64,000 bases of DNA, from contig CAWAUM010000010.1 of assembly GCA_963785235.1 (NCBI GenBank), forward strand, positions 84,365 through 148,364. Reading direction: 5' to 3'. The notes under the pieces are model-generated. The model had not been told where the DNA came from, ran no database searches, and saw nothing but the letters and a program-made list of their open reading frames with translations. Positions within the stretch are counted from its first letter, which is position 1. Each line of letters starts with the position of its first letter. Below are positions 1-64,000 of the stretch, in pieces. The translations under genes and the position numbers were made by a program. This stretch comes from an uncultured delta proteobacterium (GTDB taxonomy: Bacteria; Desulfobacterota; Desulfomonilia; UBA1062).

Positions 1-312
1 GGGCTCAAGGTTTGTCAGTATTGCAGCCAGGTCACCGGATTTCTCGATGGCCGGCCCGCTTGTTACCCGCAATCCCACCTGCAGTTCATGGGCGATGATG
101 TGGGCCAGCGTGGTCTTGCCCAGGCCTGGAGGGCCGTAGAAAAGGCAGTGATCGAGCGCCTCCCCCCTCCCCTTTGCCGCCTTGATGAAGATCTCCAGGT
201 TATCCTTGAGGGCATCCTGCCCAACATATTCCTTGAGGCTTTCGGGACGGATGCGGGCCTCAAGCTCACATTCCTGGCCGCCAAGCGCGGTGCCTGCAAG
301 ATCGTCTCTCAT
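1..312 (-). CDS. ruvB: Holliday junction branch-migration ATPase RuvB, N-terminal ~104 codons (rest lies beyond the window start)
   Basis: Manual minus-strand translation gives [32 protein letters not shown]...[21 protein letters not shown]. The Walker A motif and RuvB N-terminal motifs are present. The ATG at 312..310 overlaps the ruvA stop as ATGA. Confidence 0.9.
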
Positions 313-875
313 AGCAGTTCCTTTAATGCCTTCCTCACCAGATCCTCCACCGTATCTGCCTTGACCGAACCCACGGACTTCCGGGCCTGGTTCTCAGAAT
401 ACCCCAGCGTGACAAGGGCGGAAACTGCATCCTCGCCCATGTCCCTTGAAGTTCCCCGGGCAATGGTCTTATAATTCCTGGCAATGCGCTCCTTGAGCTC
501 GAGGACAATGCGCTGGGCGCCCTTGTTGCCGATGCCCGGCAGCCCCATGAGATAGGATATGTTCTCGCTCACAACCTCCTCGAGGAACCTGTTGGGATCC
601 ACAGACGAGACGATGTTCATGGCCGTCTTGGGGCCTATCCCGGATACGCCGAGCAGGAGTGCGAAGATCTCGCGCTGTCGCTGGTCGAGGAAACCATACA
701 GATCCATGGAGTCCTGGCGAACGATGAGCATGGTAAACAGGGTCACATCGTGGTTGTCTCCATGTGATAACTGTGTCCCGGCAGGGACGTTTACCAGGTA
801 ACCCACACCTCCTACCATGAGGACCGCCTGGTTGCCCGAGAACTGGGCCACCTGCCCTTTCAGCATGCTGATCAT
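309..875 (-). CDS. ruvA: Holliday junction DNA helicase subunit RuvA
   Basis: The 201-aa ORF matches RuvA over its full length ([12 protein letters not shown]...GVGYLVNVP...GIGPKTA...). Start moved to the internal ATG at 875 (MISMLKG) by alignment with the canonical RuvA N-terminus. This abuts the ruvC stop at 872. Confidence 0.9.
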
Positions 876-1366
876 TGCATGAGCCTCCTCATACGCCGCG
901 TGGAAGAATGACACACACCTATGGCCAGCGCATCCGAAGCATCCAGAGAGGTGACCGTTGTCTTTGGGAGGTGGAGAATAGTGCTCACCATGGCATGTAT
1001 CTGGACCTTGCCGGCATGGCCGTAACCGCAGGTGGCCTTCTTGACCTCGGTGGGTGTATATTCAAACACCGGTATCTCGAGCATGGCGGCGGCGAGCAGG
1101 ATGGCCCCCCTCGCCTGTCCGAGCTTGAGGGCTGTCTGGGAATTCAAGGCATGAAAGGAACTCTCCACCGCCACCTCTTCGGGGTTAAACTGGCGGAATA
1201 TGTCCGTTAATCCGTCAAAGATCTCTTTGAGCCGTCCTGCCGTGTCATCGGAGATGGGTTTGATTGTCCCATGCGCCACATGGACCAGGCTCGAAGACGA
1301 TGAATTCATGTCAAGGATGCCGTATCCCGTGGCCTTGTTTCCCGGATCTATTCCACAGATTATCAT
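872..1366 (-). CDS. ruvC: Crossover junction endodeoxyribonuclease RuvC
   Basis: [18 protein letters not shown]...AIGVCH: RuvC catalytic motifs, 164 aa. Confidence 0.9.
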   Translation of the reverse strand: MIICGIDPGNKATGYGILDMNSSSSSLVHVAHGTIKPISDDTAGRLKEIFDGLTDIFRQFNPEEVAVESSFHALNSQTALKLGQARGAILLAAAMLEIPVFEYTPTEVKKATCGYGHAGKVQIHAMVSTILHLPKTTVTSLDASDALAIGVCHSSTRRMRRLMQ

Positions 1367-2115
1367 TATCCCTGGAGCTGGGCCATCTCCTCATCGTCGA
1401 TATCGAAGTTCGAGGATACCGCCTGGACGTCGTCAAGGTCTTCCAGGGCATCCAGCAGCTTCAAGGCCTGTTGGGCAGGCTTTCCGGTAAGCCTTACATT
1501 GGTCTGGGGGATCATCTGGACTTCCAGCGAGTTGTACTTGATGCCCTTGGTTTCCAGGGCTGTACGTAATGCTTCAAGGTCTTCGGGGACCGTAAGGATC
1601 TCAAAGCTCTCCCCTGCATCCGTTACGTCATCCGCACCTGCACTTAAGGCCACGTCGTAAAGGGTCTCCTCGTCAACGGTTTGCTTATCGATTGATGCAT
1701 AGCCTTTCTTATCGAACATCCAGTTCACGCAGCCCGTCTCGCCGAGGTTGCCGTTATACTTTGAAAACAGGTGCCGGATATCAGCCACTGCACGGTTCTT
1801 ATTGTCCGTAAGCACCTTGACGAGCACTGCCACACCGCCCGGACCATAGCCCTCATAGGTGATTTCCTCGAAGGAAACCCCGTCGAGCCCTCCTGATCCT
1901 TTCTTAATGGCACGATCGATATTGTCCTTGGGCATATTGGAGGCCTTAGCCGAGCTTATCGCAGCCCTCAGCCTTGCATTGCCTTCGATATCACCGCCTC
2001 CCATGCGTGCTGCGACTGTGATCTCCTTGATGATCTTGGAGAAAACCTTTCCCCGCTTGGCGTCTGCAGCGCCCTTCTTATGCTTGATAGTAGACCATTT
2101 ATTGTGACCGGACAT
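1366..2115 (-). CDS. yebC: YebC/PmpR family DNA-binding transcriptional regulator
   Basis: [32 protein letters not shown]... is the canonical YebC N-terminus. Start set at ATG 2115..2113 (MSGHNKW); the ORF-track start lies 32 codons upstream. Confidence 0.9.
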
Positions 2116-2290
2116 ACACGATCCTCCCCTTTCTCGCTTGAAACCTTCTCGGTAACCAGTATTTATCACAGTGAATCCATAATGACAAGCAGGCCTTAAG
2201 CTCTGCTGCAAGCGCAGGAACAGCTTGCAGGGGAATTAACCGGTTATTTGTGGCTGGTGATTGATACACCAAGCTTTGACTGTAGCGTTA

Positions 2291-3190
2291 TCAGCTGCTT
2301 TTTACCTCATTATTATTGATCTCCTGGCTCATAACCACACCGACTATAACCACTGCTGACGCCACATACTGCATAGCCGTGAAGCGTTCACCCAGAATAA
2401 TCCAGCTGAAAAGGACCGTGAGAACAGGGATGAGATTTACAAATGCCGATGCCTTGCTTGCAGGCACCTTGCTTACCGCATAGTTATACAGACCATAGGC
2501 ACCCATGGTGACAAAGATCCCGAGGTAGACAATACTGAATGCAGGGAGCGCCTCGAACCTGACCGGCAGGGTAGTCCTTTGCAGAAAGAGAAAGGGCAGG
2601 AAAAAGATGCTCCCGGCAAAGGCCTGAAGTGCAGTGAGAAACAACGGGGTGTACATTGCAGACAGACGTTTGAGAGAGATCGTGTAGCCCGTTGCGCACA
2701 CCATTGCCAGGAATTCGTAGAAATTACCAAGTTCCGGGTTAGGGGCCGAATCATTGGACAGTGCAGCCAGACTCAACAGGCATACACCTAGAATAGCAAG
2801 GAGAAACCCAAGGACGGTTTTTATGCTTATTGATTCCTTGAGGTAAAAGCCTGCCGAGATGGCTACCATGAGAGGGAGTATGGCCGTGATCATGCCTGCC
2901 TGTGAGGCCGTGGTGTTCTTCAGTGCCGCCGCCTCGAACAGAAAGTAGAGGCACGGCTCGCAGGCGAGCATAAAGATAAGCGTTGGGATGTCTTTGCCCA
3001 TGAGACGGTTCTTTTTCAGAACTCCTGAAAAAGGGATGAAACAGATGCTCGCCGTGGCCATCCTGCCAAAGATGACAACCATGGGGTCATAGGCCATGAA
3101 GGCAAGTTTCAGGGCAATAAACGAGCTCGCCCAGAGCACCATGGCACCAAGCAGACACACTATGGGGACAATAAAGTCTCTTTGCAGCAT
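2291..3190 (-). CDS. EamA/DMT-family drug/metabolite transporter
   Basis: The ~300-aa polytopic membrane protein has two EamA-like halves. The listed start at 3211 is GTG; ATG 3190 (MLQRDF) has a GGGAAAGA ribosome-binding site. Confidence 0.7.
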   Translation of the reverse strand: MLQRDFIVPIVCLLGAMVLWASSFIALKLAFMAYDPMVVIFGRMATASICFIPFSGVLKKNRLMGKDIPTLIFMLACEPCLYFLFEAAALKNTTASQAGMITAILPLMVAISAGFYLKESISIKTVLGFLLAILGVCLLSLAALSNDSAPNPELGNFYEFLAMVCATGYTISLKRLSAMYTPLFLTALQAFAGSIFFLPFLFLQRTTLPVRFEALPAFSIVYLGIFVTMGAYGLYNYAVSKVPASKASAFVNLIPVLTVLFSWIILGERFTAMQYVASAVVIVGVVMSQEINNNEVKSS

Positions 3191-3369
3191 CCGTCTTTCC
3201 CGATCAGGCACGTGTCATCACACATGGCCGGTCTCAACCCATAACACGAGCAGTGTTTTCATAGAATCGGAATCTGTATGAAATGATTTCATTGCAGCAT
3301 GACAAAACCCATTGTATACAAAAATCGAACATTATAATCCGCATTGTTCTTAGACAAGGAGAGCCGACC

Positions 3370-3849
3370 ATGAAGTTCTGCCCACATTGCGGACAGGGGC
3401 TTATGAAAAAACAGGTCGAGGGGAAAGACCGGCTTGCGTGCCCATCATCCTCATGCACCTACGTGTTCTGGGACAACCCCACACCTGTAGTGGCAGCCAT
3501 TGTGGAACTGGATGGCAGTGTTATCCTGGCGCGGAACAAGCTCTGGCCCGAAAAGATGTTCGGCCTGGTGACAGGGTTCCTTGAAAAGGGAGAGACACCG
3601 GCGTCGGCAGTACTGCGCGAGGTGAAGGAGGAACTCGGGCTCACAGGGACTGTTGCCGACTTCATTGGCATCTACAGCTTCTTGGAACAAAACCAGCTCA
3701 TAATCGCCTATCATGTGGGCGCACACGGTACGGTGACCCTGGGAGAAGAAATTGCAGAGGTCAGGTATGTGAGCCCGGAACGCCTCAAGCCATGGCCATT
3801 CGGCACCGGTTATGCGGTGAAAGACTGGCTTGAGGGGAGAAATACGTAA
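3370..3849 (+). CDS. NUDIX hydrolase with N-terminal C4 zinc ribbon (NudC-like)
   Basis: MKFCPHCG...ACPSSSC zinc ribbon followed by a Nudix box ([23 protein letters not shown]). Ribosome-binding site AAGGAG precedes ATG 3370. Confidence 0.8.
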
Positions 3850-3907
3850 ATCTAAAAATGCAGCTCATGCTGCACAAGATATTTTATCAATAACCAAGGA
3901 GTTAACT

Positions 3908-4501
3908 ATGGAAAGGAGAATGTTTATTATTATGATGATCTTGTTCAGTTTGCTCAGTACAACAGTGGAAGCCGCCAAAAACCCGAAGGTAGTCCTTGAG
4001 ACAAGCATGGGGGACATCACCCTTGAGCTTTACCCTGACAAAGCGCCTGCAACGGTCAAGAACTTCCTTACCTATGTGGATGAGAAATTCTATGATGGCA
4101 CCATCTTCCACAGGGTCATCAGCGGCTTCATGATCCAGGGCGGAGGCATGACCGCTGACATGAATGAAAAATCCACCCACAGCCCGATTAAAAACGAGGC
4201 TGACAACGGCTTGAAGAATGACCGCGGCACCATCGCCATGGCCCGCACGAATGACCCGAATTCCGCCAGCTCCCAGTTCTTCATCAATGCAAAGGACAAC
4301 ACGTTCCTGAACTTCAAGAGCAAGTCCATTGAAGGATACGGGTACTGTGTGTTTGGTAAGGTGACAAAAGGCCTGGATATTGTTGAAGCCATTGAAAAGA
4401 CGCCCACGACATCCAAGGGCTTCTTTCAGGATGTGCCGGCCAAGCAGGTAGTAATTAAAAAGGCATACCGCTTCACAGAGAAGAAAGACGCTGCCCAATA
4501 A
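3908..4501 (+). CDS. Secreted cyclophilin-type peptidyl-prolyl cis-trans isomerase
   Basis: Signal peptide [22 protein letters not shown], then a cyclophilin core ([13 protein letters not shown]...SQFFIN). Ribosome-binding site AAGGAG precedes ATG 3908. Confidence 0.9.
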
Positions 4502-4609
4502 CACCACGTTCTTTCTCTAGACGACCAAAGGCTCTGTCCCTACTTTGGCAAAAGGGGTCAGGGCCTCTTTCGTCTTAAGAACGAACATCAAGGATTGAGG
4601 AAAGAAACA

Positions 4610-5917
4610 ATGGGACAGGGTTCCAAAAAAGCGGTCCTTGCCTGGGCTATGTATGACTGGGCAAACTCGGCCTTTGCCACAACGGTAATGGCTGGTTTTT
4701 TCCCCATATTCTTCAAACAGTTCTGGAGTGCCGGGACAGACACTGCCCTGAGCACGGCAAGGCTGGGCCTTGCCAACTCTGTGGCAGGGATTACCGTAGC
4801 CCTTGCCGCACCCTTCCTTGGTGCCATTGCAGACCAGAGCGCTGCCAAGAAAACCTTCCTTTTTACCTTTGCTGCAATGGGGATTACGGCAACGATGAGC
4901 CTCTTTTTTGTTGCCAAGGGGCAGTGGCTGGTGGCGACAATGCTCTATGTCTTTGCCCTGATGGGCTTCTCATGCGGCAATGTCTTCTATGACTCCCTGA
5001 TAAAGACCGTATCGGATGAACCGAGGATGGACAGCGTCTCAACCCTTGGCTATGCCTTGGGCTACCTGGGCGGTGGGCTGCTCTTTGCGCTCAATGTGTT
5101 CATGGTGCTCAGACCTTCTGTGTTCGGTATGGGGCATGCATCCCAGGCAGTGAGGCTGTCGTTCATTACCGTGGGTATCTGGTGGGCCGTCTTTGCCATA
5201 CCCCTTGCAATCTTTGTACATGAGGCACGAACCGGGGATAATGAACGATCCGCACAGTTGGTGAGCAAAGGATTTCATCAGCTTTGCCAGACATTTTCAG
5301 AGGTCCGGAAACTGAAGACCATCTCCTTGTTCCTCATAGCCTACTGGCTTTATATCGATGGTGTGGATACCATTATCGTGATGGCAGTGGACTATGGACT
5401 CTCTTTAGGCTTTCGACAGGAGGATCTGATCCTGGCGCTGCTGCTGGTCCAGTTTGTAGGCTTCCCCTGTGCCATTGCCTTCGGCCGCATTGCAGACCGC
5501 ATTGGCACAAAGCCATCAATCCTGCTTGGTATTTGCGTCTATCTGTTCGTGACCGTCTGGGGCGCCTTAATCCAGAACCGCACCGAATTCTATATCATGG
5601 CCGTGCTCATCGGTTTGGTCCAGGGCGGGGTCCAGGCCCTGTCACGCTCATTTTTCGCAAAGATAATCCCACAGGACAAGACTGCTCAATACTTCGGGTT
5701 CTACAACATGCTCGGCAAGTTCGCGGCCATAATCGGCCCCCTACTCGTAGGGACAACAGTCATGCTGGCCCGATCACTGGGTGCAAGCCCCGATCTCTCA
5801 CCTCGTATCAGTATCTCATCCATTGCAATCCTCTTCATTGCAGGTGGTATGGTGCTCCTGTTCGTTGATGAAGAGAAAGGAAAGCAGGAAGCAAAGGACG
5901 TATCACAATTATTCTAA
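4610..5917 (+). CDS. MFS transporter (UMF1-like)
   Basis: 12-TM pattern with MFS-like loops; ribosome-binding site GAGGAAAG precedes the ATG. Confidence 0.75.
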   Translation: MGQGSKKAVLAWAMYDWANSAFATTVMAGFFPIFFKQFWSAGTDTALSTARLGLANSVAGITVALAAPFLGAIADQSAAKKTFLFTFAAMGITATMSLFFVAKGQWLVATMLYVFALMGFSCGNVFYDSLIKTVSDEPRMDSVSTLGYALGYLGGGLLFALNVFMVLRPSVFGMGHASQAVRLSFITVGIWWAVFAIPLAIFVHEARTGDNERSAQLVSKGFHQLCQTFSEVRKLKTISLFLIAYWLYIDGVDTIIVMAVDYGLSLGFRQEDLILALLLVQFVGFPCAIAFGRIADRIGTKPSILLGICVYLFVTVWGALIQNRTEFYIMAVLIGLVQGGVQALSRSFFAKIIPQDKTAQYFGFYNMLGKFAAIIGPLLVGTTVMLARSLGASPDLSPRISISSIAILFIAGGMVLLFVDEEKGKQEAKDVSQLF

Positions 5918-6109
5918 AACTTTTTTGTCGGCTGATGGGTATTTTCCCCTAGTATGTGACATTTGAGGAAATTCATTTCCCACACCGTAAATATCTTCCA
6001 TCAAACTGGGTTATAACTACCTGTTTTTCATCATTTATTGTAATACTTGATTTTTGCATAATTTTTGCATATAGTTTTAGATTGCTCATGGGAAATTTAT
6101 GGGGAAAGA

Positions 6110-6697
6110 ATGAAGAGGTTGTCAGCATTACTCATAACAATACTATTATTGCCATTGGCTCTATTCGCCATGAGTACGCTCTCAGATTCTGATCTTTCAG
6201 ATGTAAGCAACCCGCTGAGCCTGAGCATCAATCCTGATCAGATAATGGAATCCGACACTACCTATCTTGAAGCTTTAGATTATAGCGGTATAAGCAAATT
6301 CTTGTTCAACACGATCAAACGTGGGATCGTTTTCAATCCCGATACACATGAAGACAATAATAGAATTTGGGAAACACAAGAAATGGATACTCCGCTCTTC
6401 TTTGCACTATGGGATAACAATGATAGTCAGATCATCATTAAAAACTTCCTAATTGATCCAATCACATTAAAAGATATCACTGCAACGGACTATGATGAAG
6501 TTATCTACATTAATGTGCGTTCACCTCAAGCCGGGAACACGTACTCCATAGAATATCCCCATGGTGCCATAAATAACTCAAACACCTCTGGCACATACAC
6601 GATAACATCCGGCAATATTGAAATGCGGGACACCTTTATCAACCAGACAAGGTCCACCATTCAACCGAACAGTTGGGTGGATATTAAAACACGCTGA
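6110..6697 (+). CDS. Hypothetical secreted protein in an AT-rich islet
   Basis: N-terminal signal peptide MKRLSALLITILLLPLALFA. Low GC. I recognise no family. Confidence 0.5.
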   Translation: MKRLSALLITILLLPLALFAMSTLSDSDLSDVSNPLSLSINPDQIMESDTTYLEALDYSGISKFLFNTIKRGIVFNPDTHEDNNRIWETQEMDTPLFFALWDNNDSQIIIKNFLIDPITLKDITATDYDEVIYINVRSPQAGNTYSIEYPHGAINNSNTSGTYTITSGNIEMRDTFINQTRSTIQPNSWVDIKTR

Positions 6698-6763
6698 TTC
6701 GTATGATATTACACGGATCGGGACTCAGAGCTGAAAACATACTCAATGCACCGGAGGCGAACC

Positions 6764-7075
6764 ATGCGACATAAACCGTTTAACCTTTTTATTATACTTT
6801 TGGTTTCCTTGTTTTTTTCAGGATGTGCCGCCCTCTATACCGACATCAAGACGCCAATGCCTTCGCTAGGCCTGAACACTGACGCCCAGGGAACCACCCA
6901 TGTTGGAAAGGCCTCCTGTGCTTCCTATGTGTGGATTGTAGCATTAGGAGACTGCAGTGTCCAAGCAGCCATGCAAAACGGCAGCATATCCAAGGTTCAC
7001 CATATGGACACAGAAATAAACAGTTATTTCTTAGGGATATATACCAAGTTCACTACCGTGGTGTACGGGGAATAG
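6764..7075 (+). CDS. Small lipoprotein (TRL-like family, tentative)
   Basis: Lipobox LFFSGC, ~100 aa, AT-rich. Family assignment from memory only. Confidence 0.45.
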   Translation: MRHKPFNLFIILLVSLFFSGCAALYTDIKTPMPSLGLNTDAQGTTHVGKASCASYVWIVALGDCSVQAAMQNGSISKVHHMDTEINSYFLGIYTKFTTVVYGE

Positions 7076-7187
7076 CGAACAATCTTTAAGTTTAAAACGT
7101 TACGTGCCAGGTGGATGTCTCAGGGAGAAGGAAATCCTGACCAATCTCTCCTCGTAAGATTAAAGCCTAGCATCTGAAACATTTGTA

Positions 7188-8285
7188 TTACAGTATCGTC
7201 CTCTTCCCGTTATAACGATCCGTATCGTAGTACTTGTCCACATCCACTATCCTGAGCCTGTCGATTACCTCTTTCATGGGCACCGAGGTGATCTCGCCGT
7301 GGAGGTAACTCACCATCCTCCCATAATCCTCGTTCAATATCATGTCTATGGCCGCGATCCCGAACCATCTGGCCATGAGCCTGTCCCGGGCGGAAGGCGA
7401 TCCACCCCTCTGGAGGTGGCTCAGCGTGACATAGCGGGCCTCAAAACCTGTTCTCTTCTGAATCTCCTCAGCAATATAAGCCGAAATTCCTCCCAGTGAC
7501 CTGTGGCCGAACTCGTCAAGCTTGTCGTCCTTGTAGAACTCCTTGTCGCCGCCCAGCTTGGCGCCTTCAGACACGACAATGATGCTGTACTGTATTTCAC
7601 GGCCCCTGCGTCCCTGGAGGAGCTCACAGATCCGTTCGATGCTGAAGGGGTACTCGGGGATCAGGATGATATAAGCCCCGCTGCATTCACCGCCGTGAAG
7701 CGCCAGCCATCCGGCATGCCTGCCCATGGTCTCCACCACGAAGATCCTGTTGTGGGACCCGGCGGTGGTACGAAGGCGGTCAATCTCCTCCATGATGATG
7801 TTCACGGCTGAGTCGAAACCCAAAGAATACTCGGTCCCGATGAGGTCGCCATCGATGGTCTTGGGGATCCCGATGGTCTTGAGGCCTTGCTTGTAGAGCT
7901 TGTAGGCCACGCCTAGCGTGTCCTCGCCGCCTACGGCAACGATGACATCGATCCCGAGCTTATTGATATTTTCAATGACCTTCTCTGAGCGGTTCTTCTT
8001 CGGGTTGAATGGGTTGGTACGCGACGTGCCGAGGTTTGTCCCCCCATAGCGGTCCCAGGTCCTGACAACCTCCTCATCGAGGTTCATGATATGCTGGGCC
8101 ATGCTTTCGGGATTATCCGGGTCCACCTCCACGAGGCCTTTCCACCCATCCCTGATGCCGAGCACATCAAACTTGATGGATCTCTTCTCTTCAAGAAGGG
8201 GGTCGAGCGCTGTCTTGGTTACCCATTTAACCGCACCATTCAATCCGGGACAATCTCCTCCACCTGTCAGGACAGCTATTCTCAT
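7188..8285 (-). CDS. pfk: 6-phosphofructokinase (PFK-A family; ATP versus PPi dependence not decidable here)
   Basis: MRIAVLTGGGDCPGLNGAV..., GGEDTLGVA, MGRHAG motifs. Start at ATG 8285 with a GGAGGGAAGG ribosome-binding site. Confidence 0.9.
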   Translation of the reverse strand: MRIAVLTGGGDCPGLNGAVKWVTKTALDPLLEEKRSIKFDVLGIRDGWKGLVEVDPDNPESMAQHIMNLDEEVVRTWDRYGGTNLGTSRTNPFNPKKNRSEKVIENINKLGIDVIVAVGGEDTLGVAYKLYKQGLKTIGIPKTIDGDLIGTEYSLGFDSAVNIIMEEIDRLRTTAGSHNRIFVVETMGRHAGWLALHGGECSGAYIILIPEYPFSIERICELLQGRRGREIQYSIIVVSEGAKLGGDKEFYKDDKLDEFGHRSLGGISAYIAEEIQKRTGFEARYVTLSHLQRGGSPSARDRLMARWFGIAAIDMILNEDYGRMVSYLHGEITSVPMKEVIDRLRIVDVDKYYDTDRYNGKRTIL

Positions 8286-8457
8286 TTTACCCTTCCCTCC
8301 TGTTCTCAGTCCAAAACTGTTCTCTTCACGAACGGCCTTTTCACCATTATAATCCTCAAATACACCTCGGCAAGATACGTTTAAAAAATGAGTATCTTTG
8401 GTGTGTGTTTGCATGAAGGCACATACTTCGGATACAATATGATAAAAGGAGGGACAT

Positions 8458-9204
8458 ATGAAAGTCATATTCCATGAGGACTTCTACAAGGAGTACACCT
8501 CCGACCCGGCAGCTGAGGAAGGAAGAATTGAGGCGGTCATGGAGGTGATCAGCGGCAAGATTGAGCTTATCACGGCCCAGAATGCCCTTCTTGAAGACAT
8601 CGAAGCAGTGCACACACCGGCACATATGGAACGGGTGAAAAACATGGGCCTCCATGAGATAGCATCCCTGGCAGCAGGCGGTGCCATCCAGGCTGCAGAA
8701 ATAGGCATGAAGGAGCCATGCTTCGCCCTCATCCGGCCGCCTGGACACCATGCCTCTTCAGACTCTGCCTGGGGTTTCTGCTTCTACAGCAACATGGCTA
8801 TCGCCATTGAGCACATGAAGCGAACCGGGGCCATTGAGAACGCCTATGTGCTTGACTTCGATCTCCACTACGGTGACGGCACGGTAAACATCCTGGGCAA
8901 GAAGGGTTATGTGAAGATCCACAATCCCAACTCCGCCGAACGTGTCTCATACCTCAAAGAGGTTGCCGGTGAGCTTGAGCATGTCAAGGCCGATATCATA
9001 GGCATCTCGGCAGGATTCGACAACCATGAGGAGGACTGGGGCGGGGTTTTGAGCACGGATGATTACCTGCAGATGGGCAGGCTTGTCAGGGAGACGGCCA
9101 GACGCATCGGTGCGGGATACTTCGCCATACTCGAAGGTGGTTATAATCACCGGGTCCTCGGACATAATGTCCTTGCCCTGATCCAGGGTATGGCAGGGGT
9201 ATAA
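8458..9204 (+). CDS. Histone deacetylase/AcuC-superfamily amidohydrolase (short form)
   Basis: RPPGHHA and DFDLHYGDGT motifs; ribosome-binding site AAAGGAGGG. Confidence 0.75.
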   Translation: MKVIFHEDFYKEYTSDPAAEEGRIEAVMEVISGKIELITAQNALLEDIEAVHTPAHMERVKNMGLHEIASLAAGGAIQAAEIGMKEPCFALIRPPGHHASSDSAWGFCFYSNMAIAIEHMKRTGAIENAYVLDFDLHYGDGTVNILGKKGYVKIHNPNSAERVSYLKEVAGELEHVKADIIGISAGFDNHEEDWGGVLSTDDYLQMGRLVRETARRIGAGYFAILEGGYNHRVLGHNVLALIQGMAGV

Positions 9205-9335
9205 TGAGTGGTGAAAGGAAGATATGCAGGATATCAGGGTAAAATTATCGGATGTTCTTTAAACTCTGGGATGAATACCTACGATAAGGTTATGAAAGAA
9301 TGTCTTGCAGAGATGGTTATACGAGGAGGCACTTG

Positions 9336-10903
9336 ATGAAGGTCAGTACCGTTTCCGAGATGAGGGCTTTTGACAAGGCTGCTCTTGTTCAGTTCGGCAT
9401 CCCGGAGGTGTTGCTCATGGAGAATGCCGGCCTTGCCTCCTACGACGTCCTGATGAGCCGGTGCGGTATTGCGGGCAAGTCCTTTGTCGTCCTGGCCGGC
9501 ATGGGAAACAACGGTGGTGACGGGTTTGTGGTGGCGCGCAAGATACTTTCCGGAGGCGGCAGCGTAAAGGTCTTCATCCTGGGTGATGCAGAAAAATACA
9601 CAGGCCCTGCCCTGATCAACCTTGAGATTATCCGGAAGATGCCCATGGAGATTATCGAAGTCTCCACAGCAAGGACACTCAGAAGGGATATTGCAGGCTG
9701 CGACGTGATTATCGATGCCATCTTCGGCACCGGACTGGCCCGAGAAGTTGAGGGGCTCCACAAGAAAATCATCGAATCAGTAAATTCGAGCAAGAAGATC
9801 ATTGTCAGCCTGGATATCCCTTCAGGCATAAACGGTGACACAGGCCAGGTAATGGGCTGTGCCGTGCGGGCCGACTATACCGTGACCTTCGGGCTGCCCA
9901 AGATCGGAAACCTCCTTATGCCTGGATTTCATCACTGCGGAAGGCTCTTTATCTCCCATATCTCCTTTCCGCCAAGCCTGTACGACTCCGATAAACTCAA
10001 GATCGCACTCAATGACCCCCCTTCCTCTCCCGCCAAGGGATCCTGCCGGCCACAAGGGTGACTTCGGAGAGGCGCTCTTCATTGCAGGGGCAAAGGGATA
10101 CTATGGCGCACCGCATTTTGCAGCCCTGTCCTTCATGAAGGCAGGCGGCGGGTATTCGCGTCTCGCTACACCGGAATCCATAACGCCCTTCATCGCATCC
10201 ATGGGCAGCGAGATCGTCTTCCTTCCCCAGGAGGAAACCGCATCAGGGAGCATCTCCCTTACGAACAAAGCCAGGCTTCTTGAAATCTCCGACAAGATGG
10301 ACTTCGTGGTTTTGGGCCCTGGACTTTCACTCAATGAGGAGACCTCCACGCTCATGCCGCGAACTGGCACTCAGGATAAAAAAGCCCCTGCTCATTGACG
10401 GTGACGGCATAACCGCCATCAGTAAAGACCTCACCTGCATTAAAAAAAGGAAGGCACCCACCATCCTCACCCCGCACCTGGGCGAGATGGCCAGGATAAC
10501 AGGTATACCGGTCAAGGATATTGACCATGACAGGATCGGGACTCTCAGGAAAACCGCAGGTCAACTCGGCGCCATCATCGTGATCAAGGGCGCCCATACT
10601 CTCATCGGGTGTCCTGATGGGAGGGTATTCGTGAACATGAGCGGCAACCCGGGTATGGCCACTGCAGGCTCAGGCGATGTACTCACCGGGACCATTGCCG
10701 CCATGTATGGACTTGGCCTTTCCCTTGAGGATGCGGTGCGTAAAGGGGTCTTCATACACGGGGCCTCGGGCGACCTGGCAGCACAAGAAATAGGTGAAGA
10801 CGGCATCACGGCCCAGGACATCCTCAATTATCTCCCTCACACAATGGTGCTGGACAGGAAGGGGGTGCTGGCAGGAGATTATGCCTTACCGGTAATTCTC
10901 TGA
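9336..10903 (+). pseudogene. nnr: Bifunctional NAD(P)H-hydrate epimerase/dehydratase Nnr, split over three frames by two +/-1 frameshifts
   Basis: The YjeF-N domain (9336..~10040) is followed by the YjeF-C domain continuing in another frame (LPPRDPAGHKGDFG...). A second shift falls near 10345 (STLM|[17 protein letters not shown]). The first shift sits at a C6 run at 10014..10019. Confidence 0.8.
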
Positions 10904-10945
10904 CAGGTTAATCCTATCTTTTGCATGAAAAAACTGTCCTTTACA

Positions 10946-10983
10946 AGATGGTCATCTCGCCATGGCGAGATGACCATCTTGTT
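10946..10983. terminator. 38-nt perfect palindrome (18-bp stem, 2-nt loop) between convergent genes; possible bidirectional terminator
   Basis: caagatggtcatctcgcc at ggcgagatgaccatcttg, read directly from the sequence. No clear U-tract. Confidence 0.4.
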
Positions 10984-11219
10984 AAGGCTAATTAAGAAAG
11001 CCTGACATCATGCCCTGGGGAACGGGAGATCTTATCTAGACCTGTTGCCCTGCGACTATGACACCTGGATAAAATTATTTTCATTTCTCCTGTTAAGTAA
11101 TCTCATGACCGTGTCGATAGAGTTACTAGCCAGAAAGAGTCAAAACTCTCTTCATAACTGCCAGGCCTCGATAGCTTGGCTTTTTTTTTACAAAATGTAT
11201 GTCAACGCTTTTCAGCCTA

Positions 11220-12455
11220 TCAATAAGCACTGAGCATGGTGACAAAATCCACCCATGTCACTGAATAACCCTGATTGCAGGAAAGGGTAGAATACTTCAG
11301 AAGATCCCGTGAGATGTTCAATCCCGGCGCAGGCAAGTAGATTGCCATACCGTGGGACCGGGCAACTGGGCTGTCTGTGTTGGGACAAAAGCTCTGGTCA
11401 TCAATGACCAGATTATTGAGAATACCATCAAGCGCTGTGATTGAACTCAGGAGCTGTTCATTCGTAGTCTGCATTTTCAGCTGATCAAGAAAATCTCCCA
11501 GATCCCGGTAGATATAGGAATAGTACTCTTCCGTATTTCCTATGGCAGTCCGGATATGTTCACCCTCGCTTGCCATAGTATTGATGAGGATGTTCGCAAG
11601 TTCATTCACCCCGAGATACACCTTTTCCAGCTCAGAGGAATTTATTGCCGATTTGGTGAAACTAAAGCCAAGGTCTTTATAGTAATCCTTGCAAGCTGAG
11701 GTGATTATACGCGCCAGTTCTTCCCCGTTACTATCAGGCCGGGAGATCAGTTCACCTAAGATTCCCGTATAAGGATTGCCATAGATAGGGAAGAGAGCCT
11801 CAGAAAAGGTGATGTAGTCAGAGAGTCCCTTCAATTCATATGCAACCTCATACATGCCCATGAGGCAGGCATCAAAATCGATAATGTCTAATTTTACCCC
11901 GCTGTCCTTCACTGCCTGGGCAAGATTTGGTAGTGACATTATGTAATTATCACCGGCAGAGGTTACATCCTTTATCATCCCCTTGTTCGACCCTTTCCAC
12001 CCAAGGCCATGGCTCCACAGGATAATTGCATAGTGTCTGGCAGGGTATTGTGTCGTTGCCCATTCAATGAACTCGGTGAGCGTGGCAGGATCGGTCATGT
12101 CGAGGTTTCCCATATCTTCGAGTGTGCTTGTGATCACGGTGTTATCGGTGTCCTTTACGATCCTGCCCCTGAGAGTGTTCCTGGGCAGTGACGAGGAGAA
12201 CTCGGGGCTGAACTCCACCTGCACCACAACCTGGACATCATTGGTGGAGCCGACCTCTTCCATATCGTTGATGTTGCGGAAAGCAGCCTGGGAAATGTCC
12301 GAGTCGCCGGCCATGAAGACCATAAGGGTCCATTGCGACTCCGGGAGGGGGTCACTGTCCGTGACCACAGATCCGCCCCCGCACCCGGCGAGGAATAACA
12401 GCGCAACCATGGAGTATCTCAGAAATGCCATGAAATGTGGGATTACCTGGTACAT
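11220..12455 (-). CDS. Clostripain-family (C11) cysteine peptidase lipoprotein
   Basis: Lipobox LFLAGCGG; His-Gly (WSHGLGW) and Cys (DFDACLMG) catalytic-dyad context typical of the C11 family. Confidence 0.75.
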   Translation of the reverse strand: MYQVIPHFMAFLRYSMVALLFLAGCGGGSVVTDSDPLPESQWTLMVFMAGDSDISQAAFRNINDMEEVGSTNDVQVVVQVEFSPEFSSSLPRNTLRGRIVKDTDNTVITSTLEDMGNLDMTDPATLTEFIEWATTQYPARHYAIILWSHGLGWKGSNKGMIKDVTSAGDNYIMSLPNLAQAVKDSGVKLDIIDFDACLMGMYEVAYELKGLSDYITFSEALFPIYGNPYTGILGELISRPDSNGEELARIITSACKDYYKDLGFSFTKSAINSSELEKVYLGVNELANILINTMASEGEHIRTAIGNTEEYYSYIYRDLGDFLDQLKMQTTNEQLLSSITALDGILNNLVIDDQSFCPNTDSPVARSHGMAIYLPAPGLNISRDLLKYSTLSCNQGYSVTWVDFVTMLSAY

Positions 12456-12730
12456 GTCGTCTTATAAGATAACACATAATCATCCTCGGGATAAACATTT
12501 CCCCCATCAGGCACCTCGGACAATGCAGTGAATGCTGAAAATAAATAAAAACCGCTTTCTTGACTATGCGTTATATTGACTTACTATTGTTAGTGTGAGA
12601 TATTTCAATGCAGTATCAACCCAGATTGTATTGCATCTTTGGATCTGCACTTCTCAGGGAAGTAGTCTTGCCGCATCTTTAACAGCAGCAAAATACGTAA
12701 ACGAGTCTTGAGGATAAGCGAGGTATCCAA

Positions 12731-13802
12731 ATGGACATGAAACGCGACTACTTTGAGGATATTGAGCTCTTCAGCAGCGGTACCGTGCTCTTCTGGTCCG
12801 GGGTATTCCTGATTTTCCTCTTTACCCTTCCCCTGTACATACCTTCTTATAACATCTATCTGTTCAATATCATCATGGTCCACGTTATCCTTGCCGTGGG
12901 GTTGAACATCCTGGTGGGATACACCGGCCAGATCTCTTTAGGCCATGCCGGGTTCTTCGCCATCGGTGCCTACGGTACGGCGCTCCTCATGATGCACCTT
13001 CATCTACCCTTCCTTGTGGCGCTGATCCTCGCCGGGCTCCTCGCCGCCTTCTTCGGCTTCATCATAGGCCTGCCGGCACTGCGGCTGGAAGGGCCGTACC
13101 TCGCCATCGCCACGCTTAGGCTTCGGGCTCACCATCATGCACATCATCGGCAGGTGGGAGATCTTCGGCGGCCGCATGGGCATCAGCACGCCGCCGTTGG
13201 ACCTGGGTCTTCCGGGGTCCGCATACAGCCTGGTCATCGAGGGTGATGTGAAGATCTACTACCTCATCCTGACCATCACGGTGCTCATGGTTGTCGGCGC
13301 CCGCAACCTCATGAAGACGCGCGTCGGCAGGGCCTTCGTTGCCATACGCGACGACGACATCGCTGCCGAGGTCATGGGCGTGAACCTCACCATCTTCAAG
13401 ACCATGTCCTTTGCGGTGAGCGCCTTCTATGCAGGCGTGGCAGGCGGCCTGTACGGCTTTGTGGTAAGCTTTTTCGATCCCTTCACCTTCAATCTCATCC
13501 TGTCCATCATCTTCCTGGTCATGGTAGTGGTGGGCGGGCTCGGATCGATCCTGGGCGCCGTCATGGGGGCCGCGCTTATCACCTACCTGCAGTACGATCT
13601 TTTGAAAAACGTGGAAGAGCTGCCTTACCTGGGCAATCTCCTCGTCCTCATATCCAAGAAGTGGTTCACCGTGATCGGACTTGCAAATTTCGGCAGTATA
13701 GCGATGGGTCTCATCATGCTCGGCATCGTGATCTTCGAGCCGCTCGGCATGTTCGGGATCTGGATCAGGATCAAGAAGTACTGGAAGACCTGGCCCTTTT
13801 AG
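12731..13802 (+). pseudogene. livM: Branched-chain-amino-acid-type ABC permease LivM-like, one frameshift near 13105
   Basis: The N-terminal half (ORF 12731..13246) and C-terminal half (13137..13802) are both LivM-like. The LGFG motif is interrupted by an extra A (cttAggcttcggg). Confidence 0.75.
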
Positions 13803-13824
13803 GCCAAGAGGGGATGGATCTGAT

Positions 13825-14697
13825 ATGATCGAGCAGCTCATCATCGAAGGACTGGCCATCGGGGCATGCTACGGACTGTTCGGCGTTGCCGTGGCCATCA
13901 TCTACAAGACCTCCGAGGTAGTGAACTTCGCCCAGGGCGAGATGGGCATGATAGCCACCTTCGTGGCATTTCATGTCCTCACCCTATACCATCTCCCCTT
14001 CTGGCTCGCCTTCATCATCACCATGGTCTTTGCCATGCTGCTCGGCATGCTCATCGAGATCTGCTTCCTGCGGCCGGCCAAGGATCCCACCGTGCTGGGC
14101 CTCATCATCATTACTCTCGGTGTGGAGATGCTGCTCATGGGCATGGCCGGCTGGAAGTGGGGGGCAGAGCAGAAGGACTTCCCCTTCCTGCTCTCGGTGC
14201 AGAAGTCCCATGAGATCATCCCCGGACTCTCCTTGAACGAATGGTCCATCGGAGTCTTCGTTCTTACGGCGGTGATCATGGTGCTCCTGTTCCTCTTCTT
14301 CAGGTATTCAAGGTTGGGCATCGCCATGCGGGCGACCCAGCAGAATGTAAACGCAGCAAAGATCATGGGCATCAAGGTGGAGCGGGTGTTTTCCATTACA
14401 TGGGCCATGAGCTCTACCATCGGCGCCATAGCGGCCATGTTCTTTGCTGCTCGGTCCGTACTCGATCCGAACTTCATGATGGAACCCTTCATGCGGGCCT
14501 TTGCCGCTGCCGTGCTGGGAGGGCTCACGAGCATCCCGGGCGTGGTGGTGGGGGGCCTCCTGCTGGGGATCATTGAAAACTTCTTCGGCTATGCCTGGCC
14601 CGAGTGGAAACCCATCGTGGCCTTTGTGGTGATTATCATCATCATTACGGTCAGGCCGAGCGGACTCTTTGCAAAACATTACATCAAGAAGGTGTAG
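13825..14697 (+). CDS. livH: ABC permease LivH-like
   Basis: 290-aa polytopic protein, LivH family over its full length. Confidence 0.85.
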   Translation: MIEQLIIEGLAIGACYGLFGVAVAIIYKTSEVVNFAQGEMGMIATFVAFHVLTLYHLPFWLAFIITMVFAMLLGMLIEICFLRPAKDPTVLGLIIITLGVEMLLMGMAGWKWGAEQKDFPFLLSVQKSHEIIPGLSLNEWSIGVFVLTAVIMVLLFLFFRYSRLGIAMRATQQNVNAAKIMGIKVERVFSITWAMSSTIGAIAAMFFAARSVLDPNFMMEPFMRAFAAAVLGGLTSIPGVVVGGLLLGIIENFFGYAWPEWKPIVAFVVIIIIITVRPSGLFAKHYIKKV

Positions 14698-14715
14698 GGA
14701 CAGGACAGACAAAAG

Positions 14716-15168
14716 ATGAAAAAGACCATACTGATCACAGCAGCGGTTATAGTCGCAGCCGGCATTGCAGCCCTTGCCCTGTGGGACGGGCCGAGGTACC
14801 GGCTCGAGCTGGCCCTCGAAAGGGATAATATCGAACAGGTTGCGCGGGCGTACTTCAAGGCCGAGATGGCACGGGACTACAAAAAACTTTATGCATACCT
14901 GGCGCCTTCTTCCACCTACCGACGCACGCATACCTACGAGCAGTTCCTCAAGGATGTGTCAGGCTCGCCGGTGGGCATCAGGACCTATCACATCGTGGAC
15001 ATCTACCGGCTCCGGGGCAACCACGACCCGGCCACCTACCCTGCGGTCAAACGCTTCGTCCAGGTGGAGGTGGATGTGGATGTGGGCTTTGCCGACACCG
15101 GCACCACGAGCACGTGTAACTACTGCTTCACCTTTCTGAAAGAGGGAGACCGCTGGTACAAAGGATAG
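14716..15168 (+). CDS. Hypothetical membrane-anchored protein
   Basis: N-terminal TM (ILITAAVIVAAGIAALAL), 150 aa. Sits inside the liv-like operon. Confidence 0.5.
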   Translation: MKKTILITAAVIVAAGIAALALWDGPRYRLELALERDNIEQVARAYFKAEMARDYKKLYAYLAPSSTYRRTHTYEQFLKDVSGSPVGIRTYHIVDIYRLRGNHDPATYPAVKRFVQVEVDVDVGFADTGTTSTCNYCFTFLKEGDRWYKG

Positions 15169-15243
15169 GGGTATTCTAAAATGAAAGAGGCCGCCGGAAA
15201 ATAGGATCCGGTCAGAAAACAACAGAGAGCAAAAGGAGGTTCC

Positions 15244-16432
15244 ATGAGAAAAATGTTGTCTGGTATATTCATAATCTGTGTCGTTTTCCTGCTGGCAGGC
15301 TCTGCTGATGCAGCCAGACCCGGGTTCGACGCCAAGGAGATCCGCATCGCCCAGTGGGGTCCTCAGACCGGGCCGGCTGCGCCGTGGGGGTCGGTGGCCA
15401 GGGGAAGCGACCTGATATTCAAGATGGTCAATGATGAAGGAGGCATCCACGGCCGGAAGATCAAGTACTTCATCCGTGACGACCAGTACAACCCGGCCCA
15501 GACCAAGGGGGTAGTCAAGGAACTCGTGGAGCGCGAGGGCATCTTCGCCTTTGTGGGCGGTGTGGGTGCGGCCTGTGGCATGGCAGTAAAAGACTATCTG
15601 GCCCAGAACAAGGTCATCTGGGTAGGGCCGTCCACGGCCATCGAGCGAATATGTGTTCCCGGTGAATCCGTACCTCTTTGCCGTGTACCCTCTCTATGAC
15701 GACGAGGCAAGCATCCTCACCAAGTATGTGGTGGAAAAGATGAAGGCCACGAAGATTGCTTTCTTCTACCAGAACGACGCCTATGGCAAGACCGGGCTCG
15801 ACGGGTGCAAGACCCGCATGGATGCCCTGAAGATGAAGCTTGTGGAGGAGATCTCGGTTGAGCCGGGAGAGAAGGACCTCTCGTCCCAGATGCTCAGGCT
15901 CAAGAACTCCGGCGCCGAGGTGGTCATCTGTGGGTGAATCCCACCAGCGCCGTCATTGCGCTCAAGACCTGTCAGACCATCGGATACAAGCCCAAATGGG
16001 TATCTTCCAACACCCTGTCCGACTTCCCACTTATGCAGAAGATCAGCGGCGGCCTCTGGGAGGGTGTCATCACCGGCGGCTTCGGCATACCGCCCGACCT
16101 CCGATGACACGCGCATCGTCAAATACCGTGAGGCTGCCAAAAAGTATGCTCCCGAGGAACGCTTCGGCACCTTCTACCTGGCGGGCGTCCTGTGGGCCGA
16201 ACCGCTCATCGAGGCACTCAAGAAGACCGGGCCCAAGCTGAGCACCGAGGCCTGCCTGAAGCAGCTCAACTCCATAAAGAATTTCCAGGGCATCGGACCC
16301 AAGATCACATGGTCGCCCCAGGTGCATCAGGGGTCCGACTCGGTCTTTATCCAGCAGTGCGGACCGAACTCCAGCTATATCATCCTCCAGGACTGGATGG
16401 TCAACGACCTGGCCAAGTGGAAGAAGAAATAA
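15244..16432 (+). pseudogene. Liv-type periplasmic substrate-binding protein, upstream paralog, broken by at least 3 frameshifts
   Basis: Fragments 15244..15699, 15653..15937 and 15956..16432 (with a further frame break near 16100) together align with the intact downstream paralog along its full length, at roughly 75% amino-acid identity where alignable. Confidence 0.8.
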
Positions 16433-16523
16433 CATGGAACTTGGGGGCGGAAACCCCGCCCCTTCTTGATAACTGACAGGAAACACACACCCGGGTCTGA
16501 TATCCCGGGATTTAAAGGAGGAT

Positions 16524-17720
16524 ATGATGATCAAGAGGCACATGTTTATTACCGGAATATGCTTTCTTATCATGCTTCTCCTGCCTGTAACGGGAAGCGC
16601 AGCACGACCAGGTTTTGACGACAAGGAGATCAGGATCGGGCAGTGGGGACCTCAGACAGGTCCTGCAGCACCATGGGGATCCGTGGCCAGGGGCAGCGGC
16701 CTGCTGTTCAATGTGATCAACGAGCAGGGCGGCATACACGGCAGGAAGATCAAGTACTTCATCCGGGATGACCAGTACAACCCGGCCCAGACCAAGGGCG
16801 TGGTCAAGGAACTCGTGGAGCGTGAAGGCGTCTTCGCCTTCGTGGGAGGCGTGGGAGGTGCCTGCGGCCTGGCGGTCATGGACTATCTCAATGAAAAAAA
16901 GGTTATCTGGGTTGGTCCGTCGGCTGCCATTACCGAATTCGTCTTCCCGGTGAAGCCTTACGTGTTTGCCGTGTATCCGCTGTATGAAGACGAGGGGAGC
17001 ATCCTTGCAAAATACGTTGTTGAAAAGCTCAAGGCCAAGAAGATAGGGTTCTTCTACCAGAACGATGCCTATGGCAAGGATGGGCTTGACGGTGCCAAGA
17101 AGAGGCTCGCTACATACAAGATGAGCTTCGTGGAGGAAATCCCCGTGGAGCCCGGCGAGAAAGACCTCTCCTCCCAGATGCTGAAGTTCAAAAACTCCGG
17201 TGCGGAAGTGGTCATGATGTTTGTCAACCCAACGGTGGCCACAATTGCCCTGAAGACCTGCGCCACCGTCGACTTCAAGCCCCAGTGGGTATCCTCCAAC
17301 ACCCTGTCGGACTACGGGCTCATGCTCAAGATCACGGGCGGTCTCTGGGAGGGTGTCATCACCGGCGCCTTCGGCATGACGCCCACAGCTGACCACCCCC
17401 TCATGAACATGTATCGTGAGGCGGGAAAGAAGTATTCACCTGAAGAGCGGTGGGGTACTTTCTATCTCGCAGGCATCGTCTTTGCCGACCCCCTTGTGGA
17501 GGCACTCAAGCGCGTTGGACCGAAGCTGAGTACGGAGGCCTGTGTGAAGGCGCTGAACTCCATCAAGGACTATCAGACCATCGGTCCCAAGGTCAACTGG
17601 TCGCCGCAGATCCACCAGGGCACAGACTCCGTCCAGATCCAGAAATGCGGACCGGGCGGTTCGTACATCCTGCTCCAGGACTGGACGCCCAACGACCTGG
17701 CAACGTGGAAAAAAAAGTAG
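16524..17720 (+). CDS. livK: Liv-type ABC periplasmic substrate-binding protein (intact copy)
   Basis: 398 aa with signal peptide. Type-I periplasmic binding fold family; ribosome-binding site AAAGGAGG. Confidence 0.85.
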   Translation: MMIKRHMFITGICFLIMLLLPVTGSAARPGFDDKEIRIGQWGPQTGPAAPWGSVARGSGLLFNVINEQGGIHGRKIKYFIRDDQYNPAQTKGVVKELVEREGVFAFVGGVGGACGLAVMDYLNEKKVIWVGPSAAITEFVFPVKPYVFAVYPLYEDEGSILAKYVVEKLKAKKIGFFYQNDAYGKDGLDGAKKRLATYKMSFVEEIPVEPGEKDLSSQMLKFKNSGAEVVMMFVNPTVATIALKTCATVDFKPQWVSSNTLSDYGLMLKITGGLWEGVITGAFGMTPTADHPLMNMYREAGKKYSPEERWGTFYLAGIVFADPLVEALKRVGPKLSTEACVKALNSIKDYQTIGPKVNWSPQIHQGTDSVQIQKCGPGGSYILLQDWTPNDLATWKKK

Positions 17721-17829
17721 CGTGAACAGCAGGGGCGGGAAGAATTCCGCCCCTGCAGACACCCTCTTAGAAGGAACCGGCCGGGAGCAGGTACATATCG
17801 TCCCGGACACGAGGAAAAGGTGCTTGAAC

Positions 17830-18603
17830 ATGACGCACTTCAAGGTAGAGAATCTGGGCATCAGTTTCGGCGGTATCAGGGCCGTGGACTCTGCGAGCTT
17901 CGAGGTGGAAAAGAACTCCATCTTCTCCATCATCGGGCCCAACGGCAGTGGGAAGACCACCATTTTCAACATGATCAGCGGGATCTACAAGCCCGACTCC
18001 GGACACGTCATCCTTGATGATGAAGACATGGTAGGGCACAGACCCGACAAGATAGCCCGCAGGGGCATCGCCAGGACCTTCCAGAACATCCAGCTCTTCG
18101 GCAATGCATCCGTTATGGACAACATCATGCTGGGCAGACACATCCATATGAAAACAGGTATCATAAGCGGGGCCTTCATGTGGGGCAGGCACTCCAGAAC
18201 CGCCAAAGAGGAAGTGAAGAACCGGGAGATCGTGGAGCGTATCATCGATTTCCTTGAGCTCCAGTCCGTACGGAACCAGTTCGTAAACGCCCTGCCCTAC
18301 GGCAAGCGAAAGCTCATAGAGCTGGGCCGCGCACTGGCGCTGGAGCCCAAGGTGCTGCTCCTGGATGAGCCTTCTGCAGGCATGAACACCGAGGAGAAAG
18401 ACGATCTTAGAATCTGGATCAAGGACATCCAGGAGGATTACCAGGTGACCATCCTGCTCATCGAGCATGACATGAACATGGTCATGGGGATCTCGGATCG
18501 GATCCTGGCCATCAGCCAAGGGGTAAAGATCACCGAGGGCATCCCCTCCGAAGTCCAGAAGCACCCGGACGTCATTGCAGCCTACCTGGGCGAGGAGGAA
18601 TGA
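17830..18603 (+). CDS. livG: ABC ATPase LivG-like
   Basis: Walker A GPNGSGKTT; ABC signature and LivG C-terminal motifs. Start ATG 17830 (MTHFKVENLG). Confidence 0.9.
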   Translation: MTHFKVENLGISFGGIRAVDSASFEVEKNSIFSIIGPNGSGKTTIFNMISGIYKPDSGHVILDDEDMVGHRPDKIARRGIARTFQNIQLFGNASVMDNIMLGRHIHMKTGIISGAFMWGRHSRTAKEEVKNREIVERIIDFLELQSVRNQFVNALPYGKRKLIELGRALALEPKVLLLDEPSAGMNTEEKDDLRIWIKDIQEDYQVTILLIEHDMNMVMGISDRILAISQGVKITEGIPSEVQKHPDVIAAYLGEEE

Positions 18604-19373
18604 TGCTCGCGGTCAAGAACATCGAGACATGGTACGACCTGATTCGGGCCCTTCACGGCATCTCCTTCGAGATCCAGCAGGGCTCTATCGTAGCCCTTCT
18701 GGGCAGCAACGGCGCGGGAAAGAGCACAACACTGAAAACCATTATGCGCCTCTTAGACGACGACCAGCCGGAAAAAGGCTCCATCGAGTTCATGGGCAAA
18801 CGCATCGACCGCATGGACACCGAGGAGATCGTGCGCCTGGGCATCAGCTATGTCCCCGAGGGACGCGAGGTGTTCCCGGAGCTCACGGTCATGGAGAACA
18901 TCCTTATGGGTGCCTATACCCGTAAAGACCGCAGGGGCGTCTCAGAAGACATCGATGCCATGCTCAAGCTGTTCCCTATCCTGAGCCAGCGCAGGAACCA
19001 GCAGGCAGGCCACCTGAGTGGCGGCGAACAGCAGATGCTCGCCATCGCCCGAGCGCTCATGAGCCGCCCCAAGCTCCTCATGCTCGACGAGCCTTCGCTG
19101 GGGCTGTCCCCCCTGCTCACCAAGGAGATCTTCACCATTATCCAGAACATCAACAAGCAGGGCGTTACGATCTTGCTCGTGGAGCAGAACGTGAACATGG
19201 CGCTGAAGTATTCGACCTTCGCCTTCCTCATGGAGAACGGACGCATTGTTCGAGCAGACAAGCCGGAGGTGCTCAGGGAGGATGAGGACGTGAAAGAGTT
19301 CTATCTGGGCATTGCCACCGATCAGTCGGTGAAGGGTTACAAGCGATACCGCAGGAAGGTGAGGTTCAGGTAG
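18600..19373 (+). CDS. livF: ABC ATPase LivF-like
   Basis: Walker A GSNGAGKST, LSGGEQQ signature. Overlaps the livG stop by 4 nt. Confidence 0.9.
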   Translation: MMLAVKNIETWYDLIRALHGISFEIQQGSIVALLGSNGAGKSTTLKTIMRLLDDDQPEKGSIEFMGKRIDRMDTEEIVRLGISYVPEGREVFPELTVMENILMGAYTRKDRRGVSEDIDAMLKLFPILSQRRNQQAGHLSGGEQQMLAIARALMSRPKLLMLDEPSLGLSPLLTKEIFTIIQNINKQGVTILLVEQNVNMALKYSTFAFLMENGRIVRADKPEVLREDEDVKEFYLGIATDQSVKGYKRYRRKVRFR

Positions 19374-19406
19374 ATCAAGAGCAGCAGAGTGCGTGAGGAG
19401 CTGAAC

Positions 19407-21218
19407 ATGAATGAGATCAGAACCCTGCCCCAGGCCTTGAGGGATATCGTGAAGCGTCAGCCCGGCCGCATCGCCATGCGGATGAAGGACTATGGCATCT
19501 GGCACGACATCACCTGGGAGCAATACTACGCCAACGTGAAGAAGGTGGCCATGGGCCTGCACGCCCTGGGCGTGAAGCGGGGCGACCACGTGGCCATCGT
19601 GGGCGAGAACAAGCCCGAGTGGCTCTTCTCGGCCCTTGGGGTCATGTCCCTGGGAGCCACCTTCGTTGGGGTCTATACCACCAATCCCACCGCTGAATGC
19701 GAGTATGTTGTCGGACATTCCGAATCCGTGGTCTTCTTCTGCGAAGACGAAGAGCAGTTCGACAAGGCGCTTGAGTGCCGTCCCAGAACGCCCAAGCTCC
19801 GCAAGGCGGTTGTGTGGGACATGGAAGGGCTCAGGCACTTCAAAGACCCCATGCTCATGAGCTTTGACGATCTGTTAGAGCTGGGCGCCATGACGGATAA
19901 GGAAAACCCCGACCTGTTCGAGCTCTTAATAGACGATGGCGATACCAAGGAGATCGCCTCAATCATATACACCTCGGGTACCACCGGCCCGCCAAAAGGT
20001 GCCATGATAGCCCACGAAAACTACTTATGGATAGCACAGGCGAACGTGAAGATCACCAGGATGAGCGTGGATGACGAGACCATCTCGTTCCTTCCTCTGA
20101 ACCACGTATACGAACAGATCTTTGACCTCATGATGCACCTGAATGTCGGCCACATCGTGAACTTCACCGAGAACACGGACACGGTCATGAACGACCTCAG
20201 GGACGTCTCCCCCACTTTGTTCCACGCCGTGCCCAGGATCTGGGAGAAATACCACTCCAGCATCGTGCTCAAGATGGCCGATGCAACCTGGCTGAAAAGG
20301 AGCGTTTTTTATATCGCCTTCAAGACAGGCTCTGCCTACAATGCCTACAAGCTCGCCAAGAAACCGGTCCCCTTTTACCTGAACATTGCCTATGGCCTGG
20401 CCTACTTCTGCGTGTTCTGGAAACTGAAAGAGCGCCTGGGCTTTGACCGGGTGCGCCTGGGCTTTTCCGGTGCGGCGCCCATCTCGCACGAGATCCTCAA
20501 GTTCTTCCAGTCCATCGGTATCCCCATCCGCGAGGGCTACGGTCTCACCGAGACAACAGGCATCACCCACATCTCCGATGAGGAGCATTTCAAGCTGGGT
20601 ACCGTTGGCAGGGCACTGCCGGGCTCCGAGGTGATGATAGCGGATGACGGAGAGATACTCATCCGCCACGGCGGGGTGTTCAAGGGCTACTTCAAGGATG
20701 AGGAGACCACTGCCATGGCCCTGGAAGGCGGCTGGTTCCACACGGGTGACGTGGGTGTGATCGATTCGGAAGGCTACCTCAAGATCACGGACCGCAAGAA
20801 GGACCTCATCATCACTGCGGGAGGCAAGAACGTGGCGCCCCAGTATATCGAAAACCTGCTCAAGTTCTCGCCCTACATCAACGACGCCGTGGTCATCGGC
20901 GACCGGCGCAAGTTCATCAGCGCGCTCATCGTCATCGACGAGGAGAACGTGGTGAAATATGCCCAGGACCACAAGGTGCAGTACACCACCTTTGCCAGCC
21001 TCACCAGGACCGAGGAGGTGTTGAAGCTCATCGAGGACGAGATAACCAAGGTGAACAAGCAGATCGCCCGGGTGGAGAACATCCGCAAATTCCGGCTGCT
21101 GGACAAGAAGCTCTACACTGAGGACGGCGAGGTGACGCCGACCATGAAGGTCAAACGTGCGTCGATTGCCAAGCAGTACAAGGACGTCATCGAGGAGATG
21201 TACCGGGATGGAGAATAA
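19407..21218 (+). CDS. AMP-forming acyl-CoA ligase (long-chain fatty-acid-CoA ligase-like)
   Basis: AMP-binding motifs TSGTTGPPKG and GYGLTE..., about 600 aa. Immediately downstream of livF, same strand. Confidence 0.85.
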   Translation: MNEIRTLPQALRDIVKRQPGRIAMRMKDYGIWHDITWEQYYANVKKVAMGLHALGVKRGDHVAIVGENKPEWLFSALGVMSLGATFVGVYTTNPTAECEYVVGHSESVVFFCEDEEQFDKALECRPRTPKLRKAVVWDMEGLRHFKDPMLMSFDDLLELGAMTDKENPDLFELLIDDGDTKEIASIIYTSGTTGPPKGAMIAHENYLWIAQANVKITRMSVDDETISFLPLNHVYEQIFDLMMHLNVGHIVNFTENTDTVMNDLRDVSPTLFHAVPRIWEKYHSSIVLKMADATWLKRSVFYIAFKTGSAYNAYKLAKKPVPFYLNIAYGLAYFCVFWKLKERLGFDRVRLGFSGAAPISHEILKFFQSIGIPIREGYGLTETTGITHISDEEHFKLGTVGRALPGSEVMIADDGEILIRHGGVFKGYFKDEETTAMALEGGWFHTGDVGVIDSEGYLKITDRKKDLIITAGGKNVAPQYIENLLKFSPYINDAVVIGDRRKFISALIVIDEENVVKYAQDHKVQYTTFASLTRTEEVLKLIEDEITKVNKQIARVENIRKFRLLDKKLYTEDGEVTPTMKVKRASIAKQYKDVIEEMYRDGE

Positions 21219-21510
21219 GTGAATCGGGTTAAAAACTGTAATCCCCTTCCGTTTCGTGGAAAGTTTTTTCTCATATTTTCAGCATGTTCTCTGTATTGTA
21301 ACTGATAACCTATTGATTATTCTCATAGCCGGTTATTGCATACTTATTGCTTAAAGGTTATTCACAAGACTGTATGGCATAGTTCACAAAAAACAGGGGA
21401 TGCCATAAATTCATGTCCTCGCACACGGTGTTTGTATACAATGATAAGGAGCTGATAATTAGTCTTTCAATGTACTCCCTGCAATGCATCTGGAGGAAGG
21501 GGAAACGTTC

Positions 21511-22932
21511 ATGAGAAGTAAATGGCTCTCGATAGGCATCTTTCCCTTGCTGTTTTGCCTCTTTTTATCAGGCGCATGCAGCAAGCACCATACAGGCCAC
21601 AAAGTGTCTGCCGAAGAGGCCTTTTCCGCACATATCATCGCACCAGCGGATAATGTGACCGTTACTGAAGGACAGCCGGTTAACTTTGAAGGGACTGCAG
21701 TCAACGGCACAGGGCCTTACACCTATCAATGGACCTTTGACGGAGGTGCATCGGATTCAATAGAGCAGAACCCCGGATTAGTCACCTTTACTATGCGCGG
21801 GACCTATACGATCACCTTGGTCGTCAAAGATTCAAAAAAAGCCACAGCGAGTGAAACAAGGGTTGTAAGCGTGCGTTCCCCCGGGGCAAAGAATCTGCTC
21901 CTCGTAAGCGCCAGCACGAATCATTCCCTTGCGATCAAACCTGACGGGACACTCTGGTCATGGGGATTTAATTTTCATGGCCAACTCGGTGATGGAACCT
22001 GGACAAATAGAACTTCGCCCATCAAGGTAGGAAACGACCAAGACTGGGTTGCGGTAAGCGCCGGTGATGGTTTCTCGCTTGCGCTCAAGTCGGATGGGAC
22101 ACTCTGGGCATGGGGAAGCAGTGCAGCTATCGGAACTGGATCCTTTGGTGACAGCAATATCCCAATGCAGATCGCTTCCACGACGGACTGGGTTGCCATG
22201 AGTGCGGGAGGCGGCTTTTCGCTGGCTCTCAAGACCGACGGGTCTCTCTGGGCATGGGGAAATAATTCTTCCGGTCAGCTCGGTGATGGATCACAGAAAA
22301 GTGAATGGATCCCAGCACCGATCGGGACCGACAAAAATTGGACTTCCGTGAGTGCAGGTATGGATCACAGTGCCGCGCTCAAATCCGACGGTACACTCTG
22401 GGAATGGGGAAGTAAATATAACCCTCCCGCCGGTTACTACCAATGGTTATACGATACCGTACCGGTTCAGGTAGGAACCGATCCGGATTGGCTTGGGGTG
22501 AGTACCAGCGGGGATCATACGCTTGCCATCAAGTCCGACGGATCCCTCTGGTCATGGGGCAACAATGAATTCGGCCAGCTCGGATACAGTAGCTACATCT
22601 CAAGAGATACCCCCGCCCTGGTTATCACCCCCGGCACATGGGTTGCGGTATGTGCCTCTGCTGACTACAGCCTTGCCGTTAAAAACGATGGAACCCTCTG
22701 GGCATGGGGAAATAACTATTATGGTCAGCTCGGAGATGGAACAAACGTTGACAAAAGAATACCTACCCAGGTGGGGTCCGACAATGACTGGGTGATGGCA
22801 CGATCCTTCTACCACCATACCATAGCCTATAAAACAGACGGTTCCATCTGGACCTGGGGCGCTAATTGGGCAGGCCAGCTCGGGAATGGGTCGTACGCTG
22901 ATATGAATGTCCCCGGGAAGATCAACTTCTGA
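21511..22932 (+). CDS. Lipoprotein with PKD domain and about 7 RCC1-like beta-propeller repeats
   Basis: Lipobox LFLSGC; PKD-like segment (YTYQWTFDGG); repeated xDGTLWxWGxNxxGQLGDG RCC1 signature. Confidence 0.75.
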   Translation: MRSKWLSIGIFPLLFCLFLSGACSKHHTGHKVSAEEAFSAHIIAPADNVTVTEGQPVNFEGTAVNGTGPYTYQWTFDGGASDSIEQNPGLVTFTMRGTYTITLVVKDSKKATASETRVVSVRSPGAKNLLLVSASTNHSLAIKPDGTLWSWGFNFHGQLGDGTWTNRTSPIKVGNDQDWVAVSAGDGFSLALKSDGTLWAWGSSAAIGTGSFGDSNIPMQIASTTDWVAMSAGGGFSLALKTDGSLWAWGNNSSGQLGDGSQKSEWIPAPIGTDKNWTSVSAGMDHSAALKSDGTLWEWGSKYNPPAGYYQWLYDTVPVQVGTDPDWLGVSTSGDHTLAIKSDGSLWSWGNNEFGQLGYSSYISRDTPALVITPGTWVAVCASADYSLAVKNDGTLWAWGNNYYGQLGDGTNVDKRIPTQVGSDNDWVMARSFYHHTIAYKTDGSIWTWGANWAGQLGNGSYADMNVPGKINF

Positions 22933-22936
22933 TTGC

Positions 22937-25900
22937 TTATTGCTGATCTAAAATATCCCTGATCTTCTTGGAGAATTCGGCCATGCTGAATGGTTTCTGG
23001 ATAAAGCCTTTGCATCCGTTTTTCATGATTTCCTTTGCCTGACCATCAAGACTGTAGCCGCTTGAAAGCAGCACCTTTACATCGGGGTTGACGCGGCGCA
23101 GGGTGTCGAAGGTTTCTTTCCCGCCGAAATCGGGCATGATAATGTCAAGGATCACAAGATCAATCTTACCCCGGGCCTGTTCATAAATCAGTAGACCTTG
23201 TCTTCCTCCTGATGCGCTCAACACCTTATAGCCGAGACCTTCGAGCATTTTTGAACCGATATCCAGGATCATCTCTTCATCGTCAATGAGGAGTATCGTC
23301 TCACGACCTCTCATGATCTCGCCATTTGTCTTTTGCTCGCCTGAAACATCTTTATCCGAGGCCGGGAGATAGATCATGAAGGATGTGCCGAGGTCCTTTT
23401 CGCTCTCTACATTAACGAATCCGCCGTGATTCTTGATGATACCATACACAGATGCCAAACCCAGGCCGGTTCCGCGGCCACGCTCCTTGGTGGTGAAAAA
23501 CGGCTCGAAGATCCTTATTTTTACAGACTCGTCCATTCCGATACCTGTATCCGTAACAGTCACCTTTACAAATCTGCCGGGCATGATTTCATAAGGACTC
23601 ACCTCAACCTCATCCAGATTGATATTTTCTACCGAGATGAACAGGTCACCGCCGCCCGGCATGGCCTGCCAGGCATTCACGAACAGATTGAGCATTACCT
23701 GTTCCATCTGCCCCCGGTCCACATCAACGGCCCAGAGTCCCTGGGCGATCTTGTTATGGATCCGGATCTCTTTCTTAGTCCGGCCGAACATCTCGGAACT
23801 CTTCTGAATGAATTCTCCAAGATGGGTAGGTTTAACCTCATACTTTCCCCCCCTCGCAAATCCGAGCAGCTGCTTTGTAAGGTCGGAGCCACGCTGTACA
23901 TATTCCTCAACACTCTTGAGGCGATCAAAGAATGGATGCGACTCATCAAAGTGCATGAGTATGAGGGATACATTGCCCAGGATACCCATGAGCAAATTGT
24001 TGAAGTCATGGGCAATACCGCCTGCAAGCGTTCCCACTGCCTCCATCTTCTGTGCACGGGTCAGCTGCTGCTCAAGGTTCTTCTTCTCGGTCATGTCGAT
24101 GAGAAAGCCCCTCAATCCGGCAGGCTTGTCGTCATGGTAGACACAGGTGGTATGCACCAGTGCAGGGAAGGTTGTCCCGTCCTTTCTCCGGGCCACATAT
24201 TCATTCAGACCAATCTTCTCCCCTCGCATGACCCTCTTATAGTTCTCCATCATCCGTTCATGGTCTTCCGGGGCCACCACATCCAGGACACTTATGCCCT
24301 GGTTCATCTCTTCGGTGGTGAACCCGAACCGTTCGAAGGAACTCTGGTTCACAAAGGTTAAGAAACCTTTTTCATTCGTTTCAAACACCGTCTCGGGCAT
24401 GAGGCTGGCCAGATCACGGAATCGCTCCTCGCTCTCGCGCAAAGCCTTTTCGGCATTCTTCCGGTCAGTGATGTCCATGAGTGAGGCGACACTTACCTTG
24501 CTGCCTGGTATGAGGGCTATGCTCAGAAAGATGTCCCTTGACTCACCTGAACGGTTTAAGAATCTGAATTCATAGGATCTGGGGACGGATTCGATCCCCT
24601 CCCGGCGCTCTTCATGGTAACGCTTCATCCTCTCCAGGTCTTCAGGAGAAACGAACGTAGTCCAGCTCATCTTGCCCTCGACCTCTTGGCGCAAGTAGCC
24701 CGAGAGCTTTTCGAAATTGGAGTTTACCAGCAGGACCGTCCTGTCCTCCCCGAGCAGCATTGAGGCATTCCCAGTGTTCTCAAAGATGGTGCGGTACTGC
24801 TCCTCGCTATCCCTGATTGCCTCCTCGATCTGTTTCCTCTCGGTGATGTCGGTCTGCGTCCCGATGATGCGGGCAGGGTTGCCGTCTTCAGACCATTGGA
24901 AGACCTTGCCCCGGTCAAGGACCCACTTGTAACTCCCGTCCTTGCATTTCACCCGGTGCTCACTGGTATAGACCGGCAGCTCTCCGCGCAGATGACGCTC
25001 CAGAATATTGTCCGACTGCTGCCTGTCCTCGGGATGGATCAACCTCGACCAGGCCTTAGGACTGTCGTCGATTTCGTTGTCCGTGTAACCGAGCATCTCC
25101 TTCCAGCGTCTGGAACGGTACACCTTTTTATTTATCAGATCATAGTCCCATACACCATCGCCTGCACCCTCCAGGGCGAATTGCCACCTCGCTTCGCTCT
25201 CCCGGAGTGCCTTCTCGGACCGGTTGCGCTCCGTAATGTCAATCATGGATGATACACTCTCTTTTGTGCCCGGGATCAAGGCGACACTCATGAAAAGATC
25301 CCTTATCTCTCCTTTGCGGTCCTTAAAACGGAACTCATAGGAGTTCGCTGCCGAGCCCGGATCATTGCGGCGCATCACGTGGTATCTCTTCATCCTCTCC
25401 AGGTCTTCGGCCACAACGAAACCGGTCCAGCTCATCTTACCTTCCAGTTCTTCTCCCGAGTATCCCGACATCTTCTCAAAATTTGAGTTGGCAAGGAGGA
25501 TCGTGGTATCTTCGGCTATGATGATGTTCGCCGTTGCAGTGCTCTCGAAGGTTGTCCGGTAGAGCTCTTCGCTTTTCCGTATGACCTCATCGGCCTTCCT
25601 GCGCTCTGTGATGTCCCGGGTGATACCCAGAATACCCGTGGGATTACCGGCTTCATCATACAGGATATTAATCTTCACCTCTGTCCATACCGTGGATCCA
25701 TCTTTGCGGATCATCTCGAGTTCGATGTTTTTCGTCCACGCTTTGCCGTGCATCTGCCCGCCGAGTTCCAGCAAACGTTCCCGAGCAAAGAGATCGGCTA
25801 TTCTCTGGTAGGATTCGGGCGTGAGGGATTGATCTATGGAATGCTTCATGACTTCTTCAGGGGTATATCCCCTGAGCTCCATAACAGAAGGGCTCACATA

Positions 25901-28720
25901 GACATAGTGCAAGTCGGTGTCGAGAACCCAGATAACATCCCGCAGGTTCTCGGCGAGCAGCCGGTAACGGCTCTCGCTCTCCTTGAGGGCCTGCTCGGCC
26001 TGGATCCTTTCCGTGATGTCTCTCCCTACGCCCCTGAACCCGGCAGGCTCACCCGATGTGTCTCGAATCAGCGATACTGACATCTCGATGACCCTTTTTG
26101 ATCCATCCTTCCTGATGAGCTCATGATCGACCAGGGTTTTTGGTTTGCCTATTCTATAAACATCGTTGAAGACCTGGAATAACTTCGTTGAGGTCTCTGA
26201 AGTGGAAATGGACCTGTAGTTCATACCGCAGAGTTCTTCACGGGTATAGCCGAGAACTTTGCTTAAGGAATCATTGAAAAAGGTGAAGTTGCCACTGAGG
26301 TCTGATTCGAGGTATGCCTCTTCCATGCTCTCGAGGATAGATCGGTACTTCTCCTCACTTACACGCAGCGCATCCTCAGCCTGTTTACGGCTGGTGATAT
26401 CCCTTACAACGCCACTGAACCCGATCGGTGCTCCATTGGCATCCCGCCTCAAGGATACAGAAGCGTCGACGTAAATCTTGTGGCCATTCTTTTCATTTAA
26501 TTCCCATTCGACGCTGCTGATAGGCTCCCCATCGAGAAAGACCTTATGGAATGCATTGAAAACCTTCTTGGTATTCTTATCATCGATATACTGGCGATAG
26601 TTAACCCCCATGAGCTCATCATGTGCATAGCCAAGCCGTTGTGCAGGCCTGGGATTGAAAAAAGTGAAGTTGCCCTTGAGGTCCACCTCATAGTATGCCT
26701 CTTCCATGTTGTCGAGGATGCTTCGATAACGCTCCTCGCTTTCCCGAAGGGCCTTCTCGGACCGTTTGCGCACGGTAACATCACGCACCAGCGTATTGAA
26801 CCCTATGGGCTGCCCCGATGCATCTCTCATGAGCCAGACAGACAACTCATTGTCATGAAGAGAGCCGTCCTTGTGGTTGACCTGGTAGTCCACCAGCAAC
26901 TCGGGTTTCCCTGTCTTGAAAACCCTGTTAAAGGACTCGAACATGAGCTTGGCTGTTTCAGGCGGGGCGTATGTGCGATAATTCATCCCGAGCAGTTCTT
27001 CCGGGCTGTATCCGGACATCCTGACGGCTGCATTGTTGAAGAAGGTGAAGTTACCGGCAAAATCCACCTCGAAATATGATTCCTCCATGCTTTCCAGGAT
27101 TCTTCTGTACTTGTCCTCGCTGATACGCAAGGCCTCCTCGGCCTGTTTGCGCTCGGTGATATCGATATGATTGGAAATACTTTCATTGGTCCCGGGTATG
27201 AGGGTAACCAGGGCAAGGATATCCCTGACCTCTCCTGTCCGGGTGATAAACCTGAACTCGTAAGATTCCGGCGCAGAGCCCGGCTTTTCCCGTCGCATTC
27301 TGTGATAGTTTTTCAGCCGTTCAAGGTCATCCTCGGAAATAAAGGATTCCCAGGTCATCTTGCCCTCGATCTCGTGGCGGGAGTAGCCCGAAAGCCCTTC
27401 GAAATTGGAGTTCGCAAGCAGGATTGTCTTGTCCTCTCCTATGATGATGGCGGCGTTGCCCGTATTCTCGAATATGGCCCGGTAGCGCCCCTCACTCTTT
27501 TTCAGGGCATCTTCAACCATTTTCCGCTCGGTCACATCCCTTTCCACGCCGCGAAAACCCTTTGGCTGCCCTGAAGGGTCCAGCAAGAGAGCGGCAGTCA
27601 TCTCATGAACCCGGACAGACCCATCCTTTTGAATTACTTCATAATCAACCGTATATTCAGGGTTTCTGGTTTTATAAATCCGGCTGTATACTTCAAGCAT
27701 CTGTTTTGCCGTCTCAGGGGTCATGTACTTGCGGTAATTCAATCCATGGATTTCATCCTGAGAATATCCCAGTCCTCTGCAGCTGGCCTCGTTATTGAAC
27801 GTGAAGTTGCCCTTGAGATCGAGTTCGAAATACCCTTCTTCGATATTTTCAAGGATTCCCCTGTACCTTTCTTCACTCAGGCGCAAAGCCTCTTCCGCCT
27901 GTCTACGATCATTGATATCCATGCATGACGCCACACTCTCGTTGGTGCCGGGTATCATGGCTATGGTCAGGAAGATGTAACGGAGTTCTCCGTAGCGATT
28001 CTTAAAACGGAACTCATAAGAACCAGGTGCCGATTCAGGGTTTTCCCTGCGCTGTGCATGGTAGCGCCTCATCTTCTCAATGTCTTCATCTGCGATGAAG
28101 ACAGTCCAGCTCATCTTTCCTTCCAGCTCTTCCTTGGAATATCCCGAGAGCCTTTCAAAATTCGAGTTCGCAAGGAGGATCGTTGTATCTTCTCCGATAC
28201 AGATGGATGCGTTACCCGTATTCTCGAAGATGGTGCGATAGCGCTCTGAGCTTTTTTTCAACTGTTCCTGGGCTTTCTTCCATGCAGTTATGTCACGGGC
28301 GATTCCCTGGATGGCATAGGGCTCTCCTGAACGATAAATGACAGAGGCCCTTGACTCCAGCCAGACAAAACTCCCGTCTTTGTGTCTGACCATATATTCT
28401 TCGGATTCCCTCTGTGTCCCTGTCTCCTTCAATTCCTGTATGGTTCTGAACACCTTGGGGATCTGCTCGTCTGCAAGAAGCGTAGTCAATGTGATATTTT
28501 TCAGCTCTTCTCTGGAGTATCCGAGCAGATTGAACCCGGCATTACTGGCATCAAGAAACCTGCCTTCAAAGTCGAGGATATAGACCACGTCAAAAGATCG
28601 CTCAAACAGGGCCTTGTAGCGCTCTTCACTCTCCCTGGCAGCCTCTATTGCCAGGCTGTGTTCCTGCTCAAGGTCCTTGAGCCTCTTTTCCAAGTCCTCA
28701 TAGCTGGGTTTCTCAAACAT
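22937..28720 (-). CDS. Cytoplasmic hybrid sensor histidine kinase with about 14 PAS/PAC domains, HisKA, HATPase_c and a C-terminal REC domain
   Basis: 1927 aa with no predicted TM. HisKA H-box AHDFNNLL, then a G-box/ATPase, then a receiver (LLIDDEEM...[10 protein letters not shown]). Ribosome-binding site GGGAGGAG. Confidence 0.9.
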
Positions 28721-28898
28721 CAGCTTCTCCTCCCGGAGGATAGAGCGGCATCTTTTCCTGTGCCTTGTTACGCAAGATATACGGGTATCTCATGCAGATA
28801 CTTTATCGGCATTCTACCCTGGGGAAACTTAGCGTCACATGATGATTTTGCGATATTATTATTCCGGATGTTGCATGTAAGCGGTGTAAAAACCTGAT

Positions 28899-28981
28899 CC
28901 GTTAAAAACCTCAATCTTGCAGCCTTTGTGGAACGCTGATTATATCGGACTTTCATGGCTGCAAGATTGAGGTTTTTAACG
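28899..28981. repeat. Perfect 26-bp inverted repeat with a 31-nt spacer in the recD-HK intergenic region
   Basis: ccgttaaaaacctcaatcttgcagcc ... ggctgcaagattgaggtttttaacgg. Confidence 0.6.
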
Positions 28982-29119
28982 GACCTATAAAAAACAATTT
29001 CACGGCACCAATTTCACGGACTATGAGTTTTATGCTTAAGGCCTCCGTACTCTGATAGAGCATGTAAGCTTGCATCAAACGCAGAGTCCGGGGTTTTTTA
29101 AGGGCAGCTTATGGTAAAA

Positions 29120-30958
29120 TCATTTATTCCACAGGAGACTGTTTAGTCCCGAACTGCGCTGGGTTCGCCTGGCGATCGAAGAAGAGAAGATGTCTTCGAG
29201 GGCCCAGATCTCGATAGCGTCCCTGGCCCTGGTTATGCCCGTATAGACGAGCTCCCTGGTGAGCACAGGAGAGTCGCGCTCCGGTAGTATGAGCAGAACC
29301 CGGTCGAACTCGGACCCCTGGCTCTTGTGGATTGTCATGGCAAAGGCCGTTTCGTGTGCGGGCAGCCTTAAGGGCGAAATCTTCCTGACAGACCCGTCTT
29401 TGTCCATAAAGCAGGCGCGCAGGTCATCCCCCTCGCTCACGATGAGCCCGATGTCGCCGTTCATGAGCCTCAGGGTATAGTCGTTTTCCGTGACAAGCAC
29501 GGGCCTGCCGTGGTAGTGCAGCCTGCCGGGTTCAATGAGGCCCGCGCCCTGCAGGATCTCTTCCACCTTGCGGTTCAGGGCCGCTACACCATAAGGACCC
29601 TCGCGGACAGGGCTCAGGATGCGCAACGTATCGAAGAGGCGGAAGCGTTCATAAATATCCTCTGAGGCGAGAAAACCTCCATACCCCCTGGTAACAATCT
29701 CTTTCAGCGCCCTGTTCAATTCTCCCGGTAAAGGCAGGTCCTGCCAGCAAAGCTCTGCTCTGTGGTCTGAGTGGAGGATCTCAAGGGACCGGCCGATATC
29801 TCCCGAATTGACTGCCTCGCCCAGGGCGAAGATGGCGCTGTCTTTACTGAAACGGAAGGTCCGGGTGAGTTCCACAAGCGAATCCTGCATGCCGCCTTCG
29901 CCGCCTGAGGGCACCGTGCACCCTGCTGTCCTTTTCACAAGTCCGGCAAAGTCAGGCGAATAGGCATGGGAGGCGCCCACATCGCAGATATCCCCGAGCA
30001 CGTAGCCTGCCTGAACGGAAGCGAGCTGGTTCTTGTCGCCAAGCAGGATAAGGCGGGCCGTGTCCTTGAGGGCACGGACCAGGTTTGACATGAGGGCCAG
30101 GTCTGCCATTGACGCCTCGTCTATGGCGATAACATCGGCACTCAACGGATTTGCTGCGCCGTGCCTCGGCTGAGTTGACCCGGGAGAGAAGCCCAGGAGC
30201 CTGTGGATGGTGGTGGCCTCGCACGGGATCATGGCCTTTACCTCAGGTGCGCAGTCCATGAGTTCAAGACTGCGCCGGATGGACTCTTCGATCCTCCGGG
30301 CCGCCTTGCCGGTGGGGGCCGCCAGGGCGATCTTCAGGTGAGGCTCCTGCTCAAGGAGCAGGGCCATTATCCTGCAGACAAGCGTGGTCTTGCCCGTGCC
30401 CGGCCCGCCCGTGATCACGCATAGACCTCTTGAAACGGCAGCCGCAGCCGCGGCTTTGTGCAGGTCATGCCCGTCGGTCCCGTCCGGGGGAAACATTCGC
30501 GAGAGGCCCCTGGTGAATAGGGTCTCGTCAAAAGGCATGACCCGTGCGTTCAAACGCAGCAGAACCTCGGCCAATCTCCGCTCGTTCTCACAGGAGCGGT
30601 GGAGATAAAGCCTGCCCGCCTCGTCAAGGATGAGGGGGCGGTAATCGCCCGGGCCGCCCACGACCGTACAGGTCTTCAGGGCAGATATCCAGGCCTCAGG
30701 TGAAGGCAGTTCCAGTACAGCGGCCCCGAACTCTTTGCCCATCAGCCCTGCCCTGATATCGTTCAGATTCAGGCAGGTGTGCCCTTCCCTGCTGAGCCTG
30801 CTCACAAGGGCGGCAGCAAGGATGAGCTCCTTGCTGCCGGATTCTGAGAGCTGCACCATGAACCGGGCGAAATGCATATCAATGGGCTCGAAATAATCTT
30901 CTGCTGGCATCAGACCCTGTTCAACACTTTTCCTGGAATCAACGGCATCATGCGCCAT
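29120..30958 (-). CDS. recD: Exodeoxyribonuclease V alpha subunit RecD (intact)
   Basis: SF1 helicase motifs GGPGTGKTT...; 612 aa; terminal gene of a recC-recB-recD arrangement. Confidence 0.85.
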   Translation of the reverse strand: MAHDAVDSRKSVEQGLMPAEDYFEPIDMHFARFMVQLSESGSKELILAAALVSRLSREGHTCLNLNDIRAGLMGKEFGAAVLELPSPEAWISALKTCTVVGGPGDYRPLILDEAGRLYLHRSCENERRLAEVLLRLNARVMPFDETLFTRGLSRMFPPDGTDGHDLHKAAAAAAVSRGLCVITGGPGTGKTTLVCRIMALLLEQEPHLKIALAAPTGKAARRIEESIRRSLELMDCAPEVKAMIPCEATTIHRLLGFSPGSTQPRHGAANPLSADVIAIDEASMADLALMSNLVRALKDTARLILLGDKNQLASVQAGYVLGDICDVGASHAYSPDFAGLVKRTAGCTVPSGGEGGMQDSLVELTRTFRFSKDSAIFALGEAVNSGDIGRSLEILHSDHRAELCWQDLPLPGELNRALKEIVTRGYGGFLASEDIYERFRLFDTLRILSPVREGPYGVAALNRKVEEILQGAGLIEPGRLHYHGRPVLVTENDYTLRLMNGDIGLIVSEGDDLRACFMDKDGSVRKISPLRLPAHETAFAMTIHKSQGSEFDRVLLILPERDSPVLTRELVYTGITRARDAIEIWALEDIFSSSIARRTQRSSGLNSLLWNK

Positions 30959-30972
30959 TCGTTTTTTACCCT

Positions 30973-33900
30973 CTACTTGTCCTTGTTCATCAGCACTTCG
31001 CTCAACTTTACCAGGTTCTCTTCATCCGGACGGGCGCGGAAGATGCCGTACTCCGGCCCCCTGCCAGGATCAACACCCCGCAGGTACACGTAGAAGACCC
31101 CTCCGAAGTGCTCGTCATAGTTATATCCCTGCAGCCGCTGTTTCAGGTATTGATCCAGCGCCACGCAGTAGAGGTGATACTGGAGGATGTAGTTGTCCCT
31201 GATCATGGATTTCAGGAGTGCATCCTGGCTGTAGTCCTCCACTGTGTCACCCAGATGGTTGGACTTCCAGTCGATGAGATAGTACTTCCCCTCGTGCATG
31301 AAGACCAGGTCCATGAAGCCCCGAAGGAAACCTTTAACCGGTTCAAAGGTGAAGCGGGGGGTATTTGCCGGCATCCAGAGCCCCCTCTCCCTGTCCCTCT
31401 CCCGCAAGGGGAGAGGGGACCTTCATTGAGGGCATGCAGTGAGTAATGGCTTGCTCCAGGATACCGGGTGTGAGCTGATTCAAAGGGAACAGGAACTCCA
31501 GCTCGGTGAGCCGTTCTGCCTTAGTAACCAGGTTGAGACTTGTCACCCCCAGGTCGACGGTGAGAACCTACGCACCATACCGGTCACGGTCCCGGCCCAG
31601 GTCCTTTCGAAACCATGGCTGTGCGAGCATTTCCTCCACCACGGCCCGGATCGCTTCATTGTCCGCAGTGAATTCGATCTTCTCGAAGACCTCGTGAAGA
31701 AGCGTGCCTGCCCGGGCCCCTTTGGGGAAGGAGAAGATGTCTTTAACCCTCTCCCCTTTTTCTCCTGACCCATTTTTCATACCCTGCCACAGGGTGTCCC
31801 GGTCAGCTGCTTCACTGCCTTTGTGCAGGCCGTGGATGAACGCGGTGTAGCTGGCGATTCCCCAGGTGCGGTCAATGGCTCCTGGGAAGACCCGTGCTGC
31901 AGGTTCTTCCGAAGATAAGGCAGGCCGCGCCGCAGGTTCGGGCCGGCCATGGGGGATGTCCAGGACCCGGGCATGACCCGTTCTTGCGCCAAGGAATTCC
32001 TCCAGGCTACGCCGCAGGTCTGCTGCATCCGCGCCCTTCATGAGATGGGCCATGGCCGATCTCTCGGCCCCCTTCACCCTGCCCCAGGCCACATAGCACC
32101 GGTTCTTTGCCCGGGTGAGAGCCACATAGAAGAGCCTCACGTTCTCGGCCAGGGTCTCTTCCAGGGCCTTCCCCCGATGGCTTTCCTGCTCTGGTGAGCC
32201 CATGTCCAGCACAGCAGTATGGGCATCATCGTGGAACAGCACCCCCTCCCCCTTGTCCGGCTTTGCAGCGCCCCAGGCAAAGGGGCAGAACACCACCGGG
32301 AATTCGAGGCCCTTGCTCTTGTGCACGGTCATGACCCTAACCGCGTCGTCGTCGCTCTCGAGCCTGAGCTGGTACTCGTCGCTGCCGGGCATGCCCGGGT
32401 CCCTGCGCTCGGCAAGCCATTTCCTCAGGCCCTGCATGCCCAGCTTCTCAGGCCGCCTCCGCCTTGCCCAGGAGCTCGGCGATGTGGAGAATATTGGTGA
32501 GCGCCCGCTCGCCCGCAGACCATGCTCAGCAGGCGCGAGCGCACCCCCTGGCCGTCCAGGAGCCTCTTGATCATGGGCGTGAAGCCGGAGCGGGCCCAGA
32601 GCTCGTGCCAGTCCCGGAACTGCTCGATCCAGTTCTCCCATGCCGCTTCGTCAATACTGAGCGCATCCACGGCCGCAGGGTTCAGGGCAAAGATGCGGGT
32701 CATGAGTGCGGTGCGCACGAGCCCCTCGCGATACGGCTCGGCCAGGGCTGCAAGGAGCACCTCCATCTCGAAGGCCTCGCTCGAGAGAAACACGTTCTCG
32801 TCGCTGTAGAGCACGCAAGGGATGCCTGCTGCGTGCAGGCTGTCGCGGACCATGCGCGCCTGGGTGTTGGTGCGTACGAGCACAGCCATGTCCGAGGGCT
32901 TGAGTCCATCGTTACCGAGCTTCACAGCGCCATTGCTTGAGAGGTTCAGGAGCCGGGAGATCTCGAAAGCTACGGCCCTGCACACGGCCCTGCCCGCCTG
33001 CTCCACCGTGAGCTCGCGTGCCTCGCCTGCGTCCAGGTACCAGACCTGCAGCGGCCCTTCATCGAGCCCGGTGAGCGTCTTCCGGTCGGTCTTTGGCGCG
33101 GGCTCGGCCGCATCGAAGCGGATCCAGTCGAAGACAAAGGGATACTCCGCCTGTGCGAACACCGCGTTCACCGCTTCTATCAGGCCGGGATCGCTCCGCC
33201 AGTTGTGGATCAGGGTGTGCTTGTGTGCCTCAACCACGCTGTGGGCGGCCCGGGCATAGGTGAACACGTCCGCGCCCCGGAAGCTGTAGACGGCCTGCTT
33301 GGGGTCGCCGATGAAGAACAGGCATGATCCGGCAAAACACCGCGTGAAGATCTCGTACTGCAAGGGGTCCGTGTCCTGGAACTCGTCGATCAGGGCCGCC
33401 TTGAACCTTCCCGCTACCGCTCCGGCCAGCGCGCCACCACCCCGGGACCGCAGGGCCTGGTGCATCCTCAGGAGCAGGTCGTCGTAGTGCACGAGCCCCA
33501 GCTTCTCCTTGCGCCGCGCCAGCGCCGTATCCAGGATATGCGAAGAACTCGACCTTCAGCGAGGTGATCTCGTCCTCAAAGGCAGCGCTCAATGTATCGC
33601 CTGCCTCCTGCAAAGCCCCGCACAGGGCAAAGACCGGGTGTTCCGGCATGGTGGCGCCCTTTTTCGTGGCCTTCTTAATGGCGGTCGGCGTGAACTTTGC
33701 CAGGCACGAGGCCGCGGGCAGCGCCACGCACCCCATGGCCAGGTAGCGCTCCATGTCCGCCAGGTATCCCGGGACTTTTGGTGACCTTGTGGGTGCTCTG
33801 GTTGATGGTGTCCGTATCGCACATGAGCCGCTCCACCTCGCCCAGCGCGGTAGGCCATGCTGCGGCAAGTGCGGCAAAGGCCTGCCGGTACTCAGCCAGC

Positions 33901-34535
33901 AGCGGATCCAGCGCACCCTGACCGTCGGGTCCATCACGTGTGGGAATGATCTGTGATGCCAGGTTCCTCTGGCGCGCCAGGCCCATGAACCATTCCGGGC
34001 TCACCTTGCGGCCGCGGCAAAAGGCGATGAACTCAGGCACGGCCGCTGCCGTGATGCGCATGCGGTAGAAGTCGTCCGCCACACAGGCAATCATGTCTGC
34101 CTGGTCCGTGACCAGCTCGGTCTCGAAGGGGCTGAGCGTCTCGAAGGCCAGTTCCTTGAGCATGCGCTGGCAGAAGCCGTGGATGGTGGAGATGGCGGTC
34201 TCGTCGAACCTTGCCAGGGCGTCGTCCAGGATGCCGAGCGCCTGTGCCCGGTTTTCCACCTTCTCCAGGAGCCAGGCTATGAAGGGATCGTCGGAGGCAC
34301 CGCGCGCAAACGCATCACGGGCCTGGCGCACCTTGTCCCTGATGCGGGTCTTGAGCTCGTCGGTGGCCGGGACGGTGTAGGTGACCACGAGGATCGACTC
34401 CACGGGCATGTGCTGCTCCAGGAGGAGCCGCAGGAAGAGCGATGCAATGGTGTAGGTCTTGCCCGTGCCCGCGCTCGCCTCGATGAGGTGCGTGCCGGAA
34501 AGGCCTAAGCCGGTGAGGTCCAGGGGCTCTACCAT
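30973..34535 (-). pseudogene. recB: RecB (exonuclease V beta subunit) broken into at least 5 frame fragments
   Basis: N-terminal UvrD-like fragment 33675..34535 (SAGTGKTYT), middle fragments 33230..33937, 32425..33492 and 31568..32641 (VMTVHKSKGLEFP), C-terminal PD-(D/E)xK nuclease fragment 30973..31407 (LIDWKSN...Y). All collinear in different frames. Confidence 0.8.
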
Positions 34536-37500
34536 TTTCCGTTCTCCAGCCTTTCCAGGAGCGGGCCGTACACAATCATGGCCAGCTCACGAAAATCGTC
34601 ATCGAAGGGGTCAGCGCCTGCAAAGCAGATCCGCATGGCCGCATCCTCGCCTTCGCCGCTATTGTTCCAGCCTCCGGTCCATTCCTTACCCGCCGCCTGC
34701 ATGGCCCGCTCCACATTGCCGGTCTTCTTCATGTGCTCTGCATAGGCATACGAGCTTTTGGGGAAGAAAGGCAGCGGCCGGCACAGGCCCTGCCAGTACA
34801 CGTCCAGGAGCCCCTTCAGCACGGCAGAAGGCTCCTCCCCGGAGCTGATGCAGGCCTGCCCTGCCTTGTGGATGTGCATGCCCGCCACCTGCGCACCCGG
34901 GCTCACGGCCTTGAGCAGGAGCACGCTGACCCAGGCCCGCATGAGGTCGCCCGGTTTCAGGTCCGCATAGCGGAACGAGAGGAACCCGCCGCGGCCAAGA
35001 CAGTCCACGGCCCCGGTGATGGTGAAGGCGTCCACGGCCACGCTCACCTCTTTCCTGACCATCTCATAGCCCGCCATGGCCCGCCTGATGAGCGGGAGGA
35101 AGGCATCGATCTCACTGGCAATGCCTGCAAGCGCCAGCTCTCCGGGCACGCCGTGGGGCAGCACCCCTTCGGCCCTGAGCCGCGCCACGTCCGTCTCAAC
35201 TCCCTTGCCTGCCAGCCTCTCAGCCAGGATCCGCTGCTGCAGGCCGTATTGATCGAGGCCCGTTATGGCAAAGGGCTCCCGGTCGAGGAGTGCATCTTCC
35301 TCCCGGGGCAGCACTGCGCCCAGGCGGTGCCGCAGGAAGAACCGGGCCGGGTTCCGGAAGAACTCCAGGAGACGCTCCATGTCCACGCTCCGCAATTCTT
35401 CCTCGGGTTCGGAGATGCCTTACCGCCTTCCCCGGCCCTGCCTGTGATCCCGTGCGCAGCGCCCTGGCAGCGTCCGCATTGTCCCTGGAATAGCTGAACA
35501 GGCCCGTGCCTGCTGTGAAGTATTTGGGGTTGAAGGCCTGGAGGCAGTGGCGCTTCACCACGCACTGTGCTCACCGGGCCCTCCGGGCACGTAAAGGCCC
35601 TGTCCAGGTACTCCAGCAGGCTGCTCACCACCACCGAAGGCGGGATAGCGGCATTGTCCTGGATGCCCTGGCCCACATGGCTGATGAGAGCACGTTCCGG
35701 GCCGAGAGCAGGGCCTCGAGGAAGAGGTAGAGGTCGTCTTCGCGCCTGGACCGGTCGCCCTTGCGCGCCTGCATGGCCATGAGGTCGAGCCCGCTTGCGT
35801 AGTCCCTGCGGGGGAAGGATTCATGGTTCATGCCCATGAGGCAGATCACCTTGAACGGGATGCTCCGCATGGGCAGCATGGAGCAGAAGGTGACCCCGCG
35901 CTCCAGGAACCCGGCCCCTTCCGCAGCACTGCCGAAGGCGTTGCCCAGATGGTGCCGCACCACGTCGACAGCTCACCGCGCCGGTGAACCCGGCATCCCG
36001 CGCGATCTTCTCCAGGTCCCGCACCGCGGATTTCAGCCGCAGAAACTCACGAAGGGTCTCCTCATCCGCAGCAAACAGGTCGTCGATGATCTTGAGGAGC
36101 ACCTGTGACCACTCGCCAAACCCCCGCTCCTGCCTGAGCTCGTCCACTGCCGCAAAGAGCCTCTCCACGAAGTCCACGAAGCTGCCCAGGAGTTCTGCCG
36201 AGGCAGGGTCCATGCCGGCAAGGGCGCGATGCCCTCGAACAGCTCATCTCCCCCGGCCATGGCATAGCCCAGCAGGAGCCTCTTCAGGCCGAAGCCCCAG
36301 GTGTTCTCCTCGAACCCGGGCAGGCCCATCTGCTTCTTTATCACGACCGTCCCTGCCCCACCTGATATTCGCGCCTGTAACCCAGGCATGGACCTTGCGC
36401 ACATCCTCCTCGTCCATGCCGAACCGGGCCCGCACCGGCGCCTTGTCCAGCAGGTCCATGACCAGCGATGCCTCAAAGCGCTGTCCGGGCAGATCGAGCA
36501 CAGCCATGAGCGCATCCGCCAGCTGGGAGCTCCGCCTGAACGACCGGTCCGAGATGCTGTAGGGGATGCGGCGCGAATCCCCCTGTCCATGTCGAACACA
36601 GCCCGGATAAAGGGCGCATAGGCCTCGATATCAGGCGCCATAACCAGCACGTCCCGAGGCTCCAGCCCCTCAATTGCCATCATGCCCTTCCTGTCGTCCC
36701 CGCGAAGGCGGGGACCCAGGGATTCTGATAAAACCTGGATTCCCGCTTCCGCGGGAATGACGGATAAAGACTCGGAGGACAGAGGAGAGGGGGAACTCTC
36801 GAAGAGCCCCAGCAAGGTATCCAGCAGCACCTCCACCTCCCGCATAGGGCTGTGACAGGAGTGCACCTGAATGGAGCAGTCACCACGCCTCCACCTCTTC
36901 AGTCCCCTCATCGCCGGTAGTCCTCAGATTCAGGATGTCGTCCTGGACCCTTTCCAGCATGGTGGAACGCCCGCCCCCCACAAACAGATCCGTCTCCTCA
37001 GGCTCCAGATCGATGACCATGTCCAGGAAGTTCCTGCCAAGCCTGCCCATGCTGGCCAGGAGGTCGTTGCGCGATTCCATGTGCAGATCCGCCTCCGGCA
37101 CCCTGGCCGCGATCCTGGTGATGCGCCTTTCCGGCATGATGTCCGCCCAGTATTCCCTGCAGGGGTTCAGGCAGTAGAGGCTGACATCCATCAAAGCGGA
37201 AAGCCCCTTGAGCACCTCCAGATGGAATGCAGGCAGATACGAGATGCCGAAGATGGACACCCGCTCGGGCAGCTTCGACACATCCGGCCTGCGCAAGCCC
37301 GCGGCTGAAGAGCTGCTTGAGCCGGGCACGGTGGTTCGCCGCATCCCCTTCAACAATCTTGTTCCAGAGCACGGCCTGCCAGTTCTCCGGGTAGCCCGCA
37401 GGCGCACCGCCGCCCTCTTCCCACCCCAGCACGAGCTCGGGCCTGAATATGACATACTGGTCATAGATGTTCGCCATCATGGCGCTGAACTGGTAGAGCT

Positions 37501-37870
37501 TCATGCCCGCGGTGTCGCCCTGGAGGTAGTCCCTGATCCGGCTGAAGCCGCCCAAGCCCAGGAGCCCGGGCAGACAGTCCATGATGCGCAGCGTCATGGC
37601 ATCCTTTTCGAACAGGGCGGGCTGTGTGAACCCCGGCAGGATGCGCGAGAACATGTCCAGCACAAAGGCATTGGGAAACGGCCATTTGACGTTCGCGCAC
37701 ACGCCACTGCTGCGCGCCAACTCCATGGAGAGCCAGCGCTGCATGCCGCGGCTCTGCACCACGATGACCTCGGGGGCCAGAGGTGAGGAGAGCGGCTCGG
37801 ATAGAGACGCAGCAAGGGCCTGTGAAAGGACCTCGAGCCGGTTGCTCTCAATGAGTCTCAGGCCTGACAA
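34529..37870 (-). pseudogene. recC: RecC (exonuclease V gamma subunit) broken into at least 6 frame fragments
   Basis: N-terminal fragment 36998..37870 (MSGLRLIESNRLEVL...), then 36880..37464, 36033..36911, 35821..36213, 35625..35963 and 34529..35395. All collinear in different frames. Confidence 0.75.
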
Positions 37871-37960
37871 CAGACGCCTCCCACCATAGAATTATAGTGT
37901 GAGTAGTATAGCATGGATGGGGGTTGTCGGGAGTGGGAAAATGTTGTGGATAATTCCTTG

Positions 37961-38004
37961 GAGTTAACTGGGAGTTAACTGGGTTTAACTGGGGTTTAAC
38001 TGGG
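37961..38004. repeat. Four tandem 11-nt units (GAGTTAACTGG x2, GTTTAACTGGG x2)
   Basis: Read directly from the sequence. Lies between the recC start and the AraC stop. Confidence 0.7.
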
Positions 38005-38026
38005 GACGGGTTCACATTTCCACAAA

Positions 38027-39172
38027 TTATGTCGAGGTGTTTCCATCCGGTTGTACGAGTTCTTCCACAAGAGGATCGGTCGTCACATATTCATCCGAAG
38101 CATCTTTGAGGAGATTCGGAGGGAAGACCTTGATGATGGCCCTGCCCCTCCGGTAAGCCCTGGGTGTCGATCCGGTCCAGCGTCTGAACGCATGATTGAA
38201 CGCGCTCTGCTCGGAAAAGCCCAGCAGGAAAGCCATGTCGATGAACGACACTTCCGGGTCCTCCAGGAGTGCGTGCACCAAATCCTTCCTCGCCCGGTCG
38301 AGCAGCTCTGTGAAGGTCGTGCCCTCTTCCTTCAGCTTCTTCTGCAAACTCCTCACGCCCACGGCCAGCTCCTTTGCCACGGCATCGATGGTGGGGCGCC
38401 GGCCGTTCATCTTTGAGAGCGTCTTCATCACCCTATCCGACCAGGTGTCCGGGAGGTACATGTCATGGATCAGGCCCTGCGCATACCCCTCCAGCGTCTT
38501 CAGCAGCCCGGGGTCGGCCGCACGCACGGGCCGGGCTAGGTCCTCCACGGCAAGGACCAGGGCGCTCTCCTTCTGGCTGAACCTGAGCGGCGCCCGGAAG
38601 ATCCGCGCATGCTCGGACACGTCATCGGGCCGTCCATACCCGAAACGCACCTCCACGGGCCTGCACGAATCTTCCGTGAGGCGTACGAACACGGAATTCA
38701 GGACGCACAAGAGCGCCTCATCGGCATGACGGCCGAACCGCACGTCCTTCTGTGTGATCTCCCATCCCAGCAGTGCTTGGCCCTGCCCCGACACGATCCT
38801 CGGGCGCAAAGCGTCGTTCATGAGGTTGTGGTACCTGGCCAGCGCATCCAGCGCGCTGCCCACGGTGGGGCAGTTCATCACCACCACGAAGAGGATCTGG
38901 CTTGTCGTGACGTACTGCAGCTCTTCGGCAAAGTGCAGGCCGAAGTCCTTGTCCCCTGACAGGGAGGCGACCTCGTTCCATACCCTGTTGAATACATCCC
39001 CCCTTACCCTCGCCACGTGAACGTCCGGCAGGGATACATCCAGCCCGGCCGCAGCGAAGACGGCCTGCGCGTCGATGCCCTTGCCGGATGCATAGGCGGA
39101 CAGCATCCTGAGCAAGGTGCTTGATATGGTGGCGGTTCTTTCCTGGGCCTGCATAATTTCGTGGATTATCAA
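38027..39172 (-). CDS. AraC/XylS-family transcriptional regulator
   Basis: C-terminal AraC helix-turn-helix (LLGFSEQSAFNHAFRRWTGSTPRAYR). Confidence 0.8.
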   Translation of the reverse strand: MIIHEIMQAQERTATISSTLLRMLSAYASGKGIDAQAVFAAAGLDVSLPDVHVARVRGDVFNRVWNEVASLSGDKDFGLHFAEELQYVTTSQILFVVVMNCPTVGSALDALARYHNLMNDALRPRIVSGQGQALLGWEITQKDVRFGRHADEALLCVLNSVFVRLTEDSCRPVEVRFGYGRPDDVSEHARIFRAPLRFSQKESALVLAVEDLARPVRAADPGLLKTLEGYAQGLIHDMYLPDTWSDRVMKTLSKMNGRRPTIDAVAKELAVGVRSLQKKLKEEGTTFTELLDRARKDLVHALLEDPEVSFIDMAFLLGFSEQSAFNHAFRRWTGSTPRAYRRGRAIIKVFPPNLLKDASDEYVTTDPLVEELVQPDGNTST

Positions 39173-39265
39173 TTAATTTTCGTCAAAAGACAAGAATACT
39201 CGGTTCCAGACCGGCTATAACGCCTTCTAGATATTTCCATACCAGTGACACGAAAGGAGAAAACC

Positions 39266-39772
39266 ATGAGCGAACGGAACATACCAGTGAACAGGAGAGT
39301 GCACTGCAACCACACCATAGAGATCGAGGCGCCTGCGGAGAAGATCTTCCCGCTGCTCTGCCCGGTGGCGGAGTACGACTGGATCGACGGCTGGGACTGC
39401 AGGCTCGTGTATACCGGAAGCGGAGTGAACGAGGAAGGCTCTATCTTCACTGAGGAAATCATGGGGCCCGTACTCGCAGGTTCGGCCGCGACCTCAACTT
39501 GGGTCACCAACCGCTATGACGTGGAGAACCACCGGATATGGTTCGTCATCTTTATTACCGACCTGGCAGTGGTCAGGTACGATGTTGCACTCATCGAGAA
39601 GAAAAGCAGCCTGACACGCGTGGAGATGAACTTCGAGATCAGTGCCATGGACGAAAGGATCGGCGGCCTGGGCGATGAAGAAATCAGGACGCGCCTCATG
39701 ACCATCGTGGCGTTTCTCTCGGCGGCACTCAAGCACTACTGCGAGACCGGGGAGATGATGAAGGCGGCATGA
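39266..39772 (+). CDS. SRPBCC (Bet v1-like) family protein, tentative
   Basis: 169 aa with ribosome-binding site AGGAGAAAA. Fold assignment is from weak pattern only. Confidence 0.4.
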   Translation: MSERNIPVNRRVHCNHTIEIEAPAEKIFPLLCPVAEYDWIDGWDCRLVYTGSGVNEEGSIFTEEIMGPVLAGSAATSTWVTNRYDVENHRIWFVIFITDLAVVRYDVALIEKKSSLTRVEMNFEISAMDERIGGLGDEEIRTRLMTIVAFLSAALKHYCETGEMMKAA

Positions 39773-39801
39773 TTCAGTGCAGACAGGAAAAGGATAAGGC
39801 T

Positions 39802-40218
39802 ATGCAGACCAGGATCACGATCAAGGTGCGCGGGTACCACGCCGACGCCTTCGGGCATGTGAACCATGCGCGGTACCTGGAGTTCCTCGAAGAGGCCAGG
39901 TGGTCGTACTGTGAAGAGAACGGCATCATTGAGCGCCTCTTCTCGGCGAAGCAACTATTCCACGCCACGGTGAGTATAACCGTCAACTACAGGAGGAGCG
40001 CCGTGCCGGGAGACTCCCTCCTGATCGTTACCAGCGTATCCCAAAGGGGCGAACGGAGCTATACCATGAGCCAGCGGATCTTCCTGGGAGAGACCGACAC
40101 GCTCGTTACCGATGCCGAGGTGACGAGCGTGCTGCTGGACAGGGCCGGTGTTATTGTGCCGGTCGATGACGATGTCATGCGCATATGGCCGGACCTCTTG
40201 GACTGCCCGGGGCCATGA
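39802..40218 (+). CDS. Acyl-CoA thioesterase (4HBT/YbgC family)
   Basis: GHVNHARYLEFLEEAR hotdog-fold signature. Confidence 0.75.
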   Translation: MQTRITIKVRGYHADAFGHVNHARYLEFLEEARWSYCEENGIIERLFSAKQLFHATVSITVNYRRSAVPGDSLLIVTSVSQRGERSYTMSQRIFLGETDTLVTDAEVTSVLLDRAGVIVPVDDDVMRIWPDLLDCPGP

Positions 40219-40467
40219 GGAATGAATACGGGGTCTATTCATTCCGATCCGGTCCGAAGATCGTCCGATACTCTGATACAGTAGATGCGAGGAGTCTGAT
40301 TTCTGACATCATCACAATCCTCCTGAGAAATACTATTTCAGTATTTCTGAAACCGATGCAGCACAATTCAGGGTAATGCGCATCCCAGCCTTGGGCGCCA
40401 GGATCAATAAAGGGTCAGGTATTTTTTTCAAAGACAATACTCTACCCCTTTTCTCTGGATTCTCTTG

Positions 40468-40686
40468 CTATGCCGCCGGCTTCCAGTTGAAACTCAGCCT
40501 GCGTCCGCTTGCTGCACAGTCCCTCAGGTACAGGTTGATCAGGGTCTGGTAGGGGATGCCGGATTCATCGGACAGATCCTTGAAATACTGGATCGTCATT
40601 TCATCCAGCCGTATAGTCACCTGCTTTTTCAATCGTTTGGCATACGGATTCCGCTTGGCATTTGAAAAGTCATATTCCTTTCTCAT
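40468..40686 (-). CDS. brnA: BrnA-family (ribbon-helix-helix) antitoxin
   Basis: MRKEYDFSNAKRNPYAKRLKKQVTIRLDEMTIQYFK is the BrnA signature. ATG 40686 follows a GAGGTGG ribosome-binding site; the ORF-track start is GTG 40695. Confidence 0.75.
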   Translation of the reverse strand: MRKEYDFSNAKRNPYAKRLKKQVTIRLDEMTIQYFKDLSDESGIPYQTLINLYLRDCAASGRRLSFNWKPAA

Positions 40687-40775
40687 ATTCTCCACCTCTT
40701 GATGTACCCGATACCATGCTTGTGTCTGTTCGCCCTGTTCTTGTTTTCATCCCACTCAATTCGTAATGCATTCAT
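40683..40775 (-). pseudogene. brnT: Truncated BrnT (DUF497) toxin remnant, 30 codons
   Basis: Manual translation gives MNALRIEWDENKNRANRHKHGIGYIKRWRI*. The first ~20 residues match the BrnT N-terminal motif (FEWDENKNxxNxxKHG). The ORF then terminates overlapping the brnA ATG as ATGA. Confidence 0.55.
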
Positions 40776-40913
40776 ACATCATTTATAACTACATTGGCTT
40801 TACATTGCGAGTTTAACGACAAAAAGGGGACAGATTGATTTTTCTCGATTGGGCAATGGTTTGATCTGTTCTAATTGTCCCCCCCCTGTCAAGGACTGGC
40901 CCCCTTGCCTCTC

Positions 40914-41945
40914 TCAAGCCGGCCGATACCCGGTAAATGCATAATATTTGTTGCCCGGTATAAGATCTGTCGCGCAATTGCGTTCAAAGCCAGCTTCTGA
41001 CAACTGCTTCAGCATCTCATCCTTATCTGGAAGCCTCCCCCAGCCCTTGGTCGCTGCATGAATCAGATTCACAAGCTCAAACTCGATACTGCCGTTCCTG
41101 CATCCGGTGGTCAGAAGGATTCGGCCATTGGGCTTGAGAAGTTCCCGCAGATGTCTGAACAGCTCAATGCGCTCTTCGACCGGAAAATAGTATATATTGT
41201 TGTACAAGGTAACTATATCGAACAACCCAGGGTCACGGAAATTTCTCACATCTTCAACCACTATTTTCACGCGGTCTTCCAAACCTTTTGTTTGAACATT
41301 GCTGCGGGCTATTTCTGCAACCTGCGAATCAAGCTCCAATCCGAGCGCATTGAGCCTGTTGTTCTTGTCCGCTGCATACATAACATAACCCGCATGCCCG
41401 CAACCCACTTCAAGCAATCGAGTATGTCCTGATATGGGAAAACTGCGATCGATCAGTTCAAACACAAAGGGCTCAAGGGTTCGACTTGACCGGGCGATGA
41501 GATCACCGTATTCGCTGTGCTGATAGGCAGGGTCCCAGACGAGCCCCTGTTCCAGTTTTCCAGGTGTTTGCAGAATATAGAGATGATGAAGGCCCGCAAC
41601 TTCACGAACCAGGGCGCGTATCGCATCGTTTTCAGGGGCGGCCAGTTTTTTTGCCAGAAAACCCCGCAGAGAGTATCCCGCATCATCCTTTTTCAGCACA
41701 CCCAGGCGGACACCCAGTCCGAGCCAGGCCTCGGTTGCATTGCAGAGAGATGGGTCTTTCGCGAATGCACCGGTGAGGCTGCCAAGCGGAACAGGACCAC
41801 GGGATAACTTTCCAAGAATGACGCTGTCTGCCAATGAAGCAAAGAAACACAGACGGTAAAAAGAGGTAAACAGCATCTTGAACCGGAGCAACAGCAGCAA
41901 TCTTCCGCCATTTATCAATGACGCAACTGTTCGTAAGTTCATCAT
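40914..41945 (-). CDS. Class I SAM-dependent (O-)methyltransferase
   Basis: LLEVGCGHAGY motif I and a downstream acidic motif. Start ATGATG at 41945 with a GGAGGG ribosome-binding site. Confidence 0.7.
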   Translation of the reverse strand: MMNLRTVASLINGGRLLLLLRFKMLFTSFYRLCFFASLADSVILGKLSRGPVPLGSLTGAFAKDPSLCNATEAWLGLGVRLGVLKKDDAGYSLRGFLAKKLAAPENDAIRALVREVAGLHHLYILQTPGKLEQGLVWDPAYQHSEYGDLIARSSRTLEPFVFELIDRSFPISGHTRLLEVGCGHAGYVMYAADKNNRLNALGLELDSQVAEIARSNVQTKGLEDRVKIVVEDVRNFRDPGLFDIVTLYNNIYYFPVEERIELFRHLRELLKPNGRILLTTGCRNGSIEFELVNLIHAATKGWGRLPDKDEMLKQLSEAGFERNCATDLIPGNKYYAFTGYRPA

Positions 41946-42077
41946 CCCTCCTTCATACAATGAACCCCGACCGCTTCTATGTATGCGGGGTTGGAGACAG
42001 TACCGTGCTGATGGACAGGAGCGGGAAGATCCCATTGAGGATTCCCCCGCCCTCATGTCCATACATGTCTTAGCAGC

Positions 42078-42728
42078 TCAGTAGGTCCAACCGGCGGCAA
42101 AGGCGATCAGGTTCATTATGATGGGCACTGAATAGAAAAAGACCAGGAGGCCGATCTTGGCCTTCATGGTCTTTCTCGTGATCACCCATATGGCTGCACA
42201 GAAGAAGTGGAAGTACCCGATGAGGAAGATCAGGGGGATGCCCTTGAGCGAGAGATACCAGTAGGGATACTCCCACACCAGGTGGCCGCCCATGTTCAGC
42301 AGGCACTCCACGAAGACGCAGAATACCGAATAGCCGATGGCCCAGAACCACATCTCCGGGATACCCAGGATCTTCACCTTCTTGTTCTCGGTGAGGGTGT
42401 GGTAGAAGATGATGCCCACGATGGCGAACATGAACATGATCTCGATGTTCCAGCCCACCATGGTGCGCAGGGCCGTATCACCCGGTGTGGTCCAGAATGC
42501 GCTGCGCTGGGTGAAGTGCAGCACCCAGCCGTTCCAGCTCTCGTTGAAGAAATCCACCCCGAAGATGGCGGCACCGGAAAATACCGCATTCCAGTTTCCG
42601 TTCTCCTTGGCCAGTTTGATCTCCTTGGTGTAGATGTAGATAACGATGGCCAGAAGCGGAATGATGTACCACTTGATCATGGTAAGGTCCCTGAGTCCGT
42701 TAAGTGCCTGCAGTGTAGCCTCGGTCAT
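42078..42728 (-). CDS. Polytopic membrane protein of unknown function
   Basis: About 6 TM segments, 216 aa. Same strand as, and between, the TetR regulator and the methyltransferase. Confidence 0.5.
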   Translation of the reverse strand: MTEATLQALNGLRDLTMIKWYIIPLLAIVIYIYTKEIKLAKENGNWNAVFSGAAIFGVDFFNESWNGWVLHFTQRSAFWTTPGDTALRTMVGWNIEIMFMFAIVGIIFYHTLTENKKVKILGIPEMWFWAIGYSVFCVFVECLLNMGGHLVWEYPYWYLSLKGIPLIFLIGYFHFFCAAIWVITRKTMKAKIGLLVFFYSVPIIMNLIAFAAGWTY

Positions 42729-42774
42729 GGATATACCCCCTCTTTGTGTTTTTATTTCATGCCATCAATGGCAG

Positions 42775-43374
42775 TCATACCGGAAGATCCTGGGGTGTCC
42801 TGCATATACCCCGCAGGACTATCTTCATTCCCTCCTCGTACATGCGCGCAGCGGAGATCCCCTCCGACTTCACATACCGCTTGATGAGAAACATGATGTA
42901 GATGGAGAAGAAAAGTTCAGAGGTGTGGTCCACATCAACAGGCAGGAAGCGGCCCTCGGCGATGCCCTGGGCAATGATGTTCTTGATGAGCTGCATGGCT
43001 CCGAGGTTGATTTCGTAAAAGCGGTCTTCCCGGGGGGTCAGGGTGAAGATGCTGGGGTCTTTTATCAATACGGCGCGCAGGTCCTCATGGTCCACGAGGT
43101 ATTCGAATGACAGCTTCGCCATGACCGAGAACTTCCCGACCACATCGTCCACACCGGCAACGGCTTCGGCTACCGTTTCGCGCCATTGCTGCAGGGCTAG
43201 GCTCACGGCCTTTTCGTAGAGGTCACGCTTGCCGGACACGTAGAAGTAGATATTCCCCTTGGTCATACCCACTTCTGCAGCCACATCATCCATGGTGGTC
43301 TTCTGGTACCCGAAGCGGGCGAACAGCCTCAGTGAGGCTTGAAAGATCTCATTTTGCTTTTGGTGCTTGTCCAT
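42775..43374 (-). CDS. TetR/AcrR-family transcriptional regulator
   Basis: N-terminal helix-turn-helix FGYQKTTMDDVAAEVGMTKGNIYFYV. The listed start is TTG 43386; ATG 43374 is preferred. Confidence 0.8.
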   Translation of the reverse strand: MDKHQKQNEIFQASLRLFARFGYQKTTMDDVAAEVGMTKGNIYFYVSGKRDLYEKAVSLALQQWRETVAEAVAGVDDVVGKFSVMAKLSFEYLVDHEDLRAVLIKDPSIFTLTPREDRFYEINLGAMQLIKNIIAQGIAEGRFLPVDVDHTSELFFSIYIMFLIKRYVKSEGISAARMYEEGMKIVLRGICRTPQDLPV

Positions 43375-43386
43375 GGGCACCTTCAA

Positions 43387-43419
43387 TTAATTGACTAATT
43401 GACTCAATTAGTCAATTAA
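43387..43419. promoter_or_regulatory. 33-bp near-perfect palindrome; probable TetR operator
   Basis: ttaattgactaattgaCtcaattagtcaattaa, symmetric except for the centre base, 13 bp upstream of the TetR start. Confidence 0.65.
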
Positions 43420-43596
43420 TTCAAATTATCCCTCCTGTCAACCGATATCCAAATTCCTGGTCTTTTTTTCCAAGATTTTTTGAAGCTCTCCGGAAATCCA
43501 GAACGGGATCATGGATATCCGGCAGGGGTTTGGGGATCAGGACTAGAAAGGGATGAACAATAAGAGGACAGAATTATTTTTCACAATGCCAAAAGA

Positions 43597-43803
43597 CTAT
43601 TGATGCAATTCTATCCAGTAGAGGGCCTCATCAGGGGTATCAAATTCCTTTCCATTGATCTCTTCTTGTCCATCCTTTGCAATCGATGCCTTATATCTAA
43701 TGCTTGCCAAACCTTTCACCTTGCGGATATGACCAATGAACCTGTTATCATTATAAACCTGAAACAGTGAACCATCACCTTTTGAGGATTTCAGTCTGAT
43801 CAT
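43597..43803 (-). CDS. Small hypothetical protein (68 aa)
   Basis: ORF only. Confidence 0.3.
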   Translation of the reverse strand: MIRLKSSKGDGSLFQVYNDNRFIGHIRKVKGLASIRYKASIAKDGQEEINGKEFDTPDEALYWIELHQ

Positions 43804-43994
43804 TTTTATTCCTTCTATGCAGGAATCTATTCAGACCATATTTCCATAAGAATATCAAGTCATTTGAACCAGGAAAGCCCCTTGGAACCTCGTACAGAAA
43901 GACCCCCTCTTGATTTCAGACCAAAAGGAATCAGAGAGGTTTTCACATACGCCGACACCGGGGGCGCATTCATCTCCATAACCCTATCTTCCGT

Positions 43995-45389
43995 TCACCT
44001 TCCTGCTAGCGCCCGGTATCGATAGTACTCCATCATCCTCGCATACGCCCGCAGTGCCCTCTCCGGCGTCGGGTATACAGGGATTCCGTGTTCGTGCAGG
44101 GGCTTCAGCAGCTCGGCCTGGTCGATCTGGACGAACCCGGGATAGGCAATGGCCATGATATGTTTCTCCGTTTGCCCCTTTGCCCGGATGAGCCCTTGTA
44201 TATAGTCTGCGCTCATGTCGGTTGATGCCCCGCCTCCGAGCATGACCACGGCATCCACCCCCGGGTCAGCCAGGATAATTTCAAGTGCCTCCTGATAGAG
44301 CCTGAGGTCGAACGATGCGCTCAGCCCCACGTCGATGGGGTTTGCCCATGATGTCCCGGTGGGCGGGAGCAGAGCTTTGAGCCTGTGGATGCTCTCGTTG
44401 CAAAGGTCCGCCATAACAAGGCCGTTCCTCTCCACAGCATCGGCTGCGGACACCGCAGGACCGCCCGGTCCGGAGACGATGGCCACCCTGCCCTCTCCGC
44501 CTGGGCCCATATGATAGAAGGCCATGGCAAGGTCGCACATCTCCTCGATGTCGCACACATCCAGGATGTGAAACTGCCTGAAAAGGCTCCTCCACAACTC
44601 GCCCTGTCCGGTCAGCGCCCCGGTATGGGATGCGGCAGCCTTCGAACCGGCTTTTGTGAGCCCCACCTTCCACATGATCACGGGCTTTTCAGGTGTCGTT
44701 CGCCTTCAAGGCATCAAGCAGCCTGCCCATCTCGCGCACGCCCTCGCAGTAGGTGCAGATGACAGCGGTCTGCTCATCTTTGCCCATCCATGCCAGCAGG
44801 TCTGCCAGTTCGATGTCCGCACCGTTGCCGCTGCTTGCAACGTGGCTGAAGAAGAGCCCTTTGGCCGAACAGTAATTCACGAACAGGTTCACCAGTGAAC
44901 CGCTCTGGCTGATAAACCCCAGCTTCCCCACAGTCCTGGGCATGCCCGGAAAAGGGGCGATCCGCGAACCGGGAGAGTATATGCCCATGCAGTTGGGCCC
45001 CAGGATGCAAAACCCCCCCTCGTGCGCAATGCGCCTCATGCGCGCCTCGTCGTCGCGACCCGCAGTCGTCTCCCAGCTCGGAAAACCCCGAGGTGTAGAG
45101 GATCACGGCCTTGACCTGTTTTCTTGCGCATTGTGCCAGCACATCAAAGACCGTCTCTTTCGGCGACATGATGATGACCAGGTCCACCGCACCTGGCACC
45201 TCATGGAGGTTGGGGTATGCCTTGTAGCCGTCGATCTCGGTTGCACTCGGGTGGATAAGGTATATGGGCCCGACTGAAGCCCTGGTCGAGAAGCCCCAGG
45301 AAGAAGACCTTGCCCGCTTTGAGTCCCCGGGGGATGCCGTAGAGCGCTATGGATTCCGGAGAAAAAAGGCTTTGAATCGTGTCATGCAT
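43995..45389 (-). pseudogene. NDP-forming acyl-CoA synthetase (acetyl-CoA synthetase (ADP-forming) alpha-like), at least 3 frame breaks
   Basis: N-terminal CoA-binding fragment 45201..45389 (MHDTIQSLFSPESIALYG), then 44774..45199, 44689..45039 and the C-terminal ligase-CoA fragment 43995..44681. All collinear. Confidence 0.7.
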
Positions 45390-45542
45390 AACAACCCCCC
45401 GTTCACAGGAACTGGAACAATCCTGTCTGCACATATATGCTCTAAAGGAACATGCATGCACATAGTATCACCAGATCAGATGTGCATCAATGCATGGACA
45501 TGAAATGGTCAGGTTCTCTTCTCCGACAAAAAGGTGGCAGGT

Positions 45543-46850
45543 TTATTTTTCAGTCTTGGTCACCGGGAGTTTGAGCCTTCCCTTCAGAGAGAGCTGCCTT
45601 GCGCCATGCCGGTAGCTGATGTACTGGAAGGCCCAACGGATGAGGATAATAAGCCTGTTCTCAAAATTGATGAGCAGGAGAAGGTGGATAAATAACCAGA
45701 GAAGCCATGCGAAATATCCTCCAAAATGCCATCTGCCGATAGCTGCAACGGCAGAGTTGCGCCCTATGACTGCAAGGGTGCCCTTGTCAAAATATCGAAA
45801 CGGCCTGTGCCCGATCTTCCCAGCAAGACGGCCGATGATGATCCCGGCCACATATCGTCCTTGCTGGGTCGCCACCGGGGCAAGGCCCGGCAGCGGCGTG
45901 CCGCTTTTACCTGTGCAATGCGCCAGGTCTCCTATGACAAAGATCTCCGGATGAGCGGGCACGCTCAGGTCAGGGGCCACCATGACACGACCCGAAGGAT
46001 CTAGCGTAGCCCCTGTCTTTTCCGCCAGGTTCCGGCCAAGGGGGGAGGCCTTCACCCCTGTTGCCCACAACAAGGTCCTGGCAGGTAGACGCCGGGTGCT
46101 GCCCTTTCTGTTCAAGGTGATCCCTTTTTCATCCATATCCACAACCCTGGCGCCGGTCATGGGTTTTACACCTATACTGATGAGGGATTCTTCAGCCTTT
46201 CTGGAGAGATCTGCCGGATAGCCCGGCAGTATCCGATCAGCGGAATCGAGGATGATTATCTGCGACTCTTCCGGATGGATGGAGCGGAATTCATCCTTGA
46301 GGGTATTCTGTGCAATCTCGGCAATCATCCCTGAAAGCTCAATGCCGGTGGCTCCACCTCCTATGACAACAAAGGTGAGCCACTCTTTGCGTAGATCAGG
46401 GTCTGTTTCACGCTCTGCGACCTCGAAGGCATAGAAGATCCTGTTACGGATCTCGGCAGTGTCTTCAATAGTCTTCAGCCCAGGGGCAAACTGGGCCCAT
46501 TCATCATTTCCGAAATAGTGGTTTTCCATGCCGGCGGCTACAATCAGGGTGTCATACTCCATGGCACCATCTGCCAGGATGACCCGTTTGCCTTCTGGAT
46601 CAAAGTCCACAACCTCACCCAGGAGGACCTGGGTATTCTTCTGCTTCCTGAGAATATGCCGTAATGGAGCCGTGATCTCCGACGGACAGAGCAGCCCTGT
46701 TGCAACCTGGTAGAGAAGGGGTTGGAAAAGATGGTAATTCTGCTTGTCGATGATGGTTATTCTCCCAGGCAAATTACCCAGGGTACGCACTGCCGACAGG
46801 CCGCCGAACCCGCCGCCGATGATAACAACATGTTGTCCTGTGCATTCCAT
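45543..46850 (-). CDS. ndh: Type II NADH:quinone oxidoreductase-like FAD/NAD(P)-binding oxidoreductase with C-terminal membrane anchor
   Basis: VVIIGGGFGGL... and a second dinucleotide-binding motif; C-terminal hydrophobic helix; ribosome-binding site GGGGGAGG. Confidence 0.8.
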   Translation of the reverse strand: MECTGQHVVIIGGGFGGLSAVRTLGNLPGRITIIDKQNYHLFQPLLYQVATGLLCPSEITAPLRHILRKQKNTQVLLGEVVDFDPEGKRVILADGAMEYDTLIVAAGMENHYFGNDEWAQFAPGLKTIEDTAEIRNRIFYAFEVAERETDPDLRKEWLTFVVIGGGATGIELSGMIAEIAQNTLKDEFRSIHPEESQIIILDSADRILPGYPADLSRKAEESLISIGVKPMTGARVVDMDEKGITLNRKGSTRRLPARTLLWATGVKASPLGRNLAEKTGATLDPSGRVMVAPDLSVPAHPEIFVIGDLAHCTGKSGTPLPGLAPVATQQGRYVAGIIIGRLAGKIGHRPFRYFDKGTLAVIGRNSAVAAIGRWHFGGYFAWLLWLFIHLLLLINFENRLIILIRWAFQYISYRHGARQLSLKGRLKLPVTKTEK

Positions 46851-46989
46851 TGTCTTCTTCCTCCCCCTTTAGGCGAATGAAAATTGTGAAAATTGGGGAC
46901 GGGTTCATATTTCAAGAGTTTGGGGATAAGTTTGTGGTGTGCCCGTCCCCAATTTCCTCCAAGGGGTTTACCCCTGGAACCTCTCTTCA

Positions 46990-47178
46990 TTATTCAAGCA
47001 ATGTTTCAACCTTGAATTTCAGGGCTTTTTCATTTTTCTCATTAAATTCCTTGCCCTTTTTTTTGCTCATTTCCCGGATCTGATCGATCATTTCCTTGTA
47101 TGAATCAAAAACTACCGGGCCTTTGCTGTACTTATCATCTTCCAGAATATAGCGCGCCATGTTTACACCCCCTTTCAC
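46990..47178 (-). CDS. Small hypothetical protein
   Basis: 62-aa ORF, Lys/Glu-rich. Weak. Confidence 0.3.
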   Translation of the reverse strand: MKGGVNMARYILEDDKYSKGPVVFDSYKEMIDQIREMSKKKGKEFNEKNEKALKFKVETLLE

Positions 47179-47547
47179 TGTTTTACCTGTTCTCCCCCTT
47201 ATCGCAGACTACTTTTTGTGTTCCTGCACTGTGTTCTTCCCAAACCGTTAACGAGCCTCATAGGAATGTATCTGAGTCTCAACTATATCGAAGTAATTAT
47301 CTCTAAAGGTTGCAGGTCTTCTCTTTTTTCTCTCAAGGGAAGACCATCATGATGGTTGAGGGTTGCACACCAGTGCGTTCATAATACTATAAGCTGTTTC
47401 ACTTCTAAATCAATATCATCACATATTCTTGTCCCAACTCTTTAACAGAAAAAGGACAGTTTTTTTCGGCTTTTTCATATACTATGCCTCTATCTGCTTC
47501 TATCTTTTCCGGGCCTTCGGCATGGAATTAGACCTTTGCCCTGCCAT

Positions 47548-47781
47548 CTATTCGGTTTCAATAATAACGCCACATTCCTCACATTGATAGCGGGTCTTTT
47601 CATGATCTGCAGCCAGGACTTCCTCAAAGTCATCACGCTTAATGCCGTGTACTTCAAAACATTCCGGGCAATACCTTCCCTGCAGCTCATCGGCGGTAAT
47701 GGTCAGATGGCAATGCCGACAGCGCAACCTGTTTTTCTGTGGGGGTAGAAGGACCAGATGGAGATGTCTGCACGTTGTCAT
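47548..47781 (-). CDS. Cys-rich zinc-ribbon protein
   Basis: CxxC...CxxC pairs (CRHCH..., CPEC, CEEC). Confidence 0.4.
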   Translation of the reverse strand: MTTCRHLHLVLLPPQKNRLRCRHCHLTITADELQGRYCPECFEVHGIKRDDFEEVLAADHEKTRYQCEECGVIIETE

Positions 47782-48014
47782 ACGACAAGCCTTTAAAGAA
47801 TTAACCGCGGTGAAGCAAGTGTTCATTTATGAGGTAAGAGGGTGAAACAGAGTTCATATCCTGGTAATTGGGGGAACGGAGTCCTGGGGGACAGTAGCAA
47901 AGAATCAGGACAATGTTGAGTCCCCTCTTGAACCGAGCCTTCTGGCCGTTATTATTTCATCATGCTCGATTTGCCAATTTTATTGGCGCATAAACAGACT
48001 TTGAAGGAGGACCG

Positions 48015-48464
48015 ATGTTCTATTTTCAACTGCTGGATCTAATAAAAGACAATGCGAATGAGTTGACGAGGCGCTTGTGCAAAGACATACTCAGCATGGA
48101 GGAGACCAAAGGATACCGCAAGTTCTCCTATGAGGTCATGTATGAACGTGTCTTCGATGTGTACAACAAGCTCAGTTCCTGGTTAGGCACGGATGATCAC
48201 ACCACCGGCGAGATCAGGAAGGTATATACCGAGCTTGGAAGAAAGCGGTACCGTGAGGGCCTTCCTCTTAATGAAGTGGTCCTGGCATTCATGCTTATTA
48301 AAAGGCATCTCTGGGTCTTCATGCAGGAGAAGCAGTTCTTTGAAACCACTTATGAGTTCAGCCAGGCCCTTGAACTCAATAACAAGGTCGTCCTTTTCTT
48401 TGACAGGGTGATTTACTTTGTAACCATGGGCTATGAAGAGGAGCTTCTCAAGAATAAGGGGTAG
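48015..48464 (+). CDS. Hypothetical protein
   Basis: Ribosome-binding site GAAGGAGG precedes the ATG; 149 aa. Confidence 0.5.
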   Translation: MFYFQLLDLIKDNANELTRRLCKDILSMEETKGYRKFSYEVMYERVFDVYNKLSSWLGTDDHTTGEIRKVYTELGRKRYREGLPLNEVVLAFMLIKRHLWVFMQEKQFFETTYEFSQALELNNKVVLFFDRVIYFVTMGYEEELLKNKG

Positions 48465-48532
48465 CAACAGGCGAAGGGAAACCGGGATCGGAGCCGATTA
48501 TAATAAATCGACCCCGACCCTTTTTTTATACA

Positions 48533-49285
48533 TTGACACAAGACCCGAAACCCATATCTTTGATACCATGGATAACTGCTCAACTGTGGACCCACATGCT
48601 CTCTGAGCTCCTCACTTATTTCACGACGCCCTGTCCGCGGTATGTCCGCCGTATGGGTTATCTCTATGAGGCCATCGCCATGCGCGAAAGGCATCGGCGC
48701 CGCCGTGCCGACTGGCAGCAGCACATTGCCAGCACCAGGCGATGCGTCCTTTCCGTGGCTCGCAGTTGCCGGAACAGGGAAAGGGCCGTTGTCCTCGGGG
48801 CGGGCCTTTTACTGGATGTACCGCTCAATGAGCTTGCATCGATGTTCCGCGAGGTCGTCCTTGCAGACATCGTGTTCTTACCGGAAATACGCAGGCTTAT
48901 AAACAGCTATGGCAATGTCAAACTCCAGCAATGCGATGTGACGGGTATTGCGGAACTGCTTTTTCAAAACGTACAATGCGGCCGACAGGCCCTCCCTTCA
49001 GATACCGCGCCCGTACTTCCTGCGGTCGAAGCCGGCACGGGGTTGGTCGTTTCGCTGAACCTCCTCTCCCAGCTCTGTGTGATACCAGGCAGATTTGCTC
49101 TCAAACATATGCCCTTGCTCCATGAAAAATACCTCTCCGACTGGTGCGGACGGATTATGGCATTGCATTATGCAGCCATGGCATCGCTGCCGGGTGATGT
49201 ATGCCTCATTGCTGATCATGCATTTGCCAAATATGACAGGCAAGGGCACATCGCAGAAAGAGGTACCCGAAACCCATATCTTTGA
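48533..49285 (+). pseudogene. Upstream, C-terminally truncated copy of a tandemly duplicated gene of unknown function (Rossmann-like VVLGAG motif)
   Basis: Identical to the downstream copy for ~240 codons, then runs out of frame into the repeat junction (…ERGTRNPYL*). Confidence 0.6.
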
Positions 49286-50118
49286 TACCATGGATAACTG
49301 CTCAACTGTGGACCCACATGCTCTCTGAGCTCCTCACTTATTTCACGACGCCCTGTCCGCGGTATGTCCGCCGTATGGGTTATCTCTATGAGGCCATCGC
49401 CATGCGCGAAAGGCATCGGCGCCGCCGTGCGGACTGGCAGCAGCACATTGCCAGCACCAGGCGATGCGTCCTTTCCGTGGCTCGCAGTTGCCGGAACAGG
49501 GAAAGGGCCGTTGTCCTCGGGGCGGGCCTTTTACTGGATGTACCGCTCAATGAGCTTGCATCGATGTTCCGCGAGGTCGTCCTTGCAGACATCGTGTTCT
49601 TACCGGAAATACGCAGGCTTATAAACAGCTATGGCAATGTCAAACTCCAGCAATGCGATGTGACGGGTATTGCGGAACTGCTTTTTCAAAACGTACAATG
49701 CGGCCGACAGGCCCTCCCTTCAGATACCGCGCCCGTACTTCCTGCGGTCGAAGCCGGCACGGGGTTGGTCGTTTCGCTGAACCTCCTCTCCCAGCTCTGT
49801 GTGATACCAGGCAGATTTGCTCTCAAACATATGCCCTTGCTCCATGAAAAATACCTCTCCGACTGGTGCGGACGGATTACGGCATTGCATTATGCAGCCA
49901 TGGCATCGCTGCCGGGTGATGTATGCCTCATTGCTGATCATGCATTTGCCAAATATGACAGGCAAGGGCACATCGCAGAAAGAGGATCGACACTATACGG
50001 CCTGGACCTGCCGGAACCGGACGACTCCTGGACATGGATGGTTGCCCCTTTCGGAGAGGAATCGCAATACCTCTCCAAGGAACTTCATGTGGGTGCATGG
50101 TATATGCAAAGGGGATGA
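49282..50118 (+). CDS. Full-length copy of the duplicated gene of unknown function
   Basis: 278-aa ORF. Start is uncertain: TTG at 49282, first in-frame ATG at 49315. Confidence 0.55.
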   Translation: MIPWITAQLWTHMLSELLTYFTTPCPRYVRRMGYLYEAIAMRERHRRRRADWQQHIASTRRCVLSVARSCRNRERAVVLGAGLLLDVPLNELASMFREVVLADIVFLPEIRRLINSYGNVKLQQCDVTGIAELLFQNVQCGRQALPSDTAPVLPAVEAGTGLVVSLNLLSQLCVIPGRFALKHMPLLHEKYLSDWCGRITALHYAAMASLPGDVCLIADHAFAKYDRQGHIAERGSTLYGLDLPEPDDSWTWMVAPFGEESQYLSKELHVGAWYMQRG

Positions 50119-50215
50119 GGGGGTGCTTGCACAGTTCAAGACAAAGGGCTACAATCTTGTGCAGGCTTAAACGCAATGTCTTTTCATGGAGAAGATCCTA
50201 CTTAAGGGGGGCGTC

Positions 50216-51442
50216 ATGAAGATAAAAACCATAGAAATGTTTCATGTTTCCATCCCGCTGAAAGAAACCTTCTGGCCCACATGGATACCGGGCTATCCGC
50301 AGACGCACAACCGCTTTACCCTGATCAAGTTAACCACGGACGACGGCATCACCGGTTATTCTGCCGGTACGGCCATGGGCCATGAGCGCGAAGGCCTGGG
50401 CGACCTCATCGGCAGCTACCTCATGGGCGCAGACCCCACGGATATTGACCGTGTCCAGGGGCTGCTCAAACAGGCAGGCTTCCTTGGCTGGAGAAACTTC
50501 TGGATCGAGCCCGCATGCTGGGACATCATGGGAAAGAGTCAGGGTAAGCCCGTCTATGAGCTGTTGGGCGGGAGGGCGCGAGCCATAGATGTCTACCTTT
50601 CCACCGGAGAGATGCACGACCCTCACAGAAGGGTTGATGAACTCCTGGCCATGAAGGACCGTGGATTCAAGACCGCCAAGCTCAGGGTGAAGAATGTGAG
50701 CCTCCATGAGGACATCAGGCACATCGAGCTCGTGAGCAAAGGCCTCTCGGGCGCCATGAAGCTCGGGGTGGATGCGAACCAGGGCTGGCTCGTCACCATC
50801 GTGGACAAAATCCCTGCATGGGACCTTGCACGCGCCAAAAATTTCGCCGATGCATGCGCAGACTGCGGCATCGAATGGCTCGAAGAGCCCCTTGATTCCC
50901 GCGACTACGACGGCAATGCCGCGCTCAAAAAGATGTCGAAGGTGAAGATCTCGGGTGCCGAGATCAACTACGGGTGGGACGAGATCAAGATCATGTTGGA
51001 GAAGGACTGCTTTCACGTGTACCAGCCTGACGCCACCTTTGCCGGAGGAATTGCGCAGGTGAAGAAGGTCCTCGACGCGTGCAAGCTGAAAGATCGTCTC
51101 TTCAGCCCCCATACCTGGACCAACGGCATCGGTTTTTACATAAACTGGAACATGGTGCTTGCGGACAGAGAGAATGCGCTACCCCTGGAATACCCGCTCG
51201 AAGAGCCTTCATGGATCCCGGAGTTCCGGGAGGGGATCATCGAGCCCATCATCCCGGACAAGGAGGGCCGGCTGCAGCCCTTTACCAGGCCGGGACTCGG
51301 CTTTGAGATCAATGAGAGGCTCCTGAAGAAATACGGCCGGCGCTTTTTCAAGCTTACCGAAACCGGCCTCAAGTTCAAGGTGATCCGGGAAAAGGGCCTG
51401 AAGGCAGCGCTGAACCTCAAAAAGCGCAAGGAAGAGGGCTAA
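50216..51442 (+). CDS. Enolase-superfamily enzyme (mandelate racemase/muconate lactonising enzyme family)
   Basis: K-x-K, metal ligands (D...E...D) and a His/Lys dyad context; ribosome-binding site AAGGGGGG. Confidence 0.75.
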   Translation: MKIKTIEMFHVSIPLKETFWPTWIPGYPQTHNRFTLIKLTTDDGITGYSAGTAMGHEREGLGDLIGSYLMGADPTDIDRVQGLLKQAGFLGWRNFWIEPACWDIMGKSQGKPVYELLGGRARAIDVYLSTGEMHDPHRRVDELLAMKDRGFKTAKLRVKNVSLHEDIRHIELVSKGLSGAMKLGVDANQGWLVTIVDKIPAWDLARAKNFADACADCGIEWLEEPLDSRDYDGNAALKKMSKVKISGAEINYGWDEIKIMLEKDCFHVYQPDATFAGGIAQVKKVLDACKLKDRLFSPHTWTNGIGFYINWNMVLADRENALPLEYPLEEPSWIPEFREGIIEPIIPDKEGRLQPFTRPGLGFEINERLLKKYGRRFFKLTETGLKFKVIREKGLKAALNLKKRKEEG

Positions 51443-51781
51443 AAATGGGATCAAGATGTTAGGGCAGATTGCGACCTGATCCAACTTTTGCCCATCGATA
51501 CATAAAGAATGCAACAAAATCTGAACCGAAATCTCCCTTGAGAAATGCCCCTGCGCATTGACTTTCCTCAATATCCGATTATTTTATGCTGTGTATTTAA
51601 TGTTTCTCTTGGATTCCCGTGTAATTCAATTTCACACGTTATCGTTTGATATTTTTTGGGCTGGCGAGAAGGGCCTCCCTTCGCTTTTCACCAAGGTCAC
51701 ACCTGTGTGACGGCCTCAGAGAAAGGTGGTCCGGTCCCGGCATGCAATCCACAGTGGTACGCCGGGGAAAGGGGATTTACC

Positions 51782-52960
51782 ATGGGCGAACAGATAATGA
51801 TGATCCACGGGATGTGGGGAGGACCATGGGTATGGAACAACTACAAACAATTCTTCGAGTCAAAAGGGTATCGCTGCCTCACGCCCGCACTGCGGTTCCA
51901 TGATAAGGAATCAACGGATTTCTCGTATGACCAATTGGGTGAAACGAGCCTGCTGGATTATGCCAAAGACCTTGAGCATGAGATATGTCAGCTCCATGAG
52001 AAACCAATACTCATGGGGCACTCCATGGGCGGCCTTCTCGCCCAGATACTCGGGAGCCGCGGCCTGGCAAAGGCCCTTGTGCTCCTGACGCCTGCATCAC
52101 CGAGAGGGATCATGGCCCTGAAGCTATCCGTGATCAGGAGCTTCTGGAGCACCCTCACAAAACCGGGCTTCTGGAAAAAGCCCATGCTGCAGACCTTTGA
52201 TGAGGCGGTCTACTCCATGCTGCAGATGATGCCTGGTGAAGATCGTAAAGCACTGTACGATAAATTCGTTCCGGAATCAGGCCGGGCAGGCTTTGAGATC
52301 GGGTTCTGGCTGCTGGATGGAAATCGCGCCACTGAGGTCAATGAGTCCAGAGTCACCTGCCCCTGTCTGATAATCTCAGGGAAACTCGACAAGATTACCC
52401 CACCTTCGGTTGTCCGGAGCATGGCACACAAATACCGGACAGTATCCACGCTCAAGGAATTTACACACCATGCCCACTGGGTTCATGACGAACCAGGCTG
52501 GATCGAGATCGCCGAGTACTGCGCTGAATGGCTGGATCAGGTCCTCGTTACCATGTCCGAAAGACCCCTGCCAATCGCAATACCTCACGCAAGACCGGCG
52601 GACAGGGTAAAAAAGGCCGTATCGGGCTACACTCAGAAATGGAAACACACGAAGGGAGTGGAACACCGCACAGGCAGGAGGACAGAGATGAACCTGGTGG
52701 TCGATGCGAGCATCCCCTGCAGCGGTAATGCCCAGTACTATGAGCTCGGATATACCATGAATATCTGCCAAGGCGGGATATACCTGGATACTGTCGCACC
52801 CCTGGAAGAAGGCATGTATGTGAATGCGAACCTGCATACCGGGAAGGCAGAGAAACCCCTGTGGGTACAGGGCCGTGTGGTGAGAGCTGCAGGCAATGGC
52901 ATGGCTATGGCATTTTCCCATGTGGAGCCCGAGAGATTGAACCGGCTACTGCTCATATAG
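51782..52960 (+). CDS. Alpha/beta-hydrolase fused to a C-terminal PilZ-like domain
   Basis: GHSMGG nucleophile elbow in the N-terminal ~260 aa. The C-terminal ~110 aa carry RxxxR (RTGRR) and a D/NxSxxG-like motif (NICQGG). Confidence 0.6.
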   Translation: MGEQIMMIHGMWGGPWVWNNYKQFFESKGYRCLTPALRFHDKESTDFSYDQLGETSLLDYAKDLEHEICQLHEKPILMGHSMGGLLAQILGSRGLAKALVLLTPASPRGIMALKLSVIRSFWSTLTKPGFWKKPMLQTFDEAVYSMLQMMPGEDRKALYDKFVPESGRAGFEIGFWLLDGNRATEVNESRVTCPCLIISGKLDKITPPSVVRSMAHKYRTVSTLKEFTHHAHWVHDEPGWIEIAEYCAEWLDQVLVTMSERPLPIAIPHARPADRVKKAVSGYTQKWKHTKGVEHRTGRRTEMNLVVDASIPCSGNAQYYELGYTMNICQGGIYLDTVAPLEEGMYVNANLHTGKAEKPLWVQGRVVRAAGNGMAMAFSHVEPERLNRLLLI

Positions 52961-53071
52961 CTCAAGGGTGAAAGGGGACATCTTCTTCGTGTAGAAATCC
53001 AATCTGCACCCTTTTCGGACTGAACAACCTCTTCGGTGGTCTCATGCAGGCATTCTTTTTTGTAGTTCCTG

Positions 53072-53407
53072 TTATTTCACCATCACGAGCAGCATCTTGA
53101 ACCTGGATACGGCCTTCAGTGCATGCGGCTTATGGGCCGGCATGATTATCATCTCTCCTGCCTGGACTGTATGCGGTGTGCCTTCAATAGCGACCTCGGC
53201 CGTGCCTTCCAGGACATGAACCAGGGCGTCGAAGGGTGCAGTATGCTCACTGAGGCCTTCACCCTCGTCAAAGGCAAAGACCGTCACCGTGCCCGCAGCT
53301 TTCTTGATGATCTCCCTGCTCACAATGGATTGGACCTGGTATGCGGCAAGGTCTTTCAGGTTCATGGCCTTTGCCAGGAGCTCTTTCTTCACACCCTGTT
53401 CTTCCAT
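53072..53407 (-). CDS. Cupin-domain protein
   Basis: Two-His cupin motif (HTAPFDALVHVLEG ... PHAL). Confidence 0.7.
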   Translation of the reverse strand: MEEQGVKKELLAKAMNLKDLAAYQVQSIVSREIIKKAAGTVTVFAFDEGEGLSEHTAPFDALVHVLEGTAEVAIEGTPHTVQAGEMIIMPAHKPHALKAVSRFKMLLVMVK

Positions 53408-53428
53408 GTCGTTTCATCCTTTCTTGGT

Positions 53429-53965
53429 TCAATCTAGAGAAGCTGCCAGTAATGCTTCCAGATCCGCATGATCACCTGCAAACATGTTGCGGTGCTGGAA
53501 AATGAGTTCATTGCCGGGGCCCAGGACAAAGACTCCTCCCTGCTGCCAGAGATCGCCGTCCGTGCGTCCCTGTCGGAAACCATTTTTCATGGCCCGGATG
53601 CCTTGGATCAAGGATGCAGGGCCCAGTGTTTTCAAGAGACCGCGTTGAAGCCTGAAGGCCCTGTACGCACTGAGGTCCTGGTTCACATACATCTCGCCGG
53701 TAAAATGGAGCTTTTTGACGAAATGCACCGCACCACCGGGACTGCCGCTCCCGATGGCTACCAATGCTATTCCGGCCCCCTCCAGTTTTCCCTTGATACC
53801 CATGAGGGCAGCAGCCTGCTGCCGTGCAAACATTCAGCCGAAATGGCGGAGGAAGGCAAGCACGATGCGCCTCTCCTCCCACAGTGACTCGAGGGCTACT
53901 TCCCTTTCCTTAAGAGACTGCACCGTTACACCTGCGACAAGTGGCTTCAGTTCCTCATACGTCAT
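53429..53965 (-). CDS. Peroxiredoxin-like 2 (AhpC/TSA-like, PRXL2 family) candidate selenoprotein; in-frame TGA at 53834..53836 read as Sec
   Basis: A 43-codon ORF (MTYEELKPLVAGVTVQSLKEREVALESLWEERRIVLAFLRHFG) and the 134-codon ORF (MFARQQAAAL...) are in the same frame, separated only by TGA. The joined 178-aa product matches the PRXL2 family end to end, with TGA at the first Cys of CxxC. Strong ribosome-binding site AGGAGGGG before ATG 53965. A hairpin starts 11 nt 3' of the UGA. Confidence 0.7.
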
Positions 53966-54155
53966 TTACCCCTCCTGTATCCCGTATATCTTATAAAGTG
54001 GATGTCTCCTTTTGCAAGCCACACCTGGCAATGCTCTTTAAATAAATGACACCGAAGTTGCTTTTTGCATATATCGCATTATTAATAAAGAATCCCAAAA
54101 TATAATTCCTTGAAACTGCTCCTGAGACCAAGACCCAACCTGAGGAGGACAAAAG

Positions 54156-54671
54156 ATGAGAACAGTATGCCTGTCCCTAGCTTTGGCAATACTCATGACA
54201 GCCCAGACTCAGATTGTCTATTCCAGACCCTTGATGAGGTCAGCCAGCACAGCAGAGCTGATCATCTACCTGCAGCCGAATCTTGACCCGGAAATTGCCG
54301 CTATCCATGCAAAGTACATTGATAAATTTGCAAGCAAATGGAAGGTGGACCGGCTGAAGGTGATCAGCATAACCCACCAGGAATCGAAGTTCAGGCCCGA
54401 TGCGCAAAGTTCCGTAGGCTGCATAGGCGCAATGCAGGTGAATCCGAGGGCTCACCAGGACAAATTGAAAAGGAGGGGAATTACCTGGCGTGACCTGTAT
54501 TTCTTAAGGAACAACTATGATATCGGCTCGGAAATATTGCATGACTGCCTGAAGTCATCACGAACCTTTGATGAGGCCCTGAAAAAATATAGCGGTGGGA
54601 GCAGGAAATACACAAAAGAGGTGAAAAAGATCTATGGAATGCTCTATCGATGCGGGCTCATGACAAGCTGA
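54156..54671 (+). CDS. Secreted lytic transglycosylase (SLT domain)
   Basis: ESxFxPDAQSSVGCIGAMQV motif; signal peptide. Confidence 0.8.
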   Translation: MRTVCLSLALAILMTAQTQIVYSRPLMRSASTAELIIYLQPNLDPEIAAIHAKYIDKFASKWKVDRLKVISITHQESKFRPDAQSSVGCIGAMQVNPRAHQDKLKRRGITWRDLYFLRNNYDIGSEILHDCLKSSRTFDEALKKYSGGSRKYTKEVKKIYGMLYRCGLMTS

Positions 54672-54916
54672 TGTCCCGGACAAAAAGGGGGGTCGTTTGA
54701 AATTTGTTCCTGCACCTGAACCATGTATATCTTTCACCTCTATCATGCTGGGCATCCAGTCCGAATCGTTTGCAGGATTTTCTATGTAGCTGAACACTTT
54801 CCTTACAGGCGCTTTGATTTATTGAAATTAGTGCAGACTTGACTCTAGTCAAGTACAAACTACTTATATCACTGTTATCTGCAAGGTCATCATAAAAACC
54901 AAGGAGGATGAACTCA

Positions 54917-56551
54917 ATGTTCTGTTTTCAGTGCCAGGAAACGGCTAAAAATCAGGGATGCACCGTAAGGGGTGTATGTGGAAAAACCGAAGAAACTGCG
55001 AATCTCATGGACCTGCTTATCCATGTGCTCAAGGGGATTTCGCTGTATGGTGAAAAGGCTGCAGCCAAAGGGTCGTTGGATCTTACCACCGGCAGGTTCC
55101 TCCTGGATGCCCTCTTTATTACGCTCACCAATACCAACTTCGATCCCGCACGGATATCAGCCCTTATCCGTGAAGCGCTTAAAATCAGGGATGATCTGAA
55201 GGCCAAGGCCGGGGATGCCGCCAAGGACATCAAGCATGACAGCGCACTGTGGCATGGCCGAAGTGACAGCGAGTTCCAGGCCAAGGCCAAGGACGTGGGT
55301 GTGCTCTCGACAACGAATGAGGATGTCAGGTCTCTGCGCGAACTGCTGATCTACGGGCTAAAAGGCATTGCAGCCTATGCCCACCATGCCCTGGTGCTGG
55401 GCTTCGAGGATGAGGACATCTACCTGTTCATCGTAGAGGCGCTGGCTGCCACGACCAAGGACAAGAGCGCCGACGAACTCGTCGGCCTGGTCATGAAGGC
55501 CGGAGAGATCGCGGTCAAGACCATGGCCCTTCTGGACAAGGCCAATACAAGCGTCTATGGTTCACCCGAGATCACCAAGGTTAATCTAGGCGTCAAGGGT
55601 AATCCGGGCATTCTTATCTCCGGGCACGACCTGAAAGACCTAGAAGAGCTCATGGAACAGACCAAGGGTTCCGGTGTGGATGTGTATACGCACGGAGAGA
55701 TGCTGCCGGCCCATTCCTATCCGTTCTTCAAGAAGTATGACAACCTTGTTGGCAACTACGGCGGCTCTTGGTGGCACCAGCGTGAGGAGTTCGAGGCATT
55801 TGGCGGCCCCATCCTCATGACCACAAACTGCATCGTATCGGTCAAGGAAACCTACCAGGACCGAATCTTCACCACCGGCACAGCAGGTTTCCCCGGCGTG
55901 AAGCACATAGCTGACCGCACAAACTCCAAGGCCAAGGACTTTTCAGAAATCATCAAACTCGCCAAGACAAGCCCGGCACCCAAGCAGATCGAGACCGGAG
56001 AGATAGTTGGCGGATTTGCCCATAATCAGGTATTGGCACTGGCAGACAAGGTAGTGGATGCAGTCAAGTCCGGCGCCATCAAACGTTTTGTTGTCATGGC
56101 AGGCTGTGACGGGCGTCACAAGGAACGGGATTATTTCACCAAGGTGGCTGAAAACCTGCCCAAGGATGCGGTGATCCTTACCGCCGGCTGCGCCAAATAC
56201 CGCTACAACAAACTTGCATTGGGCGATATCGGAGGCATCCCCAGGGTTCTCGATGCAGGCCAGTGCAACGACTCCTACTCCCTGGCAGTCATAGCGCTGA
56301 AGCTCAAAGAGGTTTTCGGCCTGGACGATATCAACAAGCTCCCCATATCCTTCGACATTGCATGGTACGAACAGAAGGCCGTAGCCGTTCTCCTTGCATT
56401 GCTCTCGCTCGGGGTAAAGGGTATCCGGCTTGGACCTACGCTCCCCGGATTCCTTTCGCCTAACGTAGTGAAGGTGCTGGTGGAGAAATTCAATATCAAA
56501 CCCACTGCTGCACCCGAGCAGGACGTAGCGGCCATGATGTCAGCCAATTAA
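54917..56551 (+). CDS. hcp: Hybrid-cluster protein / hydroxylamine reductase
   Basis: [24 protein letters not shown]-terminal Cys cluster; full-length Hcp similarity. Confidence 0.9.
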
Positions 56552-56670
56552 GATTATTTAAGGGCGGGCCCTGCCTGGGTCCGCCCTCCCCCGTCAATCA
56601 AGTGATACTTGACTTTGACTTTTTTGTCCTTATTAACTAAGTCCGAATGATAACCGTAGGGAGGAGTATT

Positions 56671-57198
56671 ATGAAACAATCGATTATTCTTGGCGTAGTT
56701 ATCCTTTTCTCTTTTACCCTGCAGGCACCTGTCCATGCCGCTGCGAACAACTTCTATGCAGGTATTCAGCTGGGGCAGGAGTTCCTGACGGACAATGACG
56801 ACAACAACCTGGATGATGCCTTTGCATTCGGTGTGTATGGGGGCTACCGTTTTGACAGGCAGTTGGCCCTTGAGGCCAACCTCACCACGGCGAGCCATGA
56901 CGGTGGCCACAATTCCGAGCTCAATGTCACCTCACTGCTCTTCGGGCCGCGCCTGACCGGGCAGATCAACCCGAATATGAATGTATATGGAGGTGTGGGG
57001 CTAGGGATCTATTTCCTTGATTACGAGTGGGGCCCCTATGATGACTCGGAAACCGAATCGGGAATGTATCTTGGAGGAGGCATGGAGTTCCCCTTGCAGA
57101 ATAACATCAAGCTCGGCATTGATTTCAAGTACCACCTCATATTCAATGACGATATTGACACAGACCTCATGACATTGCTCTTTCGTGTGGGCTTCTGA
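56671..57198 (+). CDS. Outer-membrane beta-barrel protein (OmpW/OmpA-like)
   Basis: Signal peptide, alternating beta-strand pattern, C-terminal F (LLFRVGF). Confidence 0.7.
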   Translation: MKQSIILGVVILFSFTLQAPVHAAANNFYAGIQLGQEFLTDNDDNNLDDAFAFGVYGGYRFDRQLALEANLTTASHDGGHNSELNVTSLLFGPRLTGQINPNMNVYGGVGLGIYFLDYEWGPYDDSETESGMYLGGGMEFPLQNNIKLGIDFKYHLIFNDDIDTDLMTLLFRVGF

Positions 57199-57292
57199 TC
57201 GGTTCTATCATTCGGATAGACAAGATAACTCGACTTGATGATAACATGATTACATGAGGGGGGCAAACCTGCAGGTTACCCCCCTCATGTGA

Positions 57293-57658
57293 CTATTTTT
57301 TTTCAACTGCCTTCCTGCTTATGGATATCATGAAAAACGGCAAGTGCTCATTGATTATGTCCGAGTTGCCGGTCTCTTCACACCAGGAATAGGCATCCTC
57401 AATGGTAATAGACCTGATATATGATCCGCCGAACCATGCCTCCACACCCGGCAGTTCATGGAACCCTGAGTTCAGGCCGCCCTCGTAGATAATGAAGTAT
57501 TCCCCATTTTCATTAATGAAAAGTGTCTCTGAGTCGTTCCTCATGCTGCCCATATAATCTGCACTGTTCCACTGGGCCAGCTTGGTGGCTTTGTCCGGGT
57601 TCAGCTCCTTTTCGATAAGTCTCTGCTCGGCCTTTTCATAAAGGATATCTTTGATCAT
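57293..57658 (-). CDS. Hypothetical protein
   Basis: 121-aa ORF only. Confidence 0.4.
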   Translation of the reverse strand: MIKDILYEKAEQRLIEKELNPDKATKLAQWNSADYMGSMRNDSETLFINENGEYFIIYEGGLNSGFHELPGVEAWFGGSYIRSITIEDAYSWCEETGNSDIINEHLPFFMISISRKAVEKK

Positions 57659-57660
57659 GC

Positions 57661-57951
57661 TTATATGATCTCCTCCATGGGCATAATGAATGCCTTCACG
57701 CCCGCACGGGGGTGATCCAGCTTGAGTTCCCTGATGAGCTCTACAATGGCGGGCAGTTCATCTTCTTCCAGGGCCAGGAAGAGCACACAGTTCTCGCCGG
57801 GCCAGATGTGGGTATGGAGCTTGGGCTCGGTCTCTACACCCTCGCCGCTGGCATTCTCCATCTTGGTATAGCCCTTGACACCTGCCTGTTTGATCGCAGC
57901 AATCACATCATAATCCGCTGCCTGAGAGTACACGATAAATACCATTTTCAT
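57661..57951 (-). CDS. PII-like small protein (DUF3240-like) associated with RND efflux
   Basis: ~96 aa, MKMVFIVYSQAADYDVIAAIKQAGVKGYT... GlnB-like fold pattern. Immediately downstream of the RND pump. Confidence 0.55.
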   Translation of the reverse strand: MKMVFIVYSQAADYDVIAAIKQAGVKGYTKMENASGEGVETEPKLHTHIWPGENCVLFLALEEDELPAIVELIRELKLDHPRAGVKAFIMPMEEII

Positions 57952-57995
57952 AGTGTTTCTCCCCTTTCATAACCCTCTTAAAGTCCTTCTGTGGG

Positions 57996-60900
57996 TTATG
58001 CTGCTTCCTTCCAGATCTTGCGTTTCAGCCTCTGCTTCCAGTCATCAAACAGGTCATAGGCCGCAGGCACCACGGCCAATGTCAGGAACAAAGAGGTCAG
58101 GAGACCTCCGATCACGATTACCCCCATGGGGGATCTGATATCCGAGCCCTCGCCGATACCCAGCGCAACCGGCAGCATGCCGAAGATCATGGCAAAGGTT
58201 GTCATGAGGATGGGGCGGAGCCTTACCGGTCCTGCCTGGAGGATGGCCTCGCGCCGAGACAGGCCTCTCTCTCGAAGGGTGTTCGTGTAGTCCACCAGCA
58301 GAATGGAATTTTTCTTGACCATGCCCATGAGCAGGATGAGACCGATAAAGCTTACAATGCTGATAGTCTTCCCGGTAATGAGCAGTGCGCCGAAAGCCCC
58401 TATGAACGACAGCGGCATGGCCAGCAGAACCGTGATGGGATGCAGGAAGCTCTCAAACTGAGATGCCAGGACCATGTAGGCCAGAATGATGCCCAGTATG
58501 AGGGCGATCACGAGGTATTTGAAGGATTCCGCCATGGTCTCGGCCTGACCGACATAGGCAGTATTGTAACCAGGAGGCAGGATCTTGGCCGAGATGGTGT
58601 CCAGAGTCCCCATGGCCTCGGCCAGGGGCTTGTTCTCCAGGTTTGCAAATACCCAGATGGAACGCTGACGGTTATAGCGGCTGATACTGGTTGGCCCTCC
58701 CCCTTCAACGATGCGCACGATTGTGGAGAGCTCCACCATCTTGCCATCCTTTGCACGCACATAAATCCGGCCGAGGTCTTCAGGGTTTTTCCGGTCCCCG
58801 GGATTCAACCGCATCCTTACGTCATAGCGGCGCGATCTGGTCTCGTCCTTGAATTTGGTAATCTCCACTTCTCCGCTTATGAGAAGGTTCACTGCCTCGG
58901 CTATTGTGGTTACGCTCACGCCCATATCTGCCGCCTTGTCGCGATCGATGTACACCTTCAATTCGGGCTTGCCCGATTCAAAGGATGTGTCCACGTCCAC
59001 AATACCCGGTATCTTGGCAAGCTCTTTCATGACCTGTTTCGTATACTTCTGCAGATTTTCAAAGTCCCCGCTGCTGATGGTATACTGGATGGGCACTTCC
59101 CTGAGCCCGCCGCCCAACATGGAGACCATCTCGGTAGTCGCCTTCAGACCGGGGATGACAACCAGGCTCTTACGCAGCTCGGCCATAATCGCATGCTGTT
59201 TCTTGTCCCTTTGGTTCCTGGGCACCAGCCGGGTAAAGACTATGGCCTTGTTGACCTGGCCTGATCCGCCCTGTCCAAGCCCTTGCGCAAAAAAGGCCCC
59301 TATTACTTCAGGTCTTTCACGGACGATTTTATCAGCCTGCATGAACATGGCATTGGCCTGGCTGAAGGAATAATCAATGGGTGCTTCCAGCCTTACGATA
59401 AACTGTGCCTGGTCCTCGGGCGGCACGAATTCCTTGCCGATGAACTTGACCATGTACATGCTGAAGATGAACAGGATCAGTGTCCCGATAAGCACCAGCC
59501 CCCTATGATCGATGGAATAGGCCAGTATAGGCCGATAAGCCGACTCTATCTTTTTATACCACCGCTCAAGGGCATCACCTATCCGTTTCAGAATCCCGTT
59601 CGTGTTTTTCTCATGCTCATGTTTCGGCTTGAGGAAGATGGAGGCGAGCATGGGTGTCAGGGTGAGTGATACCAGCAGGGACACCCCTACGGCGAAAACG
59701 ACTGTCAGGGCGAACTGCATGAAGAACCTGCCGATGATGCCTTTCATGAAGGCCACGGGCAGAAAGATGACTGCAATGGCAAGTGTCGTAGCCATAACGG
59801 CCAGGCCGATCTCCGCTGTGGCGAACGATGCGGCCTCCCGTGGCGCCATGCCATCTTCGATGTGGCGATAGATATTCTCGATGACTATGATGGCGTCATC
59901 GATGAGTATGCCGACGGACAGGGTGAGTGCCAGCATGGTCAGGTTGTTGAAGGTGAAATTGAAGGCCCTGATCAGGGCGAAGGTTGCTATGATGGATACG
60001 GGTAATGCCACGGCACTGATGAGGGTGGTGCGTATATTTCGCAAGAATATGAAGACCGCTATAACGGCAAGAATGGAGCCCATGATGAGGTGATGCTGCA
60101 CCTGCCTCATGGAATCCTGGATGAATACGGACTGATCGAATGCCGTATTGATCTTCATGCCCGGCGGCAGGGTCTTGTTGATGCGGTCAAGTTCCTTCTT
60201 TACCCGGTTGATGACCTCCACCGTATTGGTACCGGTCTGTTTGCGGATACCGATGCCCACCGAAGGCAGTCCATTGAACTGGGTGTAGGTGCGAAGCTCT
60301 TCAACCCCGTCTTCCGCGCGGCCGATGTCTCTGATCCTCACCGGGTTACCCTGAAAAGAAGTTACCACAAGGTCATTAAACTCTGAGGCGCTTTTGAGAT
60401 TGCCCTTCACCTTGACTGAATATTCTTTTGTCTCACTCTCAATCCGGCCGCCCGGTAACTCGATGTTCTCCATACCAAGGACTGCAGCAACCTCACCCGG
60501 GCCGATACTGTAGGCCCTGAGCTTGGCCAGGTCGAGCCAGATGCGTATCTGCCTTTTCTGCATGCCGCCAAGGGAGAGCGAACCTACACCATCGATGCGC
60601 TGGAGCTGCTCCTTGAGGATTTCATCCACATAGGTGGAAAGCTCCGGAATGGACTTTTCACCGGTGAGATTCAGCCACATGACGGGCACGGAATCCGGGT
60701 TCACCTTCTGGATCACCGGTTCGTCGATGTCTTTGGGCAGGTTTCTGCGTACCGCGGCGATCTGTTCCCTTACATCCTGGATTGCCAGGTCTATGTCACG
60801 CTCCAGCTTGAACTCCACAATGATGTTGGAGAACCCTTCCGAGCTTGTGGAGGTGATGGTCTTGACTCCATTGATGGTGTTGACCGCCTCTTCGATGCGG

Positions 60901-61094
60901 TCGGTTACGTCTATGTCAACGACCTCAGGGCTGGCGCCCTTCAGGACCGTGGAGACGCTCACAATGGGGAAGTCCACCTTGGGAAACAGATCGACGCCGA
61001 TTTCCGGATAGCTAACTATACCAAAGACAACCAGTGCCATGATTACCATGGTCGCAAAGACAGGCCGCTTGATGGAGGTATCAGAAATCCACAT
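57996..61094 (-). CDS. RND efflux transporter permease (AcrB/HAE1 family)
   Basis: 1032 aa, 12-TM plus two large periplasmic loops, AcrB-like throughout. Confidence 0.9.
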   Translation of the reverse strand: MWISDTSIKRPVFATMVIMALVVFGIVSYPEIGVDLFPKVDFPIVSVSTVLKGASPEVVDIDVTDRIEEAVNTINGVKTITSTSSEGFSNIIVEFKLERDIDLAIQDVREQIAAVRRNLPKDIDEPVIQKVNPDSVPVMWLNLTGEKSIPELSTYVDEILKEQLQRIDGVGSLSLGGMQKRQIRIWLDLAKLRAYSIGPGEVAAVLGMENIELPGGRIESETKEYSVKVKGNLKSASEFNDLVVTSFQGNPVRIRDIGRAEDGVEELRTYTQFNGLPSVGIGIRKQTGTNTVEVINRVKKELDRINKTLPPGMKINTAFDQSVFIQDSMRQVQHHLIMGSILAVIAVFIFLRNIRTTLISAVALPVSIIATFALIRAFNFTFNNLTMLALTLSVGILIDDAIIVIENIYRHIEDGMAPREAASFATAEIGLAVMATTLAIAVIFLPVAFMKGIIGRFFMQFALTVVFAVGVSLLVSLTLTPMLASIFLKPKHEHEKNTNGILKRIGDALERWYKKIESAYRPILAYSIDHRGLVLIGTLILFIFSMYMVKFIGKEFVPPEDQAQFIVRLEAPIDYSFSQANAMFMQADKIVRERPEVIGAFFAQGLGQGGSGQVNKAIVFTRLVPRNQRDKKQHAIMAELRKSLVVIPGLKATTEMVSMLGGGLREVPIQYTISSGDFENLQKYTKQVMKELAKIPGIVDVDTSFESGKPELKVYIDRDKAADMGVSVTTIAEAVNLLISGEVEITKFKDETRSRRYDVRMRLNPGDRKNPEDLGRIYVRAKDGKMVELSTIVRIVEGGGPTSISRYNRQRSIWVFANLENKPLAEAMGTLDTISAKILPPGYNTAYVGQAETMAESFKYLVIALILGIILAYMVLASQFESFLHPITVLLAMPLSFIGAFGALLITGKTISIVSFIGLILLMGMVKKNSILLVDYTNTLRERGLSRREAILQAGPVRLRPILMTTFAMIFGMLPVALGIGEGSDIRSPMGVIVIGGLLTSLFLTLAVVPAAYDLFDDWKQRLKRKIWKEAA

Positions 61095-61142
61095 GCCTCT
61101 TCATCCTTTCAGTACATAAAAAATCATTCACTTTTAAATCCG

Positions 61143-62276
61143 TTATTTCACCACACGTACATTGACCCCGTCGGTCAGGGTGTTCTGCCCGATTACAACC
61201 AGCTGCTCGCCTGCCTGTAGGCCTTCCACTATTTCCATCATCTCGCCGTACTTCTTGCCGAGTTTCAGATACCGCTCGCGGGCCTTGTTATCTTCACTCA
61301 GGAAGACCCTGGTCTTGGTGCCCTCATACAGAAGCGATGTGATGGGGATGAGAAGCGCCTCTTTGGGCGCCCCTGTATATACCGTTACCCTGGCAAAAAG
61401 GCCGGGTTTGAGCTCCTGGGACTTGTTGGGTATGAGGGCCTCGACCTTGAGCATGCGGCTGTGTTCATCGACGTTCGGATAGATGATATCCACCTTTCCC
61501 TTGAACTCCCTGCCCGGAAAGGCATCAACAAAAAACACTACATCCTGGCCCGCCTTCAGCGAACCAATGTCCTTATCCGTCACACTGAAGGTGCAGAACA
61601 GCGGGTCGATCTGGATGAGGCTCATGATGGGGCTGCCGGTCTTGGCAAACATGCCCGTGGTAACGCCCTTCAACTTGACCCAGCCGTTCAGCGGTGAACG
61701 GATGGTGACCCTGCTGAGCCGTTCCTTGGCTAGCCCAAGACCTGCCCTGGCACGCTGGGCATCCTGGGTGGCCAGATCAAGACGCGTAGAGGCGTTGTCG
61801 AATTCCTGCTTTGACACCCCTGATTGTTTAAATAGGGCATCCATGCGGTCGAACATGACCTTTGCATTGCTTAAGTTTGCCTGAGCCTGCCCCAGTGCCG
61901 CCTCGGCTGTCAGTACGGCGAGACGGTAATCGATGTCATTGATCTTTGCGAGCATCATCCCCTTTGTTACGGGGAAACCCTCCTCTACGGGAATCTCCTG
62001 GAGAATCCCGTCCACCTCGGGGCTTATAATAGCCTCATCCCAGGGTTGAAGGTTGCCTATGGCTTCGATATATGGCCGTACAGTCTTCTTCTGTGTGGTG
62101 ATCACCTTGATGTTGATAATCTTCTCAGCCTTGGCCTCTTCTTTTTTCTTCGTGCATCCTGAGCCCAGCAAGGTGGTGCAACAAAAAATAATAACGATCA
62201 GGAGCAGGCCTAACCATGACCCCTTAGGGCTCTGTACAGGAGTTGCCCCCTCTGATGCTTTTCTTGCCATATTCAC
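61143..62276 (-). CDS. RND efflux periplasmic adaptor (membrane-fusion protein), lipoprotein
   Basis: Lipobox LLGSGC; coiled-coil, lipoyl and beta-barrel MFP pattern. Confidence 0.85.
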   Translation of the reverse strand: MNMARKASEGATPVQSPKGSWLGLLLIVIIFCCTTLLGSGCTKKKEEAKAEKIINIKVITTQKKTVRPYIEAIGNLQPWDEAIISPEVDGILQEIPVEEGFPVTKGMMLAKINDIDYRLAVLTAEAALGQAQANLSNAKVMFDRMDALFKQSGVSKQEFDNASTRLDLATQDAQRARAGLGLAKERLSRVTIRSPLNGWVKLKGVTTGMFAKTGSPIMSLIQIDPLFCTFSVTDKDIGSLKAGQDVVFFVDAFPGREFKGKVDIIYPNVDEHSRMLKVEALIPNKSQELKPGLFARVTVYTGAPKEALLIPITSLLYEGTKTRVFLSEDNKARERYLKLGKKYGEMMEIVEGLQAGEQLVVIGQNTLTDGVNVRVVK

Positions 62277-62323
62277 TCAACTCCCCCTTTCGCAATACCC
62301 ATGCCTGATTACGTGATAATTAA

Positions 62324-62941
62324 TTACTGTTTCACCCTCAACCCTGCAAAAAAGATCCTCACCATGCTCTTGATCCCATCCAGAATACGTTCGCGCTGGT
62401 CGTAAAAGGCAAAGGTCTGGTCGCATCCGAACATTGAGGCAACCATAATGAGGGAAACAAGCTCTATGTCATCAAGAGGCTTGATCTCACCCTTTTCTAT
62501 GCCCTCCCTGAGGATCCTCTCGATAAGCTCCTTTTGGGACTGCAGGTAGCTCTCTCTTTCCGTTTCAAAAACACCTGCCAGGGACCTGAACTCATTTATT
62601 ATTTCTTTGTTGGCCCGCAATGCCCTGCTTGAAATAAACCGGTACCTGGCCTCTGAAAGCGCAAACATCTTTTCTTCAGCCGTATCAACAGCATCTATTG
62701 CATGCCTTAGGATATCAAGGAGCTGTTCACGATCATTTCTAATGATCTCCCGGATAATTTCATTCTTATCCTTGAAGTAGTAATACAGGGATGATTTTGC
62801 CATGCCTGCCCTGCGGGCAATGTCGTCAAGGTTTGTCTTGTGTGGGCCGAGTTCAAGCAGCACATCGGATGCCGCCTGCAACAGAGTTTTCCTCTTTTCA
62901 TCCTTGGAAAGGCTCATGGGATCCTTCAAACTTTGGAACAA
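62324..62941 (-). CDS. TetR/AcrR-family regulator of the efflux operon
   Basis: N-terminal helix-turn-helix (LDDIARRAGMAKSSLYYYF). Confidence 0.8.
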   Translation of the reverse strand: MFQSLKDPMSLSKDEKRKTLLQAASDVLLELGPHKTNLDDIARRAGMAKSSLYYYFKDKNEIIREIIRNDREQLLDILRHAIDAVDTAEEKMFALSEARYRFISSRALRANKEIINEFRSLAGVFETERESYLQSQKELIERILREGIEKGEIKPLDDIELVSLIMVASMFGCDQTFAFYDQRERILDGIKSMVRIFFAGLRVKQ

Positions 62942-63484
62942 TATATTTGAATATTCTATGCATATCTACTTTTTGCAAGTCAAATGAAATGTTGATCAAC
63001 AGACCAATCATACTTTTCAATTGAATGGATGCGATAAGATATAATTTTTCCCGACAGACATTTGAAAGAATAACACTACATCTCATGCTAAAGTTGTCAT
63101 GGACCTAATCTATATGCTCAATCCATTGGTTAACCAGCACTTTTCGTACACATGATTACAATTATTACCAGTTCCCTGACTAGTAAACCTCATAACATAC
63201 TGATAATACATTGTCATATTTACTGGCATAGAGGTTGTAAGTTGTTTGGCTATGGTCAAACTGCTCAAAATTCTTCTGGCAAAATGTGATCCGCTTCATG
63301 ATACGGCTTGCAGCATAATCAATACTTCCAGACTAAATTCAGCACAATATCTCCTCCCTGGACCATATCCACCCTGAATTAAATTTTAACCGGGATTGAG
63401 GTATTCCGGACTCATAAGACATGGATTAAAGGGTTCCTATCATTAATAAAGCAAAAGCATTGATCCGCGAAGGAGTTAGAATTC

Positions 63485-64000
63485 ATGAAGAAATTATTGT
63501 CATGCTTTATGCCTATCATCCTGATGTGCTTATTTATGAGCAGTTTGGCATTCGCAGACAAAAACCTTGTAATTGCAGTCAATGCAAACTGGCCGCCCAT
63601 GCAGATGAAAGACAGCAAAGGGAATATCAACGGCTATGAGGTTGACCTGTTGAAGGCCATTGCTGAAGAAGCCGGCTTTAATGTCAAGATGGTGATTGTT
63701 CCCTGGAGAAACATTTTCAATGGTCTTAAGGCAGGAAAGTACGATGCGGTCATGGCATCCGTGAGCATGACTGATGCCAGAAAAGAGAACTTCGACTTCT
63801 CCAAACCCTATTTTACTGCCGAACAAATCCTCCTGGTTCCGAAAGCGAAGGCTAATGCGCAGCTTGCAGGCAAAACTATGGCGGTATTCAAACTGACCAC
63901 AGGTGCAGAAGCAGTCAGGAGTACCCAGGGCTGTAACATCACATATTATACGGTTGAAGAAACAGATCAGGCATTCAAGGACTTGTCCAGAGGATTTGTC
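63485..64000 (+). CDS. Periplasmic solute-binding protein (family 3, amino-acid ABC type), 3'-partial at window end
   Basis: ATG 63485 after GAAGGAG. Signal peptide; NANWPPMQMKD...GYEVDL family-3 SBP motifs. No stop within the window. Confidence 0.75.
   Translation, partial: MKKLLSCFMPIILMCLFMSSLAFADKNLVIAVNANWPPMQMKDSKGNINGYEVDLLKAIAEEAGFNVKMVIVPWRNIFNGLKAGKYDAVMASVSMTDARKENFDFSKPYFTAEQILLVPKAKANAQLAGKTMAVFKLTTGAEAVRSTQGCNITYYTVEETDQAFKDLSRGFV

Follow-up and report, generated by a model that had tools for sequence, protein, structure and literature searches.

The 16 frame breaks that interrupt recC and recB in the window (the whole stretch of 64,000 nt analysed here) are probably errors of the sequencing or assembly consensus, and not mutations carried by the organism. 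At face value, they depict a relative of predatory bacteria which is losing its main pathway of double-strand-break repair and recombination. A preliminary description of this DNA had offered two readings, an ongoing pseudogenisation of RecBCD and assembly indels concentrated in GC-rich sequence. The latter is the better-supported, and fits the data better than pseudogenisation.

The genes involved are the following:

29120-30958, minus strand: recD, an intact ORF of 612 aa (TIGR01447)
30973-34535, minus strand: recB (exodeoxyribonuclease V beta), full content, seven single-base frameshifts (TIGR00609, alignment to L003)
34529-37870, minus strand: recC (exodeoxyribonuclease V gamma), full content, nine single-base frameshifts (TIGR01450, alignment to L003)

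The minus strand from 30973 to 37870 is resolved into many short frames by both the ORF listing and three-frame translation. In an NCBIfam profile search the fragments are collinear, those of recC spanning TIGR01450 end to end, those of recB positions 6-1174 of TIGR00609. This, and the end-to-end alignment to the intact relative L003, bear out the early view that the two genes are collinear and complete in content. recD, which had been described as intact, is indeed full length (positions 8-596 of 597 of TIGR01447, 540 bits, cut-off 310). The 7-nt overlap between recC and recB recurs in intact relatives, and the RecC N-terminus 'LSGLRLIESNRLEVLSQ' fits the 'MSGLRLIESNRLE' start of homologs. 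The corrected RecB translation carries the Walker A motif 'GTGKT' and the nuclease motif 'DLVF...YYLIDWKSN'. A RecC covering the whole profile, a RecB combining an SF1 helicase domain with a PD-(D/E)XK nuclease at its C-terminus, and a recD beside recB identify the locus as RecBCD; what the assembled sequence lacks is uninterrupted recB and recC frames. After correction, 967 of 1087 aligned RecC residues (89%, L003 residues 1-1105 aligned) and 1005 of 1184 RecB residues (85%, all 1185 L003 residues aligned) are identical to L003. The intact RecD has 516 of 613 residues (84%) in common with its L003 counterpart, and no internal frameshift. The intact proteins of another relative, L001, are 78-86% identical.

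Breaks were positioned with an alignment that allows for frameshifts, the intact L003 RecC and RecB serving as references. Nine reside in recC and seven in recB, 12 being +1 and four -1 single-base shifts; the 'at least 11' initially counted was an underestimate. In recC, the alignment puts the +1 shifts at 37285, 36885, 36333, 35970, 35568 and 35420, and the -1 shifts at 36580, 36220 and 35686; in recB, it puts the +1 shifts at 33779, 33535, 32520, 32450, 31624 and 31384, and the -1 shift at 31565. They are given below with their state in L001 and in the closest relative, L002 (~95% nucleotide identity):

37285-37287, minus strand: recC +1 (C), not in L002 or L001
36885-36886, minus strand: recC +1, not in L002 or L001
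36580-36584, minus strand: recC -1, a G run reduced from G6 to G5, the sole break within a long homopolymer
36332-36333, minus strand: recC +1 (C), window-specific
36220, minus strand: recC -1, window-specific
35970-35972, minus strand: recC +1 'AGC T GTC GAC', identical in L002, not in L001 or L003
35686-35687, minus strand: recC -1, L002 having a +1 two bases away
35567-35568, minus strand: recC +1 (C), not in L002
35416-35420, minus strand: recC +1 (A), not in L002
33779-33781, minus strand: recB +1 (C), not in L002 or L001
33535-33537, minus strand: recB +1 'GCA T ATC CTG', L002 having an extra base three codons upstream
32516-32520, minus strand: recB +1 (G), not in L002
32450, minus strand: recB +1 (T), not in L002
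31622-31624, minus strand: recB +1 (A), not in L001
31565-31571, minus strand: recB -1, relative to L001 and L003
31374-31384, minus strand: recB +1, adjoining a GC-rich palindrome (CCCTCTCCC cttgc GGGAGAGGG)

The spectrum is made mostly of insertions, and one break in 16 falls in a long homopolymer. Among the listed contexts, no motif shared by the insertion sites was found, CCWGG, GATC and homopolymers included. Once the frame is restored, ~2,270 codons contain no in-frame stop. No codon-level indels separate recB from that of L003, and differences in recC length are confined to a variable palindromic insertion:

36670-36790, minus strand: in-frame insertion of ~38 aa in recC, with two perfect hairpins and no frame break

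This insertion varies among relatives; the window and 26 fetched loci host no copies of the hairpin element other than those at the same recC site. The TGA at 35823-35821 of the majority consensus was considered as a nonsense mutation and discarded, since the stretch around it is wrongly framed and intact relatives have the same TGA. Similarly, a three-way DNA alignment pointed to 33537 as a second frameshift shared with L002, which codon-level inspection rejected.

The comparison with recBCD of related genomes, suggested in the preliminary description, was carried out. recC and recB are open in L001 and L003-L011, and broken in L002, whose 19 frameshifts (18 of them +1) fall in 18 cases at positions other than those of the window. 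Only the break at 35970 is exactly shared; the other 15 of the window are not. The record of L002 is named 'contig_29811', in the style of long-read assemblers. Judging from contig names, L001 is a SPAdes (NODE) assembly, L004 and L005 are MEGAHIT (k141) assemblies, and L003 and L006-L011 come from JGI. None of the intact relatives is of the same strain, the closest being 88-91% identical at the nucleotide level. The L001 ORFs cross two 100-N gaps, and their intactness was retested piece by piece. Both gaps coincide exactly with the stretches of recC and recB that are highest in GC, a placement consistent with loss of short-read coverage at these stretches.

Frame breaks are not confined to recC and recB. 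At least three unrelated genes of the window are broken likewise, by seven further shifts (six +1, one -1):

12701-13799, plus strand: branched-chain amino-acid permease, livH/M-like (BPD_transp_2), +1 near 13118 ('YLAIATL|GFG')
15205-16429, plus strand: Peripla_BP_6 binding-protein paralog, +1 at 15643, -1 at 15927, +1 at 16090, no stop
43995-45420, minus strand: CoA-binding/Succ_CoA_lig gene, three +1 (45272, 45068, 44702); the L002 copy is intact (473 aa)

The Peripla_BP_6 paralog is 73% identical to its intact neighbour at 16524-17720. The notion that genes other than recC and recB are uninterrupted is only partly true: it holds for recD, and fails for these three. In turn, L002 has a broken copy of a gene whose window copy is uninterrupted, and an intact copy of the CoA gene. 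The region 38027-40242 was examined as a further fragmented gene, and discarded because it contains an intact AraC-family regulator and an SRPBCC-like gene.

The segment is GC-richer than the window, as had been noticed, with values of 0.639 for recC and 0.627 for recB against a mean of 0.537 (sd 0.068) in 201-nt windows. Local GC content at all 19 indels tested in recC, recB and the CoA gene ranges from 0.57 to 0.69; the mean, 0.63, falls within roughly the highest 10% of values in the window. The part of the early reading that invoked indels in GC-rich sequence is sustained by these values; the idea that GC content by itself explains the pattern is not. recD (0.598) and the AraC-family gene (0.608) have similar GC content and are clean, and GC alone is therefore insufficient as a predictor of breaks. 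Errors are patchy, and GC-enriched at the breaks, without being fully explained by GC content.

Purifying selection acts on the frame-corrected recC and recB as strongly as on intact recD and on an intact relative. Substitutions which occurred on the window branch after the split from L002 number 79 synonymous and 49 non-synonymous (62% synonymous), against 27-28% synonymous expected from neutral simulations. The excess is significant in both recC (p=1e-13) and recB (p=4e-4), and persists downstream of the shared frameshift (33 synonymous vs 24, p=4e-7). The window value matches that of intact recD (65%) and exceeds that of the intact L001 branch (53-54%). The L002 branch (51%) also lies above the neutral expectation, which is 26-28% over the two branches.

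These data bear directly on the hypothesis that the ancestor shared by the window strain and L002 had already lost functional recC and recB, which then decayed independently in the two lineages, with recD surviving. Some observations speak for it. An identical frameshift is found at 35970 in two assemblies ~5% apart, the genes are fragmented in both members of this small clade and intact in remoter relatives, and breaks are ~5-6 times denser in recC and recB than in flanking genes, in the window as in L002. Yet, both branches have been under purifying selection since the split, also downstream of the shared break, and roughly three nonsense substitutions would be expected on a neutral window branch, where none is seen. 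Judging from its dN/dS, the window branch can accommodate some 14-50 neutral substitutions, to be compared with 16 indels, several-fold more than the indel-to-substitution ratios usual in bacteria. Natural bacterial indels are deletion-biased and associated with runs, and the insertion bias observed here runs counter to this trend. Moreover, recD is intact and constrained, and the same kind of lesions is found in unrelated genes. Neither relaxed selection (dN/dS near 1), nor nonsense substitutions or larger deletions, two marks of genuine pseudogenes, were detected in recC and recB. An ongoing pseudogenisation of RecBCD, as first proposed, is hence unlikely.

The break at 35970 deserves separate consideration. 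Under independent random errors, an identical break would arise by chance with an estimated probability of ~1%, which is at odds with a simple artefact; a systematic error, or else a mutation truly present in the ancestor, is therefore needed. Possibly, this +1 is a real and recent mutation inactivating recC in the clade, and all other breaks are assembly errors. The exact coincidence in position and base is in line with this possibility, as is the finding of every other break in one assembly only. However, codons past residue 626 are still under purifying selection in both branches, and a systematic, context-specific error made in two assemblies of the same technology would explain the shared break equally well. 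Also counting against a real mutation, the out-of-frame stretch that follows 35970 reaches the TGA at 35823-35821, where recC would be truncated. The mixed scenario is accordingly improbable.

It is similarly improbable that the breaks are all real, and that RecBC is being lost, in parallel and very recently, by both members of a small Bacteriovoracaceae clade (the window strain and L002) through an unusual insertion-biased, non-homopolymer mutational process which struck other GC-rich genes and left recD and ruvAC intact. Finally, the idea that the frameshifts are real and decoded by programmed frameshifting or transcriptional slippage, so that functional RecB and RecC are made, accounts for the perfect conservation of the encoded protein once the frame is corrected, but is extremely improbable, because no slippery motif or homopolymer context is common to the 16 sites, even L002, at 95% identity, does not conserve the sites, decoding would call for +1 as well as -1 shifts, and no system is known to decode so many shifts within one operon.

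Consensus error thus remains the preferred reading. Unrelated genes are affected likewise, and the relatives' assemblies judged to derive from accurate reads are free of lesions. According to this reading, the recC-recB-recD operon of the window would be normal and recently functional, belonging to an uncultured Bacteriovoracaceae-like bacterium, and the consensus errors would be mainly spurious single-base insertions located in GC-rich patches poorly covered or poorly polished. The source assembly is plausibly a long-read or hybrid one, in which weak short-read coverage of GC-rich sequence may have left patches uncorrected. Frameshifts due to small indels are described as a well-known fault of metagenomes assembled from long reads (10.1101/2021.08.23.457338; PMC9262707). 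Nanopore errors, as presented in PMC9262707, are typically errors in homopolymer length, and the insertion-dominated, non-homopolymer spectrum of the window departs from this classic signature.

Since the loss is argued to be an assembly artefact, no conclusion about loss of RecBCD should be drawn from this genome. In the window assembly and in the related ENA contig, the frameshift errors clustered in GC-rich patches would make pseudogenes seem too numerous and the genomes less complete than they are. The lineage-specific synonymous fraction, the count of nonsense substitutions and the indel spectrum, taken together, provide a read-free test able to separate errors from decay with a few related sequences.

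The locus may be compared with three known systems. Gene order and the 7-nt overlap are the same as in the recC-recB-recD operons of the intact L003, L004 and L006. In relatives recC and recB are single ORFs (1105-1146 aa and 1185-1232 aa), whereas the window carries 16 frameshifts. True bacterial pseudogenes are found in decaying genomes, as those of Mycobacterium leprae and of recent symbionts. Like the window genes, they are collinear remnants with multiple frameshifts and intact neighbours; in contrast to them, the window shows no nonsense mutations, dN/dS relaxation or larger deletions, and its indels are biased toward insertions and not deletions. The indel frameshifts of long-read and hybrid metagenomes, as described in the proovframe report (10.1101/2021.08.23.457338) and PMC9262707, differ from those of the window in that the latter are mostly non-homopolymer insertions, and strongly patchy. 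The likeness is otherwise close: conserved genes are split by single-base indels, several unrelated genes are struck, relatives with short-read-style names are clean, and L002, named in the long-read style, is damaged at other positions.

Between 30973 and 37870 the minus strand carries no long ORF, and overlapping open segments are chained across three frames. In an NCBIfam search the fragments are collinear with the recC (TIGR01450) and recB (TIGR00609) profiles. Frameshift-aware protein-to-DNA alignment to the intact RecC, RecB and RecD of L003, the locus of a relative, located 16 single-base breaks, 9 in recC and 7 in recB, in line with the minimum of 11 given in the preliminary description.

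37285, 36885, 36333, 35970, 35568, 35420, minus strand: six +1 shifts in recC (alignment to L003)
36580, 36220, 35686, minus strand: three -1 shifts in recC (alignment to L003)
33779, 33535, 32520, 32450, 31624, 31384, minus strand: six +1 shifts in recB (alignment to L003)
31565, minus strand: one -1 shift in recB (alignment to L003)
29120-30958, minus strand: recD, full length (TIGR01447, 540 bits)

recD shows zero shifts in the same alignment, and is intact as first described. Frame-restored recC and recB contain no in-frame stops, and RecB no codon-level indels, relative to L003. Residues identical to L003 are 967/1087 in RecC, 1005/1184 in RecB and 516/613 in RecD, and the broken genes are therefore conserved at least as well as the intact one. 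Content and organisation are those of an ordinary RecBCD operon, all the family features being present, uninterrupted frames excepted. Insertions outnumber deletions 12 to 4 among the breaks, and a long homopolymer is found at one break only. The segment is indeed GC-richer than the window (0.639 in recC and 0.627 in recB vs a mean of 0.537; 201-nt windows), and local GC at the breaks averages 0.63, approximately the top tenth of the window.

The comparison with recBCD of the closest relatives, earlier proposed as a check, was run on loci retrieved by a RecD genome scan (L001) and by protein searches (L002-L005 and L006-L011). In L002, the closest (ENA contig 'contig_29811', ~95% identity), recC is shifted 11 times and recB, where covered, 8 times; +1 shifts make up 18 of these 19, and a single one, at 35970, coincides with a window position. 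L001 is an uncultured Bacteriovoracaceae MAG whose contigs are named in SPAdes style; it has 88-91% nucleotide identity to the window and shows zero frameshifts across the covered pieces of the operon. Its two 100-N gaps, at 1737-1836 (replacing 744 nt) and 3610-3709 (replacing 810 nt), correspond to window 35772-35029 in recC and 33253-32444 in recB, the GC-richest parts. Intact recC-recB-recD operons reside in L003 (JGI) and in L004 and L005 (MEGAHIT-style names), where RecC is 1105-1146 aa long and RecB 1185-1232 aa; RecB is intact also in L006-L011 (JGI; 73-87% amino-acid identity).

With a GC of 0.60-0.64, the entire operon (29120-37870) stands out as a GC-rich island from a lower-GC genome. 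The intact L003 operon (10001-18909) is equally GC-rich (0.60-0.62 vs 0.48-0.50 in its flanks); high GC in the operon is therefore of long standing, unconnected with the breaks, and possibly stems from ancient horizontal acquisition. A PAS-rich sensor kinase (1927 aa, 22937-28720, minus strand) lies directly downstream of recD, as in L003 (19370-23227) and L004 (19228-23441), and the recCBD-kinase neighbourhood is thus conserved. Upstream of recC the structure differs between the window (37941-45521) and L002 (267-5267), despite 95% identity. L002 lacks the ~2.9 kb (37941-40824) in which the AraC-family regulator (38027-39172) and SRPBCC-like gene (39245-39772) of the window lie, and it has blocks 45521-43997 and 43885-40824 in reversed order. 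A stretch of ~1.1 kb (46870-47990, GC 0.43) has a convincing ORF on neither strand.

Other long genes had been described as uninterrupted. This holds for the kinase and the RND pump, and recD, ruvA, ruvC and many more among the genes checked are free of shifts, but three further genes are frameshifted.

12701-13799, plus strand: branched-chain amino-acid permease, +1 shift near 13118
15205-16429, plus strand: Peripla_BP_6 paralog, +1, -1 and +1 shifts, stop-free
43995-45420, minus strand: CoA-binding/Succ_CoA_lig gene, three +1 insertions, intact (473 aa) in L002

The Peripla_BP_6 paralog is 73% identical to an intact tandem copy (16524-17720). The reverse case also occurs, L002 carrying insertions in a gene that the window keeps intact. 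Together the affected genes bring the window to 23 or more single-base shifts (18 are +1), which fall into three patches (12.7-16.4, 31.4-37.3 and 44.7-45.3 kb).

Substitutions on the window branch were counted in codons after frame correction, leaving out those adjoining frameshifts; L002 served as the sister and L001 or L003 as the outgroup. Mutation simulated on the same codons gave a neutral expectation of 27-28% synonymous. Synonymous vs non-synonymous changes are 55 vs 27 in recC (p=1e-13 against neutral simulation) and 24 vs 22 in recB (p=4e-4). Intact recD in the same lineage is 65% synonymous, and the intact L001 branch 53-54% in recC and recB. Relaxed constraint is thus not indicated. 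Zero nonsense substitutions were seen on the window branch vs ~3 expected under neutrality. Ongoing pseudogenisation, one of the two explanations initially offered, is hence not supported: recC and recB display neither relaxed selection nor nonsense mutations, the marks of a pseudogene, and unrelated genes are broken in like manner.

The breaks are most probably an assembly artefact, and all the artefact tests that were run came out accordingly for recC and recB. Consensus errors are indicated because patchy, insertion-dominated single-base shifts hit otherwise constrained genes, because their positions differ between two close assemblies, the window and L002, and because they are absent in every relative with a short-read-assembler-like contig name. 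Small-indel frameshifts are a known problem of long-read metagenome assemblies (10.1101/2021.08.23.457338; PMC9262707). In GC-rich stretches a drop in accurate-read coverage may have left the long-read consensus uncorrected, as suggested by the breaks at high GC and by the failure of L001 to assemble recC and recB where they are richest in GC. The original proposal of assembly indels in GC-rich sequence is favoured to this extent, but GC alone is insufficient, since recD (0.598) and the AraC-family gene (0.608) are unbroken.

One break fits poorly with an artefact. At 35970 an extra T ('AGC T GTC GAC') is identical in the window and L002, a coincidence estimated at ~1% under independent random errors. 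It is either an error that this sequence context provokes systematically or a genuine mutation inherited from an ancestor; against the latter, purifying selection persists 3' of the break on both branches (window branch, 33 synonymous vs 24 non-synonymous, p=4e-7). That the clade of the window and L002 is really losing RecBC, very recently, in parallel and with a bias to insertions, is improbable.

Variable in-frame insertions occur at a single site in recC (36670-36790, minus strand), between 'LLDTLLxLFE' and 'LEPRDVLVMAPDIE', and at the same site in L001 (728-830), L004 (~11159), L005 (~7841) and L009 (~7725). The DNA encoding the 38-aa insertion of the window ('...SESLSVIPAEAGIQVLSESLGPRLRGDDRKG...') forms two perfect hairpins, TTCCCGC-GGAA-GCGGGAA and GTCCCCGC-CTTC-GCGGGGAC; neither the window nor the fetched loci contain copies elsewhere than at this site. 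Among relatives compared at this site, P0124, P0125, P0132, P0142 and P0150 lack an insertion, and P0122, P0123, P0127 and P0130 carry differing or longer ones, up to ~95 aa, with peptides of 'SPSPQSSPARGEE' type, as translated palindromic repeats typically give. Another GC-rich palindrome, CCCTCTCCC-cttgc-GGGAGAGGG, lies in recB (31375-31425, minus strand), where it codes for 'PSPLAGEGQGEG' and adjoins one frameshift; between about 31570 and 31518 the window aligns poorly with L001.

Natural bacterial indels are usually deletion-biased and run-associated; the spectrum of the window is the opposite, insertion-rich and mostly outside long homopolymers. Indels and substitutions stand in bacteria at roughly 1 to 10, and 16 indels against the only ~14-50 neutral substitutions allowed by the window branch dN/dS exceed this ratio several-fold. 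The non-homopolymer insertions differ also from the classic nanopore signature. The recC site, in turn, looks like a hot spot at which REP/MITE-like palindromic elements enter an intact gene in frame, and its insertion is reminiscent of the Rickettsia palindromic elements.

Follow-up and report, generated by a model that had tools for sequence, protein, structure and literature searches.

A 721-nt Tandem Repeat at a Methyltransferase-Like Gene: Probably a False Duplication of Metagenome Assembly

Introduction

Long-read metagenome assemblers are known to output false direct-repeat duplications that the reads do not support, to concatenate the variants of subpopulations, and to include structures that a single read backs (Trigodet et al., bioRxiv 10.1101/2025.04.22.649783). 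The false repeats reported there average 88–96% identity, and the published cases were demonstrated by read clipping and coverage. Chimeric reads are likewise a recognised cause of misassembly (myloasm preprint, bioRxiv 10.1101/2025.09.05.674543).

RecA-independent tandem duplications in bacteria produce a head-to-tail order, a novel junction, and one truncated plus one intact copy. Such duplications usually use short homologies, and typical tandem-duplication junctions, as Reams and Roth reportedly described in 2015, use short or long homologies. [quoted passage not shown]

Here, we describe a near-perfect tandem repeat in a 64-kb stretch of DNA from an uncultured delta proteobacterium (hereafter the window, to whose positions all coordinates refer). 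Like the misassemblies of the two preprints, it is a long direct repeat on a contig that apparently derives from a mixed natural population, its copies carry different population alleles, independent assemblies of the locus are single copy, and indel-type consensus errors occur elsewhere in the window. It differs from those cases in that its copies are 99.7% identical and the repeat is known from contig sequences instead of read clipping and coverage. With RecA-independent duplications it shares the head-to-tail order, the novel junction, and the pairing of a truncated with an intact copy, and instability and polymorphism within the population would likewise be expected of it. In contrast to them, its junction is blunt with a 1-nt filler, two sites already distinguish its copies, and a contig of the same strain lacks the duplication.

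Results and Discussion

Repeat Geometry and Junction

A self-comparison of the window at an offset of 722 nt showed that positions 48543–49263 (copy 1) and 49265–49985 (copy 2), each 721 nt long and both on the forward strand, as are the genes and elements of the locus given below, are the same but for two sites, 48709 C versus 49431 G (site 1) and 49158 T versus 49880 C (site 2). Neither copy has an indel against the other (99.7% identity), and there was no match at this offset beyond their limits. The T at 49264, which separates the copies, is absent from single-copy sequence at both breakpoints and differs from the G at 48542 (before copy 1) and the A at 49986 (after copy 2). It can be described as a 1-nt junction filler or, just as well, as a third substitution at the border of a 722-nt unit, and it gives the 721-nt repeat its period of 722 nt. 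The original prediction had described a 722-bp near-perfect head-to-tail duplication with only two substitutions. The repeat and both substitutions are confirmed; the block is 721 nt plus the filler base, and the register proposed at first (48542..49263 and 49264..49985) adds the 48542 G/49264 T pair as a further mismatch. Judged by its length and identity, such a repeat cannot be a product of chance, and no other near-perfect repeat occurs in the 64-kb window. Tandem Repeats Finder listed no repeat in the window, because its longest period is 500 nt and the period here is 722 nt.

The junction reads GAGG-T-ACCC, is blunt and head-to-tail, and is crossed in the two-copy contig by the sequence GCAGAAAGAGGTACCCGAAACCC. 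Inspection of the repeat ends revealed no microhomology at the breakpoints. Imperfect similarities near the ends, ATTGACAC/ATCGACAC and ACATTGACACAAGA/ACATCGCAGAAAGA, have periods of 732 and 718 nt, not 722 nt, and slippage between either pair was ruled out as the source of the junction for this reason. The junction also creates a KpnI site (GGTACC), which we treated as a chance occurrence; the window holds 13 GGTACC, and palindromic hexamers of some kind cover 8.7% of its positions.

The junction bears on the two readings that carry most weight, a false duplication created during metagenome assembly and a real, recent tandem duplication in the strain or a subpopulation. Ligation of two dA-tailed fragments would leave a single T filler without microhomology. 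The blunt junction with its T fits such a ligation better than it fits typical bacterial duplication junctions, and this favours the artefact. The filler base and the lack of microhomology count against a real duplication, which would have to be formed by illegitimate, homology-independent joining beside the hairpin described below. On the other hand, the clean junction and the indel-free copies are as a real event would show.

Coding Consequences of the Repeat

Outside the repeat and upstream of it, a 149-aa gene from the ORF list (48015–48464) encodes a protein with a weak RsbRD_N-like match (PF14361, E = 0.0075, under the cut-off). Exactly this protein is also encoded by the three other assemblies of the locus discussed below (L001, L002, and L084). 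A hairpin (48484–48520) followed by a run of seven T residues (together 48484–48528; MFE −17.7 kcal/mol, z −2.06) looks like the intrinsic terminator of this gene, although a simple terminator scan did not list it. Next comes a sigma-70-like promoter (48533–48560), composed of TTGACA (48533–48538), a 16-nt spacer, and TATCTT (48555–48560). It was the top hit of the region, with 10 of 12 positions matching, a match to the consensus only, and it probably acts as a promoter.

On its left side, the repeat begins at 48543, within the spacer of this promoter and 53 nt upstream of the ATG at 48596, and consequently copy 2 keeps the −10 element without the −35 element. The right edge corresponds to codon 223 of the 266-codon gene. 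The repeat had been placed wholly inside a gene; instead, it starts in the promoter spacer and ends within the coding sequence.

The upstream ORF (48596–49285) is truncated to 229 aa and corresponds to the database protein P0123. Its 223 native residues are followed by TRNPYL and a stop at 49283–49285, and translation thereby bore out the predicted loss of frame after residue 223 (...ERG-TRNPYL*). The final two predicted beta strands are missing from the product, as are the invariant residues W238, W240, P244, L256, and W261, and the truncated copy is very likely inactive. Given the loss of the invariant C-terminal residues, selection would have no obvious cause to keep it.

The intact gene (49318–50118, 266 aa; P0001 at 100% identity) begins 32 nt past the stop of the truncated ORF. 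The 278-aa downstream copy proposed initially is a valid, full-length mechanical ORF that begins at TTG 49282, and ATG 49318 lies 12 codons later. All of the 40 aligned homologues start at the ATG (48596, or 49318 in copy 2) and not at the TTG; the gene is therefore taken as 266 aa. P0001 and P0123 share one NCBI/ENA database contig, which is presumably the source of the window.

The two substitutions affect codon 38 (GCC in copy 1, GCG in copy 2; both Ala, synonymous) and codon 188 (ATG in copy 1, ACG in copy 2; Met/Thr), and the original prediction had these coding effects right. The one non-synonymous difference, M188T, might be read as a sign of an older, fixed duplication with diverging copies, in which Met188 and Thr188 would mark a divergence in function or the truncated product would serve some separate role. 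Residue 188, however, is variable across the family, with both M and T present among the homologues, and the truncated copy is without two core strands and the invariant residues. Moreover, the same strain occurs as a single copy, the tandem pair is found in no other genome (80 loci), and 99.7% identity is too high for an old event. We regard a fixed duplication of this kind as highly unlikely.

We give the least credence to a programmed repeat system, either the template/variable pair of a diversity-generating retroelement or a mobile element flanked by terminal direct repeats. Two near-identical copies do exist, as such a system would have them, and nothing further points that way. The differences are C/G and T/C, not an adenine-specific set, and the copies are strictly adjacent and span a promoter fragment plus a 5′ portion of a gene. 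The immediate flanks contain no ORF of transposase or reverse-transcriptase size, no tRNA, Rfam family, or mobile-element gene was found nearby, and a Pfam scan of seven neighbouring ORFs gave ordinary metabolic, signalling, or weak sub-threshold matches only. Both types of element were rejected on the substitution pattern and the absence of tRNA and Rfam matches.

A Methyltransferase-Like Protein Family

The original prediction could name no family for the protein and proposed a Pfam HMM search. This search gave no match to the 266-aa protein, an NCBIfam scan likewise gave none, and a profile search of the PDB returned nothing below E = 1.6. A word-indexed search found about 200 homologues with 50–83% identity. 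When 1.84 billion cluster representatives were searched with a profile, 1,695 matched, 1,193 of them at E ≤ 1e-10, which sets the family size at ≈1,200 representatives when counted as 50%-identity clusters at that threshold. The members are nearly all 255–280 aa long (about 263 aa) with a single matched stretch, and 149 of the 150 best representatives are shorter than 310 aa. They occur in Nitrospirota, Planctomycetota (Brocadiaceae, Schlesneria), Desulfobacterota, Verrucomicrobiota, and Alphaproteobacteria, the last including Methylorubrum and Caenispirillum. The best match in GTDB representative genomes is 60% identical, and the species of the window was thus not recovered among them.

An AlphaFold2 model built from 40 sequences (mean pLDDT 90.7, pTM 0.89) shows a helical region at the N-terminus and, after it, a core in which beta and alpha elements alternate, and it supports the Rossmann-like character noted from the sequence at the outset. 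In a Foldseek search of the PDB, the best 50 of 142 matches at E ≤ 0.001 were all SAM-dependent methyltransferases. The top ones among the matches listed were NNMT, PNMT, and NTMT1 (E ≈ 1e-5, probability 0.99–1.0), with TM-scores of only 0.3–0.4 and 10–15% identity. The residues G68, G70, and D91 are invariant in 40 homologues, and the model places strands at 63–67 and 86–91. Invariant residues follow or end successive strands: G68/G70 come after strand 1, D91 closes strand 2, and strands 3 and 4 are followed by D114 and N155, respectively. We take the G68-x-G70 loop, D91, D114, and N155 to be the SAM-binding motif positions of class I methyltransferases. The 266-aa protein is accordingly described here as a predicted remote class I SAM-dependent methyltransferase-like protein that belongs to no curated family. 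In the model, it shares with class I SAM methyltransferases a Rossmann-like alpha/beta core with a helical region on its N-terminal side; it differs from them in matching neither a curated methyltransferase family nor a PDB sequence, and its SAM binding is putative.

The Rossmann core (residues 55–154) of 19 of the 40 homologues gave weak matches to PF03686 (UPF0146; best E = 1.3e-4). Four homologues scored individually reached 17–22 bits, under the gathering threshold of 26 bits, and the window protein itself did not match PF03686 at all. The PF03686 model comprises 129 positions, whereas the family described here is twice that length. Some homologues are labelled UPF0146 by JGI.

Downstream of the gene lie an enolase-superfamily gene (50186–51442; MR_MLE N and C domains in Pfam and NCBIfam) and an alpha/beta hydrolase-PilZ fusion (51656–52960; Pfam domains), and the domain matches agree with the identities first assigned to both. 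Neither is a conserved partner. These two genes and the 149-aa RsbRD_N-like gene stood beside homologues at 0 of 80 loci, and a conserved operon with any of them was rejected on this count. Since the enolase and PilZ neighbours are unconserved in 80 other genomes, they say nothing about the function of the gene. No broadly conserved neighbour of the family gene was found in the 80 loci. At 11 loci, mostly alphaproteobacterial, the gene lies among housekeeping genes, which are its sole recurring neighbours. As read from the ORFs, these are putatively mutL, a pseudouridine synthase gene, and rsmD-like and tadA-like genes, and their grouping is lineage-specific synteny.

Single-Copy Assemblies of the Locus

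The protein cluster has two further members, whose contigs (L001 and L002) were retrieved for comparison, and L084 was identified later. Among these assemblies of the locus, the two-copy state was seen only in the contig of the window itself. L001 is a Logan short-read contig of 1,859 nt (run ERR10755943) in which the repeat segment is present once. It is identical to the window at all 1138 flanking bases (856 left, 282 right) and crosses both breakpoints, reading CACAAG|ACCCG on the left and GAGG|ATCGAC on the right without the T filler. A duplication present at appreciable frequency should branch a de Bruijn graph at both breakpoints. L001 establishes that single-copy genomes of the strain exist, which does not by itself imply that the source sample is free of the duplication. 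L002 (ENA ERZ25039527 contig_29811, 24 kb) is ≈98% identical to the window and is also single copy, with no T filler at the breakpoints. It carries gene-breaking indels, as in a noisy long-read assembly, and an insertion of ≈18 nt within 15 nt of the left edge of the repeat. L084 (GCA_041741295.1) is 95–97% identical and lacks 521 nt equivalent to 48530–49050, a deletion that removes the promoter and about the first 150 codons and whose junction bears an 11-nt local duplication of the T-run.

More widely, a tandem copy was found at 0 of 80 homologous loci. The junction 40-mer had no match in JGI metagenome contigs; this null result carries no information, since a 29-mer taken within the repeat was equally absent, and the species of the window seems to be missing from that collection. 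A literature search on the run, assembly, and genome accessions returned no match.

The alleles at the two sites differ among these sequences. Copy 1 of the window carries C at site 1 (48709) and T at site 2 (49158), and copy 2 carries G (49431) and C (49880). L001 has G and T, L002 has G and C, and L084, in which site 1 is deleted, has C at site 2. The C at site 1 was found in no sequence compared other than copy 1 of the window, and both alleles at site 2 occur in single-copy assemblies. From this pattern across the window copies, L001, L002, and L084, G/C is the ancestral haplotype, and both derived alleles sit in the truncated copy.

The site-2 difference need not postdate the duplication, because both of its alleles segregate in single-copy assemblies. 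For the same reason, the near-identity of the copies does not simply mean that the event is very recent, as had been supposed. If the copies represent two population alleles, they would fall into a haplotype series G/C → G/T → C/T with no repeated mutation. If they diverged after a real duplication, a reversion, a parallel change, or the import of an allele must have occurred. This argument carries two caveats: L001 could be a bubble-popped mosaic, and a real duplication polished with mixed-strain reads could give the same pattern. A comparison of the differences between the copies (2/721) with those in the flanks (0/1138) gave p ≈ 0.15 in a hand calculation and has no power.

False Versus Real Duplication

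We consider it somewhat probable that the repeat is a false duplication created during metagenome assembly and that the organism has one copy of the gene. This explanation is favoured because the same-strain L001 and the related L002 are both single copy, and we rank it above its main rival, a real but recent and unstable duplication. The original prediction had named the right alternatives, very recent duplication or assembly artefact, and the single-copy state of L001 and L002 leans the evidence towards the latter.

Two conserved genes of the window are broken by frameshifts. The Peripla_BP_6 gene (15205–16104) yields fragments that match profile positions 1–108 and then, in another frame, 106–196, with three single-base indels relative to its paralogue. 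The Succ_CoA_lig/Ligase_CoA gene (43995–45461) is split into at least four frames, with Succ_CoA_lig fragments at profile positions 2–77 and then 85–138. These defects suggest a long-read consensus, and we infer that the source is a long-read assembly.

The contig would then derive from a mixed population of very close sub-strains, to which the differing alleles of the copies also point. A chimeric long read may have joined a molecule that ends at 49263 to another from the same locus that begins at 48543, or the assembler itself may have introduced a false duplication. Either presumed route would write the same 721-nt segment twice, head to tail, and polishing with reads of the sub-strains would fix different alleles in each copy. 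The true locus would consist of the terminator hairpin, the promoter (TTGACA-16 nt-TATCTT), a short leader, and the 266-codon methyltransferase-like gene.

A real, recent tandem duplication is a substantial possibility all the same, although we hold it to be the less probable of the two. In that event, the single promoter would give a transcript with the truncated ORF followed by the intact gene, which would be translated from its own duplicated leader, and the arrangement would be unstable, because homologous recombination would restore one copy. Bacterial populations commonly harbour spontaneous duplications, which are polymorphic (PMC10954465). In addition to the clean junction, the repeat leaves an intact, translatable downstream copy with its leader, as selection would allow. 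The position of both derived alleles in the dispensable truncated copy fits neutral pseudogene decay, and it has a chance of about 1 in 4 otherwise. Set against these points are the single-copy state of L001 and L002 and the fact that one of the two differences is an allele already segregating in single-copy genomes. A useless tandem copy would be expected to be lost rapidly, which leaves little time for substitutions, and two in 721 nt are hard to gather in the short life of an unselected repeat.

The surroundings of the left edge speak for a real event as well. Four close relatives show four forms of the locus: intact, duplicated, 5′-deleted by 521 nt, and with an insertion of ≈18 nt. Each of the three structural differences has an end within ≈15 nt, at 48528–48543, beside the terminator hairpin and promoter. 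Such clustering suggests a fragile site next to the hairpin and could mark a recombination hotspot. We regard it as improbable, though not negligibly so, that the duplication is real and part of a structural-variation hotspot. Were this the case, the hairpin and T-run would provoke recurrent illegitimate recombination, which would switch, or gradually destroy, expression of the methyltransferase-like gene.

Conclusion

The repeat is an ordinary thing either way, most likely a false duplication and otherwise a transient tandem duplication with the gene left intact, and it is chiefly a matter of quality control. If it is false, the public record contains a spurious protein of 229 aa (P0123) and misrepresents the local gene structure, and similar errors may sit elsewhere in the same assembly. 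If it is real, it would be an ordinary unstable tandem duplication with an intact gene and no apparent effect on function. Also worth a note is the way structural variants cluster next to the terminator hairpin. A more lasting, if modest, interest lies in the protein family itself, which is widespread, has a confidently modelled methyltransferase-like fold and strongly conserved residues, and is without a curated model.

Repeats and Disrupted Genes Elsewhere in the Window

Two large ORFs carry internal repeats. The 489-codon ORF at window 21463–22929 contains six repeats of ~76 nt each (window 21892–22711; 64–78% identity). They are spaced ~150 nt apart, an arrangement that suggests a protein made of ~50-residue repeats. 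The 1950-codon ORF on the minus strand (window 22940–28789) contains four copies of a 203-nt unit (window 24600–28246; ~70% identity), which presumably represent repeated domains of a giant protein.

We also identified two loci with interrupted reading frames. Two tandem paralogous periplasmic-binding-protein genes (Peripla_BP_6) lie on the plus strand at window 15205–17717, with ~80% nucleotide identity between them. The first is frameshifted, with profile positions 1–108 in one fragment and 106–196 in the next, in another frame; relative to the intact second copy, it carries three single-base indels. On the minus strand, the coding sequence of an ADP-forming acyl-CoA synthetase-like gene (window 43995–45461) is distributed over four or more ORFs that lie in different frames, with Succ_CoA_lig positions 2–77 in one fragment and 85–138 in the next. 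Either the gene has recently become a pseudogene, or the breaks are indel errors in the consensus. The block around it (window 43885–46889) is missing from L002, a ~98% identical contig (ENA ERZ25039527 contig_29811), which has an MMPL transporter gene in its place.

Structural Differences Around the Methyltransferase-Like Gene

The junction of the tandem duplication creates a KpnI site, GGTACC (GG + T + ACC), at window 49259–49264. The window contains 13 GGTACC sites, and palindromic hexamers of any kind cover 8.7% of its positions, so its occurrence at the junction was judged to be due to chance.

L002 carries an insertion of ~18 nt (L002:5660–5700; window 48525–48543), located directly 3′ of the T-run of the terminator hairpin and upstream of the −35 element. 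The duplication in the window and a deletion in L084, a contig of a relative at 95–97% identity (GCA_041741295.1, JBGSKG010000495.1), each have one end within ~15 nt of this insertion point. This stretch (window 48525–48543), next to the terminator hairpin, may be prone to breakage (a fragile site), or it may just be tolerant intergenic DNA.

The deletion in L084 (within the region L084:940–1320) affects the 5′ part of the methyltransferase-like gene, removing the equivalent of window 48530–49050, and its junction is marked by an 11-nt duplication (CTTTTTTTATT, present twice). The 3′ third of the gene is still an open frame. Because the promoter and approximately the first 150 codons have been lost, the methyltransferase-like gene appears to be dispensable in the L084 lineage.

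Follow-up and report, generated by a model that had tools for sequence, protein, structure and literature searches.

The stretch of DNA analysed here (the window, 64 kb from an uncultured delta proteobacterium) carries on its minus strand two open reading frames that lie end to end in the same frame, and the question is whether the single TGA between them ends one gene or is read as selenocysteine (Sec) within another. From an ATG at 53965..53963, 43 sense codons (MTYEEL...LRHFG) lead to the TGA at 53836..53834, past which the frame continues for 134 codons (MFARQQ...AASLD) to a TGA stop at 53431..53429. An earlier note on this sequence had proposed an unannotated selenoprotein gene, and its coordinates for the ATG, the internal TGA, the stop and a hairpin downstream of the TGA were all correct on re-reading. 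The proposal itself is supported by the pairing of TGA with Cys among orthologs, by selection upstream of the TGA, by a conserved start and by covariation in the hairpin. The locus is a real Sec-encoding gene for a peroxiredoxin-like redox protein, cut in two by gene callers. We consider it very probable that the two reading frames in 53965..53429 (-) are one gene for a 178-residue PF13911 selenoprotein of thioredoxin fold, in which UGA codon 44 is translated as Sec. Its complete coding sequence (CDS; 53429..53965, -) would comprise Met1 to Asp178, including Sec44, and a stop, a delimitation drawn from the translation and from Pfam, PDB, AlphaFold and Foldseek comparisons.

Orthologous sites were compared in the genomes of 80 other species, making 81 sites with the window. 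The codon is TGA at 73 of these (72 of the 80 others), including one in the isolate genome of Desulfatitalea alkaliphila, and TGC or TGT at eight. We distinguish below the window gene's own clade, in Desulfobacterota (clade A, 37 genes), from its sister clade (Myxococcota, Binatia and Kofleriaceae), which contains both UxxC and CxxC forms. Full-length homologs with Cys read RHFGCMFCRE where the window has RHFG-TGA-MFARQ, which aligns the TGA, as had been claimed, with the first CxxC Cys, corresponding to Cys44 of human PRXL2B. TGA and Cys thus alternate at this site as the Sec/Cys pair that marks a bacterial selenoprotein gene. Protein-level conservation is also found on both sides of the codon: dN/dS is 0.19–0.30 upstream of the TGA and 0.12–0.20 downstream (0.19 and 0.17, with no relaxation, against the nearest relative, L001), and upstream residues are kept while their codons vary synonymously. 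The 43 codons upstream of the TGA are evolving as protein, under purifying selection.

Translation would start at the ATG at 53963..53965, which sequence and ortholog comparison identify as the true start; it is preceded at a distance of 3 nt by the Shine-Dalgarno sequence AGGAGGGG (53969..53976, -), and most clade-A orthologs likewise have an AGGAGG-like motif before the ATG 43 codons 5' of the TGA. At the other end, the TGA at 53429..53431 is the genuine stop of the selenoprotein gene, TGA being routinely used as a stop in this genome. The prediction that an ORF caller would split such a gene is amply borne out in the databases, where essentially all close homologs are truncated proteins of 122–139 aa. 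These amount to about 85 predicted proteins or clusters, among them RefSeq proteins of cultured Desulfatitalea and Desulfatibacillum; the truncated clade-A proteins carry the NCBI names 'AhpC/TSA family protein' or 'peroxiredoxin-like family protein', which recur in the reviews cited below, and a database search found no full-length clade-A protein.

The UGA at codon 44 would be decoded as Sec by means of a SECIS element inside the CDS (53823..53807). Its upper stem-loop, GGCAGCA-GGC-UGCUGCC (53807..53823, -), lies 10 nt past the UGA within codons Arg48 to Ala53 and can be drawn either as 7 bp with a GGC loop or as 6 bp with an AGGCU loop, with a folding energy of -11.6 kcal/mol, a UGA-to-loop distance of 17 nt and GG opening the loop. 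These values fall within all four published bSECIS criteria (a stem of 4–16 bp; a loop of 3–9 nt with G in its first two positions; a UGA-to-loop distance of 16–37 nt; an MFE of -7.5 kcal/mol or lower), and the case made in the earlier note for a SECIS is strengthened by the covariation described below. In characterised bacteria, conserved Gs of the loop are bound by SelB, the elongation factor that brings Sec-tRNA(Sec), and the apical loop here (GGC or AGGCU) would present Gs of this type. Thermodynamically the hairpin is unremarkable: relative to shuffled sequences, a 22-nt piece gives z=-1.86 (with 11 of 200 shuffles at least as stable) and longer contexts give z of about -0.3. Its significance lies solely in what other genomes show. 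Single-sequence folding statistics are uninformative in GC-rich coding sequence.

In clade A (36 distinct sequences), 96.3% of cells in the hairpin are paired, with compensatory changes at two pairs (GC to UA in seven sequences, AU to GC in one); the CAG/CUG repeat also permits a slipped register, in which 90% of cells are paired at a slide of -3. Synonymous entropy drops to 0–0.74 bit at codons +5 to +9, compared to 1.2–2.0 bits at Ala codons elsewhere, and this suppression coincides exactly with the stem. A different hairpin is found in the sister clade, with 97.3% of cells paired and compensatory changes at four pairs (33 cells), and the clade-A SECIS lies about 8 nt nearer the UGA than this one. 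One or other hairpin is present in register in all 73 TGA forms and in none of the eight Cys forms. It is these register-specific hairpins alone that separate the two forms, since general MFE downstream of the codon does not (p=0.11).

The fused protein matches Pfam PF13911 (AhpC-TSA_2) at 7.8e-21, with 75 bits against a gathering cutoff of 27. A HMMER search of the PDB reproduced the alignment to PRXL2B that had been put forward (9us9, E=6.5e-17, residues 18–173, about 25% identity), with the TGA on Cys44 of ...RRFGCVVCR... in that protein. An AlphaFold model of the 178-aa protein (pLDDT 90.4, pTM 0.88) has 9usa and 9us9 as its top Foldseek matches (TM 0.79/0.85 for 9usa), and PrxQ/BCP structures show only 10–14% identity. 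The model has the thioredoxin fold of PF13911 proteins, PRXL2B-like, and places the redox residue, Sec44, at the N-terminal end of helix alpha1, between strand 34–39 and helix 46–63, where PRXL2B and thioredoxins have the nucleophilic first Cys of their CxxC. Residues 1–43 form a beta-hairpin and strand 34–39, which runs into the active-site turn, so the 134-aa product on its own would be missing an integral piece of that fold. The motif here is U-M-F-A and there is no Cys anywhere in the protein, which has neither the CxxC nor the UxxC dithiol of the family; the family fold is kept, but a dithiol mechanism is impossible.

In the window itself, a Pfam scan of 20 large ORFs found no selA, selB or selD, and Rfam and tRNA scans detected neither a tRNA-Sec nor any catalogued RNA; 36 related loci likewise yielded no tRNA-Sec. 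Thermodesulfobacteriota are among the bacteria richest in selenoproteins (PMC13188914), and it is from this lineage, the intact gene and its SECIS that we infer Sec decoding in this organism. TGA ends about half of the window's long ORFs. A codon-bias screen for other TGA-interrupted genes in the window returned 24 candidates, most of them overlapped by longer ORFs of the other strand. The best of them, 42728..40914, was rejected as a selenoprotein gene, as it consists of a membrane protein ending in TGA followed by a separate in-frame methyltransferase; 15653..16432 was also rejected, being a frameshifted LivK-like gene. With the UvrD/RecB-like helicase gene at 31571..33492, there are at least two frameshifted-looking genes in the window, and assembly quality is thus imperfect.

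In view of such imperfections, one idea is that the TGA arose by nonsense mutation in an ordinary Cys-type gene, leaving a pseudogene, or is an artefact of sequencing or assembly. A single-base error, however, cannot explain the same TGA in 72 of 80 other species, and purifying selection on both halves, together with a covarying hairpin that accompanies every TGA and no Cys codon, leaves this idea effectively refuted. Gene callers in effect annotate the locus as two genes with separate products, a peptide of 43 aa that stops at the TGA and a protein of 134 aa whose first codon is the ATG at 53833. An ATG does directly follow the TGA in the window, as it does in 31 of the 73 TGA forms, and the 122–139-aa proteins predicted in databases are of this kind. 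Yet the post-TGA codon is CTN, ATC, ATT or ATA in the other 42 TGA forms, and no Shine-Dalgarno sequence precedes it in any of the 37 clade-A genes. The 43 upstream codons moreover have their homologs in the N-terminal parts of full-length proteins with Cys and are predicted by the model to form the strand leading into the active-site turn, and the shorter product would have neither the active-site residue nor the complete fold. We regard two separate products as very improbable.

It could also be that the organism has lost its Sec machinery, with the UGA reduced to a stop codon and the gene to a decaying relic, a reading with which the failure to find that machinery within the 64-kb window is compatible. 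In comparative selenoproteome studies, lineages that give up Sec usually convert the UGA to a Cys codon or lose the gene, though, and what is seen here is a gene intact in both halves with a perfect hairpin and the unrelaxed dN/dS against L001 given above; a relic is therefore improbable, if somewhat less so than two products. Finally, the UGA might specify a standard amino acid, through an alternative code (Trp or Gly) or near-cognate read-through. UGA is reassigned in some bacteria, but nothing specific to this locus speaks for it: the use of TGA to end so many of the window's long ORFs, the lack of any other convincing TGA-interrupted gene in the window, Cys as the homologous residue (the hallmark Sec/Cys pair) and a SECIS-type hairpin confined to TGA forms all count against this explanation, which is extremely unlikely. 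The reading of UGA44 as Sec is the one that we follow below.

The gene is probably a further member of a selenoprotein family already in the literature, and it does not represent a novel class. An 'AhpC/TSA family protein' selenoprotein (pfam13911 AhpC-TSA_2/cd02970, UxxS) is tabulated in two reviews, which give it as predicted in deltaproteobacterial symbionts of the worm Olavius algarvensis and credit it to Zhang & Gladyshev 2007, PMC1976440 (PMC9312934, PMC13188914). The AhpC/TSA family is not explicitly named in the main text of that 2007 paper (PMC1976440), and the PF13911 Sec family is unmentioned in the preprint of Haft & Gwadz. Like the window protein, the catalogued family belongs to PF13911 and to Desulfobacterota, and has Sec at the first CxxC position with the second Cys replaced by a small residue; it differs in being UxxS where the window has UxxA, and its published representatives (CAB1081847.1, MDX2448127.1) are likened here by description. 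Given the match in domain, taxon and Sec position, and a UxxS member within clade A, the two may well be the same family.

The only NCBIfam match of the window protein is NF040769, 'SelL-related redox protein' (model positions 6–172 of 173, E=7e-31). It scores 107.2 bits against a cutoff of 120, and clade-A L018 similarly scores 105.4, whereas sister-clade proteins pass at 128–142 bits. The RHFG-U/C and GDxWQQGG motifs are common to both, but clade A lacks the second Cys and has its SECIS nearer the UGA. Judged by sequence, the window protein thus belongs to a sister subfamily of NF040769 and is not a member by NCBI's threshold. In a rough tree, the Cys forms of the sister clade fall at about five separate places, which suggests repeated exchange of Sec and Cys within that clade.

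Human PRXL2B (FAM213B, prostamide/prostaglandin F synthase; 9us9/9usa) is the closest solved structure in both sequence and fold. It is a thioredoxin-dependent CxxC enzyme that reduces the endoperoxide of PGH2, and differs from the window protein in that motif and in its substrate, PGH2 not being expected in a relative of sulfate reducers. In eukaryotes the SECIS is in the 3' UTR, unlike the SECIS inside the CDS found here. The Sec of SelU1 lies at a site which we take to be that of the UGA in the window, and with SelU1 so placed, the position shows Sec/Cys exchange in both eukaryotes and bacteria. The fish and bird SelU1 proteins are selenoproteins and the mammalian forms contain Cys (PMC3316567). 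A further relative, likened here by description, is SelL, with which the window protein shares a Prx-like thioredoxin fold and Sec in a CxxC-equivalent motif, and to which the NCBIfam name asserts kinship. SelL occurs in fish, invertebrates and marine bacteria and has two Sec residues in a UxxU motif, which form a diselenide and are both served by one SECIS, reportedly inside the CDS in the bacterial forms. The window gene has a single TGA, with Ala at position +3, and accordingly no UxxU. SelL has itself been termed 'a Prx-like protein' (PMC2398784).

The U-M-F-A motif had been described as unusual, which does not hold within clade A: UxxA is the majority form there (33 of 37), with one UxxS (L020) nested inside the clade, and clade-A proteins are mostly Cys-free. 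With Ala in place of the second Cys and no Cys at all, the window protein is most likely a single-selenol reductase. Sec44 would attack an oxidised substrate (a peroxide, endoperoxide or disulfide), giving a selenenic acid or selenenylsulfide that an external thiol partner, for example thioredoxin, may resolve. A cycle of this sort would be similar to those known from glutathione peroxidase and the 1-Cys peroxiredoxins, which are analogues in mechanism only: they too have a single redox chalcogen regenerated by external thiols, but belong to other families with other active-site motifs. More broadly, we see an even chance that clade A is a functionally distinct 'single-selenol' branch of the PRXL2/SelL-related family, in which the resolving Cys was lost after Sec was in place, the cycle is like that of glutathione peroxidase with an external reductant, and the SECIS has moved relative to the UxxC sister clade.

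The neighbourhood of the gene adds little that is general to the family. A cupin gene of 111 aa (53072..53407, -; Pfam Cupin_2, 2.5e-11) begins 21 nt past the selenoprotein stop and is probably co-transcribed with the selenoprotein gene in this lineage; only L001 and L003, the nearest relatives, also have it next to that gene, and the family as a whole has no conserved cupin partner. No conserved neighbourhood was found across the family loci, cupin, SLT and Hcp neighbours being common to the nearest relatives only, and the largest cross-locus neighbour cluster consists of generic PAS/histidine-kinase proteins. In 52900..54300 there is no promoter-like site, and terminator-like sites are no commoner than in shuffled sequence.

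These results will be of interest mainly to selenoprotein specialists; they overturn nothing, and consist of an annotation fix and the description of a Cys-free, single-Sec subfamily. The relatives in the databases (about 85 clusters) are truncated N-terminally at the Sec codon and so lack the active-site residue. The two register-specific hairpins combined with the RHFG-U motif provide a rule for their re-annotation, and an NCBIfam model or cutoff that captures clade A would correct the truncated entries automatically. The family also offers a case of SECIS elements in two different positions within one protein family. Clade A is, in addition, a natural experiment on the benefit of Sec, in which a PRXL2-type scaffold has kept Sec while dropping the resolving Cys and all others.

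The gene lies on the minus strand, where a Shine-Dalgarno-type AGGAGGGG (53976..53969) precedes 43 sense codons, MTYEELKPLVAGVTVQSLKEREVALESLWEERRIVLAFLRHFG, running from the ATG at 53965 to a TGA at 53836..53834; 134 further in-frame codons (MFARQQAAAL...LLAASLD) continue to the stop at 53431..53429. An earlier note had read this TGA as selenocysteine (Sec), and its coordinates for the ORF, the TGA and an adjacent hairpin all match the sequence exactly. It also predicted that an ORF caller would split or truncate the gene, as is the case in the databases: 115 relatives were recovered from 5.8 billion protein clusters, and the ~85 closest (53–97% identity) are only 105–149 aa long, except two with C-terminal extensions, span no more than 75% of the query and are all truncated by gene callers at the same place. 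Full-length relatives (173–192 aa) occur only among the more distant matches (35–44% identity) and have RHFGCMFCRE or RHFGCIHCRE at this position. The TGA had been placed on the first Cys of the CxxC motif, and Cys does occupy that position in these homologs and in human PRXL2B. Two RefSeq entries from cultured isolates, the 135-aa 'AhpC/TSA family protein' of Desulfatitalea (P0065) and the 129-aa 'peroxiredoxin-like family protein' of Desulfatibacillum alkenivorans (P0085), are annotated without their N-termini, starting at the Sec codon or further 3'; at the Desulfatitalea locus (L021) RHYG-TGA-MFARQQV is intact.

Scanning one genome per species identified 80 loci, and with the window included (n=81) the orthologous codon is TGA in 73, TGC in seven and TGT in one. 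In clade A, comprising the window and 36 loci (L001–L036), all Desulfobacterota, the ATG 43 codons 5' of the TGA is conserved, usually behind an AGGAGG-like motif, and Trp-15, Phe-6, Arg-4, His-3, Phe-2 and Gly-1 are each kept in 36–37 of the 37 genes using several synonymous codons. Pairwise dN/dS against the window is 0.19–0.30 upstream of the TGA and 0.12–0.20 downstream, and the reading frame 5' of the TGA is conserved as protein. A sequencing error or nonsense mutation is thus excluded for practical purposes, given the recurrence of TGA across these species and the conservation of both halves. The same applies to an arrangement of two genes, given the conserved upstream ATG and the codon following the TGA, which is CTN, ATC, ATT or ATA rather than ATG in 42 of the 73 TGA forms, with no ribosome-binding-site-like motif seen before it in the orthologs compared. 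An alternative genetic code is likewise excluded in practice, as TGA ends about half of the long ORFs in the window and so serves this genome as a normal stop. A single ORF with UGA at the catalytic position is strongly supported.

A 7-bp hairpin, GGCAGCA-GGC-UGCUGCC (53823..53807, minus strand), starts 10 nt after the UGA with a folding energy of -11.6 kcal/mol. This energy alone is only marginally better than that of shuffled sequence (z -1.86 for a 22-nt piece, about -0.3 in 37–71-nt contexts), therefore the single sequence does not prove an RNA element. The bacterial SECIS model (PMC13188914) specifies an upper stem of 4–16 bp with a loop of 3–9 nt, G in the first two loop positions, a UGA-to-loop distance of 16–37 nt and MFE <= -7.5 kcal/mol; the window hairpin, with 7 bp and a GGC loop (or 6 bp with A-GGC-U) at a spacing of 17 nt, agrees in all four respects, bearing out its description as SECIS-like. 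Across clade A, 96.3% of cells at the six core base pairs are paired, with compensatory GC>UA changes in seven sequences (GUCAGC...GCUGAC, at the protein cost of Ala>Asp) and AU>GC in one, and the observed pairing or covariation score was reached in 0/500 shuffles. A slipped register (slide -3) is also 90% paired because of a CAG/CUG repeat. Codon usage is a more telling signal than stem pairing. Synonymous entropy at codons +5 to +9 (Gln-Gln-Ala-Ala-Ala) is 0, 0, 0.74, 0.31 and 0.22 bit, compared to ~1.2–2.0 bits for Ala codons and 0.6–1.0 bit for Gln codons in the rest of the gene; selection is acting on the RNA here, and the existence of a covarying SECIS within the gene's coding region is strongly supported. 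In many clade-A genes (L004–L010, L034 and others) a lower stem, AUGUUC...GAACAU, starts immediately after the UGA and encloses the hairpin (nt +4..+41 after the TGA); the window version is weak and G-U-rich.

In the sister clade B, whose members are UxxC forms from Myxococcota, Binatia, Kofleriaceae and other groups, TGA is present at 36 of the loci L037–L079, and 32 of these carry GUCGCGC-AGUU-GCGCGAC or GUGGUGC-AGUU-GCACCAC at nt +22..+39 after the TGA, with an AGUU loop and ~8 nt farther 3' of the UGA than the Desulfobacterota hairpin. This hairpin is 97.3% paired, with compensatory changes at four pairs in 33 cells and no competing register. Four Myxococcota loci (L057, L062, L076, L077) instead carry their hairpin where clade A does, and the SECIS has apparently shifted position within a single protein family. 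One or other hairpin is in register (at least 5/6 or 6/7 pairs) in 73/73 TGA sequences, compared to 0/8 Cys-codon sequences (L038, L045, L055, L060, L061, L063, L074 and L080; at most 4/6 and 4/7), from which both are absent; generic folding energy did not discriminate TGA from Cys forms (p=0.11). On a rough neighbour-joining tree the eight Cys forms fall at about five separate places in clade B, which suggests repeated Sec/Cys exchange. The distribution of TGA, the upstream protein conservation and the restriction of the hairpins to TGA forms together support the selenoprotein interpretation.

Only residues 59–160 of the fused product, downstream of the active site, are covered by its match to Pfam PF13911 (AhpC-TSA_2; 7.8e-21). 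The sole significant match in a PDB sequence search was human prostamide/prostaglandin F synthase PRXL2B (9us9, E=6.5e-17), over residues 18–173, with ...RRFGCVVCR... falling on ...LRHFG[TGA]MFAR..., which reproduces the alignment given in the earlier note. The AlphaFold model (alignment A1) is confident (pLDDT 90.4, pTM 0.88), with a hairpin (residues 14–17 and 22–24), a strand (34–39) that runs into the active-site turn, and residue 44, the TGA position, immediately before helix 46–63. In thioredoxin folds the nucleophilic Cys classically sits just ahead of such a helix. Foldseek ranked PRXL2B top (TM 0.79/0.85), ahead of PrxQ/BCP and ResA-type proteins, and a PRXL2-like thioredoxin fold is strongly supported; on this model, a 134-aa product from the downstream Met would lack both strand 34–39 and the catalytic residue.

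In bacteria, SelB with Sec-tRNA(Sec) binds the SECIS hairpin and Sec is delivered to the UGA; SelB so charged would bind the window hairpin and place Sec at this codon. Whereas PRXL2B uses a CxxC dithiol cycle, the window protein has the motif U-M-F-A and, like most clade-A proteins, contains no cysteine at all, and this cycle is therefore impossible. The most economical mechanism would be a single-selenol cycle, with glutathione peroxidase and 1-Cys peroxiredoxins as analogues, in which the selenolate may attack a peroxide, endoperoxide or disulfide and an external thiol protein, for instance thioredoxin, may reduce the resulting selenenic acid or selenenylsulfide. No conserved operon partner hints at a substrate across the family; a cupin gene (53072..53407, minus strand) lies 21 nt past the stop and is adjacent only in the nearest relatives.

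Within the 64-kb window we found no tRNA, Rfam family, selA, selB or selD, and no second TGA-interrupted gene proving Sec decoding. We therefore infer Sec competence of the source organism from the intact gene and SECIS, selection that shows no relaxation in comparison with the nearest relative, and lineage, Thermodesulfobacteriota being among the most selenoprotein-rich bacteria (PMC13188914). A read-through candidate at 40914..42728 (minus strand) was rejected, being a 216-aa multi-pass membrane protein ending at TGA 42080 and a separate downstream gene; the in-frame downstream ORF is SAM-methyltransferase-like. At 15653..16432 (plus strand) a LivK/Peripla_BP_6-like ORF is broken by TGA 15935, followed by ~55 Pro/Ser/Arg-rich residues, apparently out of frame, and a good LivK-like C-terminus; it is a frameshifted pseudogene or assembly indel, with an intact paralog at 16524..17720. 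A UvrD/RecB-like helicase at 31571..33492 (minus strand), adjoining a RecD gene (29123..30958), is present as two overlapping ORFs in different frames (32428..33492, 31571..32641), probably because of a frameshift, and is the second locus hinting at gene decay or an imperfect assembly. The window also holds a giant 1927-aa ORF (22937..28720, minus strand) neighbouring an RCC1-repeat/PKD-domain protein (21484..22932, plus strand).

Among bacterial selenoproteins, Prx-like thiol oxidoreductases are the most frequent kind (PMC2398784). A closer match is the pfam13911 UxxS 'AhpC/TSA family protein' listed in two reviews (PMC9312934, PMC13188914), both crediting the Olavius algarvensis delta-symbiont study (PMC1976440). 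It shares Pfam family, phylum and names with the window gene, and a UxxS member (L020) nests within the window's clade on the rough neighbour-joining tree; the window gene is thus best read as an additional member of an already known selenoprotein family. SelL itself is UxxU. The 120-bit cutoff of NCBIfam NF040769, 'SelL-related redox protein', is exceeded by clade-B proteins and the nearest CxxC forms (128–142 bits) but not by the window protein, at 107.2 bits, or by a further clade-A member, at 105.4 bits. Among the eukaryotic relatives (PRXL2/SelU), SelU1 of fish and bird are selenoproteins while the mammalian paralogs have Cys (PMC3316567). UxxA, which the earlier note considered unusual, is the dominant state in clade A (33 of 37 genes, compared to two UxxT, one UxxS and one UxxC). 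This dominance of UxxA over UxxS, the Cys-free clade, the two SECIS positions in one family and the Cys forms at about five places in clade B may be undescribed so far. In practice, the chief result is a corrected annotation, for the window and for the family's many truncated database entries.
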